A DNA stretch of 62,011 bases, the filler included, from a bacterium (GTDB lineage: Bacteria; JALSQH01), in NCBI GenBank assembly GCA_026985515.1. It is 3 parts of 3 records of this genome, joined end to end, with 100 filler letters (N's around TTAATTAATTAA, not from the genome) between each part and the next. Parts side by side here need not be neighbours in the genome. Positions count along the whole stretch, not along the records: positions 27,309 to 54,434 come from JALSQH010000222.1; 2 more parts are not named here. One strand, written 5' to 3'. A program made the position numbers and the translations under genes. Of the stretch, positions 1-62,011 are shown piece by piece; the first letter of the stretch is position 1; every line of letters begins with the position of its first letter. The notes under the pieces are model-generated. The model worked only from the letters and a program-made list of their open reading frames with translations, was not told where the DNA came from and made no database searches.

Positions 1-180
1 TATTCGGAAAATAGCAATTTCCTCCCTCAAACAGAGGGAAAATCTGTTTCTTATATGTTTAACCATGAAGATCTGTTCCTGGGCATGATTGATTATGAGG
101 TGGAGGGTTACTTTGTAAGATTCTGGTTCTCAACTGATAGTGAAACACCCTTTTTCATTGAAGCAGGTATGAGATTATGA
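1..180 (+). CDS. 3' end of an upstream CDS, truncated by the window edge; possibly an outer-membrane protein
   Basis: Frame 1 is open from base 1 to TGA at 178-180 (...VRFWFSTDSETPFFIEAGMRL*) and has an ATGA overlap with the next gene. The C-terminal alternating pattern resembles a beta-signal. Confidence 0.55.
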   Translation, partial: YSENSNFLPQTEGKSVSYMFNHEDLFLGMIDYEVEGYFVRFWFSTDSETPFFIEAGMRL

Positions 181-2423
181 AAAGATCGCTTTTCGTGATT
201 GTGATTCTTTTAATTTTTCTGGGATGCAGAAGTGAAGTTGCTGAGAAGAAAAATGTTGCTTCGTCTCCTCCATCCTTTCTTCCCCCTGTTGTTTTATCTG
301 TTAAACTTTCATACCAGAAAGATATTGATGGTGAAACTTCGGAGTATGTTTTTACTGTGAAGTTTTCAAGGGATATGGATCATGATTCGGTGGAAAATGC
401 CCTTCATATTTTCAAACTTGTGGGAAATGTAAGTGGTGGGGTTAATGTTATTCGTAACAGCGAGGAAGTAGTAACCCCCAATTTTTCTTCACGCTATGAG
501 TGGCCCGATAACCGAACTTTGCTTGTTAGAGCTGATTTGAGGAAGGATTCAATTTATTTCCTTTTTATTTCATCCCTTGCCACAGATAAAGAGGGGAACC
601 CTCTCGATGGTAGAGTTGGTGAAGATTTTAACAATGACGGTATTCAGGAGATTTTTCCTTTTCGGAAAGGGGAGTTTGTTACCACCAACAACGATTTTCT
701 CTATTCCCCCTCTGATTTCTGGTCTCAACCCATTATCCCGGATAACATAAGGGATGTAAAGGATTACTATTATGCTTTGCCATCAGATTCATATTTAACA
801 CTGCAGAGTGTCAGGGAGCTGGAGTTGAAGGGTGATGTACCTGGCTCGGAACATTATGAATTCATGGGAAACATCATTGACCCCGCAGATGGTGCATTTT
901 CTTTCTCCTGGCCGGTTAAAGTTGATTCACTACTTGAGTTTGACTTTACCTCAAGAAGGAATTACTCCTATCCTGCTGATCTCCACTTACGAATACCTCC
1001 GGTTTTAATTGATCCCGAGACACTGAAAAATTTCCAGATTTACACTGAAGGTGCGAGATTTCTGAGCGACGCAGTTTTTGTATATAACGATGATTACGGT
1101 AAAACTGTTCCTGTTCCCCTGACGGGCAAGATTGTTTCCTTCGCAAATATTGATCCACAGGAGGTCAATCCCGATATTGATTACTGGGTTGAGGTAAATT
1201 TTGGAAAATCGATACCATCACATACTCTTGGGGGCACATATCTGGTTATTGATGGTGAAAATGAGAAGTATATTCTACCTGTTACCGACAACATAAACAA
1301 CAGAGTTAAAATCAGGCCCCTATACATTCAGGTCAGGGGAAGGAGAAATCAGTATTACAGAAGTCTTTTTGAGGTGGATGACGCAACTTTCCTGTCCGGT
1401 GAGCTTGAAGGAATGCTTGTTTATTCTGAATCTTTCGGTCACAGGGATAATGAAGTTTTCAGAATTCAGAGCAACACTGCGAGAAAATTTGTTGTTGCGA
1501 GAGTGAGTGGTAGCGGAAATAATGTTATGGATTGTACAGATCTCCAGAATGAGTATTGCAAAATCTTCATCTTCTTCGATGGTAATCATATGCATCTCAG
1601 CGGAGAGAAGGCTTACATAACTAACAATGTTTTTTATCTGAAAATCCCTTCCCTGGAAGAGGGGGTGAGATACTTTATCAGGTTGAATCCCGGTACATAT
1701 TATGATGAAATCAGGGATATATGGGGATTTCCTCTCTCTGATGAAGTTTATGATGGAGCCTACAGGGATGGAACAGGAAAAGCGGAGAATACCATAACAT
1801 TCAGCTTTGTAACGAGGTCAAAACCCATAATGTCTTATCCTCCCACCATGCTTATAAATGATGGCTCAATCTATCCCTATGCTGTTACAGGGATGAATTG
1901 TAGCGAGGGTGTGTGCCTTGACCCTGAGTCTGAGGTTTCTTTTGCTGCAAATTGTGGTGGGAAAAAGGTGGTGAGAAAAGGTTACTCCTCACTGTTTTTC
2001 AGTTTTTATACTCCCGATGGAGATAATCATAACCTTTATGGATACAACGATTTTCTTAATCCCCAGAGTGTTAATGAAGAAACAGTTAATGTTATTGGTG
2101 GGAAAAGGCCCGTTTCATATAGAGTGAAGATAGAAAGAGTTGTGGGAAGATTTGATGAATCCACTCCGGGGAAAGGTGGATATCCCACTGATCTTGTTAA
2201 GGTGACTCTTTTGCCCCGTATAGTCAGATGTGGGGATAAATATGTGGAGATACCTGTGGTGTTTCAGAAGGGTGATCTTTTAGTAATAAGTCACAGAATT
2301 GAGGCACTTACTTCCAATCCAAATAGAAAATTTGATGGGAACCGGGACGGAGTTATTGAGTACTCATCTGTTGATGATTTAAGGATGGTTTTTGATGGTG
2401 AGAAATTTGTTAAAGAAAAATAA
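177..2423 (+). CDS. Large lipoprotein with Ig-like (Big_5/SbsA-like) domains and DxNxDG Ca-binding-like motifs
   Basis: 748-aa ORF with lipobox IFLG-C. Ig-like signature VKFSRDMDHDSVENA...ATDKEGNPL; also DFNNDG and DGNRDG motifs. Confidence 0.6.
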   Translation: MKRSLFVIVILLIFLGCRSEVAEKKNVASSPPSFLPPVVLSVKLSYQKDIDGETSEYVFTVKFSRDMDHDSVENALHIFKLVGNVSGGVNVIRNSEEVVTPNFSSRYEWPDNRTLLVRADLRKDSIYFLFISSLATDKEGNPLDGRVGEDFNNDGIQEIFPFRKGEFVTTNNDFLYSPSDFWSQPIIPDNIRDVKDYYYALPSDSYLTLQSVRELELKGDVPGSEHYEFMGNIIDPADGAFSFSWPVKVDSLLEFDFTSRRNYSYPADLHLRIPPVLIDPETLKNFQIYTEGARFLSDAVFVYNDDYGKTVPVPLTGKIVSFANIDPQEVNPDIDYWVEVNFGKSIPSHTLGGTYLVIDGENEKYILPVTDNINNRVKIRPLYIQVRGRRNQYYRSLFEVDDATFLSGELEGMLVYSESFGHRDNEVFRIQSNTARKFVVARVSGSGNNVMDCTDLQNEYCKIFIFFDGNHMHLSGEKAYITNNVFYLKIPSLEEGVRYFIRLNPGTYYDEIRDIWGFPLSDEVYDGAYRDGTGKAENTITFSFVTRSKPIMSYPPTMLINDGSIYPYAVTGMNCSEGVCLDPESEVSFAANCGGKKVVRKGYSSLFFSFYTPDGDNHNLYGYNDFLNPQSVNEETVNVIGGKRPVSYRVKIERVVGRFDESTPGKGGYPTDLVKVTLLPRIVRCGDKYVEIPVVFQKGDLLVISHRIEALTSNPNRKFDGNRDGVIEYSSVDDLRMVFDGEKFVKEK

Positions 2424-3210
2424 AATTGTATATCTTATGACAGATTTTGGTGTTGATAATTTTTATGTTTCTGAGATGAAAAGTGTGATTTATTCACTTT
2501 GCAGAGAAGCAAGGATTGTGGATATAACCCACTCCATTACCCCTTTTGACGTACATGAAGCAGCTTTTTTGTTGGGTATGATATACCCGTTTTATCCAGG
2601 TGGTGGGATTTTTCTTGTTGTCGTAGATCCTGGTGTGGGCGGAGAGAGAGGCGAAATAATTGTCAGAACTCAGGAAAGATTGTTTGTGGGTCCGGACAAT
2701 GGGGTTTTCTCATATGTGTATGAAAAGGAGAAAAAATTTTCAGTTTACAGGATCAGAAGGGAGTTATTTGAGGGAGTTTCATCAACCTTTCATGGAAGGG
2801 ATATTTTTGCTCCTGTGGCTGGAAGGCTTCTGGCGGGAACTTCCCTGAGGAGCCTTGGAAGAAAGAGTGATGAATTTGTAAGATTTCAGGTTCACTATCC
2901 TGAGGTTGAAGAGCAGGAGGGAGCAGTTCTTATTCGCGGCAGAGTTATGTTTGTTGATAAATTTGGCAATCTCATATCCAACATAACTTTTTCTGATCTG
3001 AAGAGGGAGGGTGTAAAAGAAACCTACATAAGAGTTGGTCGCACAGTTATCAGGGAAATATCCCGGAGTTTCAGTGATGTACCTGCAGGTAAACCTGTTG
3101 CCTATATAGGGAGTCATGGTTACCTCGAAATTGGAGTTAATAAGGGGAATGCGCAGAGTTCACTGGGAGCAGGAAAAGGGTCCATTCTGGAAGTGGTTAT
3201 GGTCATGTAG
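2395..3210 (+). CDS. SAM hydroxide adenosyltransferase (DUF62; SAM-dependent halogenase superfamily)
   Basis: Motifs LMTDFG, IVDITH, VVDPGVG, GPDNG, STFHGRDIFAP, VDKFGN, GYLEIGVN. Confidence 0.9.
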   Translation: MVRNLLKKNKIVYLMTDFGVDNFYVSEMKSVIYSLCREARIVDITHSITPFDVHEAAFLLGMIYPFYPGGGIFLVVVDPGVGGERGEIIVRTQERLFVGPDNGVFSYVYEKEKKFSVYRIRRELFEGVSSTFHGRDIFAPVAGRLLAGTSLRSLGRKSDEFVRFQVHYPEVEEQEGAVLIRGRVMFVDKFGNLISNITFSDLKREGVKETYIRVGRTVIREISRSFSDVPAGKPVAYIGSHGYLEIGVNKGNAQSSLGAGKGSILEVVMVM

Positions 3211-3212
3211 AT

Positions 3213-4283
3213 TCACCAGAAATTTTCCTTTGCCCTCTGCATCAGGTAATGATCTATGAGAACAAGGTTGACCATAGCCTCTGCAACAGGAACTATCCTG
3301 GGACATATTACAGGATCGTGCCTCCCCTCAATGGAGATTTCCACCTCTTCACCCCTTTCATTCACACTTTTCTGTTTTTTTCTTATGGATGGGGTTGGTT
3401 TAACAGCTACCCTTATTACTATTTCTTCCCCCGTTGAAATGCCTCCCAGTATTCCTCCTGCATTGTTGCTCAGAAAAACCATTTTACCATCTTTCATACT
3501 CATCTGATCATTGTTTTCAGATCCTTTAATATCAGTTACTCCGAAACCACGACCAATTTCAATCCCTTTCACGGCTCCTATGCTCATCAAAGCCTTGGCA
3601 AGGTCAGCATCGAGTTTATCAAAAACTGGCTCCCCCAGTCCCGGAGGTAACCCTCTGACTTTAATTTCTATTTCACATCCTGTTGAATCACCCTCCCTTC
3701 TCAGCTGATCAACATATTCCATGGCTTTCTCAGCGGCTTCCGGATCACACATTCGAAGAGGGTTCTTTTCAATCTCCTCCTCAGCGAATTTTTCTGCTTT
3801 CACCGGTCCCACCTTTATTGTGTATCCTTTTGTGAATATTCCTTTGTGATTTAAAAGTTTTTTAGCAATCGCACCTCCCGCCACTCTTCCCACAGTTTCT
3901 CTTGCAGAAGCTCTTCCACCGCCTCTCCAGTCCCGTATTCCATACTTTGCCCAGTATGTAAAGTCAGCCTGGCCCGGTCTGAAAATATCTTTGATTGGTA
4001 CATATTTTGATGAGTCTACATCCACATTCCAGATAATCATTGAAATTGGTGTACCTGTTGTAACACCATTGAATACGCCGGATAGAATCTCCACTTTATC
4101 TTTCTCCCTTCTTGGTGAAACGACTCTGCTGGTACCCGGTCTTCTTCTATCAAGTTCCTTCTGAATATCCTCCTCTGATAGGGGTACTCCTGCAGGGCAA
4201 CCATCAACCACGACTCCCAGTGCCCTGCCGTGTGATTCTCCCCATGTTGTGATTCTGAATATTGTTCCAAAGGTGCTGCTCAT
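3213..4283 (-). CDS. aroC: Chorismate synthase
   Basis: [42 protein letters not shown]. Confidence 0.97.
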
Positions 4284-5059
4284 TACCGGTACCTTTGTTT
4301 GTTGTAGATTATCTTTTTCAGCATTTCAATCTTTTTTGATACTTTTTCCTTCCATTTAGGATTATCTGTCAGCTGATAAAATATGACAAGCGCTTTACGG
4401 TACCTGCCAGCTGCTATGTAGTGATTGGCGAGGGAGTATTTCGCTTCAGTTTTGAACCTTTCTGGTGCAGTTTCAGTTAATTCATTCAAAATTTCCTCAC
4501 CCTTTTTTTCTTCCCCACTCTCAAAATATATGTCACTTAGCAGAAGCATTATTTTCCATCTGAGTGGTGAATTATTTAACTCCGGAATGTAATTTTCAGC
4601 TTCCCTTTTAAAATCTTCTCGATCATTTGTAAAGAGGTAAGAGTACAGGAGGTCCATAATTACTTTCCTTTTCAAATCTGGCTTCAGGTTATATTGAAGA
4701 AGATGCTTCATAAGCGGGATCACCTCTTCATATTTTCCCTTCTCAAAAAGATAATCACCCGCCTCAAAAAGTGAATCAACTGCGTAAGTTGTTCCTGGAA
4801 AATATGTGTCAACTTTCTTCAGTATTTCAATTCCATTTCTTTCATCTCCGATTTTGAAGAGGTAAATCTCCCCCAGCTGTTTTAAGGCAACTGGAGTGAT
4901 GGATGAATCAGGATAATCCTTTATGATCTTGAGGAGCATCTCTGCGGCTTTCCCGTACTTACCCTCTTGTTGAAGAGCAACGGCTCTGTTGAAGAGGTTC
5001 TCCGCAGAGGTACAGGAGAAAAAACTAATCAAAAAGATTAAGAGAAGGTTCCTCTTCAT
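4283..5059 (-). CDS. TPR-repeat lipoprotein (BamD/CpoB-like)
   Basis: Likely start ATG 5059 (MKRNLLL...FFSC lipobox), followed by helical TPR pattern (YPDS...ALKQLGEIY). Confidence 0.7.
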
Positions 5060-7472
5060 CTCCAACAACCCTGGCAATGGCTGTTACCATGTCATCGCCA
5101 TCTGTTTTAATTAACCGCACTCCCCTGGTGCTTCTTCCCTGTATGGGGATCTGGCTGACATTTAATCTCACAATACTTCCCTTACTTGTGATTATCATAA
5201 TCTGATCCCTGTCCTTTACCTGCAGATAACCGACTGCAACACTGTCACCTGGGAGTTTCATGGCTATTATACCCATTCCTCCCCTTTTCTGGACCCTGAA
5301 TTCGGAGACTTTTGTTCTCTTTCCATATCCCCTGTCTGAGACACTGAGGATGGTTGCACCCTCTCTGAGTATAACCATATTTATCACTTCGTCATCTCCT
5401 CTGAGCGAGATTCCCCTTACACCTCTGGCTTCCCGGCCCATGGGTCTTACTTCCTCGGAAGAGAAGCAGATGGAGTATCCCTTTCTTGTCCCGATAAAGA
5501 TTTTTTCATTTTTCTTTATTAGCTTGGCTGCAAAGAGGTTGTCGCCTTCTTCAAGGGTTATGGCTCTTATACCTCTTTTGATGGGATTGGAAAAGTATCG
5601 CAGGTCAGTTTTCTTTACATATCCCTTTGCTGTGGCGAAAATTATAAATGAATCATGATCAAAATCTCGTGTTGAAAGAATGGTTGCAATTTTTTCATCT
5701 GGTGCAAGATCAATGAGATTTACAATAGCCTTTCCCTGTGCAGTCCTGCTACCTTCAGGAATCTCGTAGACCTTCTTCCAGTAAACCTTCCCTTTGTTTG
5801 TGAATATTAGCAGATAATCCAGTGCATTTGCCACGAAGAGATGAGTTACAAAGTCTCCGTCTTTCTGTCCTGCACCCTGAATCCCCTTTCCTCCCCTGTT
5901 CTGATATGTTCTGAAGTGGGCAAGTTTTGTTCTCTTTATGTAACCCTTGCTGGTTATTGTAATGACCATTGGTTCATCCTGGATGGTGTCTTCAAGTTTG
6001 ATCTCCTTTATCTCTTCCATTATCTCTGTTCTTCTATCATCACCATATTTCTCTTTGATCTCTTCCAGTTCCTCTATCATGATTTTCTTTACTTCTTCTT
6101 CGTGATCAAGAATGTACTTCAGCCTTTCTATGAGTTTGAGGGTCTCTTCATAATCTTTTATTATCTTATCCCTCTCCAGATTGGTGAGTCTCTGAAGTTT
6201 CATATCGAGAATGGCCTGGGCCTGCTTCTCAGAAAGGGAAAATCTCTCAATCAATCGCTCTTTTGCAGTACCTGGATTGGGTGAACTTTTTATGAGGGCA
6301 ATAACTTCATCGATGTTTTCAACCGCTATCTTCAATCCTTCCAGTATGTGGGCTCTTTCCTCTGCCTTTGCAAGGTCAAACTGGGTTCTCCTTATTATTA
6401 CCTCTTTTCTGTGTTCAACGAAGTACTGCAGAATTTCTTTAAGATTCAGAACCTTCGGTCTACCGTATACTATTGCTGTTAAAATTATGTTAAATGAGGT
6501 TTCAAAAGCAGTTTCTTTGAAAATCCTGTTGAGGATAACCTCAGGGTTGGCACCCTTTTTCAGTTCAATTACTACTCTGATACCTTCCCTGTTTGATTCG
6601 TCTCTGAGGTCGGTAATTCCCTCTAATTTTTTTTCCTGAACAAGTTTTGCAATGTGTTCAAGTACCTTGGACTTCTCAACCTGAAAGGGAACCTCGGTGA
6701 TGACGATGGCAACCTTTTCTCCTTTTTTTCTCTCAATTTTGGCCCTCGCCCTTATTTTTATCTGTCCCTTTCCAGTCTTGTAAGCTTCTCTTATCCCTGC
6801 TGTACCGTTAATAATGCCGTATGTGGGGAAGTCGGGTCCCTTTATGTAGTTCATGAGTTCATCTATGGTAATGTCTGGATTTTTAATATAGGCTATAGTA
6901 CCATCGACCACTTCCCTCAAATTGTGTGGCGGAATGTTTGATGACATTGCCACTGCAATGCCGGTGGTACCATTGAGTAGCAGGTTGGGAATTCTGGTGG
7001 GTAAAACAAGTGGTTCCATAAGGGAACCATCATAGTTGGGAATAAAGTCAACAGTGTCTTTTTCAATGTCAGCCATCAACTCTTCAGCTATCCTGGACAT
7101 TCTCACTTCGGTGTATCTCATGGCAGCAGGAGAATCGCCATCTATTGATCCGAAATTTCCCTGTCCCTGTACAAGTGGATACCTCATGGAAAAATCCTGA
7201 GCCATTCTCACCAGTGCATCATACACAGCAGCGTCACCGTGAGGATGATATTTACCTATTACATCACCCACAACCCTTGCTGATTTTTTAAAGGGCTTTG
7301 TGCTGGTGTTACCCATTTCATACATTGCGTATAAGATTCGCCTCTGGACAGGTTTAAGTCCATCTCTTACATCCGGGAGAGCCCTACCGATGATTACGCT
7401 CATGGCATAATCAAGGTAGGATTGTTCCATCTCTTCAGTTATGTCAATGTTCAGGATTTCTCCCTGTGCCAA
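5025..7472 (-). CDS. gyrA: DNA gyrase subunit A
   Basis: [23 protein letters not shown] (catalytic Tyr), GyrA-box QNRGGKG and C-terminal beta-pinwheel repeats. Confidence 0.97.
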
Positions 7473-7494
7473 TTTTCCCTCCTTATTTCAGGGA

Positions 7495-7899
7495 TTAGAA
7501 TTTTACTTCTTTTTCTGTTCTGAATACGGTGCCCGTGAAAAGGGCAACGCTTGTTCCAAGCTCATCATACACTCTGACCTGATATGTGGCGAGTTTGTTG
7601 CCAAGGTTTATCTCCTCAGTTTCTGCAAAAACTGTTTTTCCCCTGGGGGGTCTGAAGTAGTTTATTGACGCGTTTATGCTGACTGCCGCTTTCCCTCTGG
7701 AGTTGGAAGCGACGGCAAAGGCAAAATCTGCAAGGGTAAAGATTGCTCCTCCATGGAGAATGTCAAGTGCATTCAGGTGCATATCTTCTATTTCCATCTT
7801 CACCTTGCAGTAACCTTCATCCACATCGACAATTTCAATTCTGGAGAAACGGGCGTACCTGTCGTTAAAAAAATAATCCCTTATTTTCTGCTTATCCAC
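7495..7899 (-). CDS. PaaI-family hotdog thioesterase
   Basis: HLNALDILHGGAIFTLADFAFAVASNS motif. Confidence 0.9.
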   Translation of the reverse strand: MDKQKIRDYFFNDRYARFSRIEIVDVDEGYCKVKMEIEDMHLNALDILHGGAIFTLADFAFAVASNSRGKAAVSINASINYFRPPRGKTVFAETEEINLGNKLATYQVRVYDELGTSVALFTGTVFRTEKEVKF

Positions 7900-7914
7900 G
7901 CCTTTATTTTATCA
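7900..7914 (-). promoter_or_regulatory. Extended -10 promoter (TGaTAAAAT) 6 nt before the GTG start; probable leaderless transcript
   Basis: Minus strand reads TG-A-TAAAAT-aaaggc-GTG. Confidence 0.5.
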
Positions 7915-7958
7915 TAAAAAGGGTGATTCGGAAAGGTTGTTGTGCTTCCCCTGCCCGG

Positions 7959-8900
7959 TCAAGGAATAAGAAACTTTACAGCCGGTCCTCTTGTCAGTGT
8001 GATTTCACATCTCTGTTTGACATCGAAGAGTTCTCCATCTATTGTGAATCCCTCAGATGTTATCATTTTTATTGTTTCAGCAACGCCTCTCAGAAACCCG
8101 ATTTTCCCCTTCACCCTGATGCTGTTGATTCTCCCCATAACTATCTGAGGCAGATATCTGAGTGTGGTCAGGAAGGGAAGGTCTGAAACAAGATAGTAGA
8201 GTCCTTCGCCTCTCAAATTGTGGAATGGGTCAACAATGGGAAAAGGTTTTGAGAGCACAGAGACTCCTGATGCCATGATCTCTTCCATAACCAGTTTGTC
8301 GTCAACCTGAAAGATGCAATCAACAGGTTCAATGAATTGCAGGTATTCTTCTTTTCTCATAAAGATTCCACCTATTATTTCGATAACTTCTTTGAATACG
8401 CCGTAGACGCCCGGTTTTCCATCTTCAAAATATTTTTTCTCCATTTTGTAGAGAATCCCATTTGCGAAGGATGCCCCATATTCATTTTTCCCCTGATAAC
8501 TTACCTTGAGAAGGTGAAGATTGGTCGATTTAATACCGTTACTTTTTAAACTACTCACAAGATCTTTAAGCGTTGCCAGGGGAGACTTGATTCTCTGTCC
8601 AATACCATTCATAATCGTGTTGGTGGCTCCTCCAGCCATTAAAAAAATATGTGGGAGAGTTTCTTCTCCAAATTTTCTTATCCAGGTTGTTACCACACGC
8701 TGAACGGTTCCATCCCCTCCGCTTATACCAAAAATTTTTATTTTCCTCTTTCTGAATTCCTCCACTGTCTCTTCCATTTCTCTGAAATCTCTGGTGTCTT
8801 TTACATATCCAGCATCACCAATTACTTTTTTCAACTTCTCTTTCGTGTAACTCCTTTTTGCATTTTTTTTCGCGTTGAGGTTGTTGATGATTCCTATCAT
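7959..8900 (-). CDS. Diacylglycerol/lipid kinase family protein (DAGK-like)
   Basis: IINN.NA, GGDGTV, MAGGATN and FTIDGE motifs. Confidence 0.8.
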   Translation of the reverse strand: MIGIINNLNAKKNAKRSYTKEKLKKVIGDAGYVKDTRDFREMEETVEEFRKRKIKIFGISGGDGTVQRVVTTWIRKFGEETLPHIFLMAGGATNTIMNGIGQRIKSPLATLKDLVSSLKSNGIKSTNLHLLKVSYQGKNEYGASFANGILYKMEKKYFEDGKPGVYGVFKEVIEIIGGIFMRKEEYLQFIEPVDCIFQVDDKLVMEEIMASGVSVLSKPFPIVDPFHNLRGEGLYYLVSDLPFLTTLRYLPQIVMGRINSIRVKGKIGFLRGVAETIKMITSEGFTIDGELFDVKQRCEITLTRGPAVKFLIP

Positions 8901-9028
8901 CCTTTCCTCCCGAATTTACATTTTAGTCATACCATATTTAAAAAGTCAAATTTTTGCATGATGAGGAATAAGTTAATTTTTGCAAATTGTTACTGAATGT
9001 ATAGAATATTTAGAAAAAGGAAAGGTCG

Positions 9029-9841
9029 ATGCATCCTGTACTTTTCAAAATCGGTCCCATTGTGATCCATACCTATGGGGTGATGGTTGCCCTGGGGTTC
9101 ATAATGGGTATGTGGTACTCTGCCAGAGAAGCGGAAAGGCTTGGCCTGGATGTGAATAAAATACTTGATCTGGCCTTCTGGGTCCTGATAGGTGGACTTA
9201 TTGGGGCAAGGTTACTCTTCATAATTACACTCTGGAAGGATTTCATGCATTACCCACTTGAGATGCTAAAGGTTTGGAAGGGTGGCCTTGTCTGGTATGG
9301 TGGGGTCATAGGAGGTGGATTGACTGCTTACTACTACATAAAAAAACACAATCTTCCCTTCTGGCCCGTCATTGACATTATTTCCACAGCCGCATTTATT
9401 GGGCTTGCCTTCGGAAGGCTCGGCTGTACCTCAGCAGGTTGCTGTCACGGGAAGGTTATCCCCTGGGCTGACCCGAAAAATCCACCCTGGTGGGCTCTCG
9501 TTTTCACTGATGACAGAAGCCTTGTTCCACTCTCAATGAGGGGAAAGCCACTTTATCCAACCCAGCCCTTGAGTTCGTTGTGTGCCTTCTGTCTCTTTTC
9601 TTTTTTACTGGTGTGGAGAAGATACAAGAAGTTTGATGGGGAATTGTTCTCTCTGGCTCTTATCATCTATTCTGTTTACAGATTTCTCATAGAATTTCTT
9701 AGAGGCGATAAGATAAGAGGATTCGTCATCCCAGGTGTGCTTTCAACATCACAATTTATCGGGATTTTCACATTTCTTGCTGGAATATATTTTTATTGGT
9801 ATCTGTGGAATAAGAACAAAAAGGAGAGTGGCAATGGGTGA
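9029..9841 (+). CDS. lgt: Prolipoprotein diacylglyceryl transferase
   Basis: MHPVLFKIG, GARL, WKGGLVWYGG, GRLGC, YPTQ, RFLIEFLRGD. Confidence 0.95.
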   Translation: MHPVLFKIGPIVIHTYGVMVALGFIMGMWYSAREAERLGLDVNKILDLAFWVLIGGLIGARLLFIITLWKDFMHYPLEMLKVWKGGLVWYGGVIGGGLTAYYYIKKHNLPFWPVIDIISTAAFIGLAFGRLGCTSAGCCHGKVIPWADPKNPPWWALVFTDDRSLVPLSMRGKPLYPTQPLSSLCAFCLFSFLLVWRRYKKFDGELFSLALIIYSVYRFLIEFLRGDKIRGFVIPGVLSTSQFIGIFTFLAGIYFYWYLWNKNKKESGNG

Positions 9842-10103
9842 GTATGGGGAACAGAGCAAATATAAAGTTGTTAACAAAATATGGCTCGATGGAATGAATA
9901 TCTGGCATGCCTACATTCAGGGAAAAGAGGAGATACTGGGAAGATTGAATGAAGTTCCCATCCCCTTTGAAGAGGGTGCTGAGTGGGAGAGTTTTGAGGG
10001 TTTCCGATTCAGAATTGAAAATCACAGAATCATCAAAATTTACGATCCCCTTGAGGAAGGGGAAACTGACGAGGAAGAACTTTTAAGGAAGTGGAAGAAA
10101 TAG
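9834..10103 (+). CDS. Small hypothetical protein (89 aa)
   Basis: ATG 9834 after AGGAG, overlapping the lgt stop and filling the gap to the convergent gene. Confidence 0.6.
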   Translation: MGEYGEQSKYKVVNKIWLDGMNIWHAYIQGKEEILGRLNEVPIPFEEGAEWESFEGFRFRIENHRIIKIYDPLEEGETDEEELLRKWKK

Positions 10104-10104
10104 G

Positions 10105-11460
10105 TCAGGCTTTTGATTTTCTGTACATTAGTGAGTATATTCCGATCAGCAGTGAGAGGAACAGAATTTCCCCGATGCTTCCCCCTTCACCTTCTGTGCA
10201 TCCAAATCCCCACCATCTTCTTGTAACTCTGCAATTTCGTGGTATATGTGGTGGGCCAAACTCAAACTTCTCCCCAATTAAGAGGTGATCCATCACCTCG
10301 TTATTAATGGTTATCGCTTTTAGATCCACATAGGTTTCTCCCACTTCAATCAGGAGAAAGTGGAAATGTTCAAGGTCACCATTTGGCTCGTAAAACTGAG
10401 AGTAGGGATTTGACGGAAATGTGAGAAAGGCCGGGGGTGCTCCCCCACCACCTGTGGTGATAAAGTACACACCATCCTTGTAACTTCTCTCGTAGCAATG
10501 TTCATGTCCATTGAATACGATGGTAACCCCGTATGTTATTGCGAGAGGAGCCAGATACTCCCTTGCCAGCTTCATTCCTCTGTCCTCTGTACCGCCATGC
10601 ACCCCTGATGAATATGGAGGCCTGTGGAAAAACATGAACTTGTGGTATGCGTGCCTTTCTTCTGCTTCTTTCAGCTGACTCTCAAGCCACTTATACTGAA
10701 AGGAACCTGGTGTAAATGGTTCCTCTGTTGAAACGACGATGAAAATATTGTTTTTTACCCAGAAGGAGTAGTATGATCCTGAAGGGGTTACAGGATCGGG
10801 AAAGTAGAATAGTTTGCTCAGCGTTATCCCCTCATCTCCAGTATCGTGATTCCCCTCTACTGGATTGAAAAATCTGGATGAGAGAAGAGGTTCTTCTATG
10901 TGAAAGAATTCAAAGTCCCACTCCTCCAGCCTGTTATGTTCCACAAGGTCACCGGTGTTAAAGTAGAATGAAAAATCGTACTGTTTCATCAAGTTTATCA
11001 ACTGTCTGTGGGTGGCTATACCAGTTCTTGAGTCTCCTATGACGGCAAACCGAAAAGTGGAAGAGTCTTTCGAAAGAGTTTTGAACGAATAGAGTTTATC
11101 CGATTCAGGGATTGTGTAAAAATACCTGGTTCCGTCGCTCAGATTATCCAGGATGGCACAGTATCTGAGTCTTTTACCATAAATTGTGGAGTATGTAGCT
11201 TTCACTGAGTAAGAAAGTTCCTTCTGGTCTGTTCCATACTTTACTTCTGGATTGCTCAACAGTTTGTCTGTTTGCCAGCATACGGTGGCTTCAGTAGATG
11301 GAGAAAAAGATTGCAGGTAGGGACCAACTATTCCTGGTCTCGCTTTGAGAGGTGTAAGTAAGATGGTCAGAAATGCAAATACTATGATGCTCCACCAGGT
11401 GGCTGAATTGCTTCCCGGTGAATTTCTATTTCTCCCTCTTCCTGAAGATATCTCAGCCAT
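10105..11460 (-). CDS. Secreted purple-acid-phosphatase-like metallophosphoesterase (FN3 + calcineurin-like) with C-terminal Cys/TM sorting tail
   Basis: GPYLQ, GDSR, TGDLV, GNHD, FHRP and GHEH motifs; C-terminus GFGC...TM...RKSKA. Start uncertain because it overlaps ppiD. Confidence 0.85.
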   Translation of the reverse strand: MAEISSGRGRNRNSPGSNSATWWSIIVFAFLTILLTPLKARPGIVGPYLQSFSPSTEATVCWQTDKLLSNPEVKYGTDQKELSYSVKATYSTIYGKRLRYCAILDNLSDGTRYFYTIPESDKLYSFKTLSKDSSTFRFAVIGDSRTGIATHRQLINLMKQYDFSFYFNTGDLVEHNRLEEWDFEFFHIEEPLLSSRFFNPVEGNHDTGDEGITLSKLFYFPDPVTPSGSYYSFWVKNNIFIVVSTEEPFTPGSFQYKWLESQLKEAEERHAYHKFMFFHRPPYSSGVHGGTEDRGMKLAREYLAPLAITYGVTIVFNGHEHCYERSYKDGVYFITTGGGGAPPAFLTFPSNPYSQFYEPNGDLEHFHFLLIEVGETYVDLKAITINNEVMDHLLIGEKFEFGPPHIPRNCRVTRRWWGFGCTEGEGGSIGEILFLSLLIGIYSLMYRKSKA

Positions 11461-13313
11461 TTTTCCATTATCCTTTCAGAATTTTTTTCCCTGTATTTTT
11501 TCTCAATTTCTGCTTTCTTCTGTAAAAATTCTTTTTGAGTAACTCTGTGGTGTTTCTTTAACTGAACCACAAAGAAGTTATCACCCACCGTGAAAACCTG
11601 GTCCGGAATAGGATTCTTCTCGCTTAATCTGAAGGCAGTTTTTCTCAATTCGTCGCTTTTTCCTATTCCCGGAATCGAATTATTCACGGGCGTGAAGTCT
11701 CCTGTCTCTTCAACTCTCAAGTGGAGCATTCTGGCAACCCTGTGAATGTCTCCATATTTTCTGAGAAGTGAAAGGAATTTTGAAGCCTTTTCTGCTGCCC
11801 TGATTTTTGCTTTATCCCTTCTTATTTTTTCAATTATTTTCTCTTTAACCTCGGGAAAGGTTTGCTGATATGGTGGTTTTTCACCCACTATTTCAACCAG
11901 ATAAACACCATTTAAAGTTTCTACTTTGAAAGGCTTATCTGTTTCTTTCTGTGAGAAAACCTTTTCCTTGAAACTCTTTTCATCTTCTATTTCCTTCAGT
12001 TCTATGTGATCCCTGTCAAAGTATGGAGTTTCTTTGATTTTTACTCCAAATTCTTTTGCAAAGGACTGGAGATCACCGGATTTTATGGCACTGTCAGCTG
12101 CCTTTCTAATCTCCTCTTTTCTTTTATCAAGTAACTCCCTTGTAAGCTCAAATCTGATTCTATTTTCTACCTCTTTCAGTGGAGATATACCGGGTCCCCT
12201 CTTTGCCTCAACTTTTATAATGTGAAAGCCAAATTGTGTTCTCACTGGTCCGGTGACCTCTCCCGTGGTTGCGTTGAAAGCAGCCTCTTCAAAGGCTTTG
12301 ACCATTTCTCCTCTGCCAAACCAGCCAAGCTCGCCGCCTCTTCTGGCAGATGGTCCCTCAGAGTATTTCCTAGCAAGGGCAGAGAAGTTTTTACTTTTTT
12401 TTGCCAGTTTAAGAATCTTAAATGCCTTCTCCCTTGCTGCGTTGACTTCTTCTGTTGTTGCCCCCGGAGGAACCTTAATCAGTATGTGACTTGCTTTAAC
12501 CTGTTCACCATGTTTAAATTCCTCTTTGTGCTTCTCGTAGTAATCCTTTATCATCTCTTCAGTGACACTGTTCTTCTCATTTAGAAATGGAACAAACACA
12601 TATTTCACTTTTCTCAGTGGTCCCGTTTTAAAATCTTCTTTGTGAGAGGAGTAATACTCCTCAGCTTCTTTAGTGGTGACTTTTATTCTCCCTTCAAATT
12701 CCTGCGGTGAAAATTTCACATAATAGAGATTCACCTTTTCATTTTCTGCATAGAATAACTCAAAAAGCTCCTCATCTTCTATGAACCATGTGTATTTTAC
12801 AAAATTTTCAAACCGCTGGGAGTTTAACCTTTCCCTTTCCTCTTTTTCAAACTGGGCGGGAGTCATTGGGGGCCTTGCGTTTCTCAATACATCCTGATAA
12901 AGCCTCTGATTGAATCTGCCTCCATACTGGAATGCCGGGATTGAGGCAATGTACTCCATAAGGGTTGTATCATCAATATCTATACCAAGCCTTTTTGCCT
13001 CCTGAGCCTTTAATTTTTCAACTATGAGACTGAAAAGAACCTGTTCCCTGAAGTGCACTTTTTTCATAAATTCTTCATTAAAACTATCTCCAAACCTCTT
13101 TCTGTAGGCATCAATCAACCTTCCGAGTACCAGATTGTAATCTTCAATGTAGATGGGTTCATCATTCACCTCTGCCACAACACCACTGCCCATCTTGCTT
13201 GCTCTTCTGATACCGGTCAGAATCCCGAACCCAATAAAGAAGGTAAGAGCTATCAGACCGGCTCCTATTTTAACAACCGGCGAATTAGCCCTTTTCCTCA
13301 CATAATCCAGCAT
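11382..13313 (-). CDS. ppiD: PpiD-like periplasmic chaperone/parvulin PPIase
   Basis: N-terminal TM, SurA-N-like region, and parvulin motifs ASHILI, ARKYSE, GGELGWF, FGFHII. Confidence 0.85.
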   Translation of the reverse strand: MLDYVRKRANSPVVKIGAGLIALTFFIGFGILTGIRRASKMGSGVVAEVNDEPIYIEDYNLVLGRLIDAYRKRFGDSFNEEFMKKVHFREQVLFSLIVEKLKAQEAKRLGIDIDDTTLMEYIASIPAFQYGGRFNQRLYQDVLRNARPPMTPAQFEKEERERLNSQRFENFVKYTWFIEDEELFELFYAENEKVNLYYVKFSPQEFEGRIKVTTKEAEEYYSSHKEDFKTGPLRKVKYVFVPFLNEKNSVTEEMIKDYYEKHKEEFKHGEQVKASHILIKVPPGATTEEVNAAREKAFKILKLAKKSKNFSALARKYSEGPSARRGGELGWFGRGEMVKAFEEAAFNATTGEVTGPVRTQFGFHIIKVEAKRGPGISPLKEVENRIRFELTRELLDKRKEEIRKAADSAIKSGDLQSFAKEFGVKIKETPYFDRDHIELKEIEDEKSFKEKVFSQKETDKPFKVETLNGVYLVEIVGEKPPYQQTFPEVKEKIIEKIRRDKAKIRAAEKASKFLSLLRKYGDIHRVARMLHLRVEETGDFTPVNNSIPGIGKSDELRKTAFRLSEKNPIPDQVFTVGDNFFVVQLKKHHRVTQKEFLQKKAEIEKKYREKNSERIMEKWLRYLQEEGEIEIHREAIQPPGGAS

Positions 13314-13323
13314 CTTTGACTCC

Positions 13324-15366
13324 TTATCCTTTTCTTATCATTTCCAGAATCACAACTAACAGTATAACTATAATCAACCCTCCCGTCAAACCTGTGGTAC
13401 TGAGAATAAGAGGTGAAGAAATGGCTCCTGCAGCACCACTGATATGGTCGGTGAATTCTGCAAAGGAGGATGTTTCTCCCACATTTGAAGTTGAAGAATA
13501 TTTTGAAAGGGCTCCCTCTGAAAAAATTATTCCGAAAGAAGAAAAGAGAAGAATTACCCCTATATAAACTGGCAGAATCGAGGTGGAAAAGATAAGTGTT
13601 AAAACTCCTGATATTGCAGTTAATAAGGGTACAAATTTTTTTGAAGAAATTTTCAGGGACAGGTACGTTCCAGCTGATAGGGAAATCATAAAGACACCCA
13701 TAAGCAGTGCAATGTGATGGTAAATTACACCGAATTTATATTGAAAAGTGTATAACACAGTTATTTCTGAAAATAGTCCGGTGAAGCCTGTCAGAATAAA
13801 ATATGAGGAGCTATTTTTCTTTCCCATGAACATTGCAGTAAGAATGAAGATCAGGATGATAAGTGATAAGACTTTTACGGTAAAAGGGTTCTTTAAGAGG
13901 AGAAAAAGTGTCCTGCCACCTGTGAGTTCATTCTCCCAGTGAGCAATTCCCATCAAGTAAATATAGGGTTGAATTTTCACATGAGCGGGTTTCAAACTGT
14001 TATAAAAATCTATCAGACTCTGGTTACACATTCCCATAACGTAATAAAACTCACTACTGTTTTTAAATTTGTCTGCTCTCCTTTGACAGAAGTTTTTAAC
14101 TGGAAGGGGATGGTCTGTGAAAACAAGATAAATATTTTCAAAGGGAAAAATGTAAGAGAATCTGAAAAATCTCTCTCCTTCGCCTCTCATGAGAGATAGA
14201 GCAAGTTTTTCCGCATCGTCCGGGTAATTTTTCGTTTCTTCAAGTTGAAAAATTAACAGACCATCTCTGTTCAGGGAATTTCTTACTACCTGCAGGAATT
14301 GGGGTGAAAAGAACCGTTCATCCCTTATGGTGGATGGAATATGATTAAGAGAAATTTCTATTGAACCAAATCTCTCCTTTTCTTTTCTCAAATAGTCAAG
14401 TATATCTCCGTAGTAAATTATTCTGGAATAAACAGGTAATTTTGATGGTTTCTCAACAAACTTCAGACCCGGATCTGGCCTGATCAGAGCAGGTTTATAG
14501 TGTGAAAGAGTGAAGTTTGGGGCATCGTATGAATATATCAGGAGATTTCCGCCCTCTTTGCCTGCAACAAATTGTGGAGTAAGAATCATTCTTTTTTTAG
14601 ATGGGTCTGGAAATGTGTAGAGGGGAAAGTATCCACCGTAAAGAGTAAAAGAATTGCTTTTTTCTATGAGTGTTAGTGGAGAAAATTTCCCCCTCCTACT
14701 GGCGATAACCCTTCCCTCAGTGGTTTTTTCCCACATAAATCTGGTTATGGAGGGAGTGGCAATGAGCAGGATAAGGTAAATTATCCAGATGGGGAAAAAT
14801 TTACCTTTTCTTTGTAATATGATCAGGGTTGTGGCCACAAGAAGCCCTGATATGAGCATCGATGATTCTTCACTGACTCCCACTTGAAAAAGAAGGAAAG
14901 TGGTCAGTGCTCCTGTAAATGACCCCGCTGATTCAGACAGATATGCAATAGATGTGGCATATTCCTTTACAGGCTTCAGGTTTCTGGAAAGTGTTACAAA
15001 ACCAAGACCGGTTAAAAATCCAGCCGGAGCAGTCACCGCCAGTGCTATGAGAATAATTTCAGAAAGAGAGAATACATGTATGAAGTTCTCACGCTGAAAC
15101 TTTATTATGTCGGGAAGGAATATAAGGAAAGGTGCCACTGTTATCAGGATGAGAAACACTCCATCTGCCTTGAATTCTTTTCTTCCGGCAAGTCCCCCTG
15201 CGGCAGTTGAAAGCATCCAGAAAGTAACTGTAATTGAAAATATCAGTTCGTTGCTCCATATAAGAGAATAGAGTTTTTCCATCAGAAGAATCTGGGTTGA
15301 GAAAGTGAAAAAACCAAGGAGAAATAACCCTGTGGAGTGGTGGAATAAAATTTTTCTTGACATCAT
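13324..15366 (-). CDS. Multi-pass membrane protein with degenerate spermidine-synthase-like central domain
   Basis: TM-rich ends (AYLSESAGSFTG, EITVLYTFQYKFG..YHH) flank a soluble domain (YYGDILDYL, RFFSPQFL..VRNSLNRDG). Likely start ATG 15366 or 15363. Confidence 0.7.
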   Translation of the reverse strand: MMSRKILFHHSTGLFLLGFFTFSTQILLMEKLYSLIWSNELIFSITVTFWMLSTAAGGLAGRKEFKADGVFLILITVAPFLIFLPDIIKFQRENFIHVFSLSEIILIALAVTAPAGFLTGLGFVTLSRNLKPVKEYATSIAYLSESAGSFTGALTTFLLFQVGVSEESSMLISGLLVATTLIILQRKGKFFPIWIIYLILLIATPSITRFMWEKTTEGRVIASRRGKFSPLTLIEKSNSFTLYGGYFPLYTFPDPSKKRMILTPQFVAGKEGGNLLIYSYDAPNFTLSHYKPALIRPDPGLKFVEKPSKLPVYSRIIYYGDILDYLRKEKERFGSIEISLNHIPSTIRDERFFSPQFLQVVRNSLNRDGLLIFQLEETKNYPDDAEKLALSLMRGEGERFFRFSYIFPFENIYLVFTDHPLPVKNFCQRRADKFKNSSEFYYVMGMCNQSLIDFYNSLKPAHVKIQPYIYLMGIAHWENELTGGRTLFLLLKNPFTVKVLSLIILIFILTAMFMGKKNSSSYFILTGFTGLFSEITVLYTFQYKFGVIYHHIALLMGVFMISLSAGTYLSLKISSKKFVPLLTAISGVLTLIFSTSILPVYIGVILLFSSFGIIFSEGALSKYSSTSNVGETSSFAEFTDHISGAAGAISSPLILSTTGLTGGLIIVILLVVILEMIRKG

Positions 15367-15375
15367 TCTCAAAAA

Positions 15376-15387
15376 ATTGTATACAAT
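15376..15387. promoter_or_regulatory. Perfect palindrome ATTGTATACAAT in the 48-bp divergent spacer upstream of nuoA
   Basis: Seen directly. Resembles GntR/FadR-type TGTATACA operators and also gives TACAAT on both strands. Confidence 0.5.
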
Positions 15388-15414
15388 ATACAAAAATTGC
15401 ACAAGGCGGGTTTT

Positions 15415-15813
15415 ATGGGATTTAATCTTGCAATACTGGGCGGCTTTGTTTTGCTCATTTTCGTTTTCGTATTTGCCGCAATCCTTATATCTCATCTTCT
15501 GGCACCCCAGAATCCTGAAGAGGGAGATAAGAGAACTCCGTATGAGTGTGCAGAAAGACCCATTACAAAAAACTGGATAAGATACAACTTCAGATTTTAC
15601 CTTATCGCCATACTCTTTATCGTTTTTGATGTTGAAATTGTTTTTGTTTACCCCGTTGCGGTGGTTTACAGGAAATGGATTGAGGCAAATCTTGGCAAGG
15701 TGGCTCTGTGGGAGCTTTTCATTTTTATTGTAATTCTTCTTGCAGCTCTCATTTATGCATGGGGTAAGGATGACCTTGCATATGTAAAGAGTATTCCCAG
15801 AGGAGAAGATTGA
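15415..15813 (+). CDS. nuoA: NADH-quinone oxidoreductase subunit A
   Basis: PYECAE, RFYLIAILFIVFDVE. Confidence 0.93.
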   Translation: MGFNLAILGGFVLLIFVFVFAAILISHLLAPQNPEEGDKRTPYECAERPITKNWIRYNFRFYLIAILFIVFDVEIVFVYPVAVVYRKWIEANLGKVALWELFIFIVILLAALIYAWGKDDLAYVKSIPRGED

Positions 15814-16352
15814 TGGCAGGAAGATATAAAGAGGGTGTCGAAAATATTCCTATTGAACAGATAGCAGATGCACTTTTCCCCGAAGTGATTTTAACAACAG
15901 TGGATGATTTCCTTAACTGGGGAAGAAGCTGGTCAGTATGGTACCTTCTCTTTGCGACTGCCTGCTGTGGAATAGAGCTGATGCAATTTGGTGGTCCAAG
16001 GACAGATGCTGACAGAATTGGGTCAGTTTTCAGAGCAACACCGAGACAGGCTGACCTTATGATAGTGGCTGGAACCATTACATACAAAATGGCTTCCAGG
16101 GTTAAGCTATTGTATGAACAGATGGCTGAGCCAAAGTATGTTATTTCAATGGGTGCCTGCGCGAACTGTGGAGGTCCTTTCTGGTACAGTTATTCAGTTT
16201 TGAGAGGAATTGACAAGGTTATCCCGGTTGATTTTTATATTGCAGGTTGTCCTCCAAGGCCCGAAGCTCTGCTTCAGGGAGTCATAGAGGTTCAGAAGAA
16301 GATCAAGAAGGAAAAATATCTGCGAGCCAAAAAATCGGAGGCTGGTGGTTAA
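15813..16352 (+). CDS. nuoB: NADH-quinone oxidoreductase subunit B
   Basis: ACCGIE, TPRQAD, MGACANCGG, GCPPRPE (N2 cluster ligands). Confidence 0.95.
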   Translation: MAGRYKEGVENIPIEQIADALFPEVILTTVDDFLNWGRSWSVWYLLFATACCGIELMQFGGPRTDADRIGSVFRATPRQADLMIVAGTITYKMASRVKLLYEQMAEPKYVISMGACANCGGPFWYSYSVLRGIDKVIPVDFYIAGCPPRPEALLQGVIEVQKKIKKEKYLRAKKSEAGG

Positions 16353-16909
16353 TGGAGGGAATTGAGAACATTTATACCTACCTGAAGGGCAAGTTTGGAG
16401 AAGGGATCGGGATTCTGGATAAGGAGAGCAGGGATCCCTGGTTTGAAGTGAAGAGGGAGAATCTCAGAGAGGTTGCCACATTTCTGAGAGATGATCCAGA
16501 ACTTGGTTTCACCTATCTTGTGGCCATCACTGGAGTGGATTACTCGAAGTTTGTGGATGTGGATTACAAGGGAAAGTTATGTGCAACATACATACTGTAT
16601 CGGTTGAGGGACAGTCATCAGTTAATTTTTAAAGTCTTTGTTGAGAAGGAAGATCCTGTTATACCTTCAGTCTGGGATATATGGAGAGCGGCTGAGTGGC
16701 ATGAGAGGGAAGCCTTTGATCTTGTTGGAATAAAATTTGAAGGTCACCCTGACCTGAGAAGAATTCTTCTGCCCCCTGAATGGGAGGGGCATCCTCTATT
16801 AAAAGATTACAAAGAGCCGGAGGAATACAGAACTCCAGATGGTTACCTTGTTGTAAAAACACACAGACCAGATCCATTGAGGGAGAACAATGAGTCTGAC
16901 CAGAAGTGA
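16352..16909 (+). CDS. nuoC: NADH-quinone oxidoreductase subunit C
   Basis: WHEREAFDLVGI.FEGHPDLRRILL...GHPLLKDY. Start at ATG 16352 overlaps the nuoB stop. Confidence 0.93.
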   Translation: MEGIENIYTYLKGKFGEGIGILDKESRDPWFEVKRENLREVATFLRDDPELGFTYLVAITGVDYSKFVDVDYKGKLCATYILYRLRDSHQLIFKVFVEKEDPVIPSVWDIWRAAEWHEREAFDLVGIKFEGHPDLRRILLPPEWEGHPLLKDYKEPEEYRTPDGYLVVKTHRPDPLRENNESDQK

Positions 16910-18008
16910 AGAGTGGTATCTGAATATGGGTCCTCATCACCCCAGTACCCATGGGGTGTTGAGGTTTGTTGTTAAAAGTGATGGTGAGGTAATTGATGAG
17001 GTGAAACCCGACATAGGATTTCTCCACAGAGGAATAGAAAAAATAGCCGAAAGGCTTGAATACAATCAGATCATTCCATATTATGACAGGGTTGATTATC
17101 TCGCTGCCTTCAATGCCTCCTGGAGTTACGTAATGGCAGTGGAAAAGCTCCTGGGAATTGAGGTTCCTCCCAGGGCAGAATATATCAGAGTTATCCTCGG
17201 GGAACTCAACAGAATAATAAGTCATCTGATTTCAGTGGGCTCCTTTGCTCTTGACATGGGTGCAGTTACTCCTTTCACATGGGCCATCAGGGAACGAGAG
17301 GTTGTGAATGATATTTTTGAAATGGTTACAGGTTCAAGATTAACCTATAATTTCCCCAGAATCGGTGGTGTTTATCAGGATGTCCCTGAGGGGTTCAGGG
17401 AGAAGGTTCTTCAATTCTGTGAATACTTTCCTCCCAAGTTGAAGGAGTTCAATGATCTTATCACCTACCAGAAAATATTTATCCATCGACTTGCCAATGT
17501 GGCGGTTATAACTCCTGAGCAAGCCATTGCTTTTGGTCTCACAGGGCCCAATCTCAGGGGAAGCGGAATAAAGTATGATTTAAGAAAAAATAGACCATAT
17601 TCAGTTTACAGTGAGTTTGAATTTGACATCCCTGTAGGCACAGGAGAGGCCGGTACTTTAGGTGATGCTTATGACAGATACATGGTGAGAATAAGAGAGA
17701 TGGAAGAAAGTTGCAAAATAATAAAACAGGCTATTGAGAAAATGCCCGATGGTCCCGTAAGAGCGAAGGTGCCGAGGAAATTGAAACCCCCTGTTGGTGA
17801 TGTTTACGCTGCAACTGAGGCGCCAAGGGGGGAACTGGGGGTACATCTTATAAGTGATGGAAGCTCCAGACCATACAGAATGAAAATAAGAACAGGTTCC
17901 TTTGCAGCTATGAGTATAGTGAATGAAGTGAGTCATGGACTCATGATTGCGGATCTTGTGGCTTTAATAGGTAGTCTGGATGTAATTGCTCCCGAGATTG
18001 ATAGATAG
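16890..18008 (+). CDS. nuoD: NADH-quinone oxidoreductase subunit D
   Basis: NMGPHHPSTHGVLR, LHRGIEK, DRVDY, EAPRGELG, EIDR. No NiFe CxxC ligands. Confidence 0.95.
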   Translation: MSLTRSEEWYLNMGPHHPSTHGVLRFVVKSDGEVIDEVKPDIGFLHRGIEKIAERLEYNQIIPYYDRVDYLAAFNASWSYVMAVEKLLGIEVPPRAEYIRVILGELNRIISHLISVGSFALDMGAVTPFTWAIREREVVNDIFEMVTGSRLTYNFPRIGGVYQDVPEGFREKVLQFCEYFPPKLKEFNDLITYQKIFIHRLANVAVITPEQAIAFGLTGPNLRGSGIKYDLRKNRPYSVYSEFEFDIPVGTGEAGTLGDAYDRYMVRIREMEESCKIIKQAIEKMPDGPVRAKVPRKLKPPVGDVYAATEAPRGELGVHLISDGSSRPYRMKIRTGSFAAMSIVNEVSHGLMIADLVALIGSLDVIAPEIDR

Positions 18009-18021
18009 GGGGAATGTTGAA

Positions 18022-19086
18022 ATGCTCCAGCTTTTTAACTGGTTAATAAAAACTTTTCCATCCCTTGCTTCACATCAGGAACTGACGGCTTTTGTTCTTT
18101 TTATCATTCTTGGTCTTCTGGTTCTTACTTTTGCGGCAGTGGTTGCAGGAAGCCTCACATATTTTGAGAGAAAAGTTGCAGCCCGAATACAATCCAGAAT
18201 GGGACCCATTGAAATAGGTCTTGGTGGATATATACAGTGGGTAGCAGATGCAATTAAACTCCTTTTGAAGGAAGACATCATACCAGAGAATGTTGATAAA
18301 ATCCTCTTCAGACTTGCTCCCTATTTTGCATTTTTGGGCGCCGGTTTAACATATTTAGTTCTTCCTTTCAGCGAAAAACTCATTCTTGCAGACCTCAATG
18401 TGGGAGTTCTTTACTTTCTTGCAGTTTCTTCTATTACAGTAATAGGTATCCTTATGGCTGGATGGGCATCCTACAACAAGTGGTCTCTTATAGGTGGAAT
18501 CAGGTCTGCGGCTCAGATTGTCAGTTATGAAATACCCTCTGCCCTTGCGGTGTTGCCTGTCGTTCTTTATGCAGGTTCTCTCAGCACACAGGATGTAGTA
18601 AGAGCCCAGGCTGGATGGGCTGGATTTCACTGGATGATCTTTCAGAATCCATTTATATTCATCTCCTTTTTTGTCTTTTTCATTTCGATGCTTGCTGAGA
18701 ATAACAGAATACCCTTTGACCTCCCGGAGGCTGAATCGGAGCTTGTTGCAGGATACAATACCGAGTACAGTGGTATGAGGTTTGCCATGTTTTTCCTTGC
18801 GGAATACAGCAATGTTTTCATTCTCAGTGCCTTTGCTGTGACTCTTTTCCTTGGTGGATGGCAACCTCTTTTTGGTCTTTCCCTGAAAATACCTGGAACA
18901 GCAGTGGATCTCTGGAAATTGTTCAGTTTTTTCTTTAAAACTTCAATTATGGTTTTTCTTGTGCTTACAATACGATGGACACTTCCAAGAGTTAGAATAG
19001 ATCAGCTAATGGGGCTCTGCTGGAAGTATCTTGTACCCATAGCCTTTTTTGACCTTTTTGGTGTAATGTTCTGGATGGTACTGTAA
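18022..19086 (+). CDS. nuoH: NADH-quinone oxidoreductase subunit H
   Basis: [39 protein letters not shown]. Confidence 0.95.
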
Positions 19087-19096
19087 GAGGTGTAAG

Positions 19097-19738
19097 ATGG
19101 CGCATAAGAGATTTGACAATCCTGTGGCACAATATTTTTACAACATATATGAAGCTGTTACCACAACTCTGATTGGTTTAAAGCTCACCATAAAGACTTT
19201 TTTCACAAAGCCTGTGACGGTTCGTTACCCGAAGGTTGATATTTTGAAGGGAGAGCCTTCTCCCGAGAATCCCCTTCTGAGCCACCGGGTGTATGATCGT
19301 TTCAGGGGAGTTCTCTACAACGATGTTTTCAAATGTACTGCGTGTGGACTCTGTGCCCAGATATGTCCCATTGATTGTATCTACATTGAGGCTAAAAAGA
19401 TACCTGAGGGAAAGGGGTTGATACTTTTCCGATTTGATATTGATGAGGCGAGATGCATGCATTGTGGTCTGTGCGTGGAAGTTTGTCCCGTTAATTCTCT
19501 CGTTTTTACCAGAGAGTTTGATTATATTAAGCCCTCTACTGATGAAATGATAGAGAGATTTGTGGATGAAGAAACGAACAAAAAGTTGATCCAGATTGCT
19601 ATTGAAAAGGCTAAAAAGGCTGCTGCAAAGAAGGCTGCTGCTCCTAAACCACAGGCTGCAGTGAAGCCACCTGAGAAGAAGAGTGAAACTTCTACTGAAA
19701 AGGCTTCAGAGAATAAAGAAGAAGAGGAGAAAAAGTGA
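19097..19738 (+). CDS. nuoI: NADH-quinone oxidoreductase subunit I, with Lys/Ala/Pro then Glu-rich tail
   Basis: Two CxxCxxCxxxCP motifs; RFRG. Confidence 0.92.
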
Positions 19739-20244
19739 ACGGTTTCTGGGTAAATTTCTTTTTCATTTTGCTGTCGCTTACAGCGATTTTGTCCGCCCTT
19801 TATGTTGTGTTGACAAATAATCTTGTGAGGGCGGCTTTTGCCCTGTTCTTTACCCTTTTCTCCGTGGCAGGTTTATATGCCATTCTTTCTGCTGATTTTA
19901 TCGCTGTTGTTCAGGTCATGATATATGTTGGAGGAATTCTTGTTCTCATAATCTTTGGTATACTGCTGACCAGGACCGTTTTTGATATGAGTCTTTATGA
20001 TAAAAAAATGAGCAAGTTCTGGGCTGGTGTGATTGTGGTAATAATGGCCCTTATTTTCCTCAAAGTGATTTTCGGTACCGATTGGCTAGTGAGATCTGGA
20101 ACAACAATACAGCCAGTAACAGCCAGGTTGGGTAATATCTTCCTCAGCAGGTATCTCCTGCCTTTTGAAGTTGCATCTGTACTTCTTCTGGTAGCTATTG
20201 TGGGTGCCCTCTTTATAGCAAGGAGAGAGGTAAAGAAGAGATGA
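19735..20244 (+). CDS. nuoJ: NADH-quinone oxidoreductase subunit J
   Basis: [32 protein letters not shown]. Confidence 0.93.
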
Positions 20245-20561
20245 TAAATTTACAGAGCTTTTTAGTAGTTGGAATGATTCTCTTTTTACTTGGAATTTTT
20301 GGAATTTTGACCAGAAAAAATGCAATTGCACTTCTGATGGGCATCGAACTTATGCTCAATGGGGTGGCACTCACCTTTGCAGCCTTTGATAGATTTATAA
20401 AACCGGCTGAAATGGTGAATCCAATTGATGGAAAGGTTTTTGTCATTTTTATCATAATTCTTGCCGCAGCTGAGGCGGCCATAGCCCTTGCAATAATTAT
20501 TCAGGTATTTGGAAGGTATGAGGATATTAACCTTGAAGATTTAAAGAGGATGAAGGAATAG
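20241..20561 (+). CDS. nuoK: NADH-quinone oxidoreductase subunit K
   Basis: RKNAIALLMGIELMLN, AAAEAAIALA. Confidence 0.95.
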   Translation: MINLQSFLVVGMILFLLGIFGILTRKNAIALLMGIELMLNGVALTFAAFDRFIKPAEMVNPIDGKVFVIFIIILAAAEAAIALAIIIQVFGRYEDINLEDLKRMKE

Positions 20562-20563
20562 CC

Positions 20564-22639
20564 ATGGAACTGAGCTGGATAAGGAATTATCTCTGGTTGA
20601 TTCCACTTTTCCCTGCCCTGGGGGTTATTATTAATGGTTTCTTTGGCTGGAAGATGAAAAAGACCACTGTTGGCACCATTGCCAGCATGATGGTCTTCTT
20701 TTCCTTTCTGGCGACTTTTGTGGCTTTCCTCTATCTGATTTCTCTGCCTGAAGAGCACAGATTGTTTACAACTACATTGTGGACGTGGATCTTCACGGGC
20801 AATTCACTGCTTGGAACTTTTAAAATACCCCTTGCCTTCCAGTTTGATCCACTCTCAGCTGTCATGGCATTGACTGTTACATTTGTTTCTTTTCTCATCC
20901 ATGTTTACTCCATTGGGTATATGTGGCATGACAGGAGCTTCGTTAGATTTTTTGTATATCTCAATCTATTTGTGTTTTCCATGCTGATCCTGGTCCTGGG
21001 GAACAGTTTGTTGCTTCTCTTTGTGGGATGGGAAGGTGTTGGACTCTGTTCCTACCTGTTAATCAGTTTCTGGTATGAGGATCATAAAAATGTTAATGCT
21101 GGTATAAAGGCTTTTATTGTGAATCGTGTGGGTGACTTTGGCTTCCTTATAGGAATGTTCCTTCTCTTCTGGGAACTTGGTAAACAGGGTGTGTGGACTC
21201 TCACTTTTACTGAAATACAGCAGCATGTTGAACTTCTTAAAGATGTTTCCATTAATCTTCCTCTAATAGGTGCTGTTGCTGCTCCAACCCTCATAGGTAT
21301 TCTCCTCTACTGGGGTGCAACAGGTAAATCGGCTCAGATCCCCCTCTATGTGTGGTTACCCGATGCTATGGCAGGTCCAACACCCGTCAGTGCTCTCATT
21401 CATGCCGCCACAATGGTAACTTCCGGTGTTTACATGATAGGAAGAATGAATTTCCTTTACGGGCTTTCTCCAACTGCCCTGGCGGTGGTGGCCATTGTAT
21501 CTTCATTAACTGCCTTCTTTGCAGCTACCATAGCAATGACTCAATTTGATCTGAAGAAGGTGCTCGCTTATTCAACTGTTTCACAGCTCGGGTATATGTT
21601 TATAGGAATGGGAGTTGCTGCATATACCACTGGAATCTTTCACCTCATGACTCATGCATTCTTCAAGGCGCTTTTGTTCCTCGGATCTGGTAGCGTGATG
21701 CACGCCATGAGTGATATCCTCGATATGAGACTGATGGGTGGTTTGAAAAAAAAGATGCCAATAACCTTCTGGACATTTCTGATTGCCACTCTTGCCATAA
21801 TTGGAACACCTTTCTTCTCAGGATTTTTCAGTAAAGATGGTATTCTTTCTGCTGCTTATTTTGCTCACAATTCTGCTATACCATGGGCGCCAAAGTTTGC
21901 ATGGTTTATGGGATTCATTACTGCTGGTATAACTGCCTTCTACATGTTCAGAGCAGTATTTATGACCTTTTATGGCGAGAACAGGGCACCTGAGGAGATA
22001 AAGGAGCATATCCACGAATCACCCCCTATTATGACCATTCCTCTGATTATTCTTGCAATTTTTTCGGTAATTGCTGGATATGTGGGGGTACCTCATTCAC
22101 TTGGCGGGCACAATTTACTCAACCACTTCCTGATGCCGGTATGGGTATCACTCAAGCATGTGGCTGAGCATGAAGAGTCACTTGCCGTTGAATATACGTT
22201 GATGATTTTAACTTTGACCCTTGTAGGTATAGGGGTATATGTTGCCTATTATGCCTACATAAAACATCCTGAGTTTCCAGAAAAGGTTGTCAACAAATTT
22301 CCGCGGCTCTACAAACTTCTCTACAACAAGTACTATGTTGATGAGATTTACTATGCAACCTTTCTTGCTGGTACGCACAGGTTAACAAAGATTCTTAGAT
22401 GGTTTGATGTCCACATAATTGATGGAATCGTAAATTTTGCTGGCTGGCTTGGAGTCAGACTTGCATTTATCTCAGGCTGGATAGACAAATATATTGTAGA
22501 CGGTATTGTGAATCTTATAGCATGGATTTTCCTCTGGACAGGTCAGGTTTTGAGAAAGATACAGGTTGGAAGTGTACAGGCTTACCTGTATATTGGAATA
22601 GGTATTCTGGTTCTAGTGCTATTAATTAACGTACTTTAA
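20564..22639 (+). CDS. nuoL: NADH-quinone oxidoreductase subunit L
   Basis: GWEGVGLCSYLLI, NRVGD, GKSAQIPLYVWLPDAMAGPTPVSALIHAATMV. Confidence 0.96.
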   Translation: MELSWIRNYLWLIPLFPALGVIINGFFGWKMKKTTVGTIASMMVFFSFLATFVAFLYLISLPEEHRLFTTTLWTWIFTGNSLLGTFKIPLAFQFDPLSAVMALTVTFVSFLIHVYSIGYMWHDRSFVRFFVYLNLFVFSMLILVLGNSLLLLFVGWEGVGLCSYLLISFWYEDHKNVNAGIKAFIVNRVGDFGFLIGMFLLFWELGKQGVWTLTFTEIQQHVELLKDVSINLPLIGAVAAPTLIGILLYWGATGKSAQIPLYVWLPDAMAGPTPVSALIHAATMVTSGVYMIGRMNFLYGLSPTALAVVAIVSSLTAFFAATIAMTQFDLKKVLAYSTVSQLGYMFIGMGVAAYTTGIFHLMTHAFFKALLFLGSGSVMHAMSDILDMRLMGGLKKKMPITFWTFLIATLAIIGTPFFSGFFSKDGILSAAYFAHNSAIPWAPKFAWFMGFITAGITAFYMFRAVFMTFYGENRAPEEIKEHIHESPPIMTIPLIILAIFSVIAGYVGVPHSLGGHNLLNHFLMPVWVSLKHVAEHEESLAVEYTLMILTLTLVGIGVYVAYYAYIKHPEFPEKVVNKFPRLYKLLYNKYYVDEIYYATFLAGTHRLTKILRWFDVHIIDGIVNFAGWLGVRLAFISGWIDKYIVDGIVNLIAWIFLWTGQVLRKIQVGSVQAYLYIGIGILVLVLLINVL

Positions 22640-22660
22640 ACATTAGCAGGTGGAGGAAAA

Positions 22661-24205
22661 ATGGTTAAGGAGACCATGGGAATAATTGAACTGCTCAGCA
22701 AGGTCCACATCCTCAGCGTAATCACTTTCTTGCCCCTTTTAGCAGCGGCAATTATTATCTTCATTCCGGGGAAAAGGCATGAAATAATAAAAACTGTTGC
22801 GGCGGTTTTCTCTGGCCTGAGTTTATTGCTGGGAATTATCGTTTACATATTTTTTGATGGTGGTTCAACATCTCTTCAATTTGTGGAGAAGTTCAGATGG
22901 ATACCAAAGTTTCATATTTATTATTATGTCGGAGTTGATGGACTCAGCATAAGTATGCTTCTTCTCACTGTGGTTATTTCCTTTGTTTCTGTTTTTGCAT
23001 CATGGGGCATTGAAGACAGAGTTAAGGCTTACTTTTCACTGCTCATGCTCCTCGAAACTGCCATGCTGGGCGTTTTTATAGCCCTTGATTTCTTTCTCTT
23101 TTATGTTTTCTGGGAATTGATGCTCCTCCCCATGTACTTCCTTATCGGTATATGGGGTGGCCCAAGGAGGGAGTATGCTGCAATAAAGTTCTTCCTCTAT
23201 ACGCTTGCGGGAAGTGCTTTGATGTTGCTTGCAATGATCGCACTCTACTACGCTGGTGGTAAGACCTTTGATCTTGTTAAGCTTGCCAATGATTTTGATT
23301 TTTCAAAACATGCGCCCATACATCTTTTTGGTATGACATTACCTTTTGCGCAGACCCTGTTTCTTGCACTTTTTATCGGATTTGCCATCAAAATCCCGAT
23401 GTTTCCCTTCCATACATGGTTGCCTGATGCCCATGTTGAAGCACCAACAGCAATAAGCGTTATTCTTGCAGGTGTTTTGCTGAAGATGGGAACATACGGT
23501 ATTTTCAGGATAAATTACACAATCTTTCCCCATGCAACTGAGTATTTTGCCTACGCCATTGCTGTTTTTGGAGTGATAAATATTGTTTATGGTGCCCTTG
23601 TGGCTATGGCGCAGGAGGACTTCAAAAAACTTATTGCTTACTCCTCAATCAGCCACATGGGAATTGTTCTCCTTGGTATGGCTGCCCTCAATCCCATGGG
23701 TATGAATGGTGCTTTACTTGAAATGTTCAACCATGGAACCATTACAGCCATGCTGTTCCTCTCTGTTGGTGTAATATATGACAGAGCTCATCACAGAGAT
23801 CTCTATCGCTTTGGTGGTCTTGCCAAACAGATGCCAGTTTATGCCGCATGGACTGCCTTTGCGTTTTTTGCGGCAATGGGTCTGCCTGGCCTGAGTGGCT
23901 TTATCAGTGAGGCTCTATCTTATCTCGGCGCTTTGAAGGTTTTCCCCGCACTGACAGTCATTGGAGCCACAGGAATAATCTTCACCGCAGGTTATCTGCT
24001 CTGGACAATTCAGAGGGTTTTTCTTGGACCTCTCAACGAGAAATATGCCACCTTGCCAGATATTAACACAAGAGAAATCTTCACAATGGCTCTTCCCGGG
24101 TTCTTTGCTCTTGTGATAGGATGGTATCCTCAGCTGGTACTTGGGAAAGTTTCCACATATATGATTCATCTCATCGATATTGTTACAAAGGGTGCGCACT
24201 GGTAA
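22661..24205 (+). CDS. nuoM: NADH-quinone oxidoreductase subunit M
   Basis: FWELMLLPMY, FHTWLPDAHVEAPT, IAYSSISHMG. Confidence 0.95.
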   Translation: MVKETMGIIELLSKVHILSVITFLPLLAAAIIIFIPGKRHEIIKTVAAVFSGLSLLLGIIVYIFFDGGSTSLQFVEKFRWIPKFHIYYYVGVDGLSISMLLLTVVISFVSVFASWGIEDRVKAYFSLLMLLETAMLGVFIALDFFLFYVFWELMLLPMYFLIGIWGGPRREYAAIKFFLYTLAGSALMLLAMIALYYAGGKTFDLVKLANDFDFSKHAPIHLFGMTLPFAQTLFLALFIGFAIKIPMFPFHTWLPDAHVEAPTAISVILAGVLLKMGTYGIFRINYTIFPHATEYFAYAIAVFGVINIVYGALVAMAQEDFKKLIAYSSISHMGIVLLGMAALNPMGMNGALLEMFNHGTITAMLFLSVGVIYDRAHHRDLYRFGGLAKQMPVYAAWTAFAFFAAMGLPGLSGFISEALSYLGALKVFPALTVIGATGIIFTAGYLLWTIQRVFLGPLNEKYATLPDINTREIFTMALPGFFALVIGWYPQLVLGKVSTYMIHLIDIVTKGAHW

Positions 24206-24226
24206 ATTAAAGGAGAGTGAGGGAAA

Positions 24227-25726
24227 ATGAACCTGTTCAGTCCATACATTGATGTATTGAAAATTGCTCCGCAACTGACTCTGGTGGTTTTTATTCTCTT
24301 TTTTGTAATCGGTGAGCTTGTCTTCCGGAGAAAAATAGTTTTTGGCTGGTTTTCGGTGGCTGGATATATCATCGCCCTCATTTTTCTCCTGATTGGACAC
24401 CTCTATCAGAACAGAGTCCTGTTTTCATACCAGATTGTTGAGGATAAATTTTCCTTTTTCTTTACAATCTTTTTCCTCCTCGCAGGTATTGTGATTTCAT
24501 TTTTCTCCTTTGATTCAGCTGAGATCAAGAGGGATCTGGGTGGTGAATATTTTGCGCTGATTATGGCTGCTATTCTGGGAATGATTTACATGGCAGGTGC
24601 GGTAAATTTTCTTATGCTTTATCTCTCCCTTGAAATGGTGAGTCTCTCTTCCTACCTCCTTTCAGGTTATACCCGCGATGATAAGTACAGCGCCGAGGCT
24701 GCACTAAAATATCTAGTCTTTGGTGCCACAGCATCTGGAATAATGATAATGGGAATTGCTTATCTGTATGGACTGACAGGTACACTTAATTTCTCTGTGA
24801 TTCGTGATCAGCTGGTATCTGGAATTTTTCCGTCATTTACCCTCCTCACAATTCTCTTTTTGATCTTTGCAGGTTTCTTTTTTAAAATGTCTCTTGTACC
24901 TTTTCACATGTGGGCTCCCGATGTCTATGAAGGTGCCCCAACCCCTGTCGCCGCTTTTCTTGCTGTGGCTTCCAAAGGGGCAGGTTTTGCTATTGCTCTG
25001 AGATTTCTGTACACAGTGATGATTCAGGGTTCTCCACTTTCCGGTAAGTTGCTTTCAGATATCTATCATTTTATTCCTGTTAACAATCTGGACTGGCCCC
25101 TTTTCCTGGGAATTATTTCTGTGCTGACAATGACTGTTGGTAACATTACGGCATTGAATCAGACAAGTGTGAAAAGACTCCTTGCATATTCAAGTATTGC
25201 CCATGCCGGTTATATGCTAATGGGTTTTGCAGCTATGAATTATATTGGCTTTTATGCTGTTCTGTTTTACCTGGTGGTGTATTTTCTTATGAACATCGGG
25301 GCATTCCTGTTTGTTCAGGTTGTTTACAATAAAATCGGAACAGATTCAATTGTCAAGTACAGGGGCCTTGGAAGGAGAACACCCTTTGCCGCTGTCATGA
25401 TGGCCATTTTTCTCTTCTCTCTGGCAGGAATTCCGCCCCTTGGTGGTTTTATCGGTAAGTTTTATCTCTTTGCCGCCGTATTGAAATCAAAACTCTACTG
25501 GCTTGCAGTTATTGGAATAGCCAACAGTGTGCTCTCTCTTTACTACTACGCAAGAATAGCAAAGATGATGTTTCTTGAGGACAGCCACGAAAAGGAGAAG
25601 GTTCCTGTCTCAGCAGCTCATATTTTCCTTTTCGTCATTCTTGGCTTTCCTGTGGTGATCCTTGGAGTATACTGGTCTCCAGTTCTTGAATTTGTGAAGA
25701 TTTACTCTCACCTTTTCCTCCCCTGA
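24227..25726 (+). CDS. nuoN: NADH-quinone oxidoreductase subunit N
   Basis: EAALKY, PFHMWAPDVYEGAPTP, KRLLAYSSIAHAGY. Confidence 0.95.
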   Translation: MNLFSPYIDVLKIAPQLTLVVFILFFVIGELVFRRKIVFGWFSVAGYIIALIFLLIGHLYQNRVLFSYQIVEDKFSFFFTIFFLLAGIVISFFSFDSAEIKRDLGGEYFALIMAAILGMIYMAGAVNFLMLYLSLEMVSLSSYLLSGYTRDDKYSAEAALKYLVFGATASGIMIMGIAYLYGLTGTLNFSVIRDQLVSGIFPSFTLLTILFLIFAGFFFKMSLVPFHMWAPDVYEGAPTPVAAFLAVASKGAGFAIALRFLYTVMIQGSPLSGKLLSDIYHFIPVNNLDWPLFLGIISVLTMTVGNITALNQTSVKRLLAYSSIAHAGYMLMGFAAMNYIGFYAVLFYLVVYFLMNIGAFLFVQVVYNKIGTDSIVKYRGLGRRTPFAAVMMAIFLFSLAGIPPLGGFIGKFYLFAAVLKSKLYWLAVIGIANSVLSLYYYARIAKMMFLEDSHEKEKVPVSAAHIFLFVILGFPVVILGVYWSPVLEFVKIYSHLFLP

Positions 25727-25765
25727 TTTTTTCTCATTCTTTTTTCATTTTCTGATCTTTAAGTA

Positions 25766-25794
25766 TTGACAGGTGGCTTTTCCTGTTTTATATT
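25766..25794 (+). promoter_or_regulatory. Sigma70-type promoter of the prx-sor unit
   Basis: TTGACA (25766-25771), 17-nt spacer, TATATT (25789-25794). Confidence 0.7.
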
Positions 25795-25847
25795 ATTTAA
25801 AGAAATTTGAAATCTAAACTAATTAAAATTCAAAAGGAGGTGCAGGT

Positions 25848-26489
25848 ATGGAAGGAAGGATTCCACTCCTTGGTGAGAGATTCCCGGAAATTGAGGTCAA
25901 AACAACACATGGTGTAAAGAAACTTCCCGATGATTTCAAAGGAAAATGGTTTATACTTTTCAGCCATCCAGCAGATTTTACCCCCGTTTGTACAACTGAA
26001 TTTGTTGCATTCCAGAAGAGATACGATCAGTTCAAGGAATTGAATACCGAGCTTATTGGTCTGAGCATCGACCAGGTGTTTTCCCACATCAAGTGGATTG
26101 AGTGGATAAAAGACAAGCTTAATGTGGAAATAAAATTTCCAATAATCGCTGATGACACAGGTGAGGTTTCAAAACAGCTTGGTTTGATTCACCCGGGGAA
26201 GGGAACTAATACAGTGAGGGCAGTTTTCATTGTTGATCCCGAAGGAATAATCAGGGCAATTCTCTATTATCCGCAGGAGCTTGGAAGAAATATGGATGAG
26301 ATTCTGAGAATGATTAAAGGTTTCCAGGTATCAGACAGGGAAGGAGTAGCAATACCTGCTAACTGGCCCGAAAATGAACTCATTAAAGATGAGGTAATTA
26401 TTCCACCCGCCGCTGATATCAAAACAGCTGAGGAGAGACTGAAACAGTATGATTGTTTTGACTGGTGGTTCTGTCACAAAAAGGTATAA
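25848..26489 (+). CDS. Peroxiredoxin (Prx6/TDXH type)
   Basis: [15 protein letters not shown] and C-terminal CFDWWFC; SD AGGAGG. Confidence 0.95.
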
Positions 26490-26509
26490 TTAATTGAGGA
26501 GGTAAGAAG

Positions 26510-26899
26510 ATGAGTATTAAAGATTTGCTCCAGAGTGGAGACTGGAAGGGAGAAAAACATGTTCCTGTGATTGAGATAAAGGGAACACCCGAGGCGGGGA
26601 AACCTGTTACAGTTGAGGTATCTGTGGGAAAGGAGATTCCCCATCCAAATACAACAGCACATCATATTTCCTGGATTGAGGTTTACTTTCTGCCAGAGGG
26701 AGAAAAGTTTCCACAACTGATAGGTAAGTATGAATTTTCGGCTCACGGTGCTGGCCTGCAGGGTGCAGATACCGGTGGTGTCTATACTGAGCCGATTGTT
26801 GTTACCACTTTCAAGACTGAAAAGCCAGGCAAAATCCTCGCTCTTTCCTACTGCAATATCCACGGGCTGTGGGAAGGAGAGGCTGAACTGAAGTTCTGA
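26510..26899 (+). CDS. sor: Superoxide reductase (neelaredoxin, 1Fe-SOR)
   Basis: EKHVP, HPNTTAHHISW and YCNIHG iron ligands. Confidence 0.93.
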   Translation: MSIKDLLQSGDWKGEKHVPVIEIKGTPEAGKPVTVEVSVGKEIPHPNTTAHHISWIEVYFLPEGEKFPQLIGKYEFSAHGAGLQGADTGGVYTEPIVVTTFKTEKPGKILALSYCNIHGLWEGEAELKF

Positions 26900-26901
26900 T
26901 T

Positions 26902-26932
26902 GAAAGGAGGGGACCTTTGTCCCCTTTTTCTA
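26902..26932 (+). terminator. Hairpin/rho-independent terminator after sor, overlapping the SD and TTG of the next ORF
   Basis: GGGGAC-CTTT-GTCCCC followed by TTTTT. Confidence 0.55.
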
Positions 26933-27208
26933 TTTTTAAGAGTGGATCTGGATTAAAAAATTTCTTTGTCATTCTATTCTTAAATTATTTTTTTGTCTTT
27001 GGTTACGGTGAAGTTTCCAGATTATGGAGTCCTGCAGGAGGGACCAGCGCGTATTTAAACTTCTTTGAGTTTCCTCTGGTTGTTGCTCTTTACTATCTTC
27101 TTTATATGCCATGTAAAAAATCTTCAGGGGAGAAGATTTATACACTATTCCCCTTGTTTCTGGTCTATTTTTTCTTTGACATGGTGTTTATATATCTTGA
27201 AGGAGTCC
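26917..27208 (+). CDS. N-terminus of a membrane protein, truncated by the contig end
   Basis: TTG start after AGGAGG; hydrophobic ORF open until the N gap. Confidence 0.45.
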
Positions 27209-27308
27209 NNNNNNNNNNNNNNNNNNNNNNNNNNNNNNNNNNNNNNNNNNNNTTAATTAATTAANNNNNNNNNNNNNNNNNNNNNNNNNNNNNNNNNNNN
27301 NNNNNNNN
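27209..27308. other. Artificial contig linker (N44-TTAATTAATTAA-N44)
   Basis: N runs flanking a six-frame stop linker. Confidence 0.97.
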
Positions 27309-27860
27309 AATATCCCGGTGTTTTACTTTTTTCAGGTCCTTACCGTTGATATACTTTATCGGTTCTCTGAATACAGTAAGCTTCCGGGTGAAAGAGATCT
27401 TAAGTCTGGAGATGTTGATGAATGGTGGTGGTATAACTTTTTCAATAATGATATTCATTCTTGCAAGATAACTCAGGTTTTTCAAACTGAAGTTTGTCCT
27501 TTTCATAGTATCTCCATAATCAAGAAAAGAATCACTCCAGTCAGATTCATCAATCAGATCATTCAATTTTACCAGCAGTTGTGGTGCCCTTTCTCCAATG
27601 AAGTTGTAAAGATCAATCTTGTTTTCATAGGCTACTGCTGCTATATCCTTTGATAGATCTCCAAATCCCAGTTCCCTGAAAAGTGGTTCAAAAAGGTTGT
27701 GTTTTACTTTTACAAATCCTCTGGTTCTTGTTGCAAGGTAAAATGGTGAAGTAAATGGGCGTAATGCAAGTATCTCTTCCACCGATAGATCAATCTTTCT
27801 TTTTAAAAAGATCCCTATCCCTTTTTCATAAGCTTCAAGCATGTAAACATCAATCTTCAT
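27309..27860 (-). CDS. Hypothetical partner of the MoxR ATPase, 3' truncated; possibly VWA-type
   Basis: Overlaps the ATPase stop and is open until the gap. No domain recognisable in the visible part. Confidence 0.6.
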
Positions 27861-29181
27861 CTCTTTCCTCCACGCTTCTGTTTAAAATTTTTTCTTCTAT
27901 CATTTCAAAAATTTCTTCAGCATCAATGGAGTGGTCATACTTTTCCACAACTTTTGTGACAATTGTTGTCAGGGAGTTAATCTGAGGTGATAGAGGCAGA
28001 TTCTTTTCCACATTTATTGCCACTGCTGAAAAAGACTCCATGGGCTGGATATCGTTAACGATGTTTCTTATTATGTTGAGTGTTAGCCAGTTTTCTTTCA
28101 GTGAAAAAATCTCCCACTTTTCCCCTAAGAGCAGAAGTTTCTCAATCAGGTTGACTACATCTTTTCTGCTCTGGATTTTAAAGGGATTTAAACTCTTTTC
28201 TCCATCAATATGGAGTGAAACCTCGTTGATATTCTCCACACTGGAGGAGATTGAAAATACATTGTAAACCATCTCCATCACCATATTTTCCTTGTCCAGT
28301 GTGAATTCTTCAGATGTGGCGTGGAATGGGAGTGAATTTAAAATGGTATTTATGGCAATTTCCTCATCCCATCTCCCGGTTATTATTTTCACACCTATAA
28401 GGTTGTGGTATATCATCTTCCATCTTCTTGGACTTATGTTGAATTCGGGGAATTTTCGTTTCCACATTTTTGAAAAGATCAGGATAAACTTTTTTATCTC
28501 AGGAGAATTTTCCAGTGCTTCCATGTATATATTCTTCAGAAGGTTCAGGTTCTGAATGAAATTTTCATCCTTTTCTATTCCATTCTTTCCGAAAACGAGA
28601 GGTGCATCTTCAGATGTCTTCACATCAAGTATTTTGTCAAGATAACTGTCTGTTTCCTTATCAAGGTTAATAATAAAGGCAAATCTGTCTGCGAGAGCCT
28701 CATCAAGGGGCATGGCACCTGCGTAACTTGGTGGATTCATGGCGGAGAAAATATATTTTAACTGCTTAAGCGGAACACCCATCAGTCTTCTTGATCTTAT
28801 AATCTCAAGCCATTTATTCTGTACACCGGGAAGCGCCCTGCTGATCTCATCTATCAGAATGAACTCTTTATCCCAGAGGGTTATCTCTCCCCTTATATAT
28901 TCAAGTTTCCCCTTTTTCATGCTTTCAATGTCAGGGAATCCCACAATATCTTCAAAAAGAGCCTTTGAAGCATCATAGGCGTGAAATTTTATCCCCAGCA
29001 TTTTTGCAATTCTCTCGGCGAGAAGGGTTTTACCCGTGCCATGGGGACCAATGAACAAAACCGGCATACCCGTGATAAGTGAATGGAGAATAAAGGGTTC
29101 AATGTGGTCATATCCGTAGATCTGAAGTTTCTTCAGGAAACCCAGAGGTGAGGTTAATTGTGTAACCTGTCTCATCTTCAA
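27850..29181 (-). CDS. MoxR/RavA-family AAA+ ATPase
   Basis: Walker A GPHGTGKT, Walker B ILIDEISRA, sensor AMNP, LDEALADRF, ISPRRW. Confidence 0.88.
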   Translation of the reverse strand: MKMRQVTQLTSPLGFLKKLQIYGYDHIEPFILHSLITGMPVLFIGPHGTGKTLLAERIAKMLGIKFHAYDASKALFEDIVGFPDIESMKKGKLEYIRGEITLWDKEFILIDEISRALPGVQNKWLEIIRSRRLMGVPLKQLKYIFSAMNPPSYAGAMPLDEALADRFAFIINLDKETDSYLDKILDVKTSEDAPLVFGKNGIEKDENFIQNLNLLKNIYMEALENSPEIKKFILIFSKMWKRKFPEFNISPRRWKMIYHNLIGVKIITGRWDEEIAINTILNSLPFHATSEEFTLDKENMVMEMVYNVFSISSSVENINEVSLHIDGEKSLNPFKIQSRKDVVNLIEKLLLLGEKWEIFSLKENWLTLNIIRNIVNDIQPMESFSAVAINVEKNLPLSPQINSLTTIVTKVVEKYDHSIDAEEIFEMIEEKILNRSVEERDED

Positions 29182-29245
29182 CTCCTTTTTTTCTTTCGTT
29201 TAACAAATTTTGTGATAGAAGTGAGATGTTGAAAATGTATTTTAA

Positions 29246-29258
29246 AATCAATTGGTTG
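29246..29258 (+). promoter_or_regulatory. IHF-consensus site
   Basis: AATCAA-TTGG-TTG matches WATCAANNNNTTR. Confidence 0.45.
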
Positions 29259-29278
29259 GAAATTAGGATGAGGAAGAT

Positions 29279-29314
29279 GTTAAAAAATTTTTAACCGTGT
29301 TAAAAATTTTTAAT
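29279..29314. repeat. Two tandem AT-rich palindromes, candidate operator/enhancer sites
   Basis: GTTAAAAA-A-TTTTTAAC (29279-29295) and TTAAAAATTTTTAA (29300-29313). Confidence 0.55.
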
Positions 29315-29444
29315 GTGGAAAGTATCAATTTTGCTTCCTTATTCGCTCCTGAAAGGGTCAGGAAGCCTTACTATTTGGGAGACTTCCGGGTCAAAAAAAG
29401 TGATTTTAAAATGTGGACTGAGAGAACAGCCAAGTTTTTAAATA

Positions 29445-29472
29445 GAAAAAGACAGGGGTATATCCCCCTGTC
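29445..29472 (-). terminator. Rho-independent terminator of the RCC1 lipoprotein gene
   Basis: GACAGGGG/CCCCTGTC stem just after the stop, with a T-tract on the minus strand. Confidence 0.7.
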
Positions 29473-29475
29473 CTT

Positions 29476-32400
29476 CTACCACTCAATTTTCACAGGGATG
29501 GGTATGAACTCATCAGGCTGATTGAGAAATCCCGTTTCTGTGTCTGCACCACCCCAGCAGTAGAGTTTACCCTGATCAGTAACGGCACAGGTGTGTCTTT
29601 TTGAAGCAAAGACCCTGACAATATCAGGATCTTCCGGAACTGGCACTTTTGTGGGTATGGCTGCACCACCTGCCAGTCCTGTACCTAACTGACCATCGTA
29701 ATTTATGCCCCAGCAATAAAGTTTATGATCATCTGCGATGGCGCATGTGTGAAGATTCCCGGTGGCAAGGGGGAAATATTCAATTTCACCAAATTTATTT
29801 TTTAAAAATGTCATAGTAGTGTTGACGGGTATGGGAGAGTAGTAAATTTGGTTAGCTGTTGCTCCCTGACCAAATACATTGGCAATATCTTTTCCCCAGC
29901 AGTACATCTTTCCCTGATCGTCAATGGCGCATGTAAACACCTCAGCAGGAGCAACCCAGTACCACCCTCTACCAGCTGGATGTGTTACCTCCACTGGAGT
30001 GGTAATGTCATCGGGATAATTACCCTGAGGGAACATGGCACCTGTTCCAGTCTGGCCCGATGTATTCCATCCCCAGCAGAACAACCGATGTGAATTTGTG
30101 ATGGCACATGTGTGGTACTGTCCGTTAAAGACATACGCTGGTGTTTCTACGGTTCCATTTTTTGTTTTTATAGTCACCGGATATGGGTAATAGTGTGGAT
30201 TTTTTGTCCCATCTCCTATCTGATAGTGGCCATTATCACCCATACAGTAAAGTTTCTGTTCGGGCTTTGTTGATATAAAACAGGTATGAGCGTAGCCTGT
30301 GGAGACCATGGAAACATTATCAGTTACAGGAGTCGGGTTGGAAATATTATTACCATGTGTCCCAATACCAATTTCTCCAAAAGTGTTTCTGCCCCAGCAG
30401 TAGAGAGTCCCTGATTTGTCTATTCCACACACTGTTGCATCATTCCATCCAATGGAAGGGAATAAAAATTCATCCATAACTTTAACCTTATGAAAGGTGC
30501 TTATGATGTTATCCATTCCCAGCTGATGGAATATGTTACTTCCCCAGCAGAAAACACCATCGTCGCTTATTCCACATGTGAAGGCAGAATTTCCATTATC
30601 AAAGGCTTCCCCTGCGATTGCAAAGTACCATTCTGAATCCTGTCCTGTGGGTGAGATTTCCACAGGAGTGAACTTTTTCCCTGTGGTAAGGGCATTTGTT
30701 TCTCCATACGGGTTGTTGCCCCAGCAGTAGAGATCATAATTCTCTGTAACTGCACACATCCCCCTTGCTCCTGCCCCTGTGGAGAGATCGATAACTTCAG
30801 CATCGGATAATGTTTGCAGCGGCAGGGGCGTTGAGGAATTGTTACTGATTCCTGTACCCAGCTCTCCATTCGTATTGTCACCCCAGCAGAATACCTGGCC
30901 CATTTCATCTATGGCACAGGTGCTTAGATATGCCGCAGAAACCTTTACCCATTTCAAGCCGTAGGGATGTACAACCTCCTGTGGAATATTGGTGTGATAA
31001 ATTGATACACCACTTCCCAGCTGTCCATAATACCCGTATCCCCAGCACCACAGATTTCCATTTTCATCTATTCCACATCCATGGTATCCTCCGGCTGCGA
31101 CATCTGTCCAGCCCGCTCCGTCGGGATTGTCAACAATAATCGGTACAGATGAATTGGTCCCAATGGTGGAATTATTTCCCAGTTGCCCATGATCGTTGTT
31201 ACCCCAGCAGTACAGTTTATTTTCATGTATTCCACAGGCGAACCAGCCACCGGGTGAGATTATATTCCATCCACTATCTTGTGGAGATGGGGTTATTAAA
31301 TGCACTGGCGTATCTACATAATCGTGGTAATCAGGATCACCTGTGGTGACTCCATTACCAAATTCTCCATTACCCAGTTGACCATATTTATTTAAACCCC
31401 AGCAGTAAACTGCCCCCTGACTCCTTATCCCGCAGTTGTAATCCAGACCTGAATAAATCTGGTAGAACCTTAATCCCGTATCGTGAGGTGTGGAGAACAC
31501 AGAAGAGGTGTTTTCCCTGACATCAACTTTTTTATTTTTATTTATACCCCAGCACCATGTTTCATAATTTTCATCCACTGCACATGCATGATCGCCCCCT
31601 GCACTCAGATCAATCCATTTCCTGCCGGCAGGGTTTTTAACCCTGTATGGTGGAATGACAAATCTCTGACCATCTACCCCGTTTCCTATCTGTCTCTCAA
31701 AATTTCTTCCCCAGCACCATATATCACCTTGTGTTTTATAACCCATCTGTGGTTTTGAAACTGCATCAAAGGCACAGGTGAATAGAGTTCCCTTTACCAC
31801 TTTTGTGAATATATGTTTTTTCGTTGTGAAAGTGTAGGTGGCACTTTCAACCGTAAAGGTTGTATCTGATGCCATCACTTTCCACTTATATTTTTTATCA
31901 GCTGATAAATCTCTGAGAGTAAATGAAATGGTGGAATCTGAGGATGAAAATGTTGTTACTGGAGAGAAAAACTCTTCATTCTCTCCTGTAACATACAGAG
32001 AGTAGGTTATTTTATCCCCATTTATGTCACTGGAAGTCCGCCACTGAAAGGTTACATCATAGTAAACATCCTTCTCTCCATTTGCCGGTGAAATGAGGTC
32101 GGGTTTTGATGGTGGAAAGTTAATTGTAAATGCTCTTGTTTCACTCGTTACATTTCCTCCCCTCCCATCTTCGCAGATGACCTTCCAGTAGAAATTTCCA
32201 CTGTATGGAGTAATATCTGTAAGAGTGTAAGAGTATTCCACAAATGAACCTATCAGACGCATATTGTTCTGGTCTGTACCGAGGAAGAGATCACAGGTTA
32301 CAGTATCACCGTCACTATCAGCAACATTCCATTTGAATTTAACCGGTAGTGTCAGATCCTGTGAATTATCTGCAGGGGAGATTAGTTGCAGATTTTCCGG

Positions 32401-32787
32401 TGGGTGGTTAACTGTAAATACTGAAATATCACTTTCTGTGAGAGCCTTTCCATCATCTGCCACGATCTTCCAGAAGTATGTAACTTTCCCGTTAAGGTTT
32501 GAGAGGGTGTATGTTGTTGATGTGGAAGTTGCCACCTCAGAGAAATTCCTGCTCCCCTCAGCAAGGTAGATGTGGTAGGTGATGGGATCTCCATCCTGGT
32601 CAGTGGATTTTTCCCATTTCAGAACTACAGGTTCGTTGATGTTGAGACTCCCATTTTCTGGAGAAAGTAGAAGAGGTGCAGAAGGTGGATTGTTAGTTTT
32701 TGGTGTGGTTTTACCCTTTTCATTTTGTTTGTGACCACAACTCAGGGTGAAAAAAACGAGGAAAAGAAAGACAAAAAATCTCTTCAT
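29476..32787 (-). CDS. Surface lipoprotein with 3 FN3-like repeats and 14 RCC1/BLIP-II repeats
   Basis: Start ATG 32787 (SD GGAGG), lipobox TLS-C, three N.PP..L.SP...D.DGD...Y.WK repeats, and 14 C(W/M)G-anchored repeats counted, most of the CWG.N..GQLG type. Confidence 0.88.
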   Translation of the reverse strand: MKRFFVFLFLVFFTLSCGHKQNEKGKTTPKTNNPPSAPLLLSPENGSLNINEPVVLKWEKSTDQDGDPITYHIYLAEGSRNFSEVATSTSTTYTLSNLNGKVTYFWKIVADDGKALTESDISVFTVNHPPENLQLISPADNSQDLTLPVKFKWNVADSDGDTVTCDLFLGTDQNNMRLIGSFVEYSYTLTDITPYSGNFYWKVICEDGRGGNVTSETRAFTINFPPSKPDLISPANGEKDVYYDVTFQWRTSSDINGDKITYSLYVTGENEEFFSPVTTFSSSDSTISFTLRDLSADKKYKWKVMASDTTFTVESATYTFTTKKHIFTKVVKGTLFTCAFDAVSKPQMGYKTQGDIWCWGRNFERQIGNGVDGQRFVIPPYRVKNPAGRKWIDLSAGGDHACAVDENYETWCWGINKNKKVDVRENTSSVFSTPHDTGLRFYQIYSGLDYNCGIRSQGAVYCWGLNKYGQLGNGEFGNGVTTGDPDYHDYVDTPVHLITPSPQDSGWNIISPGGWFACGIHENKLYCWGNNDHGQLGNNSTIGTNSSVPIIVDNPDGAGWTDVAAGGYHGCGIDENGNLWCWGYGYYGQLGSGVSIYHTNIPQEVVHPYGLKWVKVSAAYLSTCAIDEMGQVFCWGDNTNGELGTGISNNSSTPLPLQTLSDAEVIDLSTGAGARGMCAVTENYDLYCWGNNPYGETNALTTGKKFTPVEISPTGQDSEWYFAIAGEAFDNGNSAFTCGISDDGVFCWGSNIFHQLGMDNIISTFHKVKVMDEFLFPSIGWNDATVCGIDKSGTLYCWGRNTFGEIGIGTHGNNISNPTPVTDNVSMVSTGYAHTCFISTKPEQKLYCMGDNGHYQIGDGTKNPHYYPYPVTIKTKNGTVETPAYVFNGQYHTCAITNSHRLFCWGWNTSGQTGTGAMFPQGNYPDDITTPVEVTHPAGRGWYWVAPAEVFTCAIDDQGKMYCWGKDIANVFGQGATANQIYYSPIPVNTTMTFLKNKFGEIEYFPLATGNLHTCAIADDHKLYCWGINYDGQLGTGLAGGAAIPTKVPVPEDPDIVRVFASKRHTCAVTDQGKLYCWGGADTETGFLNQPDEFIPIPVKIEW

Positions 32788-32876
32788 AGCCCCCTCCTGC
32801 AAAGATCTGGTTTTAAATATAAAATTTTCAAACTTTGTTTTTGAATTAACTTCTCCTCCCTAGAGAAGTTACTTTG

Positions 32877-32905
32877 ATTCTACAGCAATAATTTTTTTTA
32901 CGCAA
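32877..32905 (-). promoter_or_regulatory. Sigma70-type promoter for the RCC1 lipoprotein
   Basis: Minus strand TTGCGT, 17-nt spacer containing A8, TAGAAT. Confidence 0.55.
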
Positions 32906-32908
32906 GTT

Positions 32909-33343
32909 TTATTCTGAAAATTTCAAGTCATTCACCACCCTGCACACTTCTTCAGGTTCGGGAGAACCAATTCTGTATCTTTTCCCATTTTTAAGGGTTA
33001 CTTCCACCACTTTTAGTCCACTCACATTGAATAGCCATCCCCCTGGAATTTTTTTTATTCCCCATCCATGGAAAATGGAGTTCTTCTCAGGTTTGCAGTG
33101 TGTGATTTCTTTCAGGGGGATTTTCTTCTTCATTATTCCGGGACCAAAGTAAAAAATCAGGTGGGTCTCTGTAATTACAATGGTGAGACTGGAAAAGAGT
33201 ATCGCTACCACCACCAGCAATATCAGTATCGTGTATCTGGTGGTCGCGTCTGGTAGATTGAGAAAGAGAAAGGTGAGAAATGCAATTATAAATGTTACAA
33301 TAGTGAGGGTTCCAATCTGTGTCCTTCGATAGAGCTCACTCAT
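32909..33343 (-). CDS. Small membrane protein with 2 TM and a PH-like cytoplasmic domain
   Basis: True start likely ATG 33343 (MSELYRRTQ). Two TM, then FGPG..KKKIPL..I...GWGI...W.FNVSG...IGS.EPE. Confidence 0.7.
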   Translation of the reverse strand: MSELYRRTQIGTLTIVTFIIAFLTFLFLNLPDATTRYTILILLVVVAILFSSLTIVITETHLIFYFGPGIMKKKIPLKEITHCKPEKNSIFHGWGIKKIPGGWLFNVSGLKVVEVTLKNGKRYRIGSPEPEEVCRVVNDLKFSE

Positions 33344-33350
33344 AACGCAA

Positions 33351-33379
33351 GTATTATACACCTTTTGTGGTATAATACA
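33351..33379. promoter_or_regulatory. Symmetric bidirectional promoter (GTATTATAC-N10-GTATAATAC)
   Basis: Perfect 9-bp inverted repeat giving TATAAT on each strand, 7 and 9 nt before the two divergent ATGs. Confidence 0.6.
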
Positions 33380-33383
33380 AAGT

Positions 33384-34770
33384 ATGAAGAAAGAGATTGT
33401 GTATGGATCAGAGTGGCTTGAGGTGGAACTACCTGATGATACGGTGGATCTTCCCGCCGGTGTAAATGCCACCATTCCGATTCCTCCAGTTGATACTTTG
33501 CAGGCTGTGAGAGAAGCTCTGGATAATCCAGCTGGAATGCCTCCTCTGGAGGAACTTGCAAAGAGAGCAGGAAGGGTGGTTATTGCCTTTGATGATCCCA
33601 CCGTGGCTTCATATGCAGGGGTCTGGGAAATTGCCATAAGGGAAGTGGTTGAAAGGCTTACCTCTGCAGGGGTGAAGTTAGATAACATTTTTTCTCCTTG
33701 GTGCCAATGGGCTGCACAGAAAGTTTACCCACGAGGAAACTGCGGCAATTATCGGTGAAGAACTGGTACAGGAGTTCAGTGACAGATTGTTTTACCATGA
33801 TGCAGAGGATAGAGAAAATCTGGTTTACCTTGGTAAGACTCCCTCGGGTTATGAGGTTGAACTTAATAAGTTTGCAATAGAGAGTGATTTACTCATCTAT
33901 GTGAATACCTTTTCCTCAGGTTTCAGCGGCGGGTGGAAATCAATAAATGTTGGACTTGCATCATGGAGGTCAATACGACATCATCACAAACCGGATATTA
34001 TGAGCATGACCCTTGGAAGAAATTTACTCCATGAAATTCTCAACGAAATGGGGGCTCTTGTAAAGGAAAAAGTTGGCAGTAACAAAATTTTTAAGATTGA
34101 AACCCTTCTCTCCAATCCCTTTCAGGTGGGGAAAATATGGGCTGGTGATATTGACACGGTGAGAAATGAAGCACTCTCTCTTATGAGAAAACACCAGAAA
34201 TTAAGAAGGGAAATTGTGAACAGGAAGTTTGACATAATCTGTTATGGGGTACCTGCATGGAGCCCCTATGCTGCTTTTACCAGCATGAATCCTTTCCTCG
34301 CTGTCATTTCAACGGGACTTGGATATATGGGTGGTATGGTCAATGTGGTGGCAAAGGAGAGCAGTACCGTTATACTTGCATACCCTGTTGAAGACAGGTG
34401 GGATGATTTTCACTTTCCCAATTATCGTGAGGTATGGGAAAAAATTTTACCCGAAACAAAGGATCCCTACTATATCCTGGAGCATTATGTTGAGTATTAT
34501 CTGAAAAGGGATGACCTGATTCACAGATACAGGTTTGAATTTGCATTTCATCCCCTTCATGTGATTCTTGGTACTTTTCCTCTGAAGAAATTGAAGCAGA
34601 TAGGCGAGCTTATTGTGGCTGCACCTGTGGATGGATCAGTTCTTGATAGAGCTGGTTTTTCATGGGTTGAAAGTGTGGAGGAAGCCATTGAATATGCAAT
34701 GAGGAAACATGGGAGAAATACTACAGTGGCCTGTATAAACAATCCTGCTGCTTTCAGCAGAACTTTTTAG
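33384..34770 (+). pseudogene. LarA/DUF2088 nickel-pincer isomerase family gene split by a +1 frameshift (or a sequencing error)
   Basis: IAFDDPT lies in ORF1. Removing one T from the T6 run at 33688-33693 restores IFLLGANGLHRK...HDAED...GFSGGWKS as one 461-aa ORF. Confidence 0.8.
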
Positions 34771-34772
34771 TG

Positions 34773-35507
34773 TTATCTTCCCTCAACATCAAGGAGGTGA
34801 GTGAATTTTTTCAGAATAAAGATAGCTGTGTATTGCAGGAGTCCCAGTAAGAAGACTATTTCCCAGAAAAGTGAAAGGTAAAATTTACCCTCTGTTATAA
34901 ATCCCTTTATGATTTCAAAGAAGGTGAATGCTGATATGATGCCAAAAAGAGATGTGTGTTCTCTTTTCAGCATGGTTTTAAATGAAAATGGAAGATCGGG
35001 AGGTACAAATTTCTTCAGATCAGGAATAAAAGCCGAGGTTTTTTCCGCCCATTCTTCAAATGTTTTCCCGAACTTTCTTCTCAAGAACTCTTCTTCCGCA
35101 TACATGATCCTCTCATAGTAAATCCAGAAAAGGAGAATGCCGATAACTACAAACCACCACACCCTGAAAAAGGAGAATGCCCCCACCCATATTATAAAAT
35201 TTCCAAGATAGAGTGGATGCCTGACTATTGAATAGATACCTGTTGTGTTCAGTCTTTCTGCAACCTGTCTGTGAGTTACCCTTCCAGAAGTTCCCCTGGG
35301 TACAAATGAAACGGTGAGAATTCTTATCATTTCTCCTGTGAGGGAGAATATAAAAGTCCCTATTTCCCACAGTGAATCATTGACATGAGAGAAGTGGGAA
35401 TATTCTTCAATTGCTGGTACGAGAAAAATTACTATGATCAGTGGGATGTAACTTCTCCACCTGAATAACAGATTGCCTTGTCTTTCCCATTCTTCTCTTA
35501 AAGCCAA
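34773..35507 (-). CDS. lmtA: LmtA-like lipid A phosphate methyltransferase (ICMT/PEMT family)
   Basis: TTG start; ALREEWERQGNLLFRWRSY, GTSGR, GIYSIVRHPLYLGN, YYERIMYAEEEFL. Confidence 0.75.
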   Translation of the reverse strand: MALREEWERQGNLLFRWRSYIPLIIVIFLVPAIEEYSHFSHVNDSLWEIGTFIFSLTGEMIRILTVSFVPRGTSGRVTHRQVAERLNTTGIYSIVRHPLYLGNFIIWVGAFSFFRVWWFVVIGILLFWIYYERIMYAEEEFLRRKFGKTFEEWAEKTSAFIPDLKKFVPPDLPFSFKTMLKREHTSLFGIISAFTFFEIIKGFITEGKFYLSLFWEIVFLLGLLQYTAIFILKKFTHLLDVEGR

Positions 35508-35575
35508 GTTTCCCCCTTGCAACTCCAGAATTGTAATGGTATTATAACAAAAACAGATGAGATGCCAAACTCTGA

Positions 35576-36682
35576 ATGGAAAGTTTTGAATATTCTGGTA
35601 GGAATTCTCTTTTCGTTGATCTTAACGCTATTTATGAGAACCTCAGATATCTGAAAGAAGTTTCCCGCAGGCAGATTATTCCTGTAATCAAGGCAGATGG
35701 TTACGGTCTTGGTGCCGTAGCCATTGCGAGATATCTTGAAGGTAAAGGTATAAGATATTTTGCCGTGGCAACTTATGAAGAGGCGATGGAACTGAGGGAC
35801 TCAGGGATAAAGGGGAAAATACTCATTTTAAGTGGTTCACCGGATGATCCATATGAAAAGATGCAGAGCCTTGATTTTGTCCCGGTTGTGTATTCCAAAG
35901 ATCAGCTGGTTTCAATAAAGAAAAATCTTAAGAATCCCATTGCCGTACATATTAAATTTAACACCGGAATGAACAGGCTTGGTTTTGATGAAGAGGAGTT
36001 TAAAGGTTTATTTTCCGAAATGGATGGGGTTGAAATTGAGGGTGTATTGACACACTTTTCAAAGGCAGACACGAGTAAAAGTTATACGGAGTGGCAGATT
36101 TCAAGATTTAAAAAAATCCTTAAAATGTTTAAGATGGAAAATGTAAAGGTCATCCACTCTGCAAATTCTGCTGGTATATTGAGGGGTTTTTCTTTTGGAA
36201 ATGCGGTGAGACCAGGAATCTTCCTTTATGGGGCCCTTCCCAATCCCGATTTTCCGAGGCCCCTGAAGCAGAGGATACCCTACAGATTTCTATGTAAAAT
36301 TCTTGAGATCAGAAAGTTAAAAAAGGGTGACAGGGTAAGCTATGGTGGCACATATATTGCCGGAAGTGATATGAAAATAGCTATCGTTGGATGTGGATAT
36401 GCAGACGGGATTCCCCGCCTGTTGTCAAACAGGGGGTCTTTTCTTTTCGAGGGCAGAAGGCTTCCCATAACCGGAAGGGTTTGCATGGATATGACTATCA
36501 TAGATGTGACATCTGTGCCATCCCTCAGAAGAGGAGACTCTGTGGTATATCTGGGTGAAAGTGGAAAAGAGGTTATATATGCAGATGATGTGGCAAAAAA
36601 GGTGAAGACCATTGGTTATGAAATACTTACCTCAATTTCGTCGAGGGTAAAAAGAAAGTATAGAGGTGATGGAACTGATTGA
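35576..36682 (+). CDS. alr: Alanine racemase
   Basis: VIKADGYG (PLP Lys), HIKFNTGMNRLG, GYADG, GRVCMD. Confidence 0.95.
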   Translation: MESFEYSGRNSLFVDLNAIYENLRYLKEVSRRQIIPVIKADGYGLGAVAIARYLEGKGIRYFAVATYEEAMELRDSGIKGKILILSGSPDDPYEKMQSLDFVPVVYSKDQLVSIKKNLKNPIAVHIKFNTGMNRLGFDEEEFKGLFSEMDGVEIEGVLTHFSKADTSKSYTEWQISRFKKILKMFKMENVKVIHSANSAGILRGFSFGNAVRPGIFLYGALPNPDFPRPLKQRIPYRFLCKILEIRKLKKGDRVSYGGTYIAGSDMKIAIVGCGYADGIPRLLSNRGSFLFEGRRLPITGRVCMDMTIIDVTSVPSLRRGDSVVYLGESGKEVIYADDVAKKVKTIGYEILTSISSRVKRKYRGDGTD

Positions 36683-37436
36683 GAAAATAGGATTCTACTT
36701 TTATGACCTGATGAGTATCGTGGGGGAATTTGTAATTTTCCAGTGGGAAACAGTAAAGGCCTTTTTCAGGCCGCCGTTCAGATGGAGGGAATTACTTTTT
36801 CAGCTTGAATTTATTGGTGTTAAATCGTGGGGAATTGTCTCCCTTACCGGACTTTTTGCTGGCATGGTAATTGCCCTTGAAACCTCGTATGCTCTGAGTC
36901 TTTTCAGTGCGGAGTATTTGATTGGTCCAACAACCATGCTTGCCCTTTTCAGAGAACTTGGGCCTGTCCTGACTGCTCTTATGATAACAGGGAGAGCTGG
37001 ATCTGCAATGGCAACAGAGCTGGGTAGCATGAAAGTGACTGAACAGATAGATGCTCTCTATGTCATGGCTGTTGATCCCATTCAGTATCTTGTTGTTCCC
37101 AGAATCCTTGCCACGATTATTATGATGCCCCTGCTGACTTTTCTCTTTGTGTTTCTTGGAGGTGTTGGAGCATTCTTCGTGAGTACATATTCAGGAGCAG
37201 TTACACCTCACACTTTCTTCTCGCAGATTATTACCAAGGTTCATAATCATGATCTTTACGGGGGACTTTTGAAAACCATGTTTTTCGGGTTCATAATTGC
37301 CACCATTAGTACATACACAGGTATGAAAACAAGGGGTGGTGCAAGGGGGGTGGGAAAGTCATCCACAACGGCTGTTGTACTTTCTTCCATTGCGGTGATG
37401 GTTGTAGATTATATTTTGACGCCATTTATATTTTAG
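36666..37436 (+). CDS. mlaE: MlaE-family ABC permease
   Basis: RELGPVLTALMITGRAGSAMATELGSMKVTEQIDAL. Confidence 0.93.
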   Translation: MMELIEKIGFYFYDLMSIVGEFVIFQWETVKAFFRPPFRWRELLFQLEFIGVKSWGIVSLTGLFAGMVIALETSYALSLFSAEYLIGPTTMLALFRELGPVLTALMITGRAGSAMATELGSMKVTEQIDALYVMAVDPIQYLVVPRILATIIMMPLLTFLFVFLGGVGAFFVSTYSGAVTPHTFFSQIITKVHNHDLYGGLLKTMFFGFIIATISTYTGMKTRGGARGVGKSSTTAVVLSSIAVMVVDYILTPFIF

Positions 37437-37438
37437 GT

Positions 37439-38200
37439 GTGCATATGAGACCAATCATTAAGCTTAGAGGAGTTGTTAAAAAGTTCGGGAATCTGACCGT
37501 TCTGAAGGGAATTGATCTCGATATATATGAGGGGAAAATAACAACAATAATGGGTTTAAGCGGGTCAGGAAAAAGTGTGACCATGAAGTTAATACTTGGT
37601 TTGCTTGAACCTGATGAAGGGGAAATATATTACTACGACAGGAAAATATCTCGTATTCCTTTCTCTGAAAGAAAGGAGATTTTAAAGAAGTTTGGTGTTG
37701 TCTTCCAGAATTCTGCACTTTTTGACTCCCTTACACTTTTTGAAAATGTTGCCTTTCCATTGAGGGAACATTACAATCTGACTGAAGAGGAAATTGAAAG
37801 AAGGGTAACTCATGTCCTTGAACTTGTGGGTTTAAAGGGTGCTGAGGAAAAATACCCCTCAGAGCTGAGTGGGGGGATGAGAAAAAGGGGTGGGCTGGCG
37901 AGGGCCCTTGTTACTGAACCGGAGGTAATGCTTTACGATGAACCAACCACTGGTCTTGATCCTGTTACGGGAAGGGTTATTGAGGATTTGATAGTTGATC
38001 TTTATATGAAGTATGGTCATACGGCTCTCACAATCAATCACGATGTTCAAAGTACAATGAGGATGTCAGATTACATAGCCTTTCTTTATGATGGAAGAAT
38101 CGAATTCTTTGGAACTCCCGAGGAAGCTTTTAAAAGTAAAAGTATTTACCTAAAACAATTTCTGGAGGGGAGAGCGGAGGGACCAATTAAAGTGGTATAG
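37439..38200 (+). CDS. mlaF: MlaF-family ABC ATPase
   Basis: GLSGSGKS, FQNSALFDSL, LSGGMRKR, YDEPTTGLDP. Confidence 0.93.
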   Translation: MHMRPIIKLRGVVKKFGNLTVLKGIDLDIYEGKITTIMGLSGSGKSVTMKLILGLLEPDEGEIYYYDRKISRIPFSERKEILKKFGVVFQNSALFDSLTLFENVAFPLREHYNLTEEEIERRVTHVLELVGLKGAEEKYPSELSGGMRKRGGLARALVTEPEVMLYDEPTTGLDPVTGRVIEDLIVDLYMKYGHTALTINHDVQSTMRMSDYIAFLYDGRIEFFGTPEEAFKSKSIYLKQFLEGRAEGPIKVV

Positions 38201-38210
38201 GAGGTGAGGT

Positions 38211-39710
38211 TTGTCGGAGTATAAAAAGCAATTGATAAGTACGGAAGCAAAGGTGGGATTCTTTTCATTAATTATCCTTGTAATACTTATCTTCGTTTCC
38301 ATAAAACTGACGGGGTGGAAATGGGGAGAGAGGAAGGGATACTATCTATATGCCTTTTTTGATAATGTTGAAGGACTCTCAAGAGAATCGCCTGTTGTGA
38401 TAGCTGGTATAAAAATTGGAAAAGTGGTGGATATTTCTCTCGTAAATGACAGAGCAAAGGTGAAGATTAAGATTTTTGATAAAAATAGAGTGACCTCCGA
38501 TGCTCAGGCAATAATCAGAACGAGAGGGATACTTGGGGAAAAGTACATAGAGATAAAAAACGGCAGTTCTGCAGTTTTCCTTGAAAATGGCGACACAATT
38601 AAGAAAACCCTGAGTCCGCCCGATTTTGAGAAAATGATCAACGAGATGAGTGTTATAACAGTAAAGCTTGAGGAAATTGTGAGTTCTCTGTCCGGGGTCC
38701 TGGGTGGGAAGGAGAATAAGCAGAAACTCTCAGAGATCGTTGAAAATATAAGAGTTTCTACTGAGGAATTTAAAACCACAATAGCTGACCTGAAAGCTAA
38801 AGTGGACTACCTCTATTCTGGTCTGAGGCCTTCAATAAAAAACATCAGGGCTGTTACCGGTATTCTGAAAGAAAGCCTTCCCGGTATGGTGGAAAAATAT
38901 AATAACATGATGAAACAGTTGGGGGAGGTTGTTGAGAATAGCAGTAAAAATATTGATTCTTCCATCAAGCAGCTAAAAGAAGCTATGAATGAATTTGCTC
39001 CGGCACTCGAAGACTTGAGGAATATTTTGAAAAAGATGAGAGAAGGGAAGGGGACTATTGGAAAACTTCTTACTGATGAAACTACAATCACAAAGCTTAA
39101 CAGTTCCATAGATAAGGTTGATAAGTTATTGAAAAAGGTGGAGGATATTCAGGTAAAGATAGATTACCAGGGTGAGTATCAGATCAAAAGGGATGAAGGA
39201 TGGAAGAGTTATTTAAACTTTGAGATTTATCCAGATAGGAGCAAAAGTTACATTTTTGGAATTGTCAATGACCCGGTTGGGAGAGAAACATGGAGGGAGG
39301 AGGAAATAGTAACCGTTAGCGGTAACCAAACCACCAGAAGAGTGGTTAAAGAAAAAGTGAGAGAGGACAAACTGAAAGTAAATATCGAGTATGCAAGGCA
39401 CTTTGGTGATTTCACTGTGAGGGGTGGAATAATACAGAATTCTGGTGGAGTAGGTTTTGATTACACCTTTCTGAATAATCATGCCATGATGAGCCTGGAA
39501 GGATTTGATTTCGGCAGGAAAACCAATCCATATCTGCGTTTCAGACTTGCCATCTGGCCATGGAAATACTTTTACATAGTGGGAGGAAGCAGCGATTTTA
39601 TCAACTATCAGGCCAGTCCAATTTATTTTCTTGGAGCGGGTATTAACTTTACCGATAGTGATCTCAAGTATATTTTCTCTTTTGTTCCATCAGTGGGAGT
39701 TTCAAAATGA
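38211..39710 (+). CDS. mlaD: Long MlaD/MCE protein with helical stalk and beta-rich C-terminal domain
   Basis: N-terminal TM, MCE motif (GL....V..AGIKIGKV, GILGEKYIEI), GKGTIGKLL, and a C-terminal amphipathic beta region. Confidence 0.85.
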   Translation: MSEYKKQLISTEAKVGFFSLIILVILIFVSIKLTGWKWGERKGYYLYAFFDNVEGLSRESPVVIAGIKIGKVVDISLVNDRAKVKIKIFDKNRVTSDAQAIIRTRGILGEKYIEIKNGSSAVFLENGDTIKKTLSPPDFEKMINEMSVITVKLEEIVSSLSGVLGGKENKQKLSEIVENIRVSTEEFKTTIADLKAKVDYLYSGLRPSIKNIRAVTGILKESLPGMVEKYNNMMKQLGEVVENSSKNIDSSIKQLKEAMNEFAPALEDLRNILKKMREGKGTIGKLLTDETTITKLNSSIDKVDKLLKKVEDIQVKIDYQGEYQIKRDEGWKSYLNFEIYPDRSKSYIFGIVNDPVGRETWREEEIVTVSGNQTTRRVVKEKVREDKLKVNIEYARHFGDFTVRGGIIQNSGGVGFDYTFLNNHAMMSLEGFDFGRKTNPYLRFRLAIWPWKYFYIVGGSSDFINYQASPIYFLGAGINFTDSDLKYIFSFVPSVGVSK

Positions 39711-41251
39711 TAGAGATTATTGTTAATGGAAAGAGGTATTCCTTTCCAGAAGGAAGGTGGAGTCTGGCAGATCTCCTCTGGAGTGCAGGGTATGAGATCC
39801 CTCTTCCCTGTGCAGGTCTTGGAAACTGTGGAAAGTGCCAGATAAAAGTCAGGGGTGATGTTGAAATCCTTGACAGCGATAGAAAACTGATTCCTCCTCA
39901 CAGACTTTCTGAGGGATATCTTCTTGCATGCAGGGTGAGGAAATTAAGGGGAAGCGTGGAGGTTGAACTGCCTAATGTGGAGAGGAGAAAGAAGATAGAA
40001 ATTGAGGAGGTGAAGGTAGAGAGGGTGAATGCCGGTGTTGATCTGGGTACCACCTCCATTGTGGTGAATTTCTCCCCTGTTGAAAGGGGGCGTGTTTTTT
40101 ACTCCTCTTCCTCCCTGAATCCCCAGACAAGGTATGGTGCTGATGTAATAAGCAGAGTTACGTATATAGGTGGTGATAACAGCAGATTGCAGAAGATGAG
40201 ACAGGGGGTGGTGGAGTATTTAAACGGTGAGATAGAAAGTGTCAGAGAAGATATTGGTTTCAAAAAGGTTGAACTTGTGGGAGTGGCGGGAAATTCAATA
40301 ATGGAGCATATTTTTCTTAACCTGGATCCCTCTCCCCTTACCAGATTTCCCTTCACCCTTTCCTTTAAAGATGGAGTTTTTAAAAGAGGTGAAGAACTGG
40401 GCATAAGTGCTGAAAAAGTGTTCATTTTCCCACTTGTTGGAGCCTATGTAGGGGGAGACACAGTTGCATTACTGATGGATCTGGAGCCCTTAAAGAAGCC
40501 TGCCAGGCGAGTCATTGTTGATATTGGTACCAATGGGGAGATTGTTGTTCAGAATGGTGAAAATTTATTCGCAACCGCGGCAGCTGCCGGTCCAGCCTTT
40601 GAGGGAGGAAATATAACCTTTGGAATGAGAGCAGAAAATGGTGCAATTGAACGTTTCTGGATGGAAGATGATCGTTTGAAATACAGGACAATTGGGAATC
40701 TACCTCCAGAAGGAATATGTGGATCTGGACTGATGGATCTCATAGCGGTTCTGACAGAAGAGGGAGTGGTGGATGAAAATGGAGCAATCAGGGATCCCAT
40801 GGAAATAGATTCTCCCCTTTTTAGCAGAGTGAAAGAAAAAAATGGTGAGAGAATTTTCCTCGTTTACAGAGATGTAAAAAGAGAAATTTATGTAACCCAG
40901 AAAGATATAAGAGAATTCCAGCTGGCAAAGGGAGCCATAAGAGCAGGTATGGAAGTCTTGTTGAAAAAAGCGGAACTGAGCTGGCAGGATATTGATGAAG
41001 TGATAATTGCCGGTGCATTTGGCAGTTATCTTATGCCTGATAGCCTTATCAGTGTGGGGATGTTTCCGGAGGATGTGAGGAATAGAATCGTATTTACAGG
41101 TGATGCTGTTATAAGGGGTGTCAATAAAGTACTTGGCAGGGATTTATTTGATGAAGCAAACAGAATGGCCAGGAAAGTTAAATATGTGGAACTATCTCTT
41201 GAAGAGGGTTTTCAGGAAATATTTCTCTCTTCACTCTCTTTCAGGAGGTGA
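39707..41251 (+). CDS. RACo/DUF4445 ASKHA ATPase with N-terminal [2Fe-2S] domain (reductive activator of corrinoid proteins)
   Basis: CAGLGNCGKC...LAC, DLGTT, NPQ.RYGADVISR, DIGTNGE, AGPAFEG, GICGSG, AGAFG. Confidence 0.9.
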   Translation: MIEIIVNGKRYSFPEGRWSLADLLWSAGYEIPLPCAGLGNCGKCQIKVRGDVEILDSDRKLIPPHRLSEGYLLACRVRKLRGSVEVELPNVERRKKIEIEEVKVERVNAGVDLGTTSIVVNFSPVERGRVFYSSSSLNPQTRYGADVISRVTYIGGDNSRLQKMRQGVVEYLNGEIESVREDIGFKKVELVGVAGNSIMEHIFLNLDPSPLTRFPFTLSFKDGVFKRGEELGISAEKVFIFPLVGAYVGGDTVALLMDLEPLKKPARRVIVDIGTNGEIVVQNGENLFATAAAAGPAFEGGNITFGMRAENGAIERFWMEDDRLKYRTIGNLPPEGICGSGLMDLIAVLTEEGVVDENGAIRDPMEIDSPLFSRVKEKNGERIFLVYRDVKREIYVTQKDIREFQLAKGAIRAGMEVLLKKAELSWQDIDEVIIAGAFGSYLMPDSLISVGMFPEDVRNRIVFTGDAVIRGVNKVLGRDLFDEANRMARKVKYVELSLEEGFQEIFLSSLSFRR

Positions 41252-41695
41252 ATGGTGATAGTTTTGCTTCAGAGAGTTGAAAGATGCAGTGTTGAGGTGG
41301 ATGGAGAAATTGTGGGGAAGATCGGAAGAGGTCTGTGTATCTTCCTGGGCATAAAAAAAGGAGACAGCGAGAATGAAGCAGACTGGCTTGTTGAAAAAGT
41401 GTCAAATCTGAGGATCTTTGAAGATGATCAGGGTAAGATGAATCTGAGTGTTAAAGATATTGGGGGAGAAATACTTGTGGTTTCTCAATTCACCCTTTAT
41501 GGCAACTGCAGGAAGGGAAGACGCCCTTCCTTTGACAAAGCTGCCCCGCCTGAAGAGGCAGAACCACTTTATAACTATTTCGTGGAGAAATTGAGAGATA
41601 AAGGGTTCAGGGTAGAGACAGGAATATTCAGGGCTGAAATGAAGGTTGACATTCTAAATGATGGTCCAGTAACCTTTATAATTGAATATCCCTGA
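41252..41695 (+). CDS. dtd: D-aminoacyl-tRNA deacylase
   Basis: QRV, VSQFTL, GRRPSF, NDGPVT. Confidence 0.96.
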
Positions 41696-41713
41696 TGCTA
41701 CAGGGAGAAGGAC

Positions 41714-43225
41714 GTGGATATCTACAACGTATTTCTTGACAGAGATTTCAGAATACTCAGCATAGGTTCCTTTCTAATTGAGAAGTTAAGGTACAGGGAG
41801 GAACATCTCAAAAACAGATCCTTTTTTGAAATTGTATTCCCGATGGACAGAGATAGTTTCAGAGAGTTTCTCACCCAGTCAAAATCCGGGTGTATCTGCT
41901 CTGTGAGACTGGTTGACAGGACGGATCGAATTGTATACGCCAGAGTAAAGTATCACTCAGATGAGAAGGGGTACTATCTCAAGGTTGAAATCATACCTTC
42001 TCCACTTGAAGAGGTTGATGATCTGAAATGGCAGCTTGAGATTCACCAGAAGGGGCTTGAAATGATAGGAGCCGGCTTAATTTTCACAGATATTCATGGT
42101 ACCATTCTCTATGTGAGCAGATCAGCTGAAAGGTTGCTGAAACTTGTTTCCAGGAACATCATTGGTAAAAACATCAACGAATTTATATCCTCAGACAACA
42201 TTGAATTCATAACATCAGGAGATGATGAAATAAGGGAAGTAAAATTTCACTATCGTGGAAAAACCATATACCTCGGGTATCACAGCGATTATGTTAGCAG
42301 TACAGATGGAAGAATTGCGGGATATCTTATAGCATTTATGGAAATTTCTGACCTCAAGAGGCTTGAAAAGGAGCAGGCAAGGATAGACAAACTTGCTTCG
42401 CTTGGAATTCTGGCATCGGGGATTGCCCATGAAATAAGGAATCCCCTTGCAGGAATAAAGGCAATGGCCCAGACTATTCAGAGTGAACTCTCTGAAAGTG
42501 ATCCAAACAGAAAGTATGTGGACAGAATAATTAATCAGGTCAATCGCCTTGATAAAATACTTAAGGCTTTTTTTGCCTATGCCAGACCAAAGGTACCCTT
42601 TCGTACAGAGGTGAATTTTAAAGAAGTTGTAGGAGATATTGATTTGATGTTGAGGCACCAGTGTGAGAAGAAGGGTGTGAAGTTGAAGATAAGAGTTCCT
42701 TCAGATTTACCCGATCTCATTGTTGACAGAGATCAGCTGCAGCAGATTCTCATCAATCTCGTCCTGAACGCCATAGATGCTGTGGAAGAAGGCAGAGGCG
42801 TTATTGAAATAATTGCAGCCAAAAGCAAGAAAGTACCGGGTACAGCTTCTGGCAACAGAAGTTGCAGGAGAAAAGATGTATGTGGTGTCGAAATTATGGT
42901 GAAGGATAATGGTTCAGGTATCGATCCAGGGATCATGGATAAAATATTTGATCCATTTTTTACCACTAAATCAAAGGGAACCGGTCTGGGATTATCCATA
43001 GTACATCAACTTGTCACTGAAAATTGTGGCGAAATTTCAGTGGAATCTGAACCCGGGAAAGGTACAACATTCCATCTTTTCTTTCAGAGTCGCTGGACAA
43101 AATGTCAAAATAGCCTTTTATGTAAGTGTTTGAATTTTAAGCATAAATTCCCCGCATCCTGGCACAAAATTTGCAGCAAAATCGCAAAAGGAGGTGTATT
43201 ATGGAGGAAACAAGGAATATTTTGA
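41714..43225 (+). CDS. Cytoplasmic PAS-domain sensor histidine kinase (NtrB-like)
   Basis: No TM; PAS-like N-terminus. H-box AHEIRNPL, N-box NLVLNA, DNGSGI, FDPFFTTK, GTGLGL. The ~46-aa tail after the final strand is atypical. Confidence 0.9.
   Translation: MDIYNVFLDRDFRILSIGSFLIEKLRYREEHLKNRSFFEIVFPMDRDSFREFLTQSKSGCICSVRLVDRTDRIVYARVKYHSDEKGYYLKVEIIPSPLEEVDDLKWQLEIHQKGLEMIGAGLIFTDIHGTILYVSRSAERLLKLVSRNIIGKNINEFISSDNIEFITSGDDEIREVKFHYRGKTIYLGYHSDYVSSTDGRIAGYLIAFMEISDLKRLEKEQARIDKLASLGILASGIAHEIRNPLAGIKAMAQTIQSELSESDPNRKYVDRIINQVNRLDKILKAFFAYARPKVPFRTEVNFKEVVGDIDLMLRHQCEKKGVKLKIRVPSDLPDLIVDRDQLQQILINLVLNAIDAVEEGRGVIEIIAAKSKKVPGTASGNRSCRRKDVCGVEIMVKDNGSGIDPGIMDKIFDPFFTTKSKGTGLGLSIVHQLVTENCGEISVESEPGKGTTFHLFFQSRWTKCQNSLLCKCLNFKHKFPASWHKICSKIAKGGVLWRKQGIF
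43160..43175 (+). promoter_or_regulatory. Sigma54 (-24/-12) promoter
   Basis: TGGCAC-AAAAT-TTGCA, an exact consensus, 25 nt before ATG 43201. IHF-like site at 43123-43135 (minus strand ATTCAA-ACAC-TTA). Confidence 0.75.
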
Positions 43226-43557
43226 AGGAGTTTTTGAAAGTTGAGGGTGTAATTGTAGCCGCCCTTGTGAGTTTTGATGGTTTTCTTATTGATGGAGTTG
43301 GTCCTCAGGGAGTTGATCTGGAGGATATGGCAGTTGCTGCATCCACCGGATATGGGCTTGGAAAGAGGCTTGGCGAGAATATTCAGGGGGGAGACATTAA
43401 GCAGATAATGCTGGAGTATGAGAAGAGATCAGTTATTGTTGCCAAGGTACCTTTTGTTGATGTTATTCTTTTCCTTGTAAGTGAGGAGGGTGCGAATCTT
43501 GGAGCCATCAGATACAGCATAAAGAAACATGCAGGAGAATTGAGTAAGGTACTTTAA
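43201..43557 (+). CDS. Roadblock/LC7 (MglB-like) protein
   Basis: VEGVIVAALVSFDGFLI...QIMLEYEK...ANLGAIRY; SD AGGAGG. Confidence 0.88.
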   Translation: MEETRNILKEFLKVEGVIVAALVSFDGFLIDGVGPQGVDLEDMAVAASTGYGLGKRLGENIQGGDIKQIMLEYEKRSVIVAKVPFVDVILFLVSEEGANLGAIRYSIKKHAGELSKVL

Positions 43558-43578
43558 ATTTTAATCAGGAGGTAAAAG

Positions 43579-44085
43579 ATGGCTTTTGAAGATGTCGTCA
43601 TAGAAAGAAATCTGAATAAATGGAATGTACTTGTTGCTTCTTTGATCGCAGGTTTTGATAAACTTGGGGTTCTCAGTCAGGCAGTTGTAAATAAAGATAT
43701 GGAAGTTGTGGCTGACAAACTGGCACGATTTTTTAAAGTAAAGGGAAATGTGCCACAGGTTGATTCTTCATCATCGTTTGAAGAAAACATGAAGAGGATT
43801 ATTGAATTCATAGATAGAGAGCTTGAACTTGCAGGTGAGAGTTCCGTTACATTGGAAGGGGAAAATGTAACGTTTGAGGTTGTGGGTAATACCTGCCATT
43901 TCTGTCCAAAAGGGGTTGGAGAGGCTGAATTACCTGGTACAGCGTGTCCATATCCATCTCTTTTGATGAATTTTGCGAATAAATTTCTGCCGGAAGATCA
44001 GCAGGTGGAGGTGGTACTTCAGGACAGAAACTATTTGAAAAAAGAAGGTGGAAAGTGTAGAATAATTTTCAGAAGGAAAAGCTAA
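43579..44085 (+). CDS. V4R-like small protein with four Cys (CxxC, CP, C-terminal C)
   Basis: Helical N-half, then NTCHFCPKG...TACPYP...GGKCRIIF, a pattern typical of V4R/HNOB-like folds; SD AGGAGG. Confidence 0.6.
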   Translation: MAFEDVVIERNLNKWNVLVASLIAGFDKLGVLSQAVVNKDMEVVADKLARFFKVKGNVPQVDSSSSFEENMKRIIEFIDRELELAGESSVTLEGENVTFEVVGNTCHFCPKGVGEAELPGTACPYPSLLMNFANKFLPEDQQVEVVLQDRNYLKKEGGKCRIIFRRKS

Positions 44086-44100
44086 AAGGGGCAGAAACAG

Positions 44101-45174
44101 ATGTCAGGAAAGAGGGTTCTCGTTGTGGATGATGAAGAGGATATACTTGTACCCACAACAAATTTTTTGAAGAAGAAATTGAAAAATACAGAGGTTCTGT
44201 CAGCCTTTGATGGTGAAGAGGCTTTAAAAATTGTAAGTGAAAGACCTGCGGATGTTGTTGTTACAGATATAAGAATGCCCAAGCTTGATGGACTGGAGTT
44301 TATGGTAAGGGCAAAACAGAAAAATCCTTCTACAAGATTCATAGTTATGACTGCCTATGGTTCACCCTCAGTGAGAGAAAAGGCAACCCGGCTTGGGGCG
44401 GTACACTACATTGAAAAGCCCTTTGAACTGGACGACCTCTACGAAAAAGTAAAGCAACTTCTTGAATTTGGAGATGGTTTCCAGGGAAGTGTAGCTCAGC
44501 TTGAGTTAACAGATATTGTTCAGGTTGTATGTCTTGGTAAAAAGTCAGTGACAATAGAGGTAAAAAGCGGTGTTAATACGGGATATATTTATGTACTGGA
44601 TGGGGACATAATCAATGCAAAAACGGGCAATCTGGAGGGTGAAGAAGCTTTTTATGAAATAGTCTCCTGGAGTTCAGGGGAATTCCGTTTCCTTCCACCA
44701 GAGGAAGATGTGGAAAAGAGGATTGATATGAGATGGGAAAATCTTCTCATGGAGGCAATGAGAATAATAGATGAGAGGAGGAGAGAAAGGGAAAAATCAG
44801 AGGAAGCGGAGTTTGAGATTGATTTTAACACCTTTTTTGCCCGGTTGAAGGAGAGGGTTGATGGTGTTGTTTCTTCCGGGATTATTGATCTCTCCTCCGG
44901 TAAGTTAATAGCAGAGGATGAGGTAAGTGTAGAGGATAAACTGGATGAGAAAGTTGAGCGATACGCAGAGTTCCTGCTTTTCACCAAAAATTTGATAGAT
45001 GAACTGGAAAAAAGTGACCTCAGGGAAATATTTCTGGTTCTTGAGAAAGTGGCAATAGCCTTTTATAAAATAGGCGAGCGTTTTGTATGGGGGATTAAGA
45101 TAGAAGATAAGGACAATCTGGGGAAGCTCAAAATTGTGGTGGAGAAGATTCTGAGGGAGGCTGGAAAAGAATGA
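44101..45174 (+). CDS. Response regulator: REC + DUF4388/PATAN + C-terminal Roadblock-like domain
   Basis: VLVVDDE, TDIRMP, MTAYG, KPF; then GFQGSV..LELTDIVQ...GEEAFYEIVSWSSGEFRF...LLMEAMRIIDE; C-terminal VDGVVSSGIID...NLGKLK. Confidence 0.88.
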   Translation: MSGKRVLVVDDEEDILVPTTNFLKKKLKNTEVLSAFDGEEALKIVSERPADVVVTDIRMPKLDGLEFMVRAKQKNPSTRFIVMTAYGSPSVREKATRLGAVHYIEKPFELDDLYEKVKQLLEFGDGFQGSVAQLELTDIVQVVCLGKKSVTIEVKSGVNTGYIYVLDGDIINAKTGNLEGEEAFYEIVSWSSGEFRFLPPEEDVEKRIDMRWENLLMEAMRIIDERRREREKSEEAEFEIDFNTFFARLKERVDGVVSSGIIDLSSGKLIAEDEVSVEDKLDEKVERYAEFLLFTKNLIDELEKSDLREIFLVLEKVAIAFYKIGERFVWGIKIEDKDNLGKLKIVVEKILREAGKE

Positions 45175-45345
45175 TTATTCTTCGTCAGAATCTTCAGTTG
45201 AGAAAGGTGAATTGCTACCTGCAGGTTTGTTCATTTTCCCCCTTTTTTCGACCTTCTGTCCCTCCGTTAAGCGTGACTCCGTGGTAGGAGCGGGCCCGCC
45301 CAGTTTGTATTGCTTACTCTTTTTATCGATTATTATTCCCGGCAT
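45175..45345 (-). CDS. Possible small protein (56 aa), absent from the ORF track
   Basis: MPGIIIDKKSKQYKLGGPAPTTESRLTEGQKVEKRGKMNKPAGSNSPFSTEDSDEE*. Its stop abuts the regulator's stop; no SD. Confidence 0.35.
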   Translation of the reverse strand: MPGIIIDKKSKQYKLGGPAPTTESRLTEGQKVEKRGKMNKPAGSNSPFSTEDSDEE

Positions 45346-45433
45346 CTGCAAGTCTCAGGCATGTTTGTCTGATTGTTTATCTTTTTCCTTGTCTCGTTTC
45401 TCAAAATGAAATATACTTATTCGTGAAAGGAGG

Positions 45434-45973
45434 GTGGAAAAGATGAGGGTAACAATTTCACTGGTCCTTGCACTTTTAATTCCCGAATTAATTTTTGCAG
45501 GGGGGAAGAAGATGGAGATAAGGAGCAGTGTATTTAAGAATGGAGGTACCATTCCTGTGAAGTACACCTGTGACGGTGACGATGTGTCTCCACCCCTTTC
45601 CTGGAGTGGAGTTCCATCAGGAACTAAAAGTTTTGTGCTGATTATGGATGACCCTGATGCCCCCATGGGTACCTGGGTTCATTGGGTAATTTACAACATT
45701 CCCGCATCGGTTACATCTCTTCCAGAGGCTGTTCCACCTGATAAAAAGTTAAAGGATGGCACCCTTCAGGGTAAAAATAGCTGGGGCAGGATCGGGTATG
45801 GTGGTCCCTGTCCTCCTCCACCCACAGGAGCACATCGTTACTTTTTCAAACTCTATGCTCTGGATGCGGTGCTGAAAGCTGGTGCCGGTCTAAGTAAAGA
45901 TGAGGTGCTGAGATTAATTGAGGGTCATATTCTCGCCACAGCGGAATTGATGGGAAAGTACTCAAGAAGGTAA
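45434..45973 (+). CDS. YbhB/YbcL (PEBP/RKIP) family protein with signal peptide
   Basis: YTCDG.DVSPPLSW, DDPDAP.GTWVHW, GYGGPCPP, HRYFFKLYALD. Confidence 0.93.
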   Translation: MEKMRVTISLVLALLIPELIFAGGKKMEIRSSVFKNGGTIPVKYTCDGDDVSPPLSWSGVPSGTKSFVLIMDDPDAPMGTWVHWVIYNIPASVTSLPEAVPPDKKLKDGTLQGKNSWGRIGYGGPCPPPPTGAHRYFFKLYALDAVLKAGAGLSKDEVLRLIEGHILATAELMGKYSRR

Positions 45974-46040
45974 CTTGCTCTCCTTTTCAAAAACTGTATA
46001 TTTTACTTAAGTACGACTTTGTGGAGGATTCTTCACTTAA

Positions 46041-47135
46041 GTGAACAGAAGCAAACTGGATTCCCTAAGAAAGAAAATCAACGGCATTGATGAACAGCTG
46101 TTAAAACTCCTCAGGGAGAGGCTTTCTTTAGCCAGAGAAATAGGGAATCTTAAAAAGGAAGCGGGACTTCCACTCTTTGACCCTGCTCGTGAATCTGAAG
46201 TTATAAAGAGAATTCTTGAGATGAATCAGGGTTTCTTCCCTGAAAAGAGTCTTGAGTATATTTTCAGGGAAATAATTGCTGCATGCAGGGGATCAGAGGA
46301 GAAAGTTAAGGTTTCCTTTCTGGGACCTCCCGGGACCTTCACACACATAGCTGGTATCCGTTTTTTTGGAAATGAAGCCAACTTCATTCCCAGGGAAGAC
46401 ATAGGAGAAATTTTTGAAGATGTTTCAAAGGGGAGAAGTGATTTTGGAATTGTTCCTGTGGAAAATTCTCTTCAGGGTACTGTGACTTATGTGCTTGATC
46501 TCTTTCTGGATTTTACTCTAAAAATCTACGGTGAGATTTATCTTCAGGTTGAACATAATCTATACGCTCTGGAGGAGGATCTTTCCAGTATAAAGGTACT
46601 GTATTCTCATCCTCAGGCCATTGCACAGTGCAGAGAGTGGATTAAAAGGAATCTTCCCGGTGTAAAAATAGTGGAAACCTTCAGTACTGCTGAAGCAGCA
46701 GCCAAGGCTGCTGAAAATAAGAATTCAGCTGCCATATGTACAGATTGGGCAGGTACCATCTACGGATTGAAACTTATTGAAAAGGGAATACAGGACAACC
46801 CTGTTAATACCACCAGATTTTTTATAATCTCCCGGGAAGAATCTCCCTATCAGGAAGGAATCAGGTATAAAACTTCAATAAACATGGTTCTGAAGGATGA
46901 ACCCGGCTCTCTCTTTGATGCCCTTTCTCCCTTTGCACTTTACAAGGTCAACATGACAAAAATTGAGTCAAGACCTCTGAGAGGCAAGGAGTGGGAGTAT
47001 GTCTTCTTCATAGATATGGAGGGTCACTACAGGGAGGAAAGAGTTGCCAGAACAATTGAAGATGTAAAAAAGCATACCATTTCCCTTGAGATTCTTGGAT
47101 CATATCCATCTGGCATGGAGGTAAAAAATGCCTAA
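46041..47135 (+). CDS. pheA: Chorismate mutase/prephenate dehydratase
   Basis: CM domain LRKKINGID; LGPPGTFT, VPVENS, SHPQA.AQC, NTTRF, IESRP. Confidence 0.95.
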   Translation: MNRSKLDSLRKKINGIDEQLLKLLRERLSLAREIGNLKKEAGLPLFDPARESEVIKRILEMNQGFFPEKSLEYIFREIIAACRGSEEKVKVSFLGPPGTFTHIAGIRFFGNEANFIPREDIGEIFEDVSKGRSDFGIVPVENSLQGTVTYVLDLFLDFTLKIYGEIYLQVEHNLYALEEDLSSIKVLYSHPQAIAQCREWIKRNLPGVKIVETFSTAEAAAKAAENKNSAAICTDWAGTIYGLKLIEKGIQDNPVNTTRFFIISREESPYQEGIRYKTSINMVLKDEPGSLFDALSPFALYKVNMTKIESRPLRGKEWEYVFFIDMEGHYREERVARTIEDVKKHTISLEILGSYPSGMEVKNA

Positions 47136-48222
47136 AGTACCTGTACCTGAACATATCAAAAGCCTTGTCCCTTATCCTCCTGGAAAACCTATTGAGGAGC
47201 TAAAGAGGGAAATAGGAGTTGAAAAAATAATAAAACTTGCATCAAATGAAAATCCAGTTGGTCCCTCCCCGAAAGCACTTGAGGCAATGAGGAAGGCCAT
47301 TGAAAGAGTTAACAGATATCCTGACGGAAGTGCCTATTATCTAAAAAAGAAGTTAAGTGAGAAGCTGGGGATTGAACCTGAACAGATTATTCTTGGCAAT
47401 GGTTCAAATGAGATAATTGAACTTGTGTTTCGTACTTTCTACCAGCCCGGTGACAACATTGTTTCTGCGGAGATCACATTTGCCGTTTACCCCATAATAG
47501 CTCACGCCATGGGTGCTGAGTACAGGGCTGCTCCCATGAAAAATCTTAAATATGATCTGGATGAAATGCTCCATTTCATTGATGAGAAAACCAGGATTGT
47601 TTTTATTTCCAATCCGAATAATCCCACCGGGACATATGTCACCACCAGAGAATTTGAAAATTTCATGGAAAAGGTACCAGATTCCACACTGGTGGTTCTG
47701 GATGAGGCGTACTTTGAATTTGTGGACAGGGATGACTATCCCAATGGTTTAAATTACATTGAAAAATTTCCCAATCTTATTGTTATGAGAACCTTTTCCA
47801 AAATATACGGCCTTGCAGGGTTGCGAATAGGATATGGGATTGGAAATAGCGAAATAATTGATTACCTCAACAGAGTCAGACAGCCCTTCAATGTTAATCT
47901 TGTGGCTCAGGAGGCTGCACTTGCAGCCCTTGATGATGATGAGTTTGTAGATAAGGTAAGAAATCTCACCCATTCAGGGTTAAAGTGGCTCTATTCCAGG
48001 GTGGAGAGGCTCGGGCTTGAGTATATTCCATCTGTCACAAATTTCTTTCTGATAAAGGTCGGGAAAGGTAAGGAAGTCTTTGAAGCTCTTCTGCGAAAGG
48101 GAGTTATTGTAAGGCCAATGGATGGTTACCATCTGCCTGAGTATATACGTGTGAATGTCGGTACAGAGGAGGAAAACAGAATATTTATTGAATCCCTCGA
48201 AGAGGTTCTTTCTCAGCTATGA
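47128..48222 (+). CDS. hisC: Histidinol-phosphate/aromatic aminotransferase
   Basis: KLASNENP, NPNNPTG, DEAY, RTFSKIYGLAGLRIGY. Confidence 0.95.
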   Translation: MPKVPVPEHIKSLVPYPPGKPIEELKREIGVEKIIKLASNENPVGPSPKALEAMRKAIERVNRYPDGSAYYLKKKLSEKLGIEPEQIILGNGSNEIIELVFRTFYQPGDNIVSAEITFAVYPIIAHAMGAEYRAAPMKNLKYDLDEMLHFIDEKTRIVFISNPNNPTGTYVTTREFENFMEKVPDSTLVVLDEAYFEFVDRDDYPNGLNYIEKFPNLIVMRTFSKIYGLAGLRIGYGIGNSEIIDYLNRVRQPFNVNLVAQEAALAALDDDEFVDKVRNLTHSGLKWLYSRVERLGLEYIPSVTNFFLIKVGKGKEVFEALLRKGVIVRPMDGYHLPEYIRVNVGTEEENRIFIESLEEVLSQL

Positions 48223-49061
48223 ATGTGGGAATAATAGGTCTCGGTTTGATCGGGGGCTCTCTTGGTCTTGCCCTTAAGCAGAGAGGATGGGAAGGCGAGA
48301 TAAAAGGTTATGATGCGAAGGAAGTACATGGGAAAAAAGCCCTTGAACTGGGAATAATTGATAATCTTGCCGGATCTCTGGAAGAACTGGTTGAAGGGGC
48401 AGATATCGTTGTTGTGGCGGTCCCTGTAAGGGCAATTCCTGATCTTATAGTAAGAGTAAGTTCCATTTCCAGAGAAGTGATCATTACGGATGTTGGCAGT
48501 GTAAAAAGTTACATTCTGAAGGAAATCCAGAAGAGGGTGGGAAACCGGTACATAAAATATGTTCCCGGTCATCCCATAGCCGGCACAGAAAAATCTGGTC
48601 CCGGGGCCGCAGAGGCTGATCTATTTGAGGGTAAAAGGGTTGTACTGTGTCAGAGGGGATTCAGAGAAGTAGAGGAAATGTGGGAGACAGCAGGGGCGAT
48701 TGTGGAGTATCTTGATCCGGAAACTCATGATAAAATCTTTGCTGCAGTCAGTCACTTACCACATTTCGTTGCTTATTCTCTTGTTGAAGCCATTGTTATG
48801 ATGGAAGAGGAAAAAGATGCTTTCTTCAGATTTGTGGCTTCAGGATTCAGGGATTTCACAAGGATTGCTTCCAGTGACCCAGTGATGTGGAGGGATATTT
48901 TCCTGACCAATAAAAAGGCTATTCTCCAGAGCCTCATTTTTTTCAGAAACGCTCTGGATAAGCTGGAATCCCTCATCGTAATGGAGGATGAGGAAAAACT
49001 GGAGGAACTCCTCAGAGACATAAAAGAAGTTAGAGACAGGGTGATTAAAGGAATAAAATGA
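48219..49061 (+). CDS. tyrA: Prephenate/cyclohexadienyl dehydrogenase
   Basis: GLGLIGGS, DVGSVK, GHPIAGTE, HD...VSHLPH, FRDFTRIA. Confidence 0.93.
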   Translation: MNVGIIGLGLIGGSLGLALKQRGWEGEIKGYDAKEVHGKKALELGIIDNLAGSLEELVEGADIVVVAVPVRAIPDLIVRVSSISREVIITDVGSVKSYILKEIQKRVGNRYIKYVPGHPIAGTEKSGPGAAEADLFEGKRVVLCQRGFREVEEMWETAGAIVEYLDPETHDKIFAAVSHLPHFVAYSLVEAIVMMEEEKDAFFRFVASGFRDFTRIASSDPVMWRDIFLTNKKAILQSLIFFRNALDKLESLIVMEDEEKLEELLRDIKEVRDRVIKGIK

Positions 49062-50347
49062 CGGTGCAGAAATTTACATATCGTGGTTCTCCAAAAGGAG
49101 AAGTTTTTCTTCCAGGGGATAAATCTATTTCACACAGGGCGATCATCATTGGCGGTGTATCCGATGGTAAGCTCCGCATAAAAAACTTTTCATGGGGGAA
49201 GGATAATCTTTCTACCTGGAAAGCAATGGAAAATCTGGGAGTGAAAATATGGAGTGAGGGGGAAGAAGTGATTGTTGAGGGAAGGGGTCTTGATGGACTG
49301 AGTGAACCCTCGGATGTGCTTGACGCGGGGAATTCTGGAACCACAATCAGACTTCTCACAGGATTGCTCAGTGCCCAGGAGTTTTACTCAGTTATAACTG
49401 GAGACAGGTTTCTCAGAAAAAGACCCATGGGGCGCGTTGTTAATCCTCTCCGGAAAAGGGGTGCGTCAATATGGGGAAGAAAAGGAGGGGAACTGGCTCC
49501 TTTGAGCATCCTCGGAAGGAAACTTGGTGAGTTTACTTTTTTTATGGATGTTCCTTCTGCTCAGGTAAAATCTGCCATTTTGCTATCGGGGCTTAATGCC
49601 ACTGGACCCACAAAAGTTGTTGAGAGAGCTCCCACCAGGGACCACACTGAGAGGATGCTAAAATACTTCGGTGCTGACATAAAATTCCGTTACCCTGAAG
49701 TACTTCTTAGCCCGGGAAAGGAATTGAGACCGGTGGATTTAACTATCCCGGGTGACCTTTCATCTGCAGCCTTCTTTATCGTACTTGCTTTGATTCTGGA
49801 GGATTCTGAAATCGTAATAAGGGATGTTCTTCTCAATCCCACCAGGACAGGCATTATTGAAGTCTTGAGGAAGATGGGAGCAAATATAGAAGTAATTAAT
49901 TACTCAGAGGAGTGGGAACCAAGGGGTGATCTCATAGTCAGGAGCAGCAGGTTAAAGAATATCATCATAGAGGGAGAAGATGTGGTTAAATCCATTGATG
50001 AGATTCCCGTGATTGCAGTGGCAGGAGTCTTTGGTAAGGGAAAGCTTGTGGTCAGAGATGCAGGGGAGTTGAGGGTAAAGGAAACTGACAGAATCAGAGC
50101 AATTGTTGAAAATATGAAGAAATTCGGTGTTGAAGTTGAGGAGTTTAATGATGGTTTTTCAATTCAGGGTGGAACCCTATCTCCACCGCGTGAAGTTGAA
50201 GTTGATCCCATGGGGGATCATAGAATAGCAATGGCTTTTGCAATAATGGGTCACGCTCTCAGAGACAGTGTGGTGACAATAAAGGATTTTGAAGTTGTGG
50301 ATATTTCATTCCCATCTTTCAGGGAGAAACTTGATGGACTCTTTTAA
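49058..50347 (+). CDS. aroA: EPSP synthase (class II)
   Basis: PGDKSISHR, GNSGTT, SAQVKSA, RDHTE, RVKETDR, DHRIAM. Confidence 0.96.
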   Translation: MTVQKFTYRGSPKGEVFLPGDKSISHRAIIIGGVSDGKLRIKNFSWGKDNLSTWKAMENLGVKIWSEGEEVIVEGRGLDGLSEPSDVLDAGNSGTTIRLLTGLLSAQEFYSVITGDRFLRKRPMGRVVNPLRKRGASIWGRKGGELAPLSILGRKLGEFTFFMDVPSAQVKSAILLSGLNATGPTKVVERAPTRDHTERMLKYFGADIKFRYPEVLLSPGKELRPVDLTIPGDLSSAAFFIVLALILEDSEIVIRDVLLNPTRTGIIEVLRKMGANIEVINYSEEWEPRGDLIVRSSRLKNIIIEGEDVVKSIDEIPVIAVAGVFGKGKLVVRDAGELRVKETDRIRAIVENMKKFGVEVEEFNDGFSIQGGTLSPPREVEVDPMGDHRIAMAFAIMGHALRDSVVTIKDFEVVDISFPSFREKLDGLF

Positions 50348-51032
50348 TAAGAAGATTATCATCGCCATTGATGGCCCTGCAGGAGCCGGGAAAAGCACAG
50401 TAAGCAGATTGCTTGCCAGGAGGCTGGGAATTCCCTACATCAACACCGGTGCAATGTACAGGGCTGCCGGTTTGAAGGCGAAAAGACTTGGAATTGACTT
50501 TTCAGATACAGAGTCACTGAAAAAAATGCTTGATGAAACAGAAATAGAGTTTGTGTGGAAAGATGGTAGGGAGCGTCTGTATCTTGATGGGGAGGATGTA
50601 ACTGATGAGCTTTACACACCTGAGGCTGGAAAGGCTGCATCTGACATTTCTAAGGTTCCTGTTGTTCGGGAGAAATTGGTTGAACTCCAGAGAAGGATAG
50701 GGAGGGAGAAGGGTGGAGTTCTTGAAGGAAGGGATATCGGGACGGTGGTTTTTCCAGATGCAGATTTCAAGTTCTTCATAACCGCCAGTGTGGAAGAGAG
50801 GGCAAGACGCAGGTGGAGAGAACTTCAGGAAAAGGGCATAAAAATTGATTATGAAGATGTTCTGAAAGATGTTGAATACCGGGATAAACAGGATTCATCC
50901 AGAGAAGTTGCACCACTCAGAAAGGCAGATGATGCTATCGAAATAGATACCACTGACCTCGGGATTGAGGAAGTTCTTGAGAAGATTCTCAAATATATCT
51001 TGGAGCAAAAAGGTGAAAGTAGTAGTAGCTGA
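50334..51032 (+). CDS. cmk: Cytidylate kinase
   Basis: IAIDGPAGAGKST, TGAMYR, EGRDIGTVVFP. Confidence 0.96.
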   Translation: MDSFNKKIIIAIDGPAGAGKSTVSRLLARRLGIPYINTGAMYRAAGLKAKRLGIDFSDTESLKKMLDETEIEFVWKDGRERLYLDGEDVTDELYTPEAGKAASDISKVPVVREKLVELQRRIGREKGGVLEGRDIGTVVFPDADFKFFITASVEERARRRWRELQEKGIKIDYEDVLKDVEYRDKQDSSREVAPLRKADDAIEIDTTDLGIEEVLEKILKYILEQKGESSSS

Positions 51033-51855
51033 ATATGCTGGATTTTGCTTTGGGGTGAGGCGAATAGCTGAAATGATTGAAGAAGAACTTGCAAAGGGAG
51101 GGGAATTATTCGCCCTTGGTGAACCCATTCACAATCCCATAAAAGTGGAAGAGTGGAAAAAGAGGGGCTTGAAGCTGATAACCCGTGCCAGCGAACTTCC
51201 AGAGGGGGCAAAGGTTATAGTCAGAGCTCACGGTGTTCCGAAGGAAGAGTGGGAAGTACTGGAACAAAAGGCAGGAGAGATAATTGATGGAACATGCCCT
51301 CTTGTGAGAAAGGTTTATGACAGAGCGAGGTATCTTGTTGAAAATGGTTATTTTGTTGTAATTGCAGGTGATCCTTCCCATCCTGAGGTTAAAGGGGAAA
51401 TGAGCTATCTTCCGGAAGGAAAATATGCCGTTTTTAGCGGTAAAAATGGAGATGTGCCTGATGAGAGTTTCAAAAGAGACAGGAAAAAAGTGGGAGTTGT
51501 TGCACAAACTACACTTTCTGATAAACTATTGGCAAATGTTGTTACACCTCTCATTGGTGTTGAAGAATTGCTGATTTTTAATACAATATGTTATGAAACT
51601 CATCGCAGACAGAACAGCGCAAAAGAGCTTGCCTCAAGAGTTGATTTAATGATAGTTGTGGGCGGGAAAAATAGTTCCAATACTTCCAAGCTTTATTCGA
51701 TCTGCAGAGAAATCGTGGAATCAAATCATGTTGAATCTGCCGAAGAATTGAAAGAAGATTGGTTTGCTGGTAAGAATGTCGTAGGGGTAACAGCAGGTGC
51801 TTCAACTCCAGATGAAGTAATAGATGAAGTGGTCAGAAAAATAAAAAGTCTCTAA
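51013..51855 (+). CDS. ispH: 4-hydroxy-3-methylbut-2-enyl diphosphate reductase
   Basis: AGFCFGV, IHNP, RAHG, DGTCP, NTIC, SSNT, TAGASTP; GTG start 51013. Confidence 0.95.
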   Translation: MKVVVAEYAGFCFGVRRIAEMIEEELAKGGELFALGEPIHNPIKVEEWKKRGLKLITRASELPEGAKVIVRAHGVPKEEWEVLEQKAGEIIDGTCPLVRKVYDRARYLVENGYFVVIAGDPSHPEVKGEMSYLPEGKYAVFSGKNGDVPDESFKRDRKKVGVVAQTTLSDKLLANVVTPLIGVEELLIFNTICYETHRRQNSAKELASRVDLMIVVGGKNSSNTSKLYSICREIVESNHVESAEELKEDWFAGKNVVGVTAGASTPDEVIDEVVRKIKSL

Positions 51856-51870
51856 GAAAGGAGAAAGGCC

Positions 51871-53637
51871 ATGGAGAAGAACAGGGAAGAAGATCTCATC
51901 GAGAAAAAGGTGAATGGAGAAGGGGAGCAGGAGGAAATAGATTTTGCAAAGATGCTGGACATGATGGTTCAGCAGTTCTCTGAGGGAAATGTGGTCAGGG
52001 GGAATGTTATAAGAATTGAGAAAGATCATGTTTTTGTTGACATTGGTTACAAATCTGAGGGTGTTGTCCCTGCATCAGAGTTCAGGCTTCCAGACGGTAC
52101 AATGAGAGTAAAAGAGGGTGATGAAATAGATGTTTACATCGAACAGCTTGAGACCAGAGAGGGTCTTGTGAGACTTTCCTGGGATAAAGCTGAGAAGATA
52201 AAAAGGTGGGAAGAGATTGAAAAAACTGCCGAAACTGGTGGGACAATGAAGGGTTTAATTGTTTCCACCGTTAAGGGCGGATTTACCGTTGATCTTGGAG
52301 GAATAAAGGCCTTTCTCCCCGCTTCTCAGGCAGATATTAAGCCTGTTAAGGATTTGAGATCTCTGGTTGGACAGGAGTTTGATTTCAAAATCCTCAAGCA
52401 CAACAAGGCGAGGAGTAACATAGTTGTATCGAGAAGAGCAGTTCTGGAAGAAGAAAGGGAGCAAAAAAAGAAAGAGTTACTTCAGAAGTTAAAAGAAGGA
52501 GATGTGGTTGAAGGTGTTATTAAAAATGTGGTCGATTTTGGTATATTTGTTGATCTTGGTGGGCTCGATGGAATGGTACATGTGGGAGATGTCAGTTGGG
52601 GAAGAGTGCCTGATCTGACGAAGGAGTTTAAGATTGGAGATAAAATAAAGGTAAAAGTGATTGGTATAGATCGCGAAAAAGAAAGGGCTCAGCTCAGCAT
52701 AAAGCATCTGACAGAGGATCCGTGGCTCAACATAGAGGAAAAATTTCCCGTTGGTTCCGATGTCGAAGGTAAAGTTATAAGCGTTACTGACAACGGAGTC
52801 AGGATGGAACTTGCCTACGGAATTGAAGGTTTTGTACCTAAAAATGAGGTAAGTTGGTCAAAGGAGGTAAAGAATCCCAGTCAGGTGGTCCAGATAGGTG
52901 AGAGAATAAAGGTCAGAGTTCTTGGCTATAAGAAGCAGAGAAGGGAGCTTATCCTCAGCATAAAACAGGCAAAACCTGATCCCTGGGATACTCTTACTGA
53001 GATTTATGATGTGGGGGACAAGGTTTTAGGGAAGATTACTGGCTTTCTCGAAAATGGAAATGGTATGTTTGTTGAGGTCATAGAGGGTGTTGAGGGACTT
53101 GTCAGGGTTGGTGATGTTTCGTGGACTGAAAGAAAAATCAATCTCAAAGAGAGATACAAGAAAGGTCAGGAAATAGAGGTAAAAATTCTCCACATAGATA
53201 AGGAGAATAAGAAACTTGCTCTTGGGATAAAGCAACTCAGTGAGGATCCGGTGGCTATTTTTATAGGAAGACACAAGCTGGGTGACGTGGTTGAGGGTAC
53301 AGTAACGAAGGTTGTGAATAGTGGTGTTTTTGTTCAACTTGCCCCGGGAGTTGAAGGTTTTCTCAGGAGAGGCGAAGCTGGTCTTGAAAGTGGTGAAAAA
53401 CTTGAGGACAGGTTCAAAGAGGGTGACACTGTAAAAGCGATGATCATTTCGATGAGTGGTGAAGACAGAAAAATTGGGTTGAGTATTAAGAAACTGAGAG
53501 AGAAGGAGGAAGAGGAAGAACTTGCCAGATATCAGCAGGCAGGAGAACAGAAATTTGTTCTTGGTGATGTATTGAAAAAATCTCTTCCTTTAGATGAGGT
53601 GGAGAACGAGAAAAAGGCTGAAGATGAGAGTAAATGA
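51871..53637 (+). CDS. rpsA: 30S ribosomal protein S1
   Basis: Repeated S1 domains (VDIGYKSEG, AFLPASQ, FGIFVDLGGLDGMVH). Confidence 0.95.
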   Translation: MEKNREEDLIEKKVNGEGEQEEIDFAKMLDMMVQQFSEGNVVRGNVIRIEKDHVFVDIGYKSEGVVPASEFRLPDGTMRVKEGDEIDVYIEQLETREGLVRLSWDKAEKIKRWEEIEKTAETGGTMKGLIVSTVKGGFTVDLGGIKAFLPASQADIKPVKDLRSLVGQEFDFKILKHNKARSNIVVSRRAVLEEEREQKKKELLQKLKEGDVVEGVIKNVVDFGIFVDLGGLDGMVHVGDVSWGRVPDLTKEFKIGDKIKVKVIGIDREKERAQLSIKHLTEDPWLNIEEKFPVGSDVEGKVISVTDNGVRMELAYGIEGFVPKNEVSWSKEVKNPSQVVQIGERIKVRVLGYKKQRRELILSIKQAKPDPWDTLTEIYDVGDKVLGKITGFLENGNGMFVEVIEGVEGLVRVGDVSWTERKINLKERYKKGQEIEVKILHIDKENKKLALGIKQLSEDPVAIFIGRHKLGDVVEGTVTKVVNSGVFVQLAPGVEGFLRRGEAGLESGEKLEDRFKEGDTVKAMIISMSGEDRKIGLSIKKLREKEEEEELARYQQAGEQKFVLGDVLKKSLPLDEVENEKKAEDESK

Positions 53638-54434
53638 GTATATGGTGGTTTGCTTTTATTCTCTCTTCTCTGGCAGTTGTGGTATCAGGTTTTTACCTGA
53701 CGAAAAATGTTGATCTTTTAGCAGAGGCAAAGGGACTGTCAAAAGGGTTTCTGGGTTTTATTCTTCTTGCCTCCATAACTTCCCTTCCTGAGATGATAAC
53801 CACTGCCTATTCTTCTGCCGGTCTCGGTGTACATGATCAGGCCATTGGAAATGTATTTGGAAGCAACCTCTTCAATGTGCTTATTTTCACCATCATAGGT
53901 CTGCTTTTTACACTGGAAAGGATTCATGGTAGCGGGGAAACTTTTGTACTTTCAAAGGGAAACATTATCGCTGGAATTTTTTCGATAATGTTAACAGCAT
54001 TTTTTCTTGAGTGGATTCCCTTTGAAACATCACTGGGGCAAAGCCTTTCCATCTTTAACATAGATTTGATTTCCTATTTTTTTCTTATTGCCTATCTTGT
54101 TGCCGCGTATATTATCTGGACTGGATCAAAAGAGTATGAAAAAGGTTCTGATTCCAGGAAAAGTGTAGTTGGAAGTTTCAGTGAAGCGAAAGTTTATCTG
54201 ATCATTGCAGTTCTTTCGATCATTATTATTGTGGCAAGTATTTTTCTATCAAAAAGTGTCAAGGTCATTGCTTTAACAAATCATTTGAATTTTTCCTTTG
54301 CAGGGGCAGTTTTGCTTGCAGTTGTTACCTCATTACCGGAACTTGTTGTATCAATTTCATCTATTCACTTTTTATCTCCTGAGATGGCTCATGGGAATAT
54401 ACTTGGTAGCAATCTCTTTAATCTGGTTAATCTA
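53634..54434 (+). CDS. Na+/Ca2+ (cation:proton) antiporter family, 3' truncated
   Basis: Two alpha repeats, TSLPE...GNVFGSN and TSLPE...GNILGSN. Confidence 0.88.
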
Positions 54435-54534
54435 NNNNNNNNNNNNNNNNNNNNNNNNNNNNNNNNNNNNNNNNNNNNTTAATTAATTAANNNNNNNNNN
54501 NNNNNNNNNNNNNNNNNNNNNNNNNNNNNNNNNN
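54435..54534. other. Artificial contig linker (N44-TTAATTAATTAA-N44)
   Basis: Same linker as at 27209. Confidence 0.97.
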
Positions 54535-55997
54535 ATTTTTGCATAGTTATCTGTAACCCTCACCACATCTACAGTTAAATTTGAAGGGGTACCGTTCCAC
54601 CAGTCAGAATCGGGATCACTATCCACACCGAAATAATCACCGGATTGATACAGATCATTCCAGTCAGGAATGGAGCAACCACCCCCTGCTTTAGTTCTTT
54701 CAAGCTGATACAATCCATCTGCCTGTATAAGAGAGAGAGCATAATGCTCTTTGCTGCAATCGTTTCCATTCTCAGGAACACATTCCTGTGTGTTGTAAGG
54801 ATAAATGGGATTTAAAAAACCATTCCCCTTACTCTCATCCACATGCCAGATATAGACGGCACCCTTCCAGTGGGGAGAGAGATTTGAGAACATCTGATGA
54901 TCAAAACCATAATCCTTCCGAAAAGCAATGAGGAAATATTCACTTCCACCAGAAGGGTTGTACCTGTAAACGACATTTGACAATTGTATCGGATAGACGA
55001 GCCTCCCACAGGTGTTTATTGTTATGTCAACGGGATACACCCACCCCAGTTTCATCTTCAACCAGGCATCAAGGGGATAGGGGTTTGAACCCGGTGGAGT
55101 TCCGGTATGCACTCCATAAGCCATCAGAGAGTATGGACCATCTCCACAGGATGAATAATCTGTGTCATACAGGTCGGGCAATCCCAGTGCATGGCCAAAT
55201 TCATGGGCAAAGACTCCCATTCTCACGGGCATCGTGTCATTCTCAGAGAACATTTCAGGTCCCATGACATAAACAATATTGCCCGAAAAACCTGTTCCTG
55301 CAGTGGTGGAAAGCGTATATATATTCCTGTGAGACCATATATTCATGGGATCAGTCCTGTCACTCTCCCCTCCCTCTCCAGCATGGATTATTACTATGGA
55401 TTCGGGCATACCATCACCATCATTATCGTACTGCATCAGATCAAGGGAGGGATCGTTATTCATTGCCATATTCAGAGCATCATCCACAACTTCCAGAGCT
55501 CCTGCAGGTTCCCAGTAATCACCTCTTACCCTGAAACCATAAGCATTTGAATCGGGATCACAAGCAGTGGCATTGCAGGCATAGTACTGCCTGGTGTGGG
55601 GAAGAGTATACCAGCCATAAACATCCACCTCACCAATTCCAAATCTCCCCCCCGAATTCTCAAGATAAAAATCATTCATGGATCTGAAAGGATAGTGTGG
55701 TCCGCCGGCAAACATGTCGTGAAAATAATCTGGCGAAGAGGGAATTTCAATGTCATCTCTGTGGGAATAATCAGAATATTCCACAAGAATTATCAGTATT
55801 TTCCATCTGCCCTCAACCATCTTTGAGAATGGAGAAAATGAAAAATATGTGGTTGTCCTGAAGGGGAGGGAAGGATACAGCCTGCCTCTGAAAGAGAAGC
55901 CTCCTCCATCATAGGGAGGGGCTGCAAAATCACCTCTGACCGGTGAGTGTGAAAGGATCAGAATAGCGAAAACTACGAAGAGTGTTTTCAACTTCAT
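54535..55997 (-). CDS. Secreted M6-family (immune inhibitor A-like) zinc metalloprotease, 3' truncated
   Basis: Signal peptide; YDNDGDG, IIHAGEG, IWSH, AHEFGHALGLPDLYD, SLMAYG, KLGW. Confidence 0.9.
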
Positions 55998-56008
55998 ACA
56001 GAATGGTT

Positions 56009-56024
56009 CGCAATCCCCGTGCCA
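56009..56024 (-). promoter_or_regulatory. Sigma54 (-24/-12) promoter of the M6 protease
   Basis: Minus strand TGGCAC-GGGGA-TTGCG fills the 27-bp intergenic gap. Confidence 0.7.
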
Positions 56025-57635
56025 TTATTTGCTTTTTTTTCTGCCCTTTTTTTTCTTCACGCTATCCTTAAAGAGCTTGTAATTTATACTGTCCACCAGG
56101 GCATTGTAACTGGCTTCAATAATGTTCTCCGACACACCAACCGTACCCCAGGTTTCCTCACCATCTCCCGATTCAATCAGCACCCTCACTGAAGCTGCCG
56201 TTCCCTTCTCAGCAGTCAGAACCCTGACTTTATAATCCTTCAGTTTTACATCTTTCAATGATGGGTAAAAGGAAATGAGAGCCTTTCTCAGTGCATTGTC
56301 AAGGGCATTAACTGGACCATTACCGAGTGAGGCAGTATGCTCCTTCTCCCCCTCAACCTCTATCATAACTGTTGCTTCAGATATGATGGGTTCCGACTCT
56401 GACCTTTTCTCATCAATTACTCTGAATCCCCTTAATCTGAAGAACCTTGGAACTTCACCAAGGTACCTCCTCATGAGGAGTTCAAAACTCGCCTCTGCCC
56501 CTTCAAACTGGTAACCCTGATGTTCCATTTCCTTTAACATCTGCACCAGATGTCTGGTTTTCTCGTCACCCTTGCTGAGATCAACTCCAAACTCCTCCGC
56601 CTTGTAGAGAATGTTGCTTTTACCAGATAGATCAGAAATAAGAACTCTTCTGTGATTACCCACCAGTTCAGGATCAATATGTTCATAAGTTCTTGGATCC
56701 TTCATTACTGCACTGACATGCACCCCACCTTTGTGAGCAAAGGCAGATTGCCCCACATAGGGCTGATGTTTGTTGTGGGGGAGATTGGCAATTTCGTTCA
56801 CAAACCTTGAAACTTCTCTCAATTTCTTTAAATTCTCCCAGGGAATAGCTTCAAGTCCCATTTTTATCATCAGGGCAGGTATGATGGAGATCAAATTGGC
56901 ATTTCCACATCTTTCGCCATAACCATTAATTGTTCCCTGTACATGTCTGCCACCGGCATAGATCAGCATGAGAGAATTGGCCACAGCAGTTTCAGAATCA
57001 TTGTGCATATGAGCCCCAAAAGGGGCTTTGAGGTGCTTTTTCACCTCGTTAACTATGTCGTAAACTTCAAAGGGAAGTGTTCCTCCATTTGTATCGGCAA
57101 GGACTATGCAATCTGCACCGGCTTCCTCAGCTGCTTTTATCGTTTTTAAAGCATATTCAGGGTTATTCTTGTAACCATCGAAGAAATGTTCAGCGTCGTA
57201 AAAAACTTTATCAAAGTATTTTTTCAGATAGCTTATTGAGTCATAAATCAATTCCAGATTCTGTTCAAGGGGAATCTTCAGAGCCTTTTCCACATGGAGA
57301 TCCCAGCTTTTTCCAAAAATTGTCACAACAGGGGTTTCTGACTGAACCAGCATCTGAATATTCTCATCAGTCTCGCACGTCCTGTCAGCTCTTCTGGTTG
57401 AGCCGAAAGAAGCAATCTTTGCGTGTGAAAACTTTTCCTTCTTAACCTGCGTAAAGAACTCCATATCCTTCGGATTTGAACCAGGCCATCCCCCTTCAAT
57501 GTAATCAATTCCAAGCTCGTCAAGTTTATGGGCAATTCTTATTTTATCTGAAACTGTGAAAGAAATATCTTCACCCTGAGTTCCGTCCCTGAGCGTGGTG
57601 TCATAGAGATAGATTTTTCTCTTTTTTCCTTCCAT
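56025..57635 (-). CDS. cimA: Citramalate synthase
   Basis: [54 protein letters not shown]. Confidence 0.92.
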
Positions 57636-57643
57636 CTTTTAAG

Positions 57644-58873
57644 TTACTCTCCCTCCTCTGGTTCTTTATCCAGATTGAAGGCATCGTGTAGAACCCTTAC
57701 AGCCAGCTCAGTATATTTTTCATCAATGACACAGGAAATTTTAATCTCGGAAGTTGAAATCATCATTATGTTTATGTTATTATCCGCCAGTGTCTTGAAC
57801 ATGATTGCTGCAACTCCAGGATGGGATCTCATTCCAACCCCAACTATTGAGACTTTTGCTATTGTGTCGTCCCACTCAACACCCTCTGCTCCTATTTCTT
57901 CCGCAACTTTTTTAACTATTTCTACCGCCTTTTTCATTTCATTTCTCGCCACTGTAAAACTGAGATCTGTGTAACCATCTTTGCTTATATTCTGAATAAT
58001 CATATCAACATTAATGTTGGCCTCTTTAAGTGGTTCAAAAATCTTTGCTGCAATACCCGGCCTGTCAGGTACTCTTCTTATTGATATCTTTGCTTCATTC
58101 TTATTGTATGTTACACCAGATACAAGAACCTTCTCCATCTCTTTATCCTCCTTGGTAATTATGGTACCGGGATTAAAATTCAAGCTTGATCTTACCACCA
58201 GGGGTACATTGTACTTCATTGCGAATTCCACCGATCTGATCTGAAGGACCTTGGCACCGAGACTTGCCATTTCAAGCATCTCTTCATACGAAATTTTGTC
58301 CAGCTTCCTCGCCTTTGGAACTATCCGTGGATCAGCAGTATACACCCCATCAACATCGGTGTAAATTTCACACAGATCAGCTTTCAAAGCTGCAGCAAGA
58401 GCAACTGCTGTGGTATCAGATCCTCCCCTTCCCAGAGTAGTTATGTTGCCCTCCTCATCAATTCCCTGAAAACCTGCAACAATGACAATCTTGCCCTCTT
58501 TCAGGTACTTTTTTATTTTCTCGGTATCAACATCCAGAATTCTCGCCTTCATATGGGCAGAATCTGTTTTCATCCCTACCTGCCATCCGGTAAGAGAAAT
58601 AGCATCATACCCCATTTCCTTGAGGGCAATTGCCACAAGTCCAATACTGACCTGTTCCCCGGTGGAGACGACCTGATCATACTCTCTTGGGTCAGGATCA
58701 TCTGAAAGCCCGTAGACGAGGTCAACCAGTCTGTTGGTTTCACCCGCCATTGCAGAGACAGTGACAACCAGATCATGTCCCTCATCCTTAAATTTAGCTA
58801 TTCTCCTCGCCACATTTTTTATTCTCTCAAGACTTCCAACGGATGTACCTCCATACTTCTGAACAATGAGCAT
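57644..58873 (-). CDS. lysC: Aspartate kinase
   Basis: [24 protein letters not shown], and two ACT domains. Confidence 0.96.
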
Positions 58874-59316
58874 CAGAATTCCTCCATCTCCTCAGTTATT
58901 TCAATCATTCTTCTATTTTCGTCCAGGATTTCTATTTTAACACTATAGATTTTTTTATCAAAAAAATTTTTCAACTGTTGCGCATACTTCTCCCCCCATT
59001 CAATCACAACGACACCCCCTTCCAGATCAAGGGGATCAATTCCGATAGTTTCAAAGTCGTATATATCCTTTAACCGATAAAAATCAAAGTGATAAAGGGG
59101 AATTTCTCCTGTGTAACTCTGTCTGAAAGAAAAGGTGGGACTTCTGATTTTCCACCATTCCCTTATGCCAAGTCCTCTGGCAATTCCCTTAACGAATCTC
59201 GTTTTACCCGCACCAAGATCCCCTGTTAAAAGGACTACATTTCCCCTGCTCAGCTTCTTTCCAAGTTGTTCACCTGCTGCAAAAGTTTCTTCTTCGCTAT
59301 TTGAGATAATTCTCAT
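58873..59316 (-). CDS. tsaE: tRNA t6A biosynthesis ATPase
   Basis: [22 protein letters not shown]. Confidence 0.95.
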
Positions 59317-60839
59317 TCTTTCGTAAACTCAGAAATAATTGCAGGCAAATTATGGAGAAGATCAGTGGCAATTAAACCAGGTCCTCTGGTGGCCCTTTCC
59401 GCAGCGAGGGCGTGAAAATATACACCCATAACTGCAGATTTTTCAGGATCAAAACCCTGCGCAAGAAAGCCACCAACAATACCTGAGAGTATATCACCCA
59501 TTCCTCCCGTAGCCATTGCTGGATTCTCAAAAGGACTTATAAAGAGTTTACCATCAGGTGTGGAAATAAGGGTCCTGGCTCCTTTAAGAATAAGGTAAAC
59601 ATTGTGTTTCCGGGCAAAATCAAGAGCCACTTCAACACGATTATCCTGTACATCTTTTGTCTCCACTCCCATTAATCTTGCCATCTCACCAGGATGGGGG
59701 GTTAAAATGAGAGGAATTTTAACATCCTTAATAACATCAAGATCCTCTGCAAGTATGTTTAAGCCGTCAGCATCAATTACGAGTGGATATTTGAAGTATT
59801 CAAGCACATTGTAGAAAATCTTCCTGGCATTCCTATCCTTTCCAAGACCAGGTCCTACCACCGCTGCGCTTCTTGAATTCATCTCTCTGAGGAGATAGGC
59901 GGCATCCACAGAATCCACATTCTTACCTTTTCCATAAAAAAGGTACATAACCTCATAAGGCTTGCTCTCAATATAGTCCTTGAGATAATCCTGCAGTGCC
60001 ACAGTTACAAGTCCTGTACCAACTCTGTATGCAGCAAGGGCTGACATCAGCGCTGCCCCTGTCTTGCCAGGAGAACCACCCACAACCATCAAATGGCCAA
60101 ATTTGCCTTTGTGAGACTCAGGATCCCTGGGTGGCAGGTAAAGAATGTCGCAATCTGAATCAAGAAAAAAGTATTTTGGGTCTCTGTAGGCAATATGCTT
60201 CGGAAAAGAAATATCAATGACAAAAACATCACCTGCATATCTTGCACCGGGATAAGAAAACAACCCCACCTTACCAAGTCCCATTGTAAATGTTGCCTTC
60301 GCCTTAACTGCAATATCTCCAGGCTTTCCTGTAAAGGCATCAAGTCCTGAAGGAACATCCACGGCAAAAACCTCTTTGCCTGAGGCATTCATCATTTCAA
60401 TAATTGCCCTGTATTCCTCCTTTAATGGTGGTCTGAAACCTGTCCCCAGGAGTGCATCAATTATAACATCACTTGATTCAATGATCTTCTTCAGCGGTTC
60501 AGGGTTATTATGGAGAATCTCAACAGGAATTCCAAAGTTTTTCGCCACCCTGTAATTTATACCTGCGTGACCCTTCAGATCATCCTCCTCACCAGCAACT
60601 GCAATTTTCACCTGATATCCGTTGTTGAAGAGATAGCGGGCTATTACACATCCATCTCCTCCATTGTTGCCTTTACCCACAACAACGAGGATCGTGTTAT
60701 CTCTTTTCAGATATCTTTCCATGAGAATTTCTGCACTCTTCCTTCCAGCATTCTCCATCAAAACTACACCAGGAATCCCCATCTCCTCTATGGTAATTCT
60801 GTCCATCTCCTTTACTCTTTCTGGAGTCGCGAGAATCAT
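59313..60839 (-). CDS. nnr: Bifunctional NAD(P)HX epimerase/dehydratase
   Basis: LMENAG, GNNGGDG, DALLGTG, SHKGKFG, DADGLN, TPHPGE, ATGGMGD. Confidence 0.95.
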   Translation of the reverse strand: MILATPERVKEMDRITIEEMGIPGVVLMENAGRKSAEILMERYLKRDNTILVVVGKGNNGGDGCVIARYLFNNGYQVKIAVAGEEDDLKGHAGINYRVAKNFGIPVEILHNNPEPLKKIIESSDVIIDALLGTGFRPPLKEEYRAIIEMMNASGKEVFAVDVPSGLDAFTGKPGDIAVKAKATFTMGLGKVGLFSYPGARYAGDVFVIDISFPKHIAYRDPKYFFLDSDCDILYLPPRDPESHKGKFGHLMVVGGSPGKTGAALMSALAAYRVGTGLVTVALQDYLKDYIESKPYEVMYLFYGKGKNVDSVDAAYLLREMNSRSAAVVGPGLGKDRNARKIFYNVLEYFKYPLVIDADGLNILAEDLDVIKDVKIPLILTPHPGEMARLMGVETKDVQDNRVEVALDFARKHNVYLILKGARTLISTPDGKLFISPFENPAMATGGMGDILSGIVGGFLAQGFDPEKSAVMGVYFHALAAERATRGPGLIATDLLHNLPAIISEFTKE

Positions 60840-60841
60840 AT

Positions 60842-61225
60842 TTAACCCCCTTCAAGAATTACAACAGCTACAGAATACTTCCTTTCATGGGAAATTGAGC
60901 AGAAAATTTTTTCCACCCTTTTCTCTTCCAGAATTCTCTTCACCTTCTCTGAGTATACATCAATGGTAAAATTATCTCCAGATGCTTTTATTCTCACTGA
61001 TAGGGGTTTAAACATAAAACTCAATCCACAGGCCTTCCAGAATGATTCCTTGGCGGCCCATCTGCCAGCCAGAAACTGAACCCTGTTCTTCTCGTTAACT
61101 TTTGTAAAAAAATCCTCTTTCTCCCCGGGAGTAAGAATCTTATGTACAAACTTCTCCCCAAACCTCTTGAAAATTCTTTCTACTCTCTCATTCTCCACAA
61201 TATCGATTCCCACACCTATGATCAT
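60842..61225 (-). CDS. acpS: Holo-ACP synthase
   Basis: GVGIDIV, AGRWAAKE, SISHE. Confidence 0.93.
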   Translation of the reverse strand: MIIGVGIDIVENERVERIFKRFGEKFVHKILTPGEKEDFFTKVNEKNRVQFLAGRWAAKESFWKACGLSFMFKPLSVRIKASGDNFTIDVYSEKVKRILEEKRVEKIFCSISHERKYSVAVVILEGG

Positions 61226-61848
61226 TTGTGGTAATGGCCATTACTGTTAATCCACATCTGAAAAGCTTTCATATTCTTGGGAACATTTGATTTTGTCAAC
61301 CTCTTTTCAAGCCATCCAGGCACAAAGGAACTCACATGAAGTTCCGTCATGTACCTCGCAAGGGTCCTGCCTCCCTTGAGGGGATAAAGCTGCCACTCCC
61401 CATAAAGATATTTGAGATCATTCTTGAAATTGGGATCAAGGGTCCAGTTAAAATAGTATCTCTCCGGGTAGTAAGTGTGAATTACCCGGTAATAAAGTTT
61501 TACAAATAACACCTTTACCATAAACTCCACATCAACCTTATTTCCTCTCCTCCATATAAGCTTTGAATACTCAAGGTCTGGCAGATACTTATACTGATCC
61601 TCCGGGTGGATCATCAATCTCCACACATCTGTTACAGGCCTGTTGAAGATCAGATAGGCACCAATAAGGGCATGATCTGTGTCCCCAACCTTTTTAACCT
61701 CAGTGGTTAAAACAACTTCACCCTTCTCAAGTTTTTTCCATTGTTCAGGTGTCAGGTGTGGTAGAGAGGGGATTCTGTTACCTGCTAACAGGAAAAGAGG
61801 AAAAAGAAAAATTACCGTAATAAATACACCTTTTACCACTCTATTCAT
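61222..61848 (-). CDS. Exported SRPBCC/START-fold (polyketide cyclase-like) protein
   Basis: Signal peptide; VTDVW...Y.YLP, GEWQL.P...TLARY, VPGWL. Confidence 0.7.
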   Translation of the reverse strand: MNRVVKGVFITVIFLFPLFLLAGNRIPSLPHLTPEQWKKLEKGEVVLTTEVKKVGDTDHALIGAYLIFNRPVTDVWRLMIHPEDQYKYLPDLEYSKLIWRRGNKVDVEFMVKVLFVKLYYRVIHTYYPERYYFNWTLDPNFKNDLKYLYGEWQLYPLKGGRTLARYMTELHVSSFVPGWLEKRLTKSNVPKNMKAFQMWINSNGHYHK

Positions 61849-61910
61849 TCCATACCTCCATCAATTATGCAATTATACTACATTCAGCAACACAGCAAAA
61901 GCAAAAAATT

Positions 61911-62011
61911 TCATTCCACCTCCCCCATCCATTCCACCCTCTTTGATGAGGTGATTATCACAATCTTTTTAAGTTCCGGCAAACCCTTATCCTTCACATA
62001 GGGGGGCAACT
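61911..62011 (-). CDS. 3' end of an upstream CDS, truncated by the window edge
   Basis: Open minus frame ...LPPYVKDKGLPELKKIVIITSSKRVEWMGEVE*. Confidence 0.4.
   Translation of the reverse strand, partial: LPPYVKDKGLPELKKIVIITSSKRVEWMGEVE

Follow-up and report, generated by a model that had tools for sequence, protein, structure and literature searches.

Gene order and promoter motif

At positions 41714 to 45174 of the DNA stretch that we analysed (62,011 nucleotides, filler included; here called the window), four plus-strand genes lie in series, with the same coordinates as in an earlier note on this DNA (Table 1). In the product of the first, Pfam recognizes a PAS domain (aa 115 to 210; E = 2.9e-8), a HisKA domain (aa 232 to 291; 1.6e-14) and a HATPase_c domain (aa 338 to 458; 4.2e-25), with a weak PAS-like region at aa 5 to 81. 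H239 and the N and G boxes are intact and no long hydrophobic segment was seen on inspection by eye, in agreement with the earlier description of a soluble PAS kinase; the best NCBIfam matches, all under the cut-off, are of the AtoS, ZraS and NtrB type. The order given earlier, a kinase and then a promoter, needs correction, however: the kinase reading frame spans the promoter motif and ends 25 nt inside the Roadblock gene, its tail of some 45 nonconserved residues overlapping both the motif and the Roadblock start. The kinases of relatives end directly after HATPase_c.

Table 1. Features of the locus, in window positions
Feature	Position	Strand	Basis
Soluble sensor histidine kinase	41714..43225	+	Pfam: PAS, HisKA, HATPase_c
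Sigma-54-type promoter motif (-24 TGGCAC, -12 TTGCA)	43160..43175	+	Exact match
Free short Roadblock/LC7 protein, 118 aa	43201..43557	+	Robl_LC7, E = 2.3e-12 (Pfam)
MJ0207-family (PF27343) four-Cys protein, 168 aa	43579..44085	+	Precomputed family on homologues; fold
Response regulator, REC-PATAN-Roadblock	44101..45174	+	Pfam and alignment with relatives
REC domain (regulator aa 6-118)	44116..44454	+	Response_reg, E = 3e-26
PATAN (DUF4388) domain (regulator aa 128-226)	44482..44778	+	DUF4388, E = 1.1e-22
C-terminal Roadblock-fold domain (regulator aa 240-357)	44818..45171	+	hhalign, PDB profiles, AF2 fold

The motif, TGGCACaaaatTTGCA, matches TGGCAC-N5-TTGCA exactly; its TTGC stops 26 nt short of the Roadblock start codon (ATG at 43201), and an aaaggagg ribosome-binding site follows downstream of it. 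The window has three copies of the core TGGCAC-N5-TTGC where 0.07 would be expected (an excess of about 40-fold), and none of 100 shuffles reached three. In one close relative (L016), the same core lies 25 nt 5' of the Roadblock ATG, behind a fragment of a sigma-54 activator gene; position, though not spacer sequence, is kept. The exact sigma-54 promoter reported earlier is thus confirmed as a sequence and recurs in place. Since the motif was not found in four other close loci (L001 to L004), a clade in which the kinase lies 0 to 16 nt from the Roadblock gene, a separate promoter is not general. All four related genomes searched (G001 to G004) have rpoN. The 62-kb window has no gene for an enhancer-binding protein; if the three genes do have a sigma-54 promoter of their own, an activator encoded elsewhere would gate their expression.

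Downstream of the motif, the Roadblock, four-Cys and regulator genes are as tightly spaced as originally described, with gaps of 21 and 15 nt and a Shine-Dalgarno sequence at each. The first of them is indeed a Roadblock/LC7 gene (Table 1), its product sharing 77% identity with the L016 copy and 57 to 58% with those of L001, L003 and L004. A profile of this protein and its relatives matches 7f8m, a Thorarchaeota Roadblock (1.6e-22), CvnB5 (3.2e-11), MglB (3.4e-10) and MglC (3.5e-7). In the regulator, both REC and PATAN were recovered by Pfam, the DUF4388 match spanning profile positions 1 to 121 of 122, and no DNA-binding family was detected, just as had been proposed. The REC residues D10/D11, D56, T84 and K106 are intact, and the closest NCBIfam receivers are of the AtoC/NtrC type. 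The C-terminal 118 aa alone reached only E = 0.038 against Robl_LC7. Alignment with the free Roadblocks by hhalign (96.7%; E = 3.7e-10; 118 columns) and a PDB profile search (Roadblock 7f8m, 5.5e-7; MglC, 2.4e-4) nevertheless identify this region as a Roadblock domain. So does its AF2 model (pLDDT 87.6; topology a-b-b-a-b-b-b-a), for which Foldseek gave 140 hits at E ≤ 0.001, the best of them to Roadblock, MglB and LAMTOR2 (TM 0.70 to 0.82), and the precomputed annotation of a relative, P0111, reads REC, DUF4388 and Robl_LC7. The second Roadblock-like domain of the earlier note is therefore real.

The four-Cys protein

The four-Cys protein matched nothing in our local Pfam or NCBIfam, but a newer Pfam family, PF27343 (MJ0207), is precomputed on all 18 of its 18 homologues. 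Its cysteines (C106-x2-C109, C123 and C160) are invariant across 18 close homologues; when the comparison is widened to 48 family members, every one keeps C106, C109 and C160, and at least 90% keep C123. They probably form a structural zinc site. The AF2 model is of moderate confidence (pLDDT 69.6, and below 50 in the Cys loop). VIA-align placed it nearest Bet3 (2cfh_A; Z = 11.2) and Thor TRAPPC3 (7yh2_A; 10.9), followed by H-NOX (8.9), the phenol sensors DmpR and PoxR (about 8) and the V4R protein MJ1460 (7.2), whereas Foldseek gave TM scores of 0.55 to 0.58 for TRAPPC3/Bet3 and nothing at E ≤ 0.001. As modelled, then, the protein resembles a Bet3/V4R/H-NOX-type fold, closest to Bet3/TRAPPC3. 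The likeness to TRAPP and V4R proteins lies in these best structural matches (Bet3/TRAPPC3, Thor TRAPPC3, PoxR and DmpR, Z = 11.2 to 8.0); sequence identity to the matched structures is only 4 to 14%, and none of the 48 family members matches Pfam TRAPP or V4R. The earlier label "V4R-like" accordingly holds for the fold (Foldseek, VIA-align and Atlas) but not for the family, which is PF27343.

Thor-TRAPPC3 is described as having a four-Cys zinc site and PoxR a similar one, both proteins with ligand cavities (PMC10933270), and the Bet3-fold subunits of TRAPP are partnered by longin subunits, whose fold is related to Roadblock (PMC3747258). In the Asgard archaeon MK-D1, according to the former source, GTPase genes generally lie outside the Roadblock, longin and TRAPPC3 operons; in the window, by contrast, the Bet3-like and Roadblock genes adjoin. 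Look-alikes of the four-Cys protein in the Atlas include ATC-hydrolase-like and rubredoxin-C-terminal-like clusters.

Conservation of the gene set and the location of GTPases

We compared 26 related loci, six distinct close ones and 20 distant ones (27 to 37% identity). The Roadblock, four-Cys and REC-PATAN-Roadblock genes are intact together in five of the six close loci (L001 to L004 and L016); the sixth (L018) is cut within the four-Cys gene, with the regulator present downstream. Because the genes flanking the trio in relatives are unlike those of the window, the set travels as a unit, and the co-occurrence on which the earlier reading depended is found. A kinase lies directly 5' of the trio in L001, L003 and L004, and the C-terminal end of one is visible in L002; the catalytic core is 34% identical between the window kinase and its positional counterpart in L003, and the sensor regions vary among relatives. 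In L016, the sigma-54 activator occupies the kinase position.

Among the distant loci, a Roadblock gene adjoins the four-Cys gene in nine (L019 to L023, L025, L028, L035 and L036; the L019 and L020 copies are identical). Two of these loci, L021 and L025, have a PATAN-Roadblock fusion without REC, and a third, L023, probably does; distant relatives retain PATAN-Roadblock without REC or kinase. Mapped onto the family tree, adjacency to Roadblock is dispersed: it changes seven times, with at least four of the changes forced by well-supported branches, which makes the linkage either old or recurrent. The MJ0207 family is not tied to Roadblock everywhere: in seven of the 20 distant loci, the four-Cys gene has no Roadblock neighbour, as in L032, where it lies beside NRPS/PKS genes.

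The absence of a GTPase from the unit, as first claimed, was upheld: no small-GTPase family was found among 51 window ORF products (7, plus 44 at E ≤ 1e-5), and tblastn of a relative's MglA against the window gave no match. A GTPase is adjacent in only one of the 26 related loci, the distant L022, in which a Roadblock-GTPase-Roadblock operon stands beside the four-Cys gene. All four related genomes searched do, however, carry an mglB-mglA pair elsewhere, in three of which sequence comparison with the M. xanthus structures verified it (E = 1.6e-85 for MglA and 2.6e-54 for MglB), and two of the four have MglA-like paralogues. "GTPase-less" thus describes the locus, not the organism, and the question raised earlier of whether an MglA is merely displaced receives a mixed answer, the loci being without one and the genomes having a canonical pair. 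The same genomes give 3 to 10 PATAN matches and 7 to 9 PilB/PilT-type ATPase matches.

A candidate protein-interaction module

The earlier interpretation thus stands in part, namely, for the domains, the conserved trio, the missing GTPase in the unit and the promoter motif; from gene order we infer the rest, i.e., a heterodimer of the free and fused Roadblock units, docking of the four-Cys protein and phosphorylation control of either. We consider the chances about even that the locus is a conserved, phospho-controlled protein-interaction signalling module with targets that include the polarity and pilus machinery. The cassette probably acts by protein contacts rather than by DNA binding. The NtrB/AtoS-type soluble PAS kinase would phosphorylate the REC domain of a regulator lacking a DNA-binding domain, and PATAN and the C-terminal Roadblock would provide two protein-binding outputs. 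Apparently transcribed from their own sigma-54 promoter, the three genes would supply this regulator together with the free short Roadblock and the four-Cys protein of Bet3/V4R fold, probably zinc stabilized. The two Roadblock units may dimerize, as is usual for this fold, with the Bet3-like protein as a partner that may hold a small hydrophobic ligand. What the PATAN/Roadblock end binds would then change on phosphorylation; its likeliest targets would be the machinery of cell polarity and type IV pili, with MglA-family GTPases from elsewhere in the genome among them. Phosphotransfer, every protein contact and the target are conjectural here; the probable tie to MglA/type IV pilus polarity comes from analogy and from the gene content of relatives.

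In M. xanthus, the REC protein RomR forms a complex with MglC and MglB, two Roadblock proteins (PMC10329633), and the likeness lies in Roadblock proteins serving as dimeric platforms, with a REC protein and a second Roadblock joining MglB. Unlike the M. xanthus module as described, the window unit has no GTPase, joins REC, PATAN and Roadblock in a single chain and adds a Bet3-fold four-Cys protein along with a kinase of its own and a sigma-54 promoter; its short (118-aa) Roadblock scores archaeal Roadblocks above MglB. PATAN genes are known to occur close to mglA/mglB in certain genomes (PMC4316618); the same source, which cites Makarova 2006, already covers both the link of PATAN to MglB-like proteins and the abundance of orphan MglB genes. 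In Synechocystis, PATAN is the output domain, with the pilus motor proteins PilB1 and PilC as its binding partners (bioRxiv 10.1101/2021.06.11.447907). PatA-type regulators (PixG, PixE, LsiR and PatA) likewise combine PATAN and REC with no DNA-binding domain; in the window, the order is reversed (REC first), a Roadblock is appended and the system lies outside a chemotaxis-like operon. Similarly, archaeal NitrOD3 (REC with a Roadblock-like output) and MetOD1 (V4R/H-NOX-like, with conserved Cys) are REC-fused outputs without DNA binding, although the regulators covered in that source are archaeal and without PATAN, and its account of them does not describe the three-gene set (PMC5847659).

The order of kinase, Roadblock, small protein and switch also mirrors the actinobacterial conservon CvnA-CvnB-CvnC-CvnD (PMC4316618), with a soluble PAS kinase, an MJ0207-family protein instead of CvnC (DUF742) and REC-PATAN-Roadblock instead of the CvnD GTPase. 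One could imagine a GTPase-independent switch in which a phosphorylatable REC replaces CvnD/MglA and docks on the Roadblock platform, as would suit the CvnB5 match, the lack of a GTPase in the window and in 25 of 26 related loci and the 328 orphans among 749 MglB-family genes (PMC4316618). We regard this as unlikely, since a partner is available in trans in all four genomes (with paralogues in two), L022 has its GTPase beside the four-Cys gene, the four-Cys protein is not DUF742/CvnC and the PATAN-Roadblock proteins of distant relatives come without REC or kinase.

H-NOX proteins control HnoK-type kinases. On that model, the four-Cys protein would be a stand-alone ligand sensor controlling the adjacent kinase, with Roadblock a mere adaptor. 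Its structural proximity to H-NOX and DmpR/PoxR, the ligand cavities reported for the superfamily (PMC10933270) and the soluble kinase adjacent in the window, L001, L003 and L004 would all fit, but what recurs beside family members is Roadblock rather than a kinase (L021, L025, L028 and L035 have the former without the latter, and in L016 a sigma-54 activator stands in for the kinase), and the kinase already has PAS sensors of its own, making this somewhat less likely still. Least probable, in our view, is that the genes share no function, the four-Cys protein having a role in metabolism or cofactor handling and the motif being nonworking, with readthrough from the kinase: unrelated contexts (NRPS/PKS in L032, PmbA/TldD and PFK in L030, Cmk and HerA in L027), the look-alike Atlas clusters and the motif-free L001-L004 clade point that way, but the Roadblock linkage extends over 27 to 100% identity and several deep family branches, the gaps are tight with a ribosome-binding site for each gene, and the overrepresented motif keeps its position behind the activator gene in L016.

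Cassette layout and sigma-54-type promoter motif

Four tightly packed genes occupy positions 41714 to 45174 of the window on the plus strand (see the table). The Roadblock and 4-Cys genes are separated by 21 nt and the 4-Cys and regulator genes by 15 nt, with a Shine-Dalgarno sequence at each. In the kinase, the H-box histidine (H239) and the N and G boxes are present, and a weak PAS-like stretch (aa 5 to 81) precedes the three domains given in the table; its best NCBIfam matches were AtoS, ZraS and NtrB, all under the cutoff. The kinase open reading frame (ORF) ends 25 nt within the Roadblock gene, and its last ~45 aa, beyond HATPase_c (positions 43090 to 43225), span the sigma-54 motif. Since the kinases of relatives terminate directly after the ATPase domain, we took this tail to be incidental.

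Features of the cassette, with positions in the window
Feature	Positions	Strand	Basis or domains
Soluble histidine kinase	41714-43225	+	PAS aa 115-210, HisKA 232-291, HATPase_c 338-458 (Pfam)
Sigma-54-type motif TGGCACaaaatTTGCA	43160-43175	+	Exact match
Free Roadblock/LC7 protein, 118 aa	43201-43557 (ATG 43201)	+	Pfam
168-aa 4-Cys protein	43579-44085	+	No local Pfam/NCBIfam family
REC-PATAN-Roadblock regulator	44101-45174	+	Pfam, profile comparison, fold

The exact sigma-54 motif that the earlier note had placed before the Roadblock gene was found again, with 26 nt between its TTGC end and the Roadblock ATG. Three copies of its core, TGGCAC-N5-TTGC, lie in the 62-kb window versus 0.07 expected, a count reached in 0 of 100 shuffles, which suggests that the organism very probably uses sigma-54 promoters; rpoN was present in all four related genomes carrying 4-Cys relatives (G001 to G004). 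Among 48 loci, the core was seen only in L014, the metagenome copy of the window itself, and in a close locus, L016, whose copy is set 25 nt ahead of the orthologous Roadblock ATG within a 127-nt intergenic region and differs in its spacer. Directly upstream of this region is a gene fragment for the C-terminal portion of a sigma-54 activator (Sigma54_activat, AAA_lid_14, HTH_8), which stands where other loci have the kinase. On the basis of the motif, its suitable distance from the start codon and its conservation in L016, we consider this a predicted sigma-54 promoter. In the clade formed by L001 to L004, the motif is absent and the kinase gene abuts the Roadblock gene, and no activator gene was found in the 62-kb window. 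A sigma-70 scan of positions 41000 to 46100 yielded 7 promoter-like sites versus 9.9 in shuffles, thus no excess, and the few terminator-like sites in this region were all located within genes.

The second exact copy of the core (36346 to 36360, plus strand) falls where the alanine racemase gene ends, shortly ahead of mlaE (36666), and the third (56010 to 56024, minus strand) precedes the listed start of an M6-peptidase ORF (54483 to 55997, minus strand) by 13 nt.

Domain assignments of the trio

The free Roadblock protein belongs to the Robl_LC7 family (PF03259; E = 2.3e-12, 46.9 bits, cutoff 23), and its profile matches Roadblock, CvnB and MglB structures in the PDB. The regulator consists of REC (aa 6 to 118), PATAN (aa 128 to 226) and Roadblock (aa 240 to 357), in that order. 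Its receiver is intact (D10/D11, D56, T84 and K106), PATAN/DUF4388 (PF14332) was matched over profile positions 1 to 121 of 122 (E = 1.1e-22, 80.8 bits, cutoff 25), and, in agreement with the earlier note, no DNA-binding family was found in it by Pfam.

The identity of the regulator's C terminus, which that note had described as a second Roadblock-like domain, was reached via the loci of relatives, as a word-index search with the last 130 aa returned only the protein itself and the single sequence matched Robl_LC7 at E = 0.038, under the Pfam cutoff. Pfam does detect Roadblock in PATAN-Roadblock relatives at two distant loci (L021, 1.5e-6; L023, 9.1e-10), which align with the regulator across the whole C-terminal region, and for a relative with 39% identity (P0111), precomputed assignments of REC, DUF4388 and Robl_LC7 exist. 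A comparison by hhalign of nine regulator-type C termini with ten free Roadblock proteins gave 96.7% probability (E = 3.7e-10, 118 columns), and the C-terminal profile matched PDB entries 7f8m (5.5e-7) and MglC (2.4e-4), followed by CvnB5 and MglB. The AF2 model (pLDDT 87.6) has the Roadblock topology a-b-b-a-b-b-b(-a); among 140 Foldseek matches at E ≤ 0.001, the top ones were Asgard Roadblock proteins, MglB and LAMTOR2 (TM 0.70 to 0.82). By profile and fold, the second Roadblock domain was thus borne out, and a novel or DNA-binding domain at this position was ruled out.

The 4-Cys protein matched no family in local copies of Pfam and NCBIfam, even at E ≤ 10, and a PDB sequence-profile search returned only chance matches (E of about 1). 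However, PF27343 is precomputed on 18 of 18 close homologues (60 to 100% identity), the window's own protein included, and an Atlas structure match was named PF27343 MJ0207 with the remark "meets the bar for a name"; we therefore place the protein, by sequence, in the MJ0207 family. This family is small: an exhaustive profile search of 1.84 billion proteins gave 83 cluster representatives at E ≤ 1e-3, 57 of them at ≤ 1e-10. Across 48 family members, down to 22% identity, C106, C109 and C160 were invariant and C123 was at least 90% conserved, all within the motif C-x2-C-P-K-G-V-G ... G-T-x-C-P-x-P.

Its AF2 model is of moderate quality (pLDDT 69.6, pTM 0.71); the Cys loop has a pLDDT under 50, which makes the Cys geometry unreliable. 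Foldseek returned no match at E ≤ 0.001, the best real proteins being TRAPPC3/Bet3 (TM 0.55 to 0.58) and H-NOX. When the model was compared by VIA-align with 48,161 chains, Bet3 (2cfh_A) ranked first (Z 11.2, rmsd 3.2 Å, 145 residues), followed by Thorarchaeota TRAPPC3 (10.9), other TRAPP subunits (10.1 to 9.4), H-NOX (8.9), BcsD (8.7), the sensor domains of DmpR (8.1) and PoxR (8.0), and the V4R protein MJ1460 (7.2). An Atlas feature search pointed to Asgard clusters automatically named 4-vinyl reductase (0.93) and TRAPP component (Thorarchaeota, 0.91). By sequence, none of the 48 family members matched Pfam V4R (PF02830), even at E ≤ 1, nor did the window protein at E ≤ 10, and none of the 48 matched the TRAPP Bet3 model (PF04051). 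Membership in Pfam V4R was thus ruled out, and the V4R likeness proposed in the earlier note holds at the level of fold but not of sequence. Given structural matches without Pfam V4R or TRAPP matches, the model places the protein in the Bet3/V4R/H-NOX fold class, as a sequence family of its own. Thorarchaeota TRAPPC3 is reported to have a four-Cys zinc site and ligand cavities, with a similar site in PoxR (passages of PMC10933270); in a site of this type, four conserved Cys residues tie the sheet to a helix, and for the 4-Cys protein such a zinc site is putative.

Conservation of the gene set

The close relatives (4-Cys proteins 63 to 66% identical) comprise four metagenome-assembled genomes labeled Acidobacteria, along with metagenome contigs; the window's GyrA is 58 to 63% identical to theirs. 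After removal of L015 (a duplicate of L001), L017 (a duplicate of L004) and L014 (the window itself), the genes for Roadblock, 4-Cys protein and REC-PATAN-Roadblock regulator were found intact and in the same order at five of six distinct close loci (L001, L002, L003, L004 and L016), which answers the check on co-occurrence proposed in the earlier note; at the sixth, L018, the sequence is cut inside the 4-Cys gene, with the regulator downstream. A kinase gene lies upstream of the trio in L001, L003 and L004, and the end of one is visible in L002. The flanks differ, with methionine aminopeptidase and aconitase B in relatives versus D-Tyr-tRNA deacylase and a PEBP-family protein in the window. 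In L016, a stand-alone receiver protein (122 aa; L016:4218-4583) is encoded 1.7 kb downstream, separated from the cassette by HU-like and thioredoxin-domain genes.

Among 20 distant loci (L019 to L038; 4-Cys identity, 27 to 37%), a Roadblock gene adjoins the 4-Cys gene in nine (L019, L020, L021, L022, L023, L025, L028, L035 and L036, the first two with identical 4-Cys proteins). Roadblock was absent within the available sequence in seven (L024, L026, L027 and L029 to L032), and four were too short to judge (L033, L034, L037 and L038). Some of these Roadblock matches had themselves contributed to the profile; independent of it are the matches in L019 and L020, the second of the L022 copies, and the short ORFs of L035 and L036. 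In L021 and L025, a PATAN-Roadblock fusion without REC precedes a free Roadblock gene and the 4-Cys gene, and a probable fusion of this kind lies directly upstream in L023. No Roadblock domain was found at seven other PATAN loci (L039 to L045).

In a maximum-likelihood tree of 24 family members, built without three rows that were short or duplicate and without copies of other loci, the Roadblock-adjacent label has to change 7 times, and well-supported branches force at least 4 of these changes; its clustering did not exceed that of shuffled labels (as low in 187 of 500). Since the label is so scattered, Roadblock linkage is, as judged from this tree, spread across the MJ0207 family and not confined to one clade. 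Of 301 genomes sampled from the relatives' phylum, one yielded the family with a narrow profile; of 151 genomes from their class, four did so with a wide profile (G001 to G004).

Two distant settings may be recorded here. In L032 (1-5614), the MJ0207-family gene lies between polyketide synthase KR-ACP and nonribosomal peptide synthetase C-A-T genes; in L019 (2714-6495) and L020 (1-1659), it follows molybdenum hydroxylase genes, with a Roadblock ORF between.

GTPases, known systems and possible function

No GTPase gene was found in the window or at the close loci, as the earlier note had stated for this unit, and at the cassette loci the free Roadblock protein lacks the adjacent MglA GTPase with which an MglB would be expected to co-evolve. 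Small residues in helix a2 of MglB contact MglA (M. xanthus A64/G68; PMC3199381), and the residues at the corresponding positions here depend on the register, being G/R in the MAFFT alignment and S/G with a shift of two residues. A GTPase occurs among the distant loci only in L022, flanked by two Roadblock genes; this operon (L022:867-2747) is divergent from the MJ0207-family gene, with an archaeal-type DUF7287 gene adjacent, and the contig is probably archaeal. Each of the four related genomes does encode an adjacent Roadblock and Ras-like pair on a separate contig: the G003 pair matches the M. xanthus structures of MglB (E = 2.6e-54) and MglA (E = 1.6e-85), those of G002 and G004 are 95 to 99% identical to it, and that of G001 has the same arrangement, with Pfam matches only. 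The earlier note had held that homologous loci always including an MglA, merely displaced here, would speak against its reading; the cassette loci in fact do without one, whereas an mglB-mglA pair does reside elsewhere in the related genomes. The same genomes contain 3 to 10 PATAN matches and 7 to 9 PilB/PilT-type ATPase matches. Beside the canonical pair, G001 and G004 also encode MglA-like domains, 52 to 59% identical to MglA, in ORFs of ~400 aa (L005, L006 and L010).

Domain identities, conservation of the gene set and the promoter motif are established by these results; how the parts work together is inferred by comparison with known systems. In PatA-type regulators, as described in passages of bioRxiv 10.1101/2021.06.11.447907, PATAN is N terminal and REC C terminal, whereas the regulator here begins with REC, followed by PATAN and Roadblock, and so falls outside that type; the same source reports that their PATAN domain binds PilB1 and PilC. 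A REC protein and two Roadblock proteins make up the RomR/MglC/MglB complex of M. xanthus (PMC10329633, in part). By what is known of these families, the kinase would phosphorylate the adjacent regulator, the Roadblock domains may dimerize, and PATAN would, as in PatA-type regulators, provide a protein-binding output. With family knowledge of kinase, Roadblock and PATAN and with the RomR/MglC/MglB complex in mind, we favor a phosphorylation-gated protein-interaction module that would act on polarity or pilus machinery, with MglA-family GTPases supplied in trans, although we see the chances of this as about even.

The first alternative takes the conservon (CvnABCD) as its model. There, the kinase and Roadblock genes are followed by CvnC (DUF742) and CvnD (a GTPase); here, they are followed instead by the MJ0207-family protein and the REC-PATAN-Roadblock regulator, and with no DUF742 or GTPase match, the cassette is not a conservon. 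A conservon-like switch working independently of a GTPase, with the receiver in its place, would accommodate the GTPase-free loci as well as the intact receiver; set beside the mglB-mglA pairs of the related genomes, it strikes us as unlikely. A second alternative starts from the 4-Cys protein. That this protein serves the kinase as a ligand sensor, in the fashion of H-NOX, we consider distinctly unlikely. A conserved gene set without any joint function is very improbable in our estimation.

In eukaryotes, Bet3-fold subunits and longin/Roadblock-fold subunits jointly form Rab and Rag regulators. We speculate, as a long shot that goes further than the favored phosphorylation-gated module, that the 4-Cys protein, with its Bet3 fold, might assemble physically with both Roadblock units into a prokaryotic equivalent of TRAPP and Ragulator, in which Bet3 is combined with longin/Roadblock folds. 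Gated by phosphorylation, such a complex might serve MglA-family GTPases from other loci as an exchange factor or GAP platform. In that case, Bet3 and Roadblock folds would have been paired as a GTPase regulator before eukaryotes arose and, in bacteria, would be under two-component control. A complex prediction combining alignments of the free Roadblock protein and the regulator C terminus with the 4-Cys partner gave a score of 0.02 (mark, 0.32) and, run without controls, is uninformative on binding either way.

Parts of this arrangement have been published. PATAN-MglB neighborhoods are mentioned in passages of PMC4316618, citing Makarova 2006, as are 328 orphans among 749 MglB-family genes, almost half, none experimentally characterized by 2014; archaeal fusions of REC to Roadblock-like or V4R-like output domains are likewise on record (PMC5847659, in part). 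No description of a gene set of Roadblock, Bet3/V4R-fold protein and PATAN was found in open-access full text and bioRxiv. Since, in addition, passages of PMC10933270 state that GTPase genes of the Asgard archaeon MK-D1 generally lie outside operons with Roadblock, longin or TRAPPC3 genes, the new element is the conserved adjacency of Bet3-fold and Roadblock genes together with its capture by a two-component system; the supplementary tables of PMC4316618, on MglA/MglB neighborhoods, might already list such cases.

The cassette gives one class of orphan Roadblock proteins defined, conserved partners, namely a dedicated kinase, a Roadblock-ending regulator and a Bet3/V4R-fold protein, and, with its four small, soluble proteins, makes the function of orphan Roadblock proteins open to experiment. 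The more unusual point is that a Bet3-like gene adjoins Roadblock genes across deep branches of the family. Should the cassette proteins bind each other, they would offer a simple bacterial model for the working and origin of such platforms; should they not, the cassette would still be a clean case of two-component signaling whose output is protein binding alone.

Finally, elsewhere in the window (27850 to 32802, minus strand), a gene for a MoxR-type AAA ATPase adjoins one whose 1108-aa product combines RCC1 repeats with an fn3 domain; repeats of the RCC1 type are familiar mainly from a eukaryotic regulator of GTPases.
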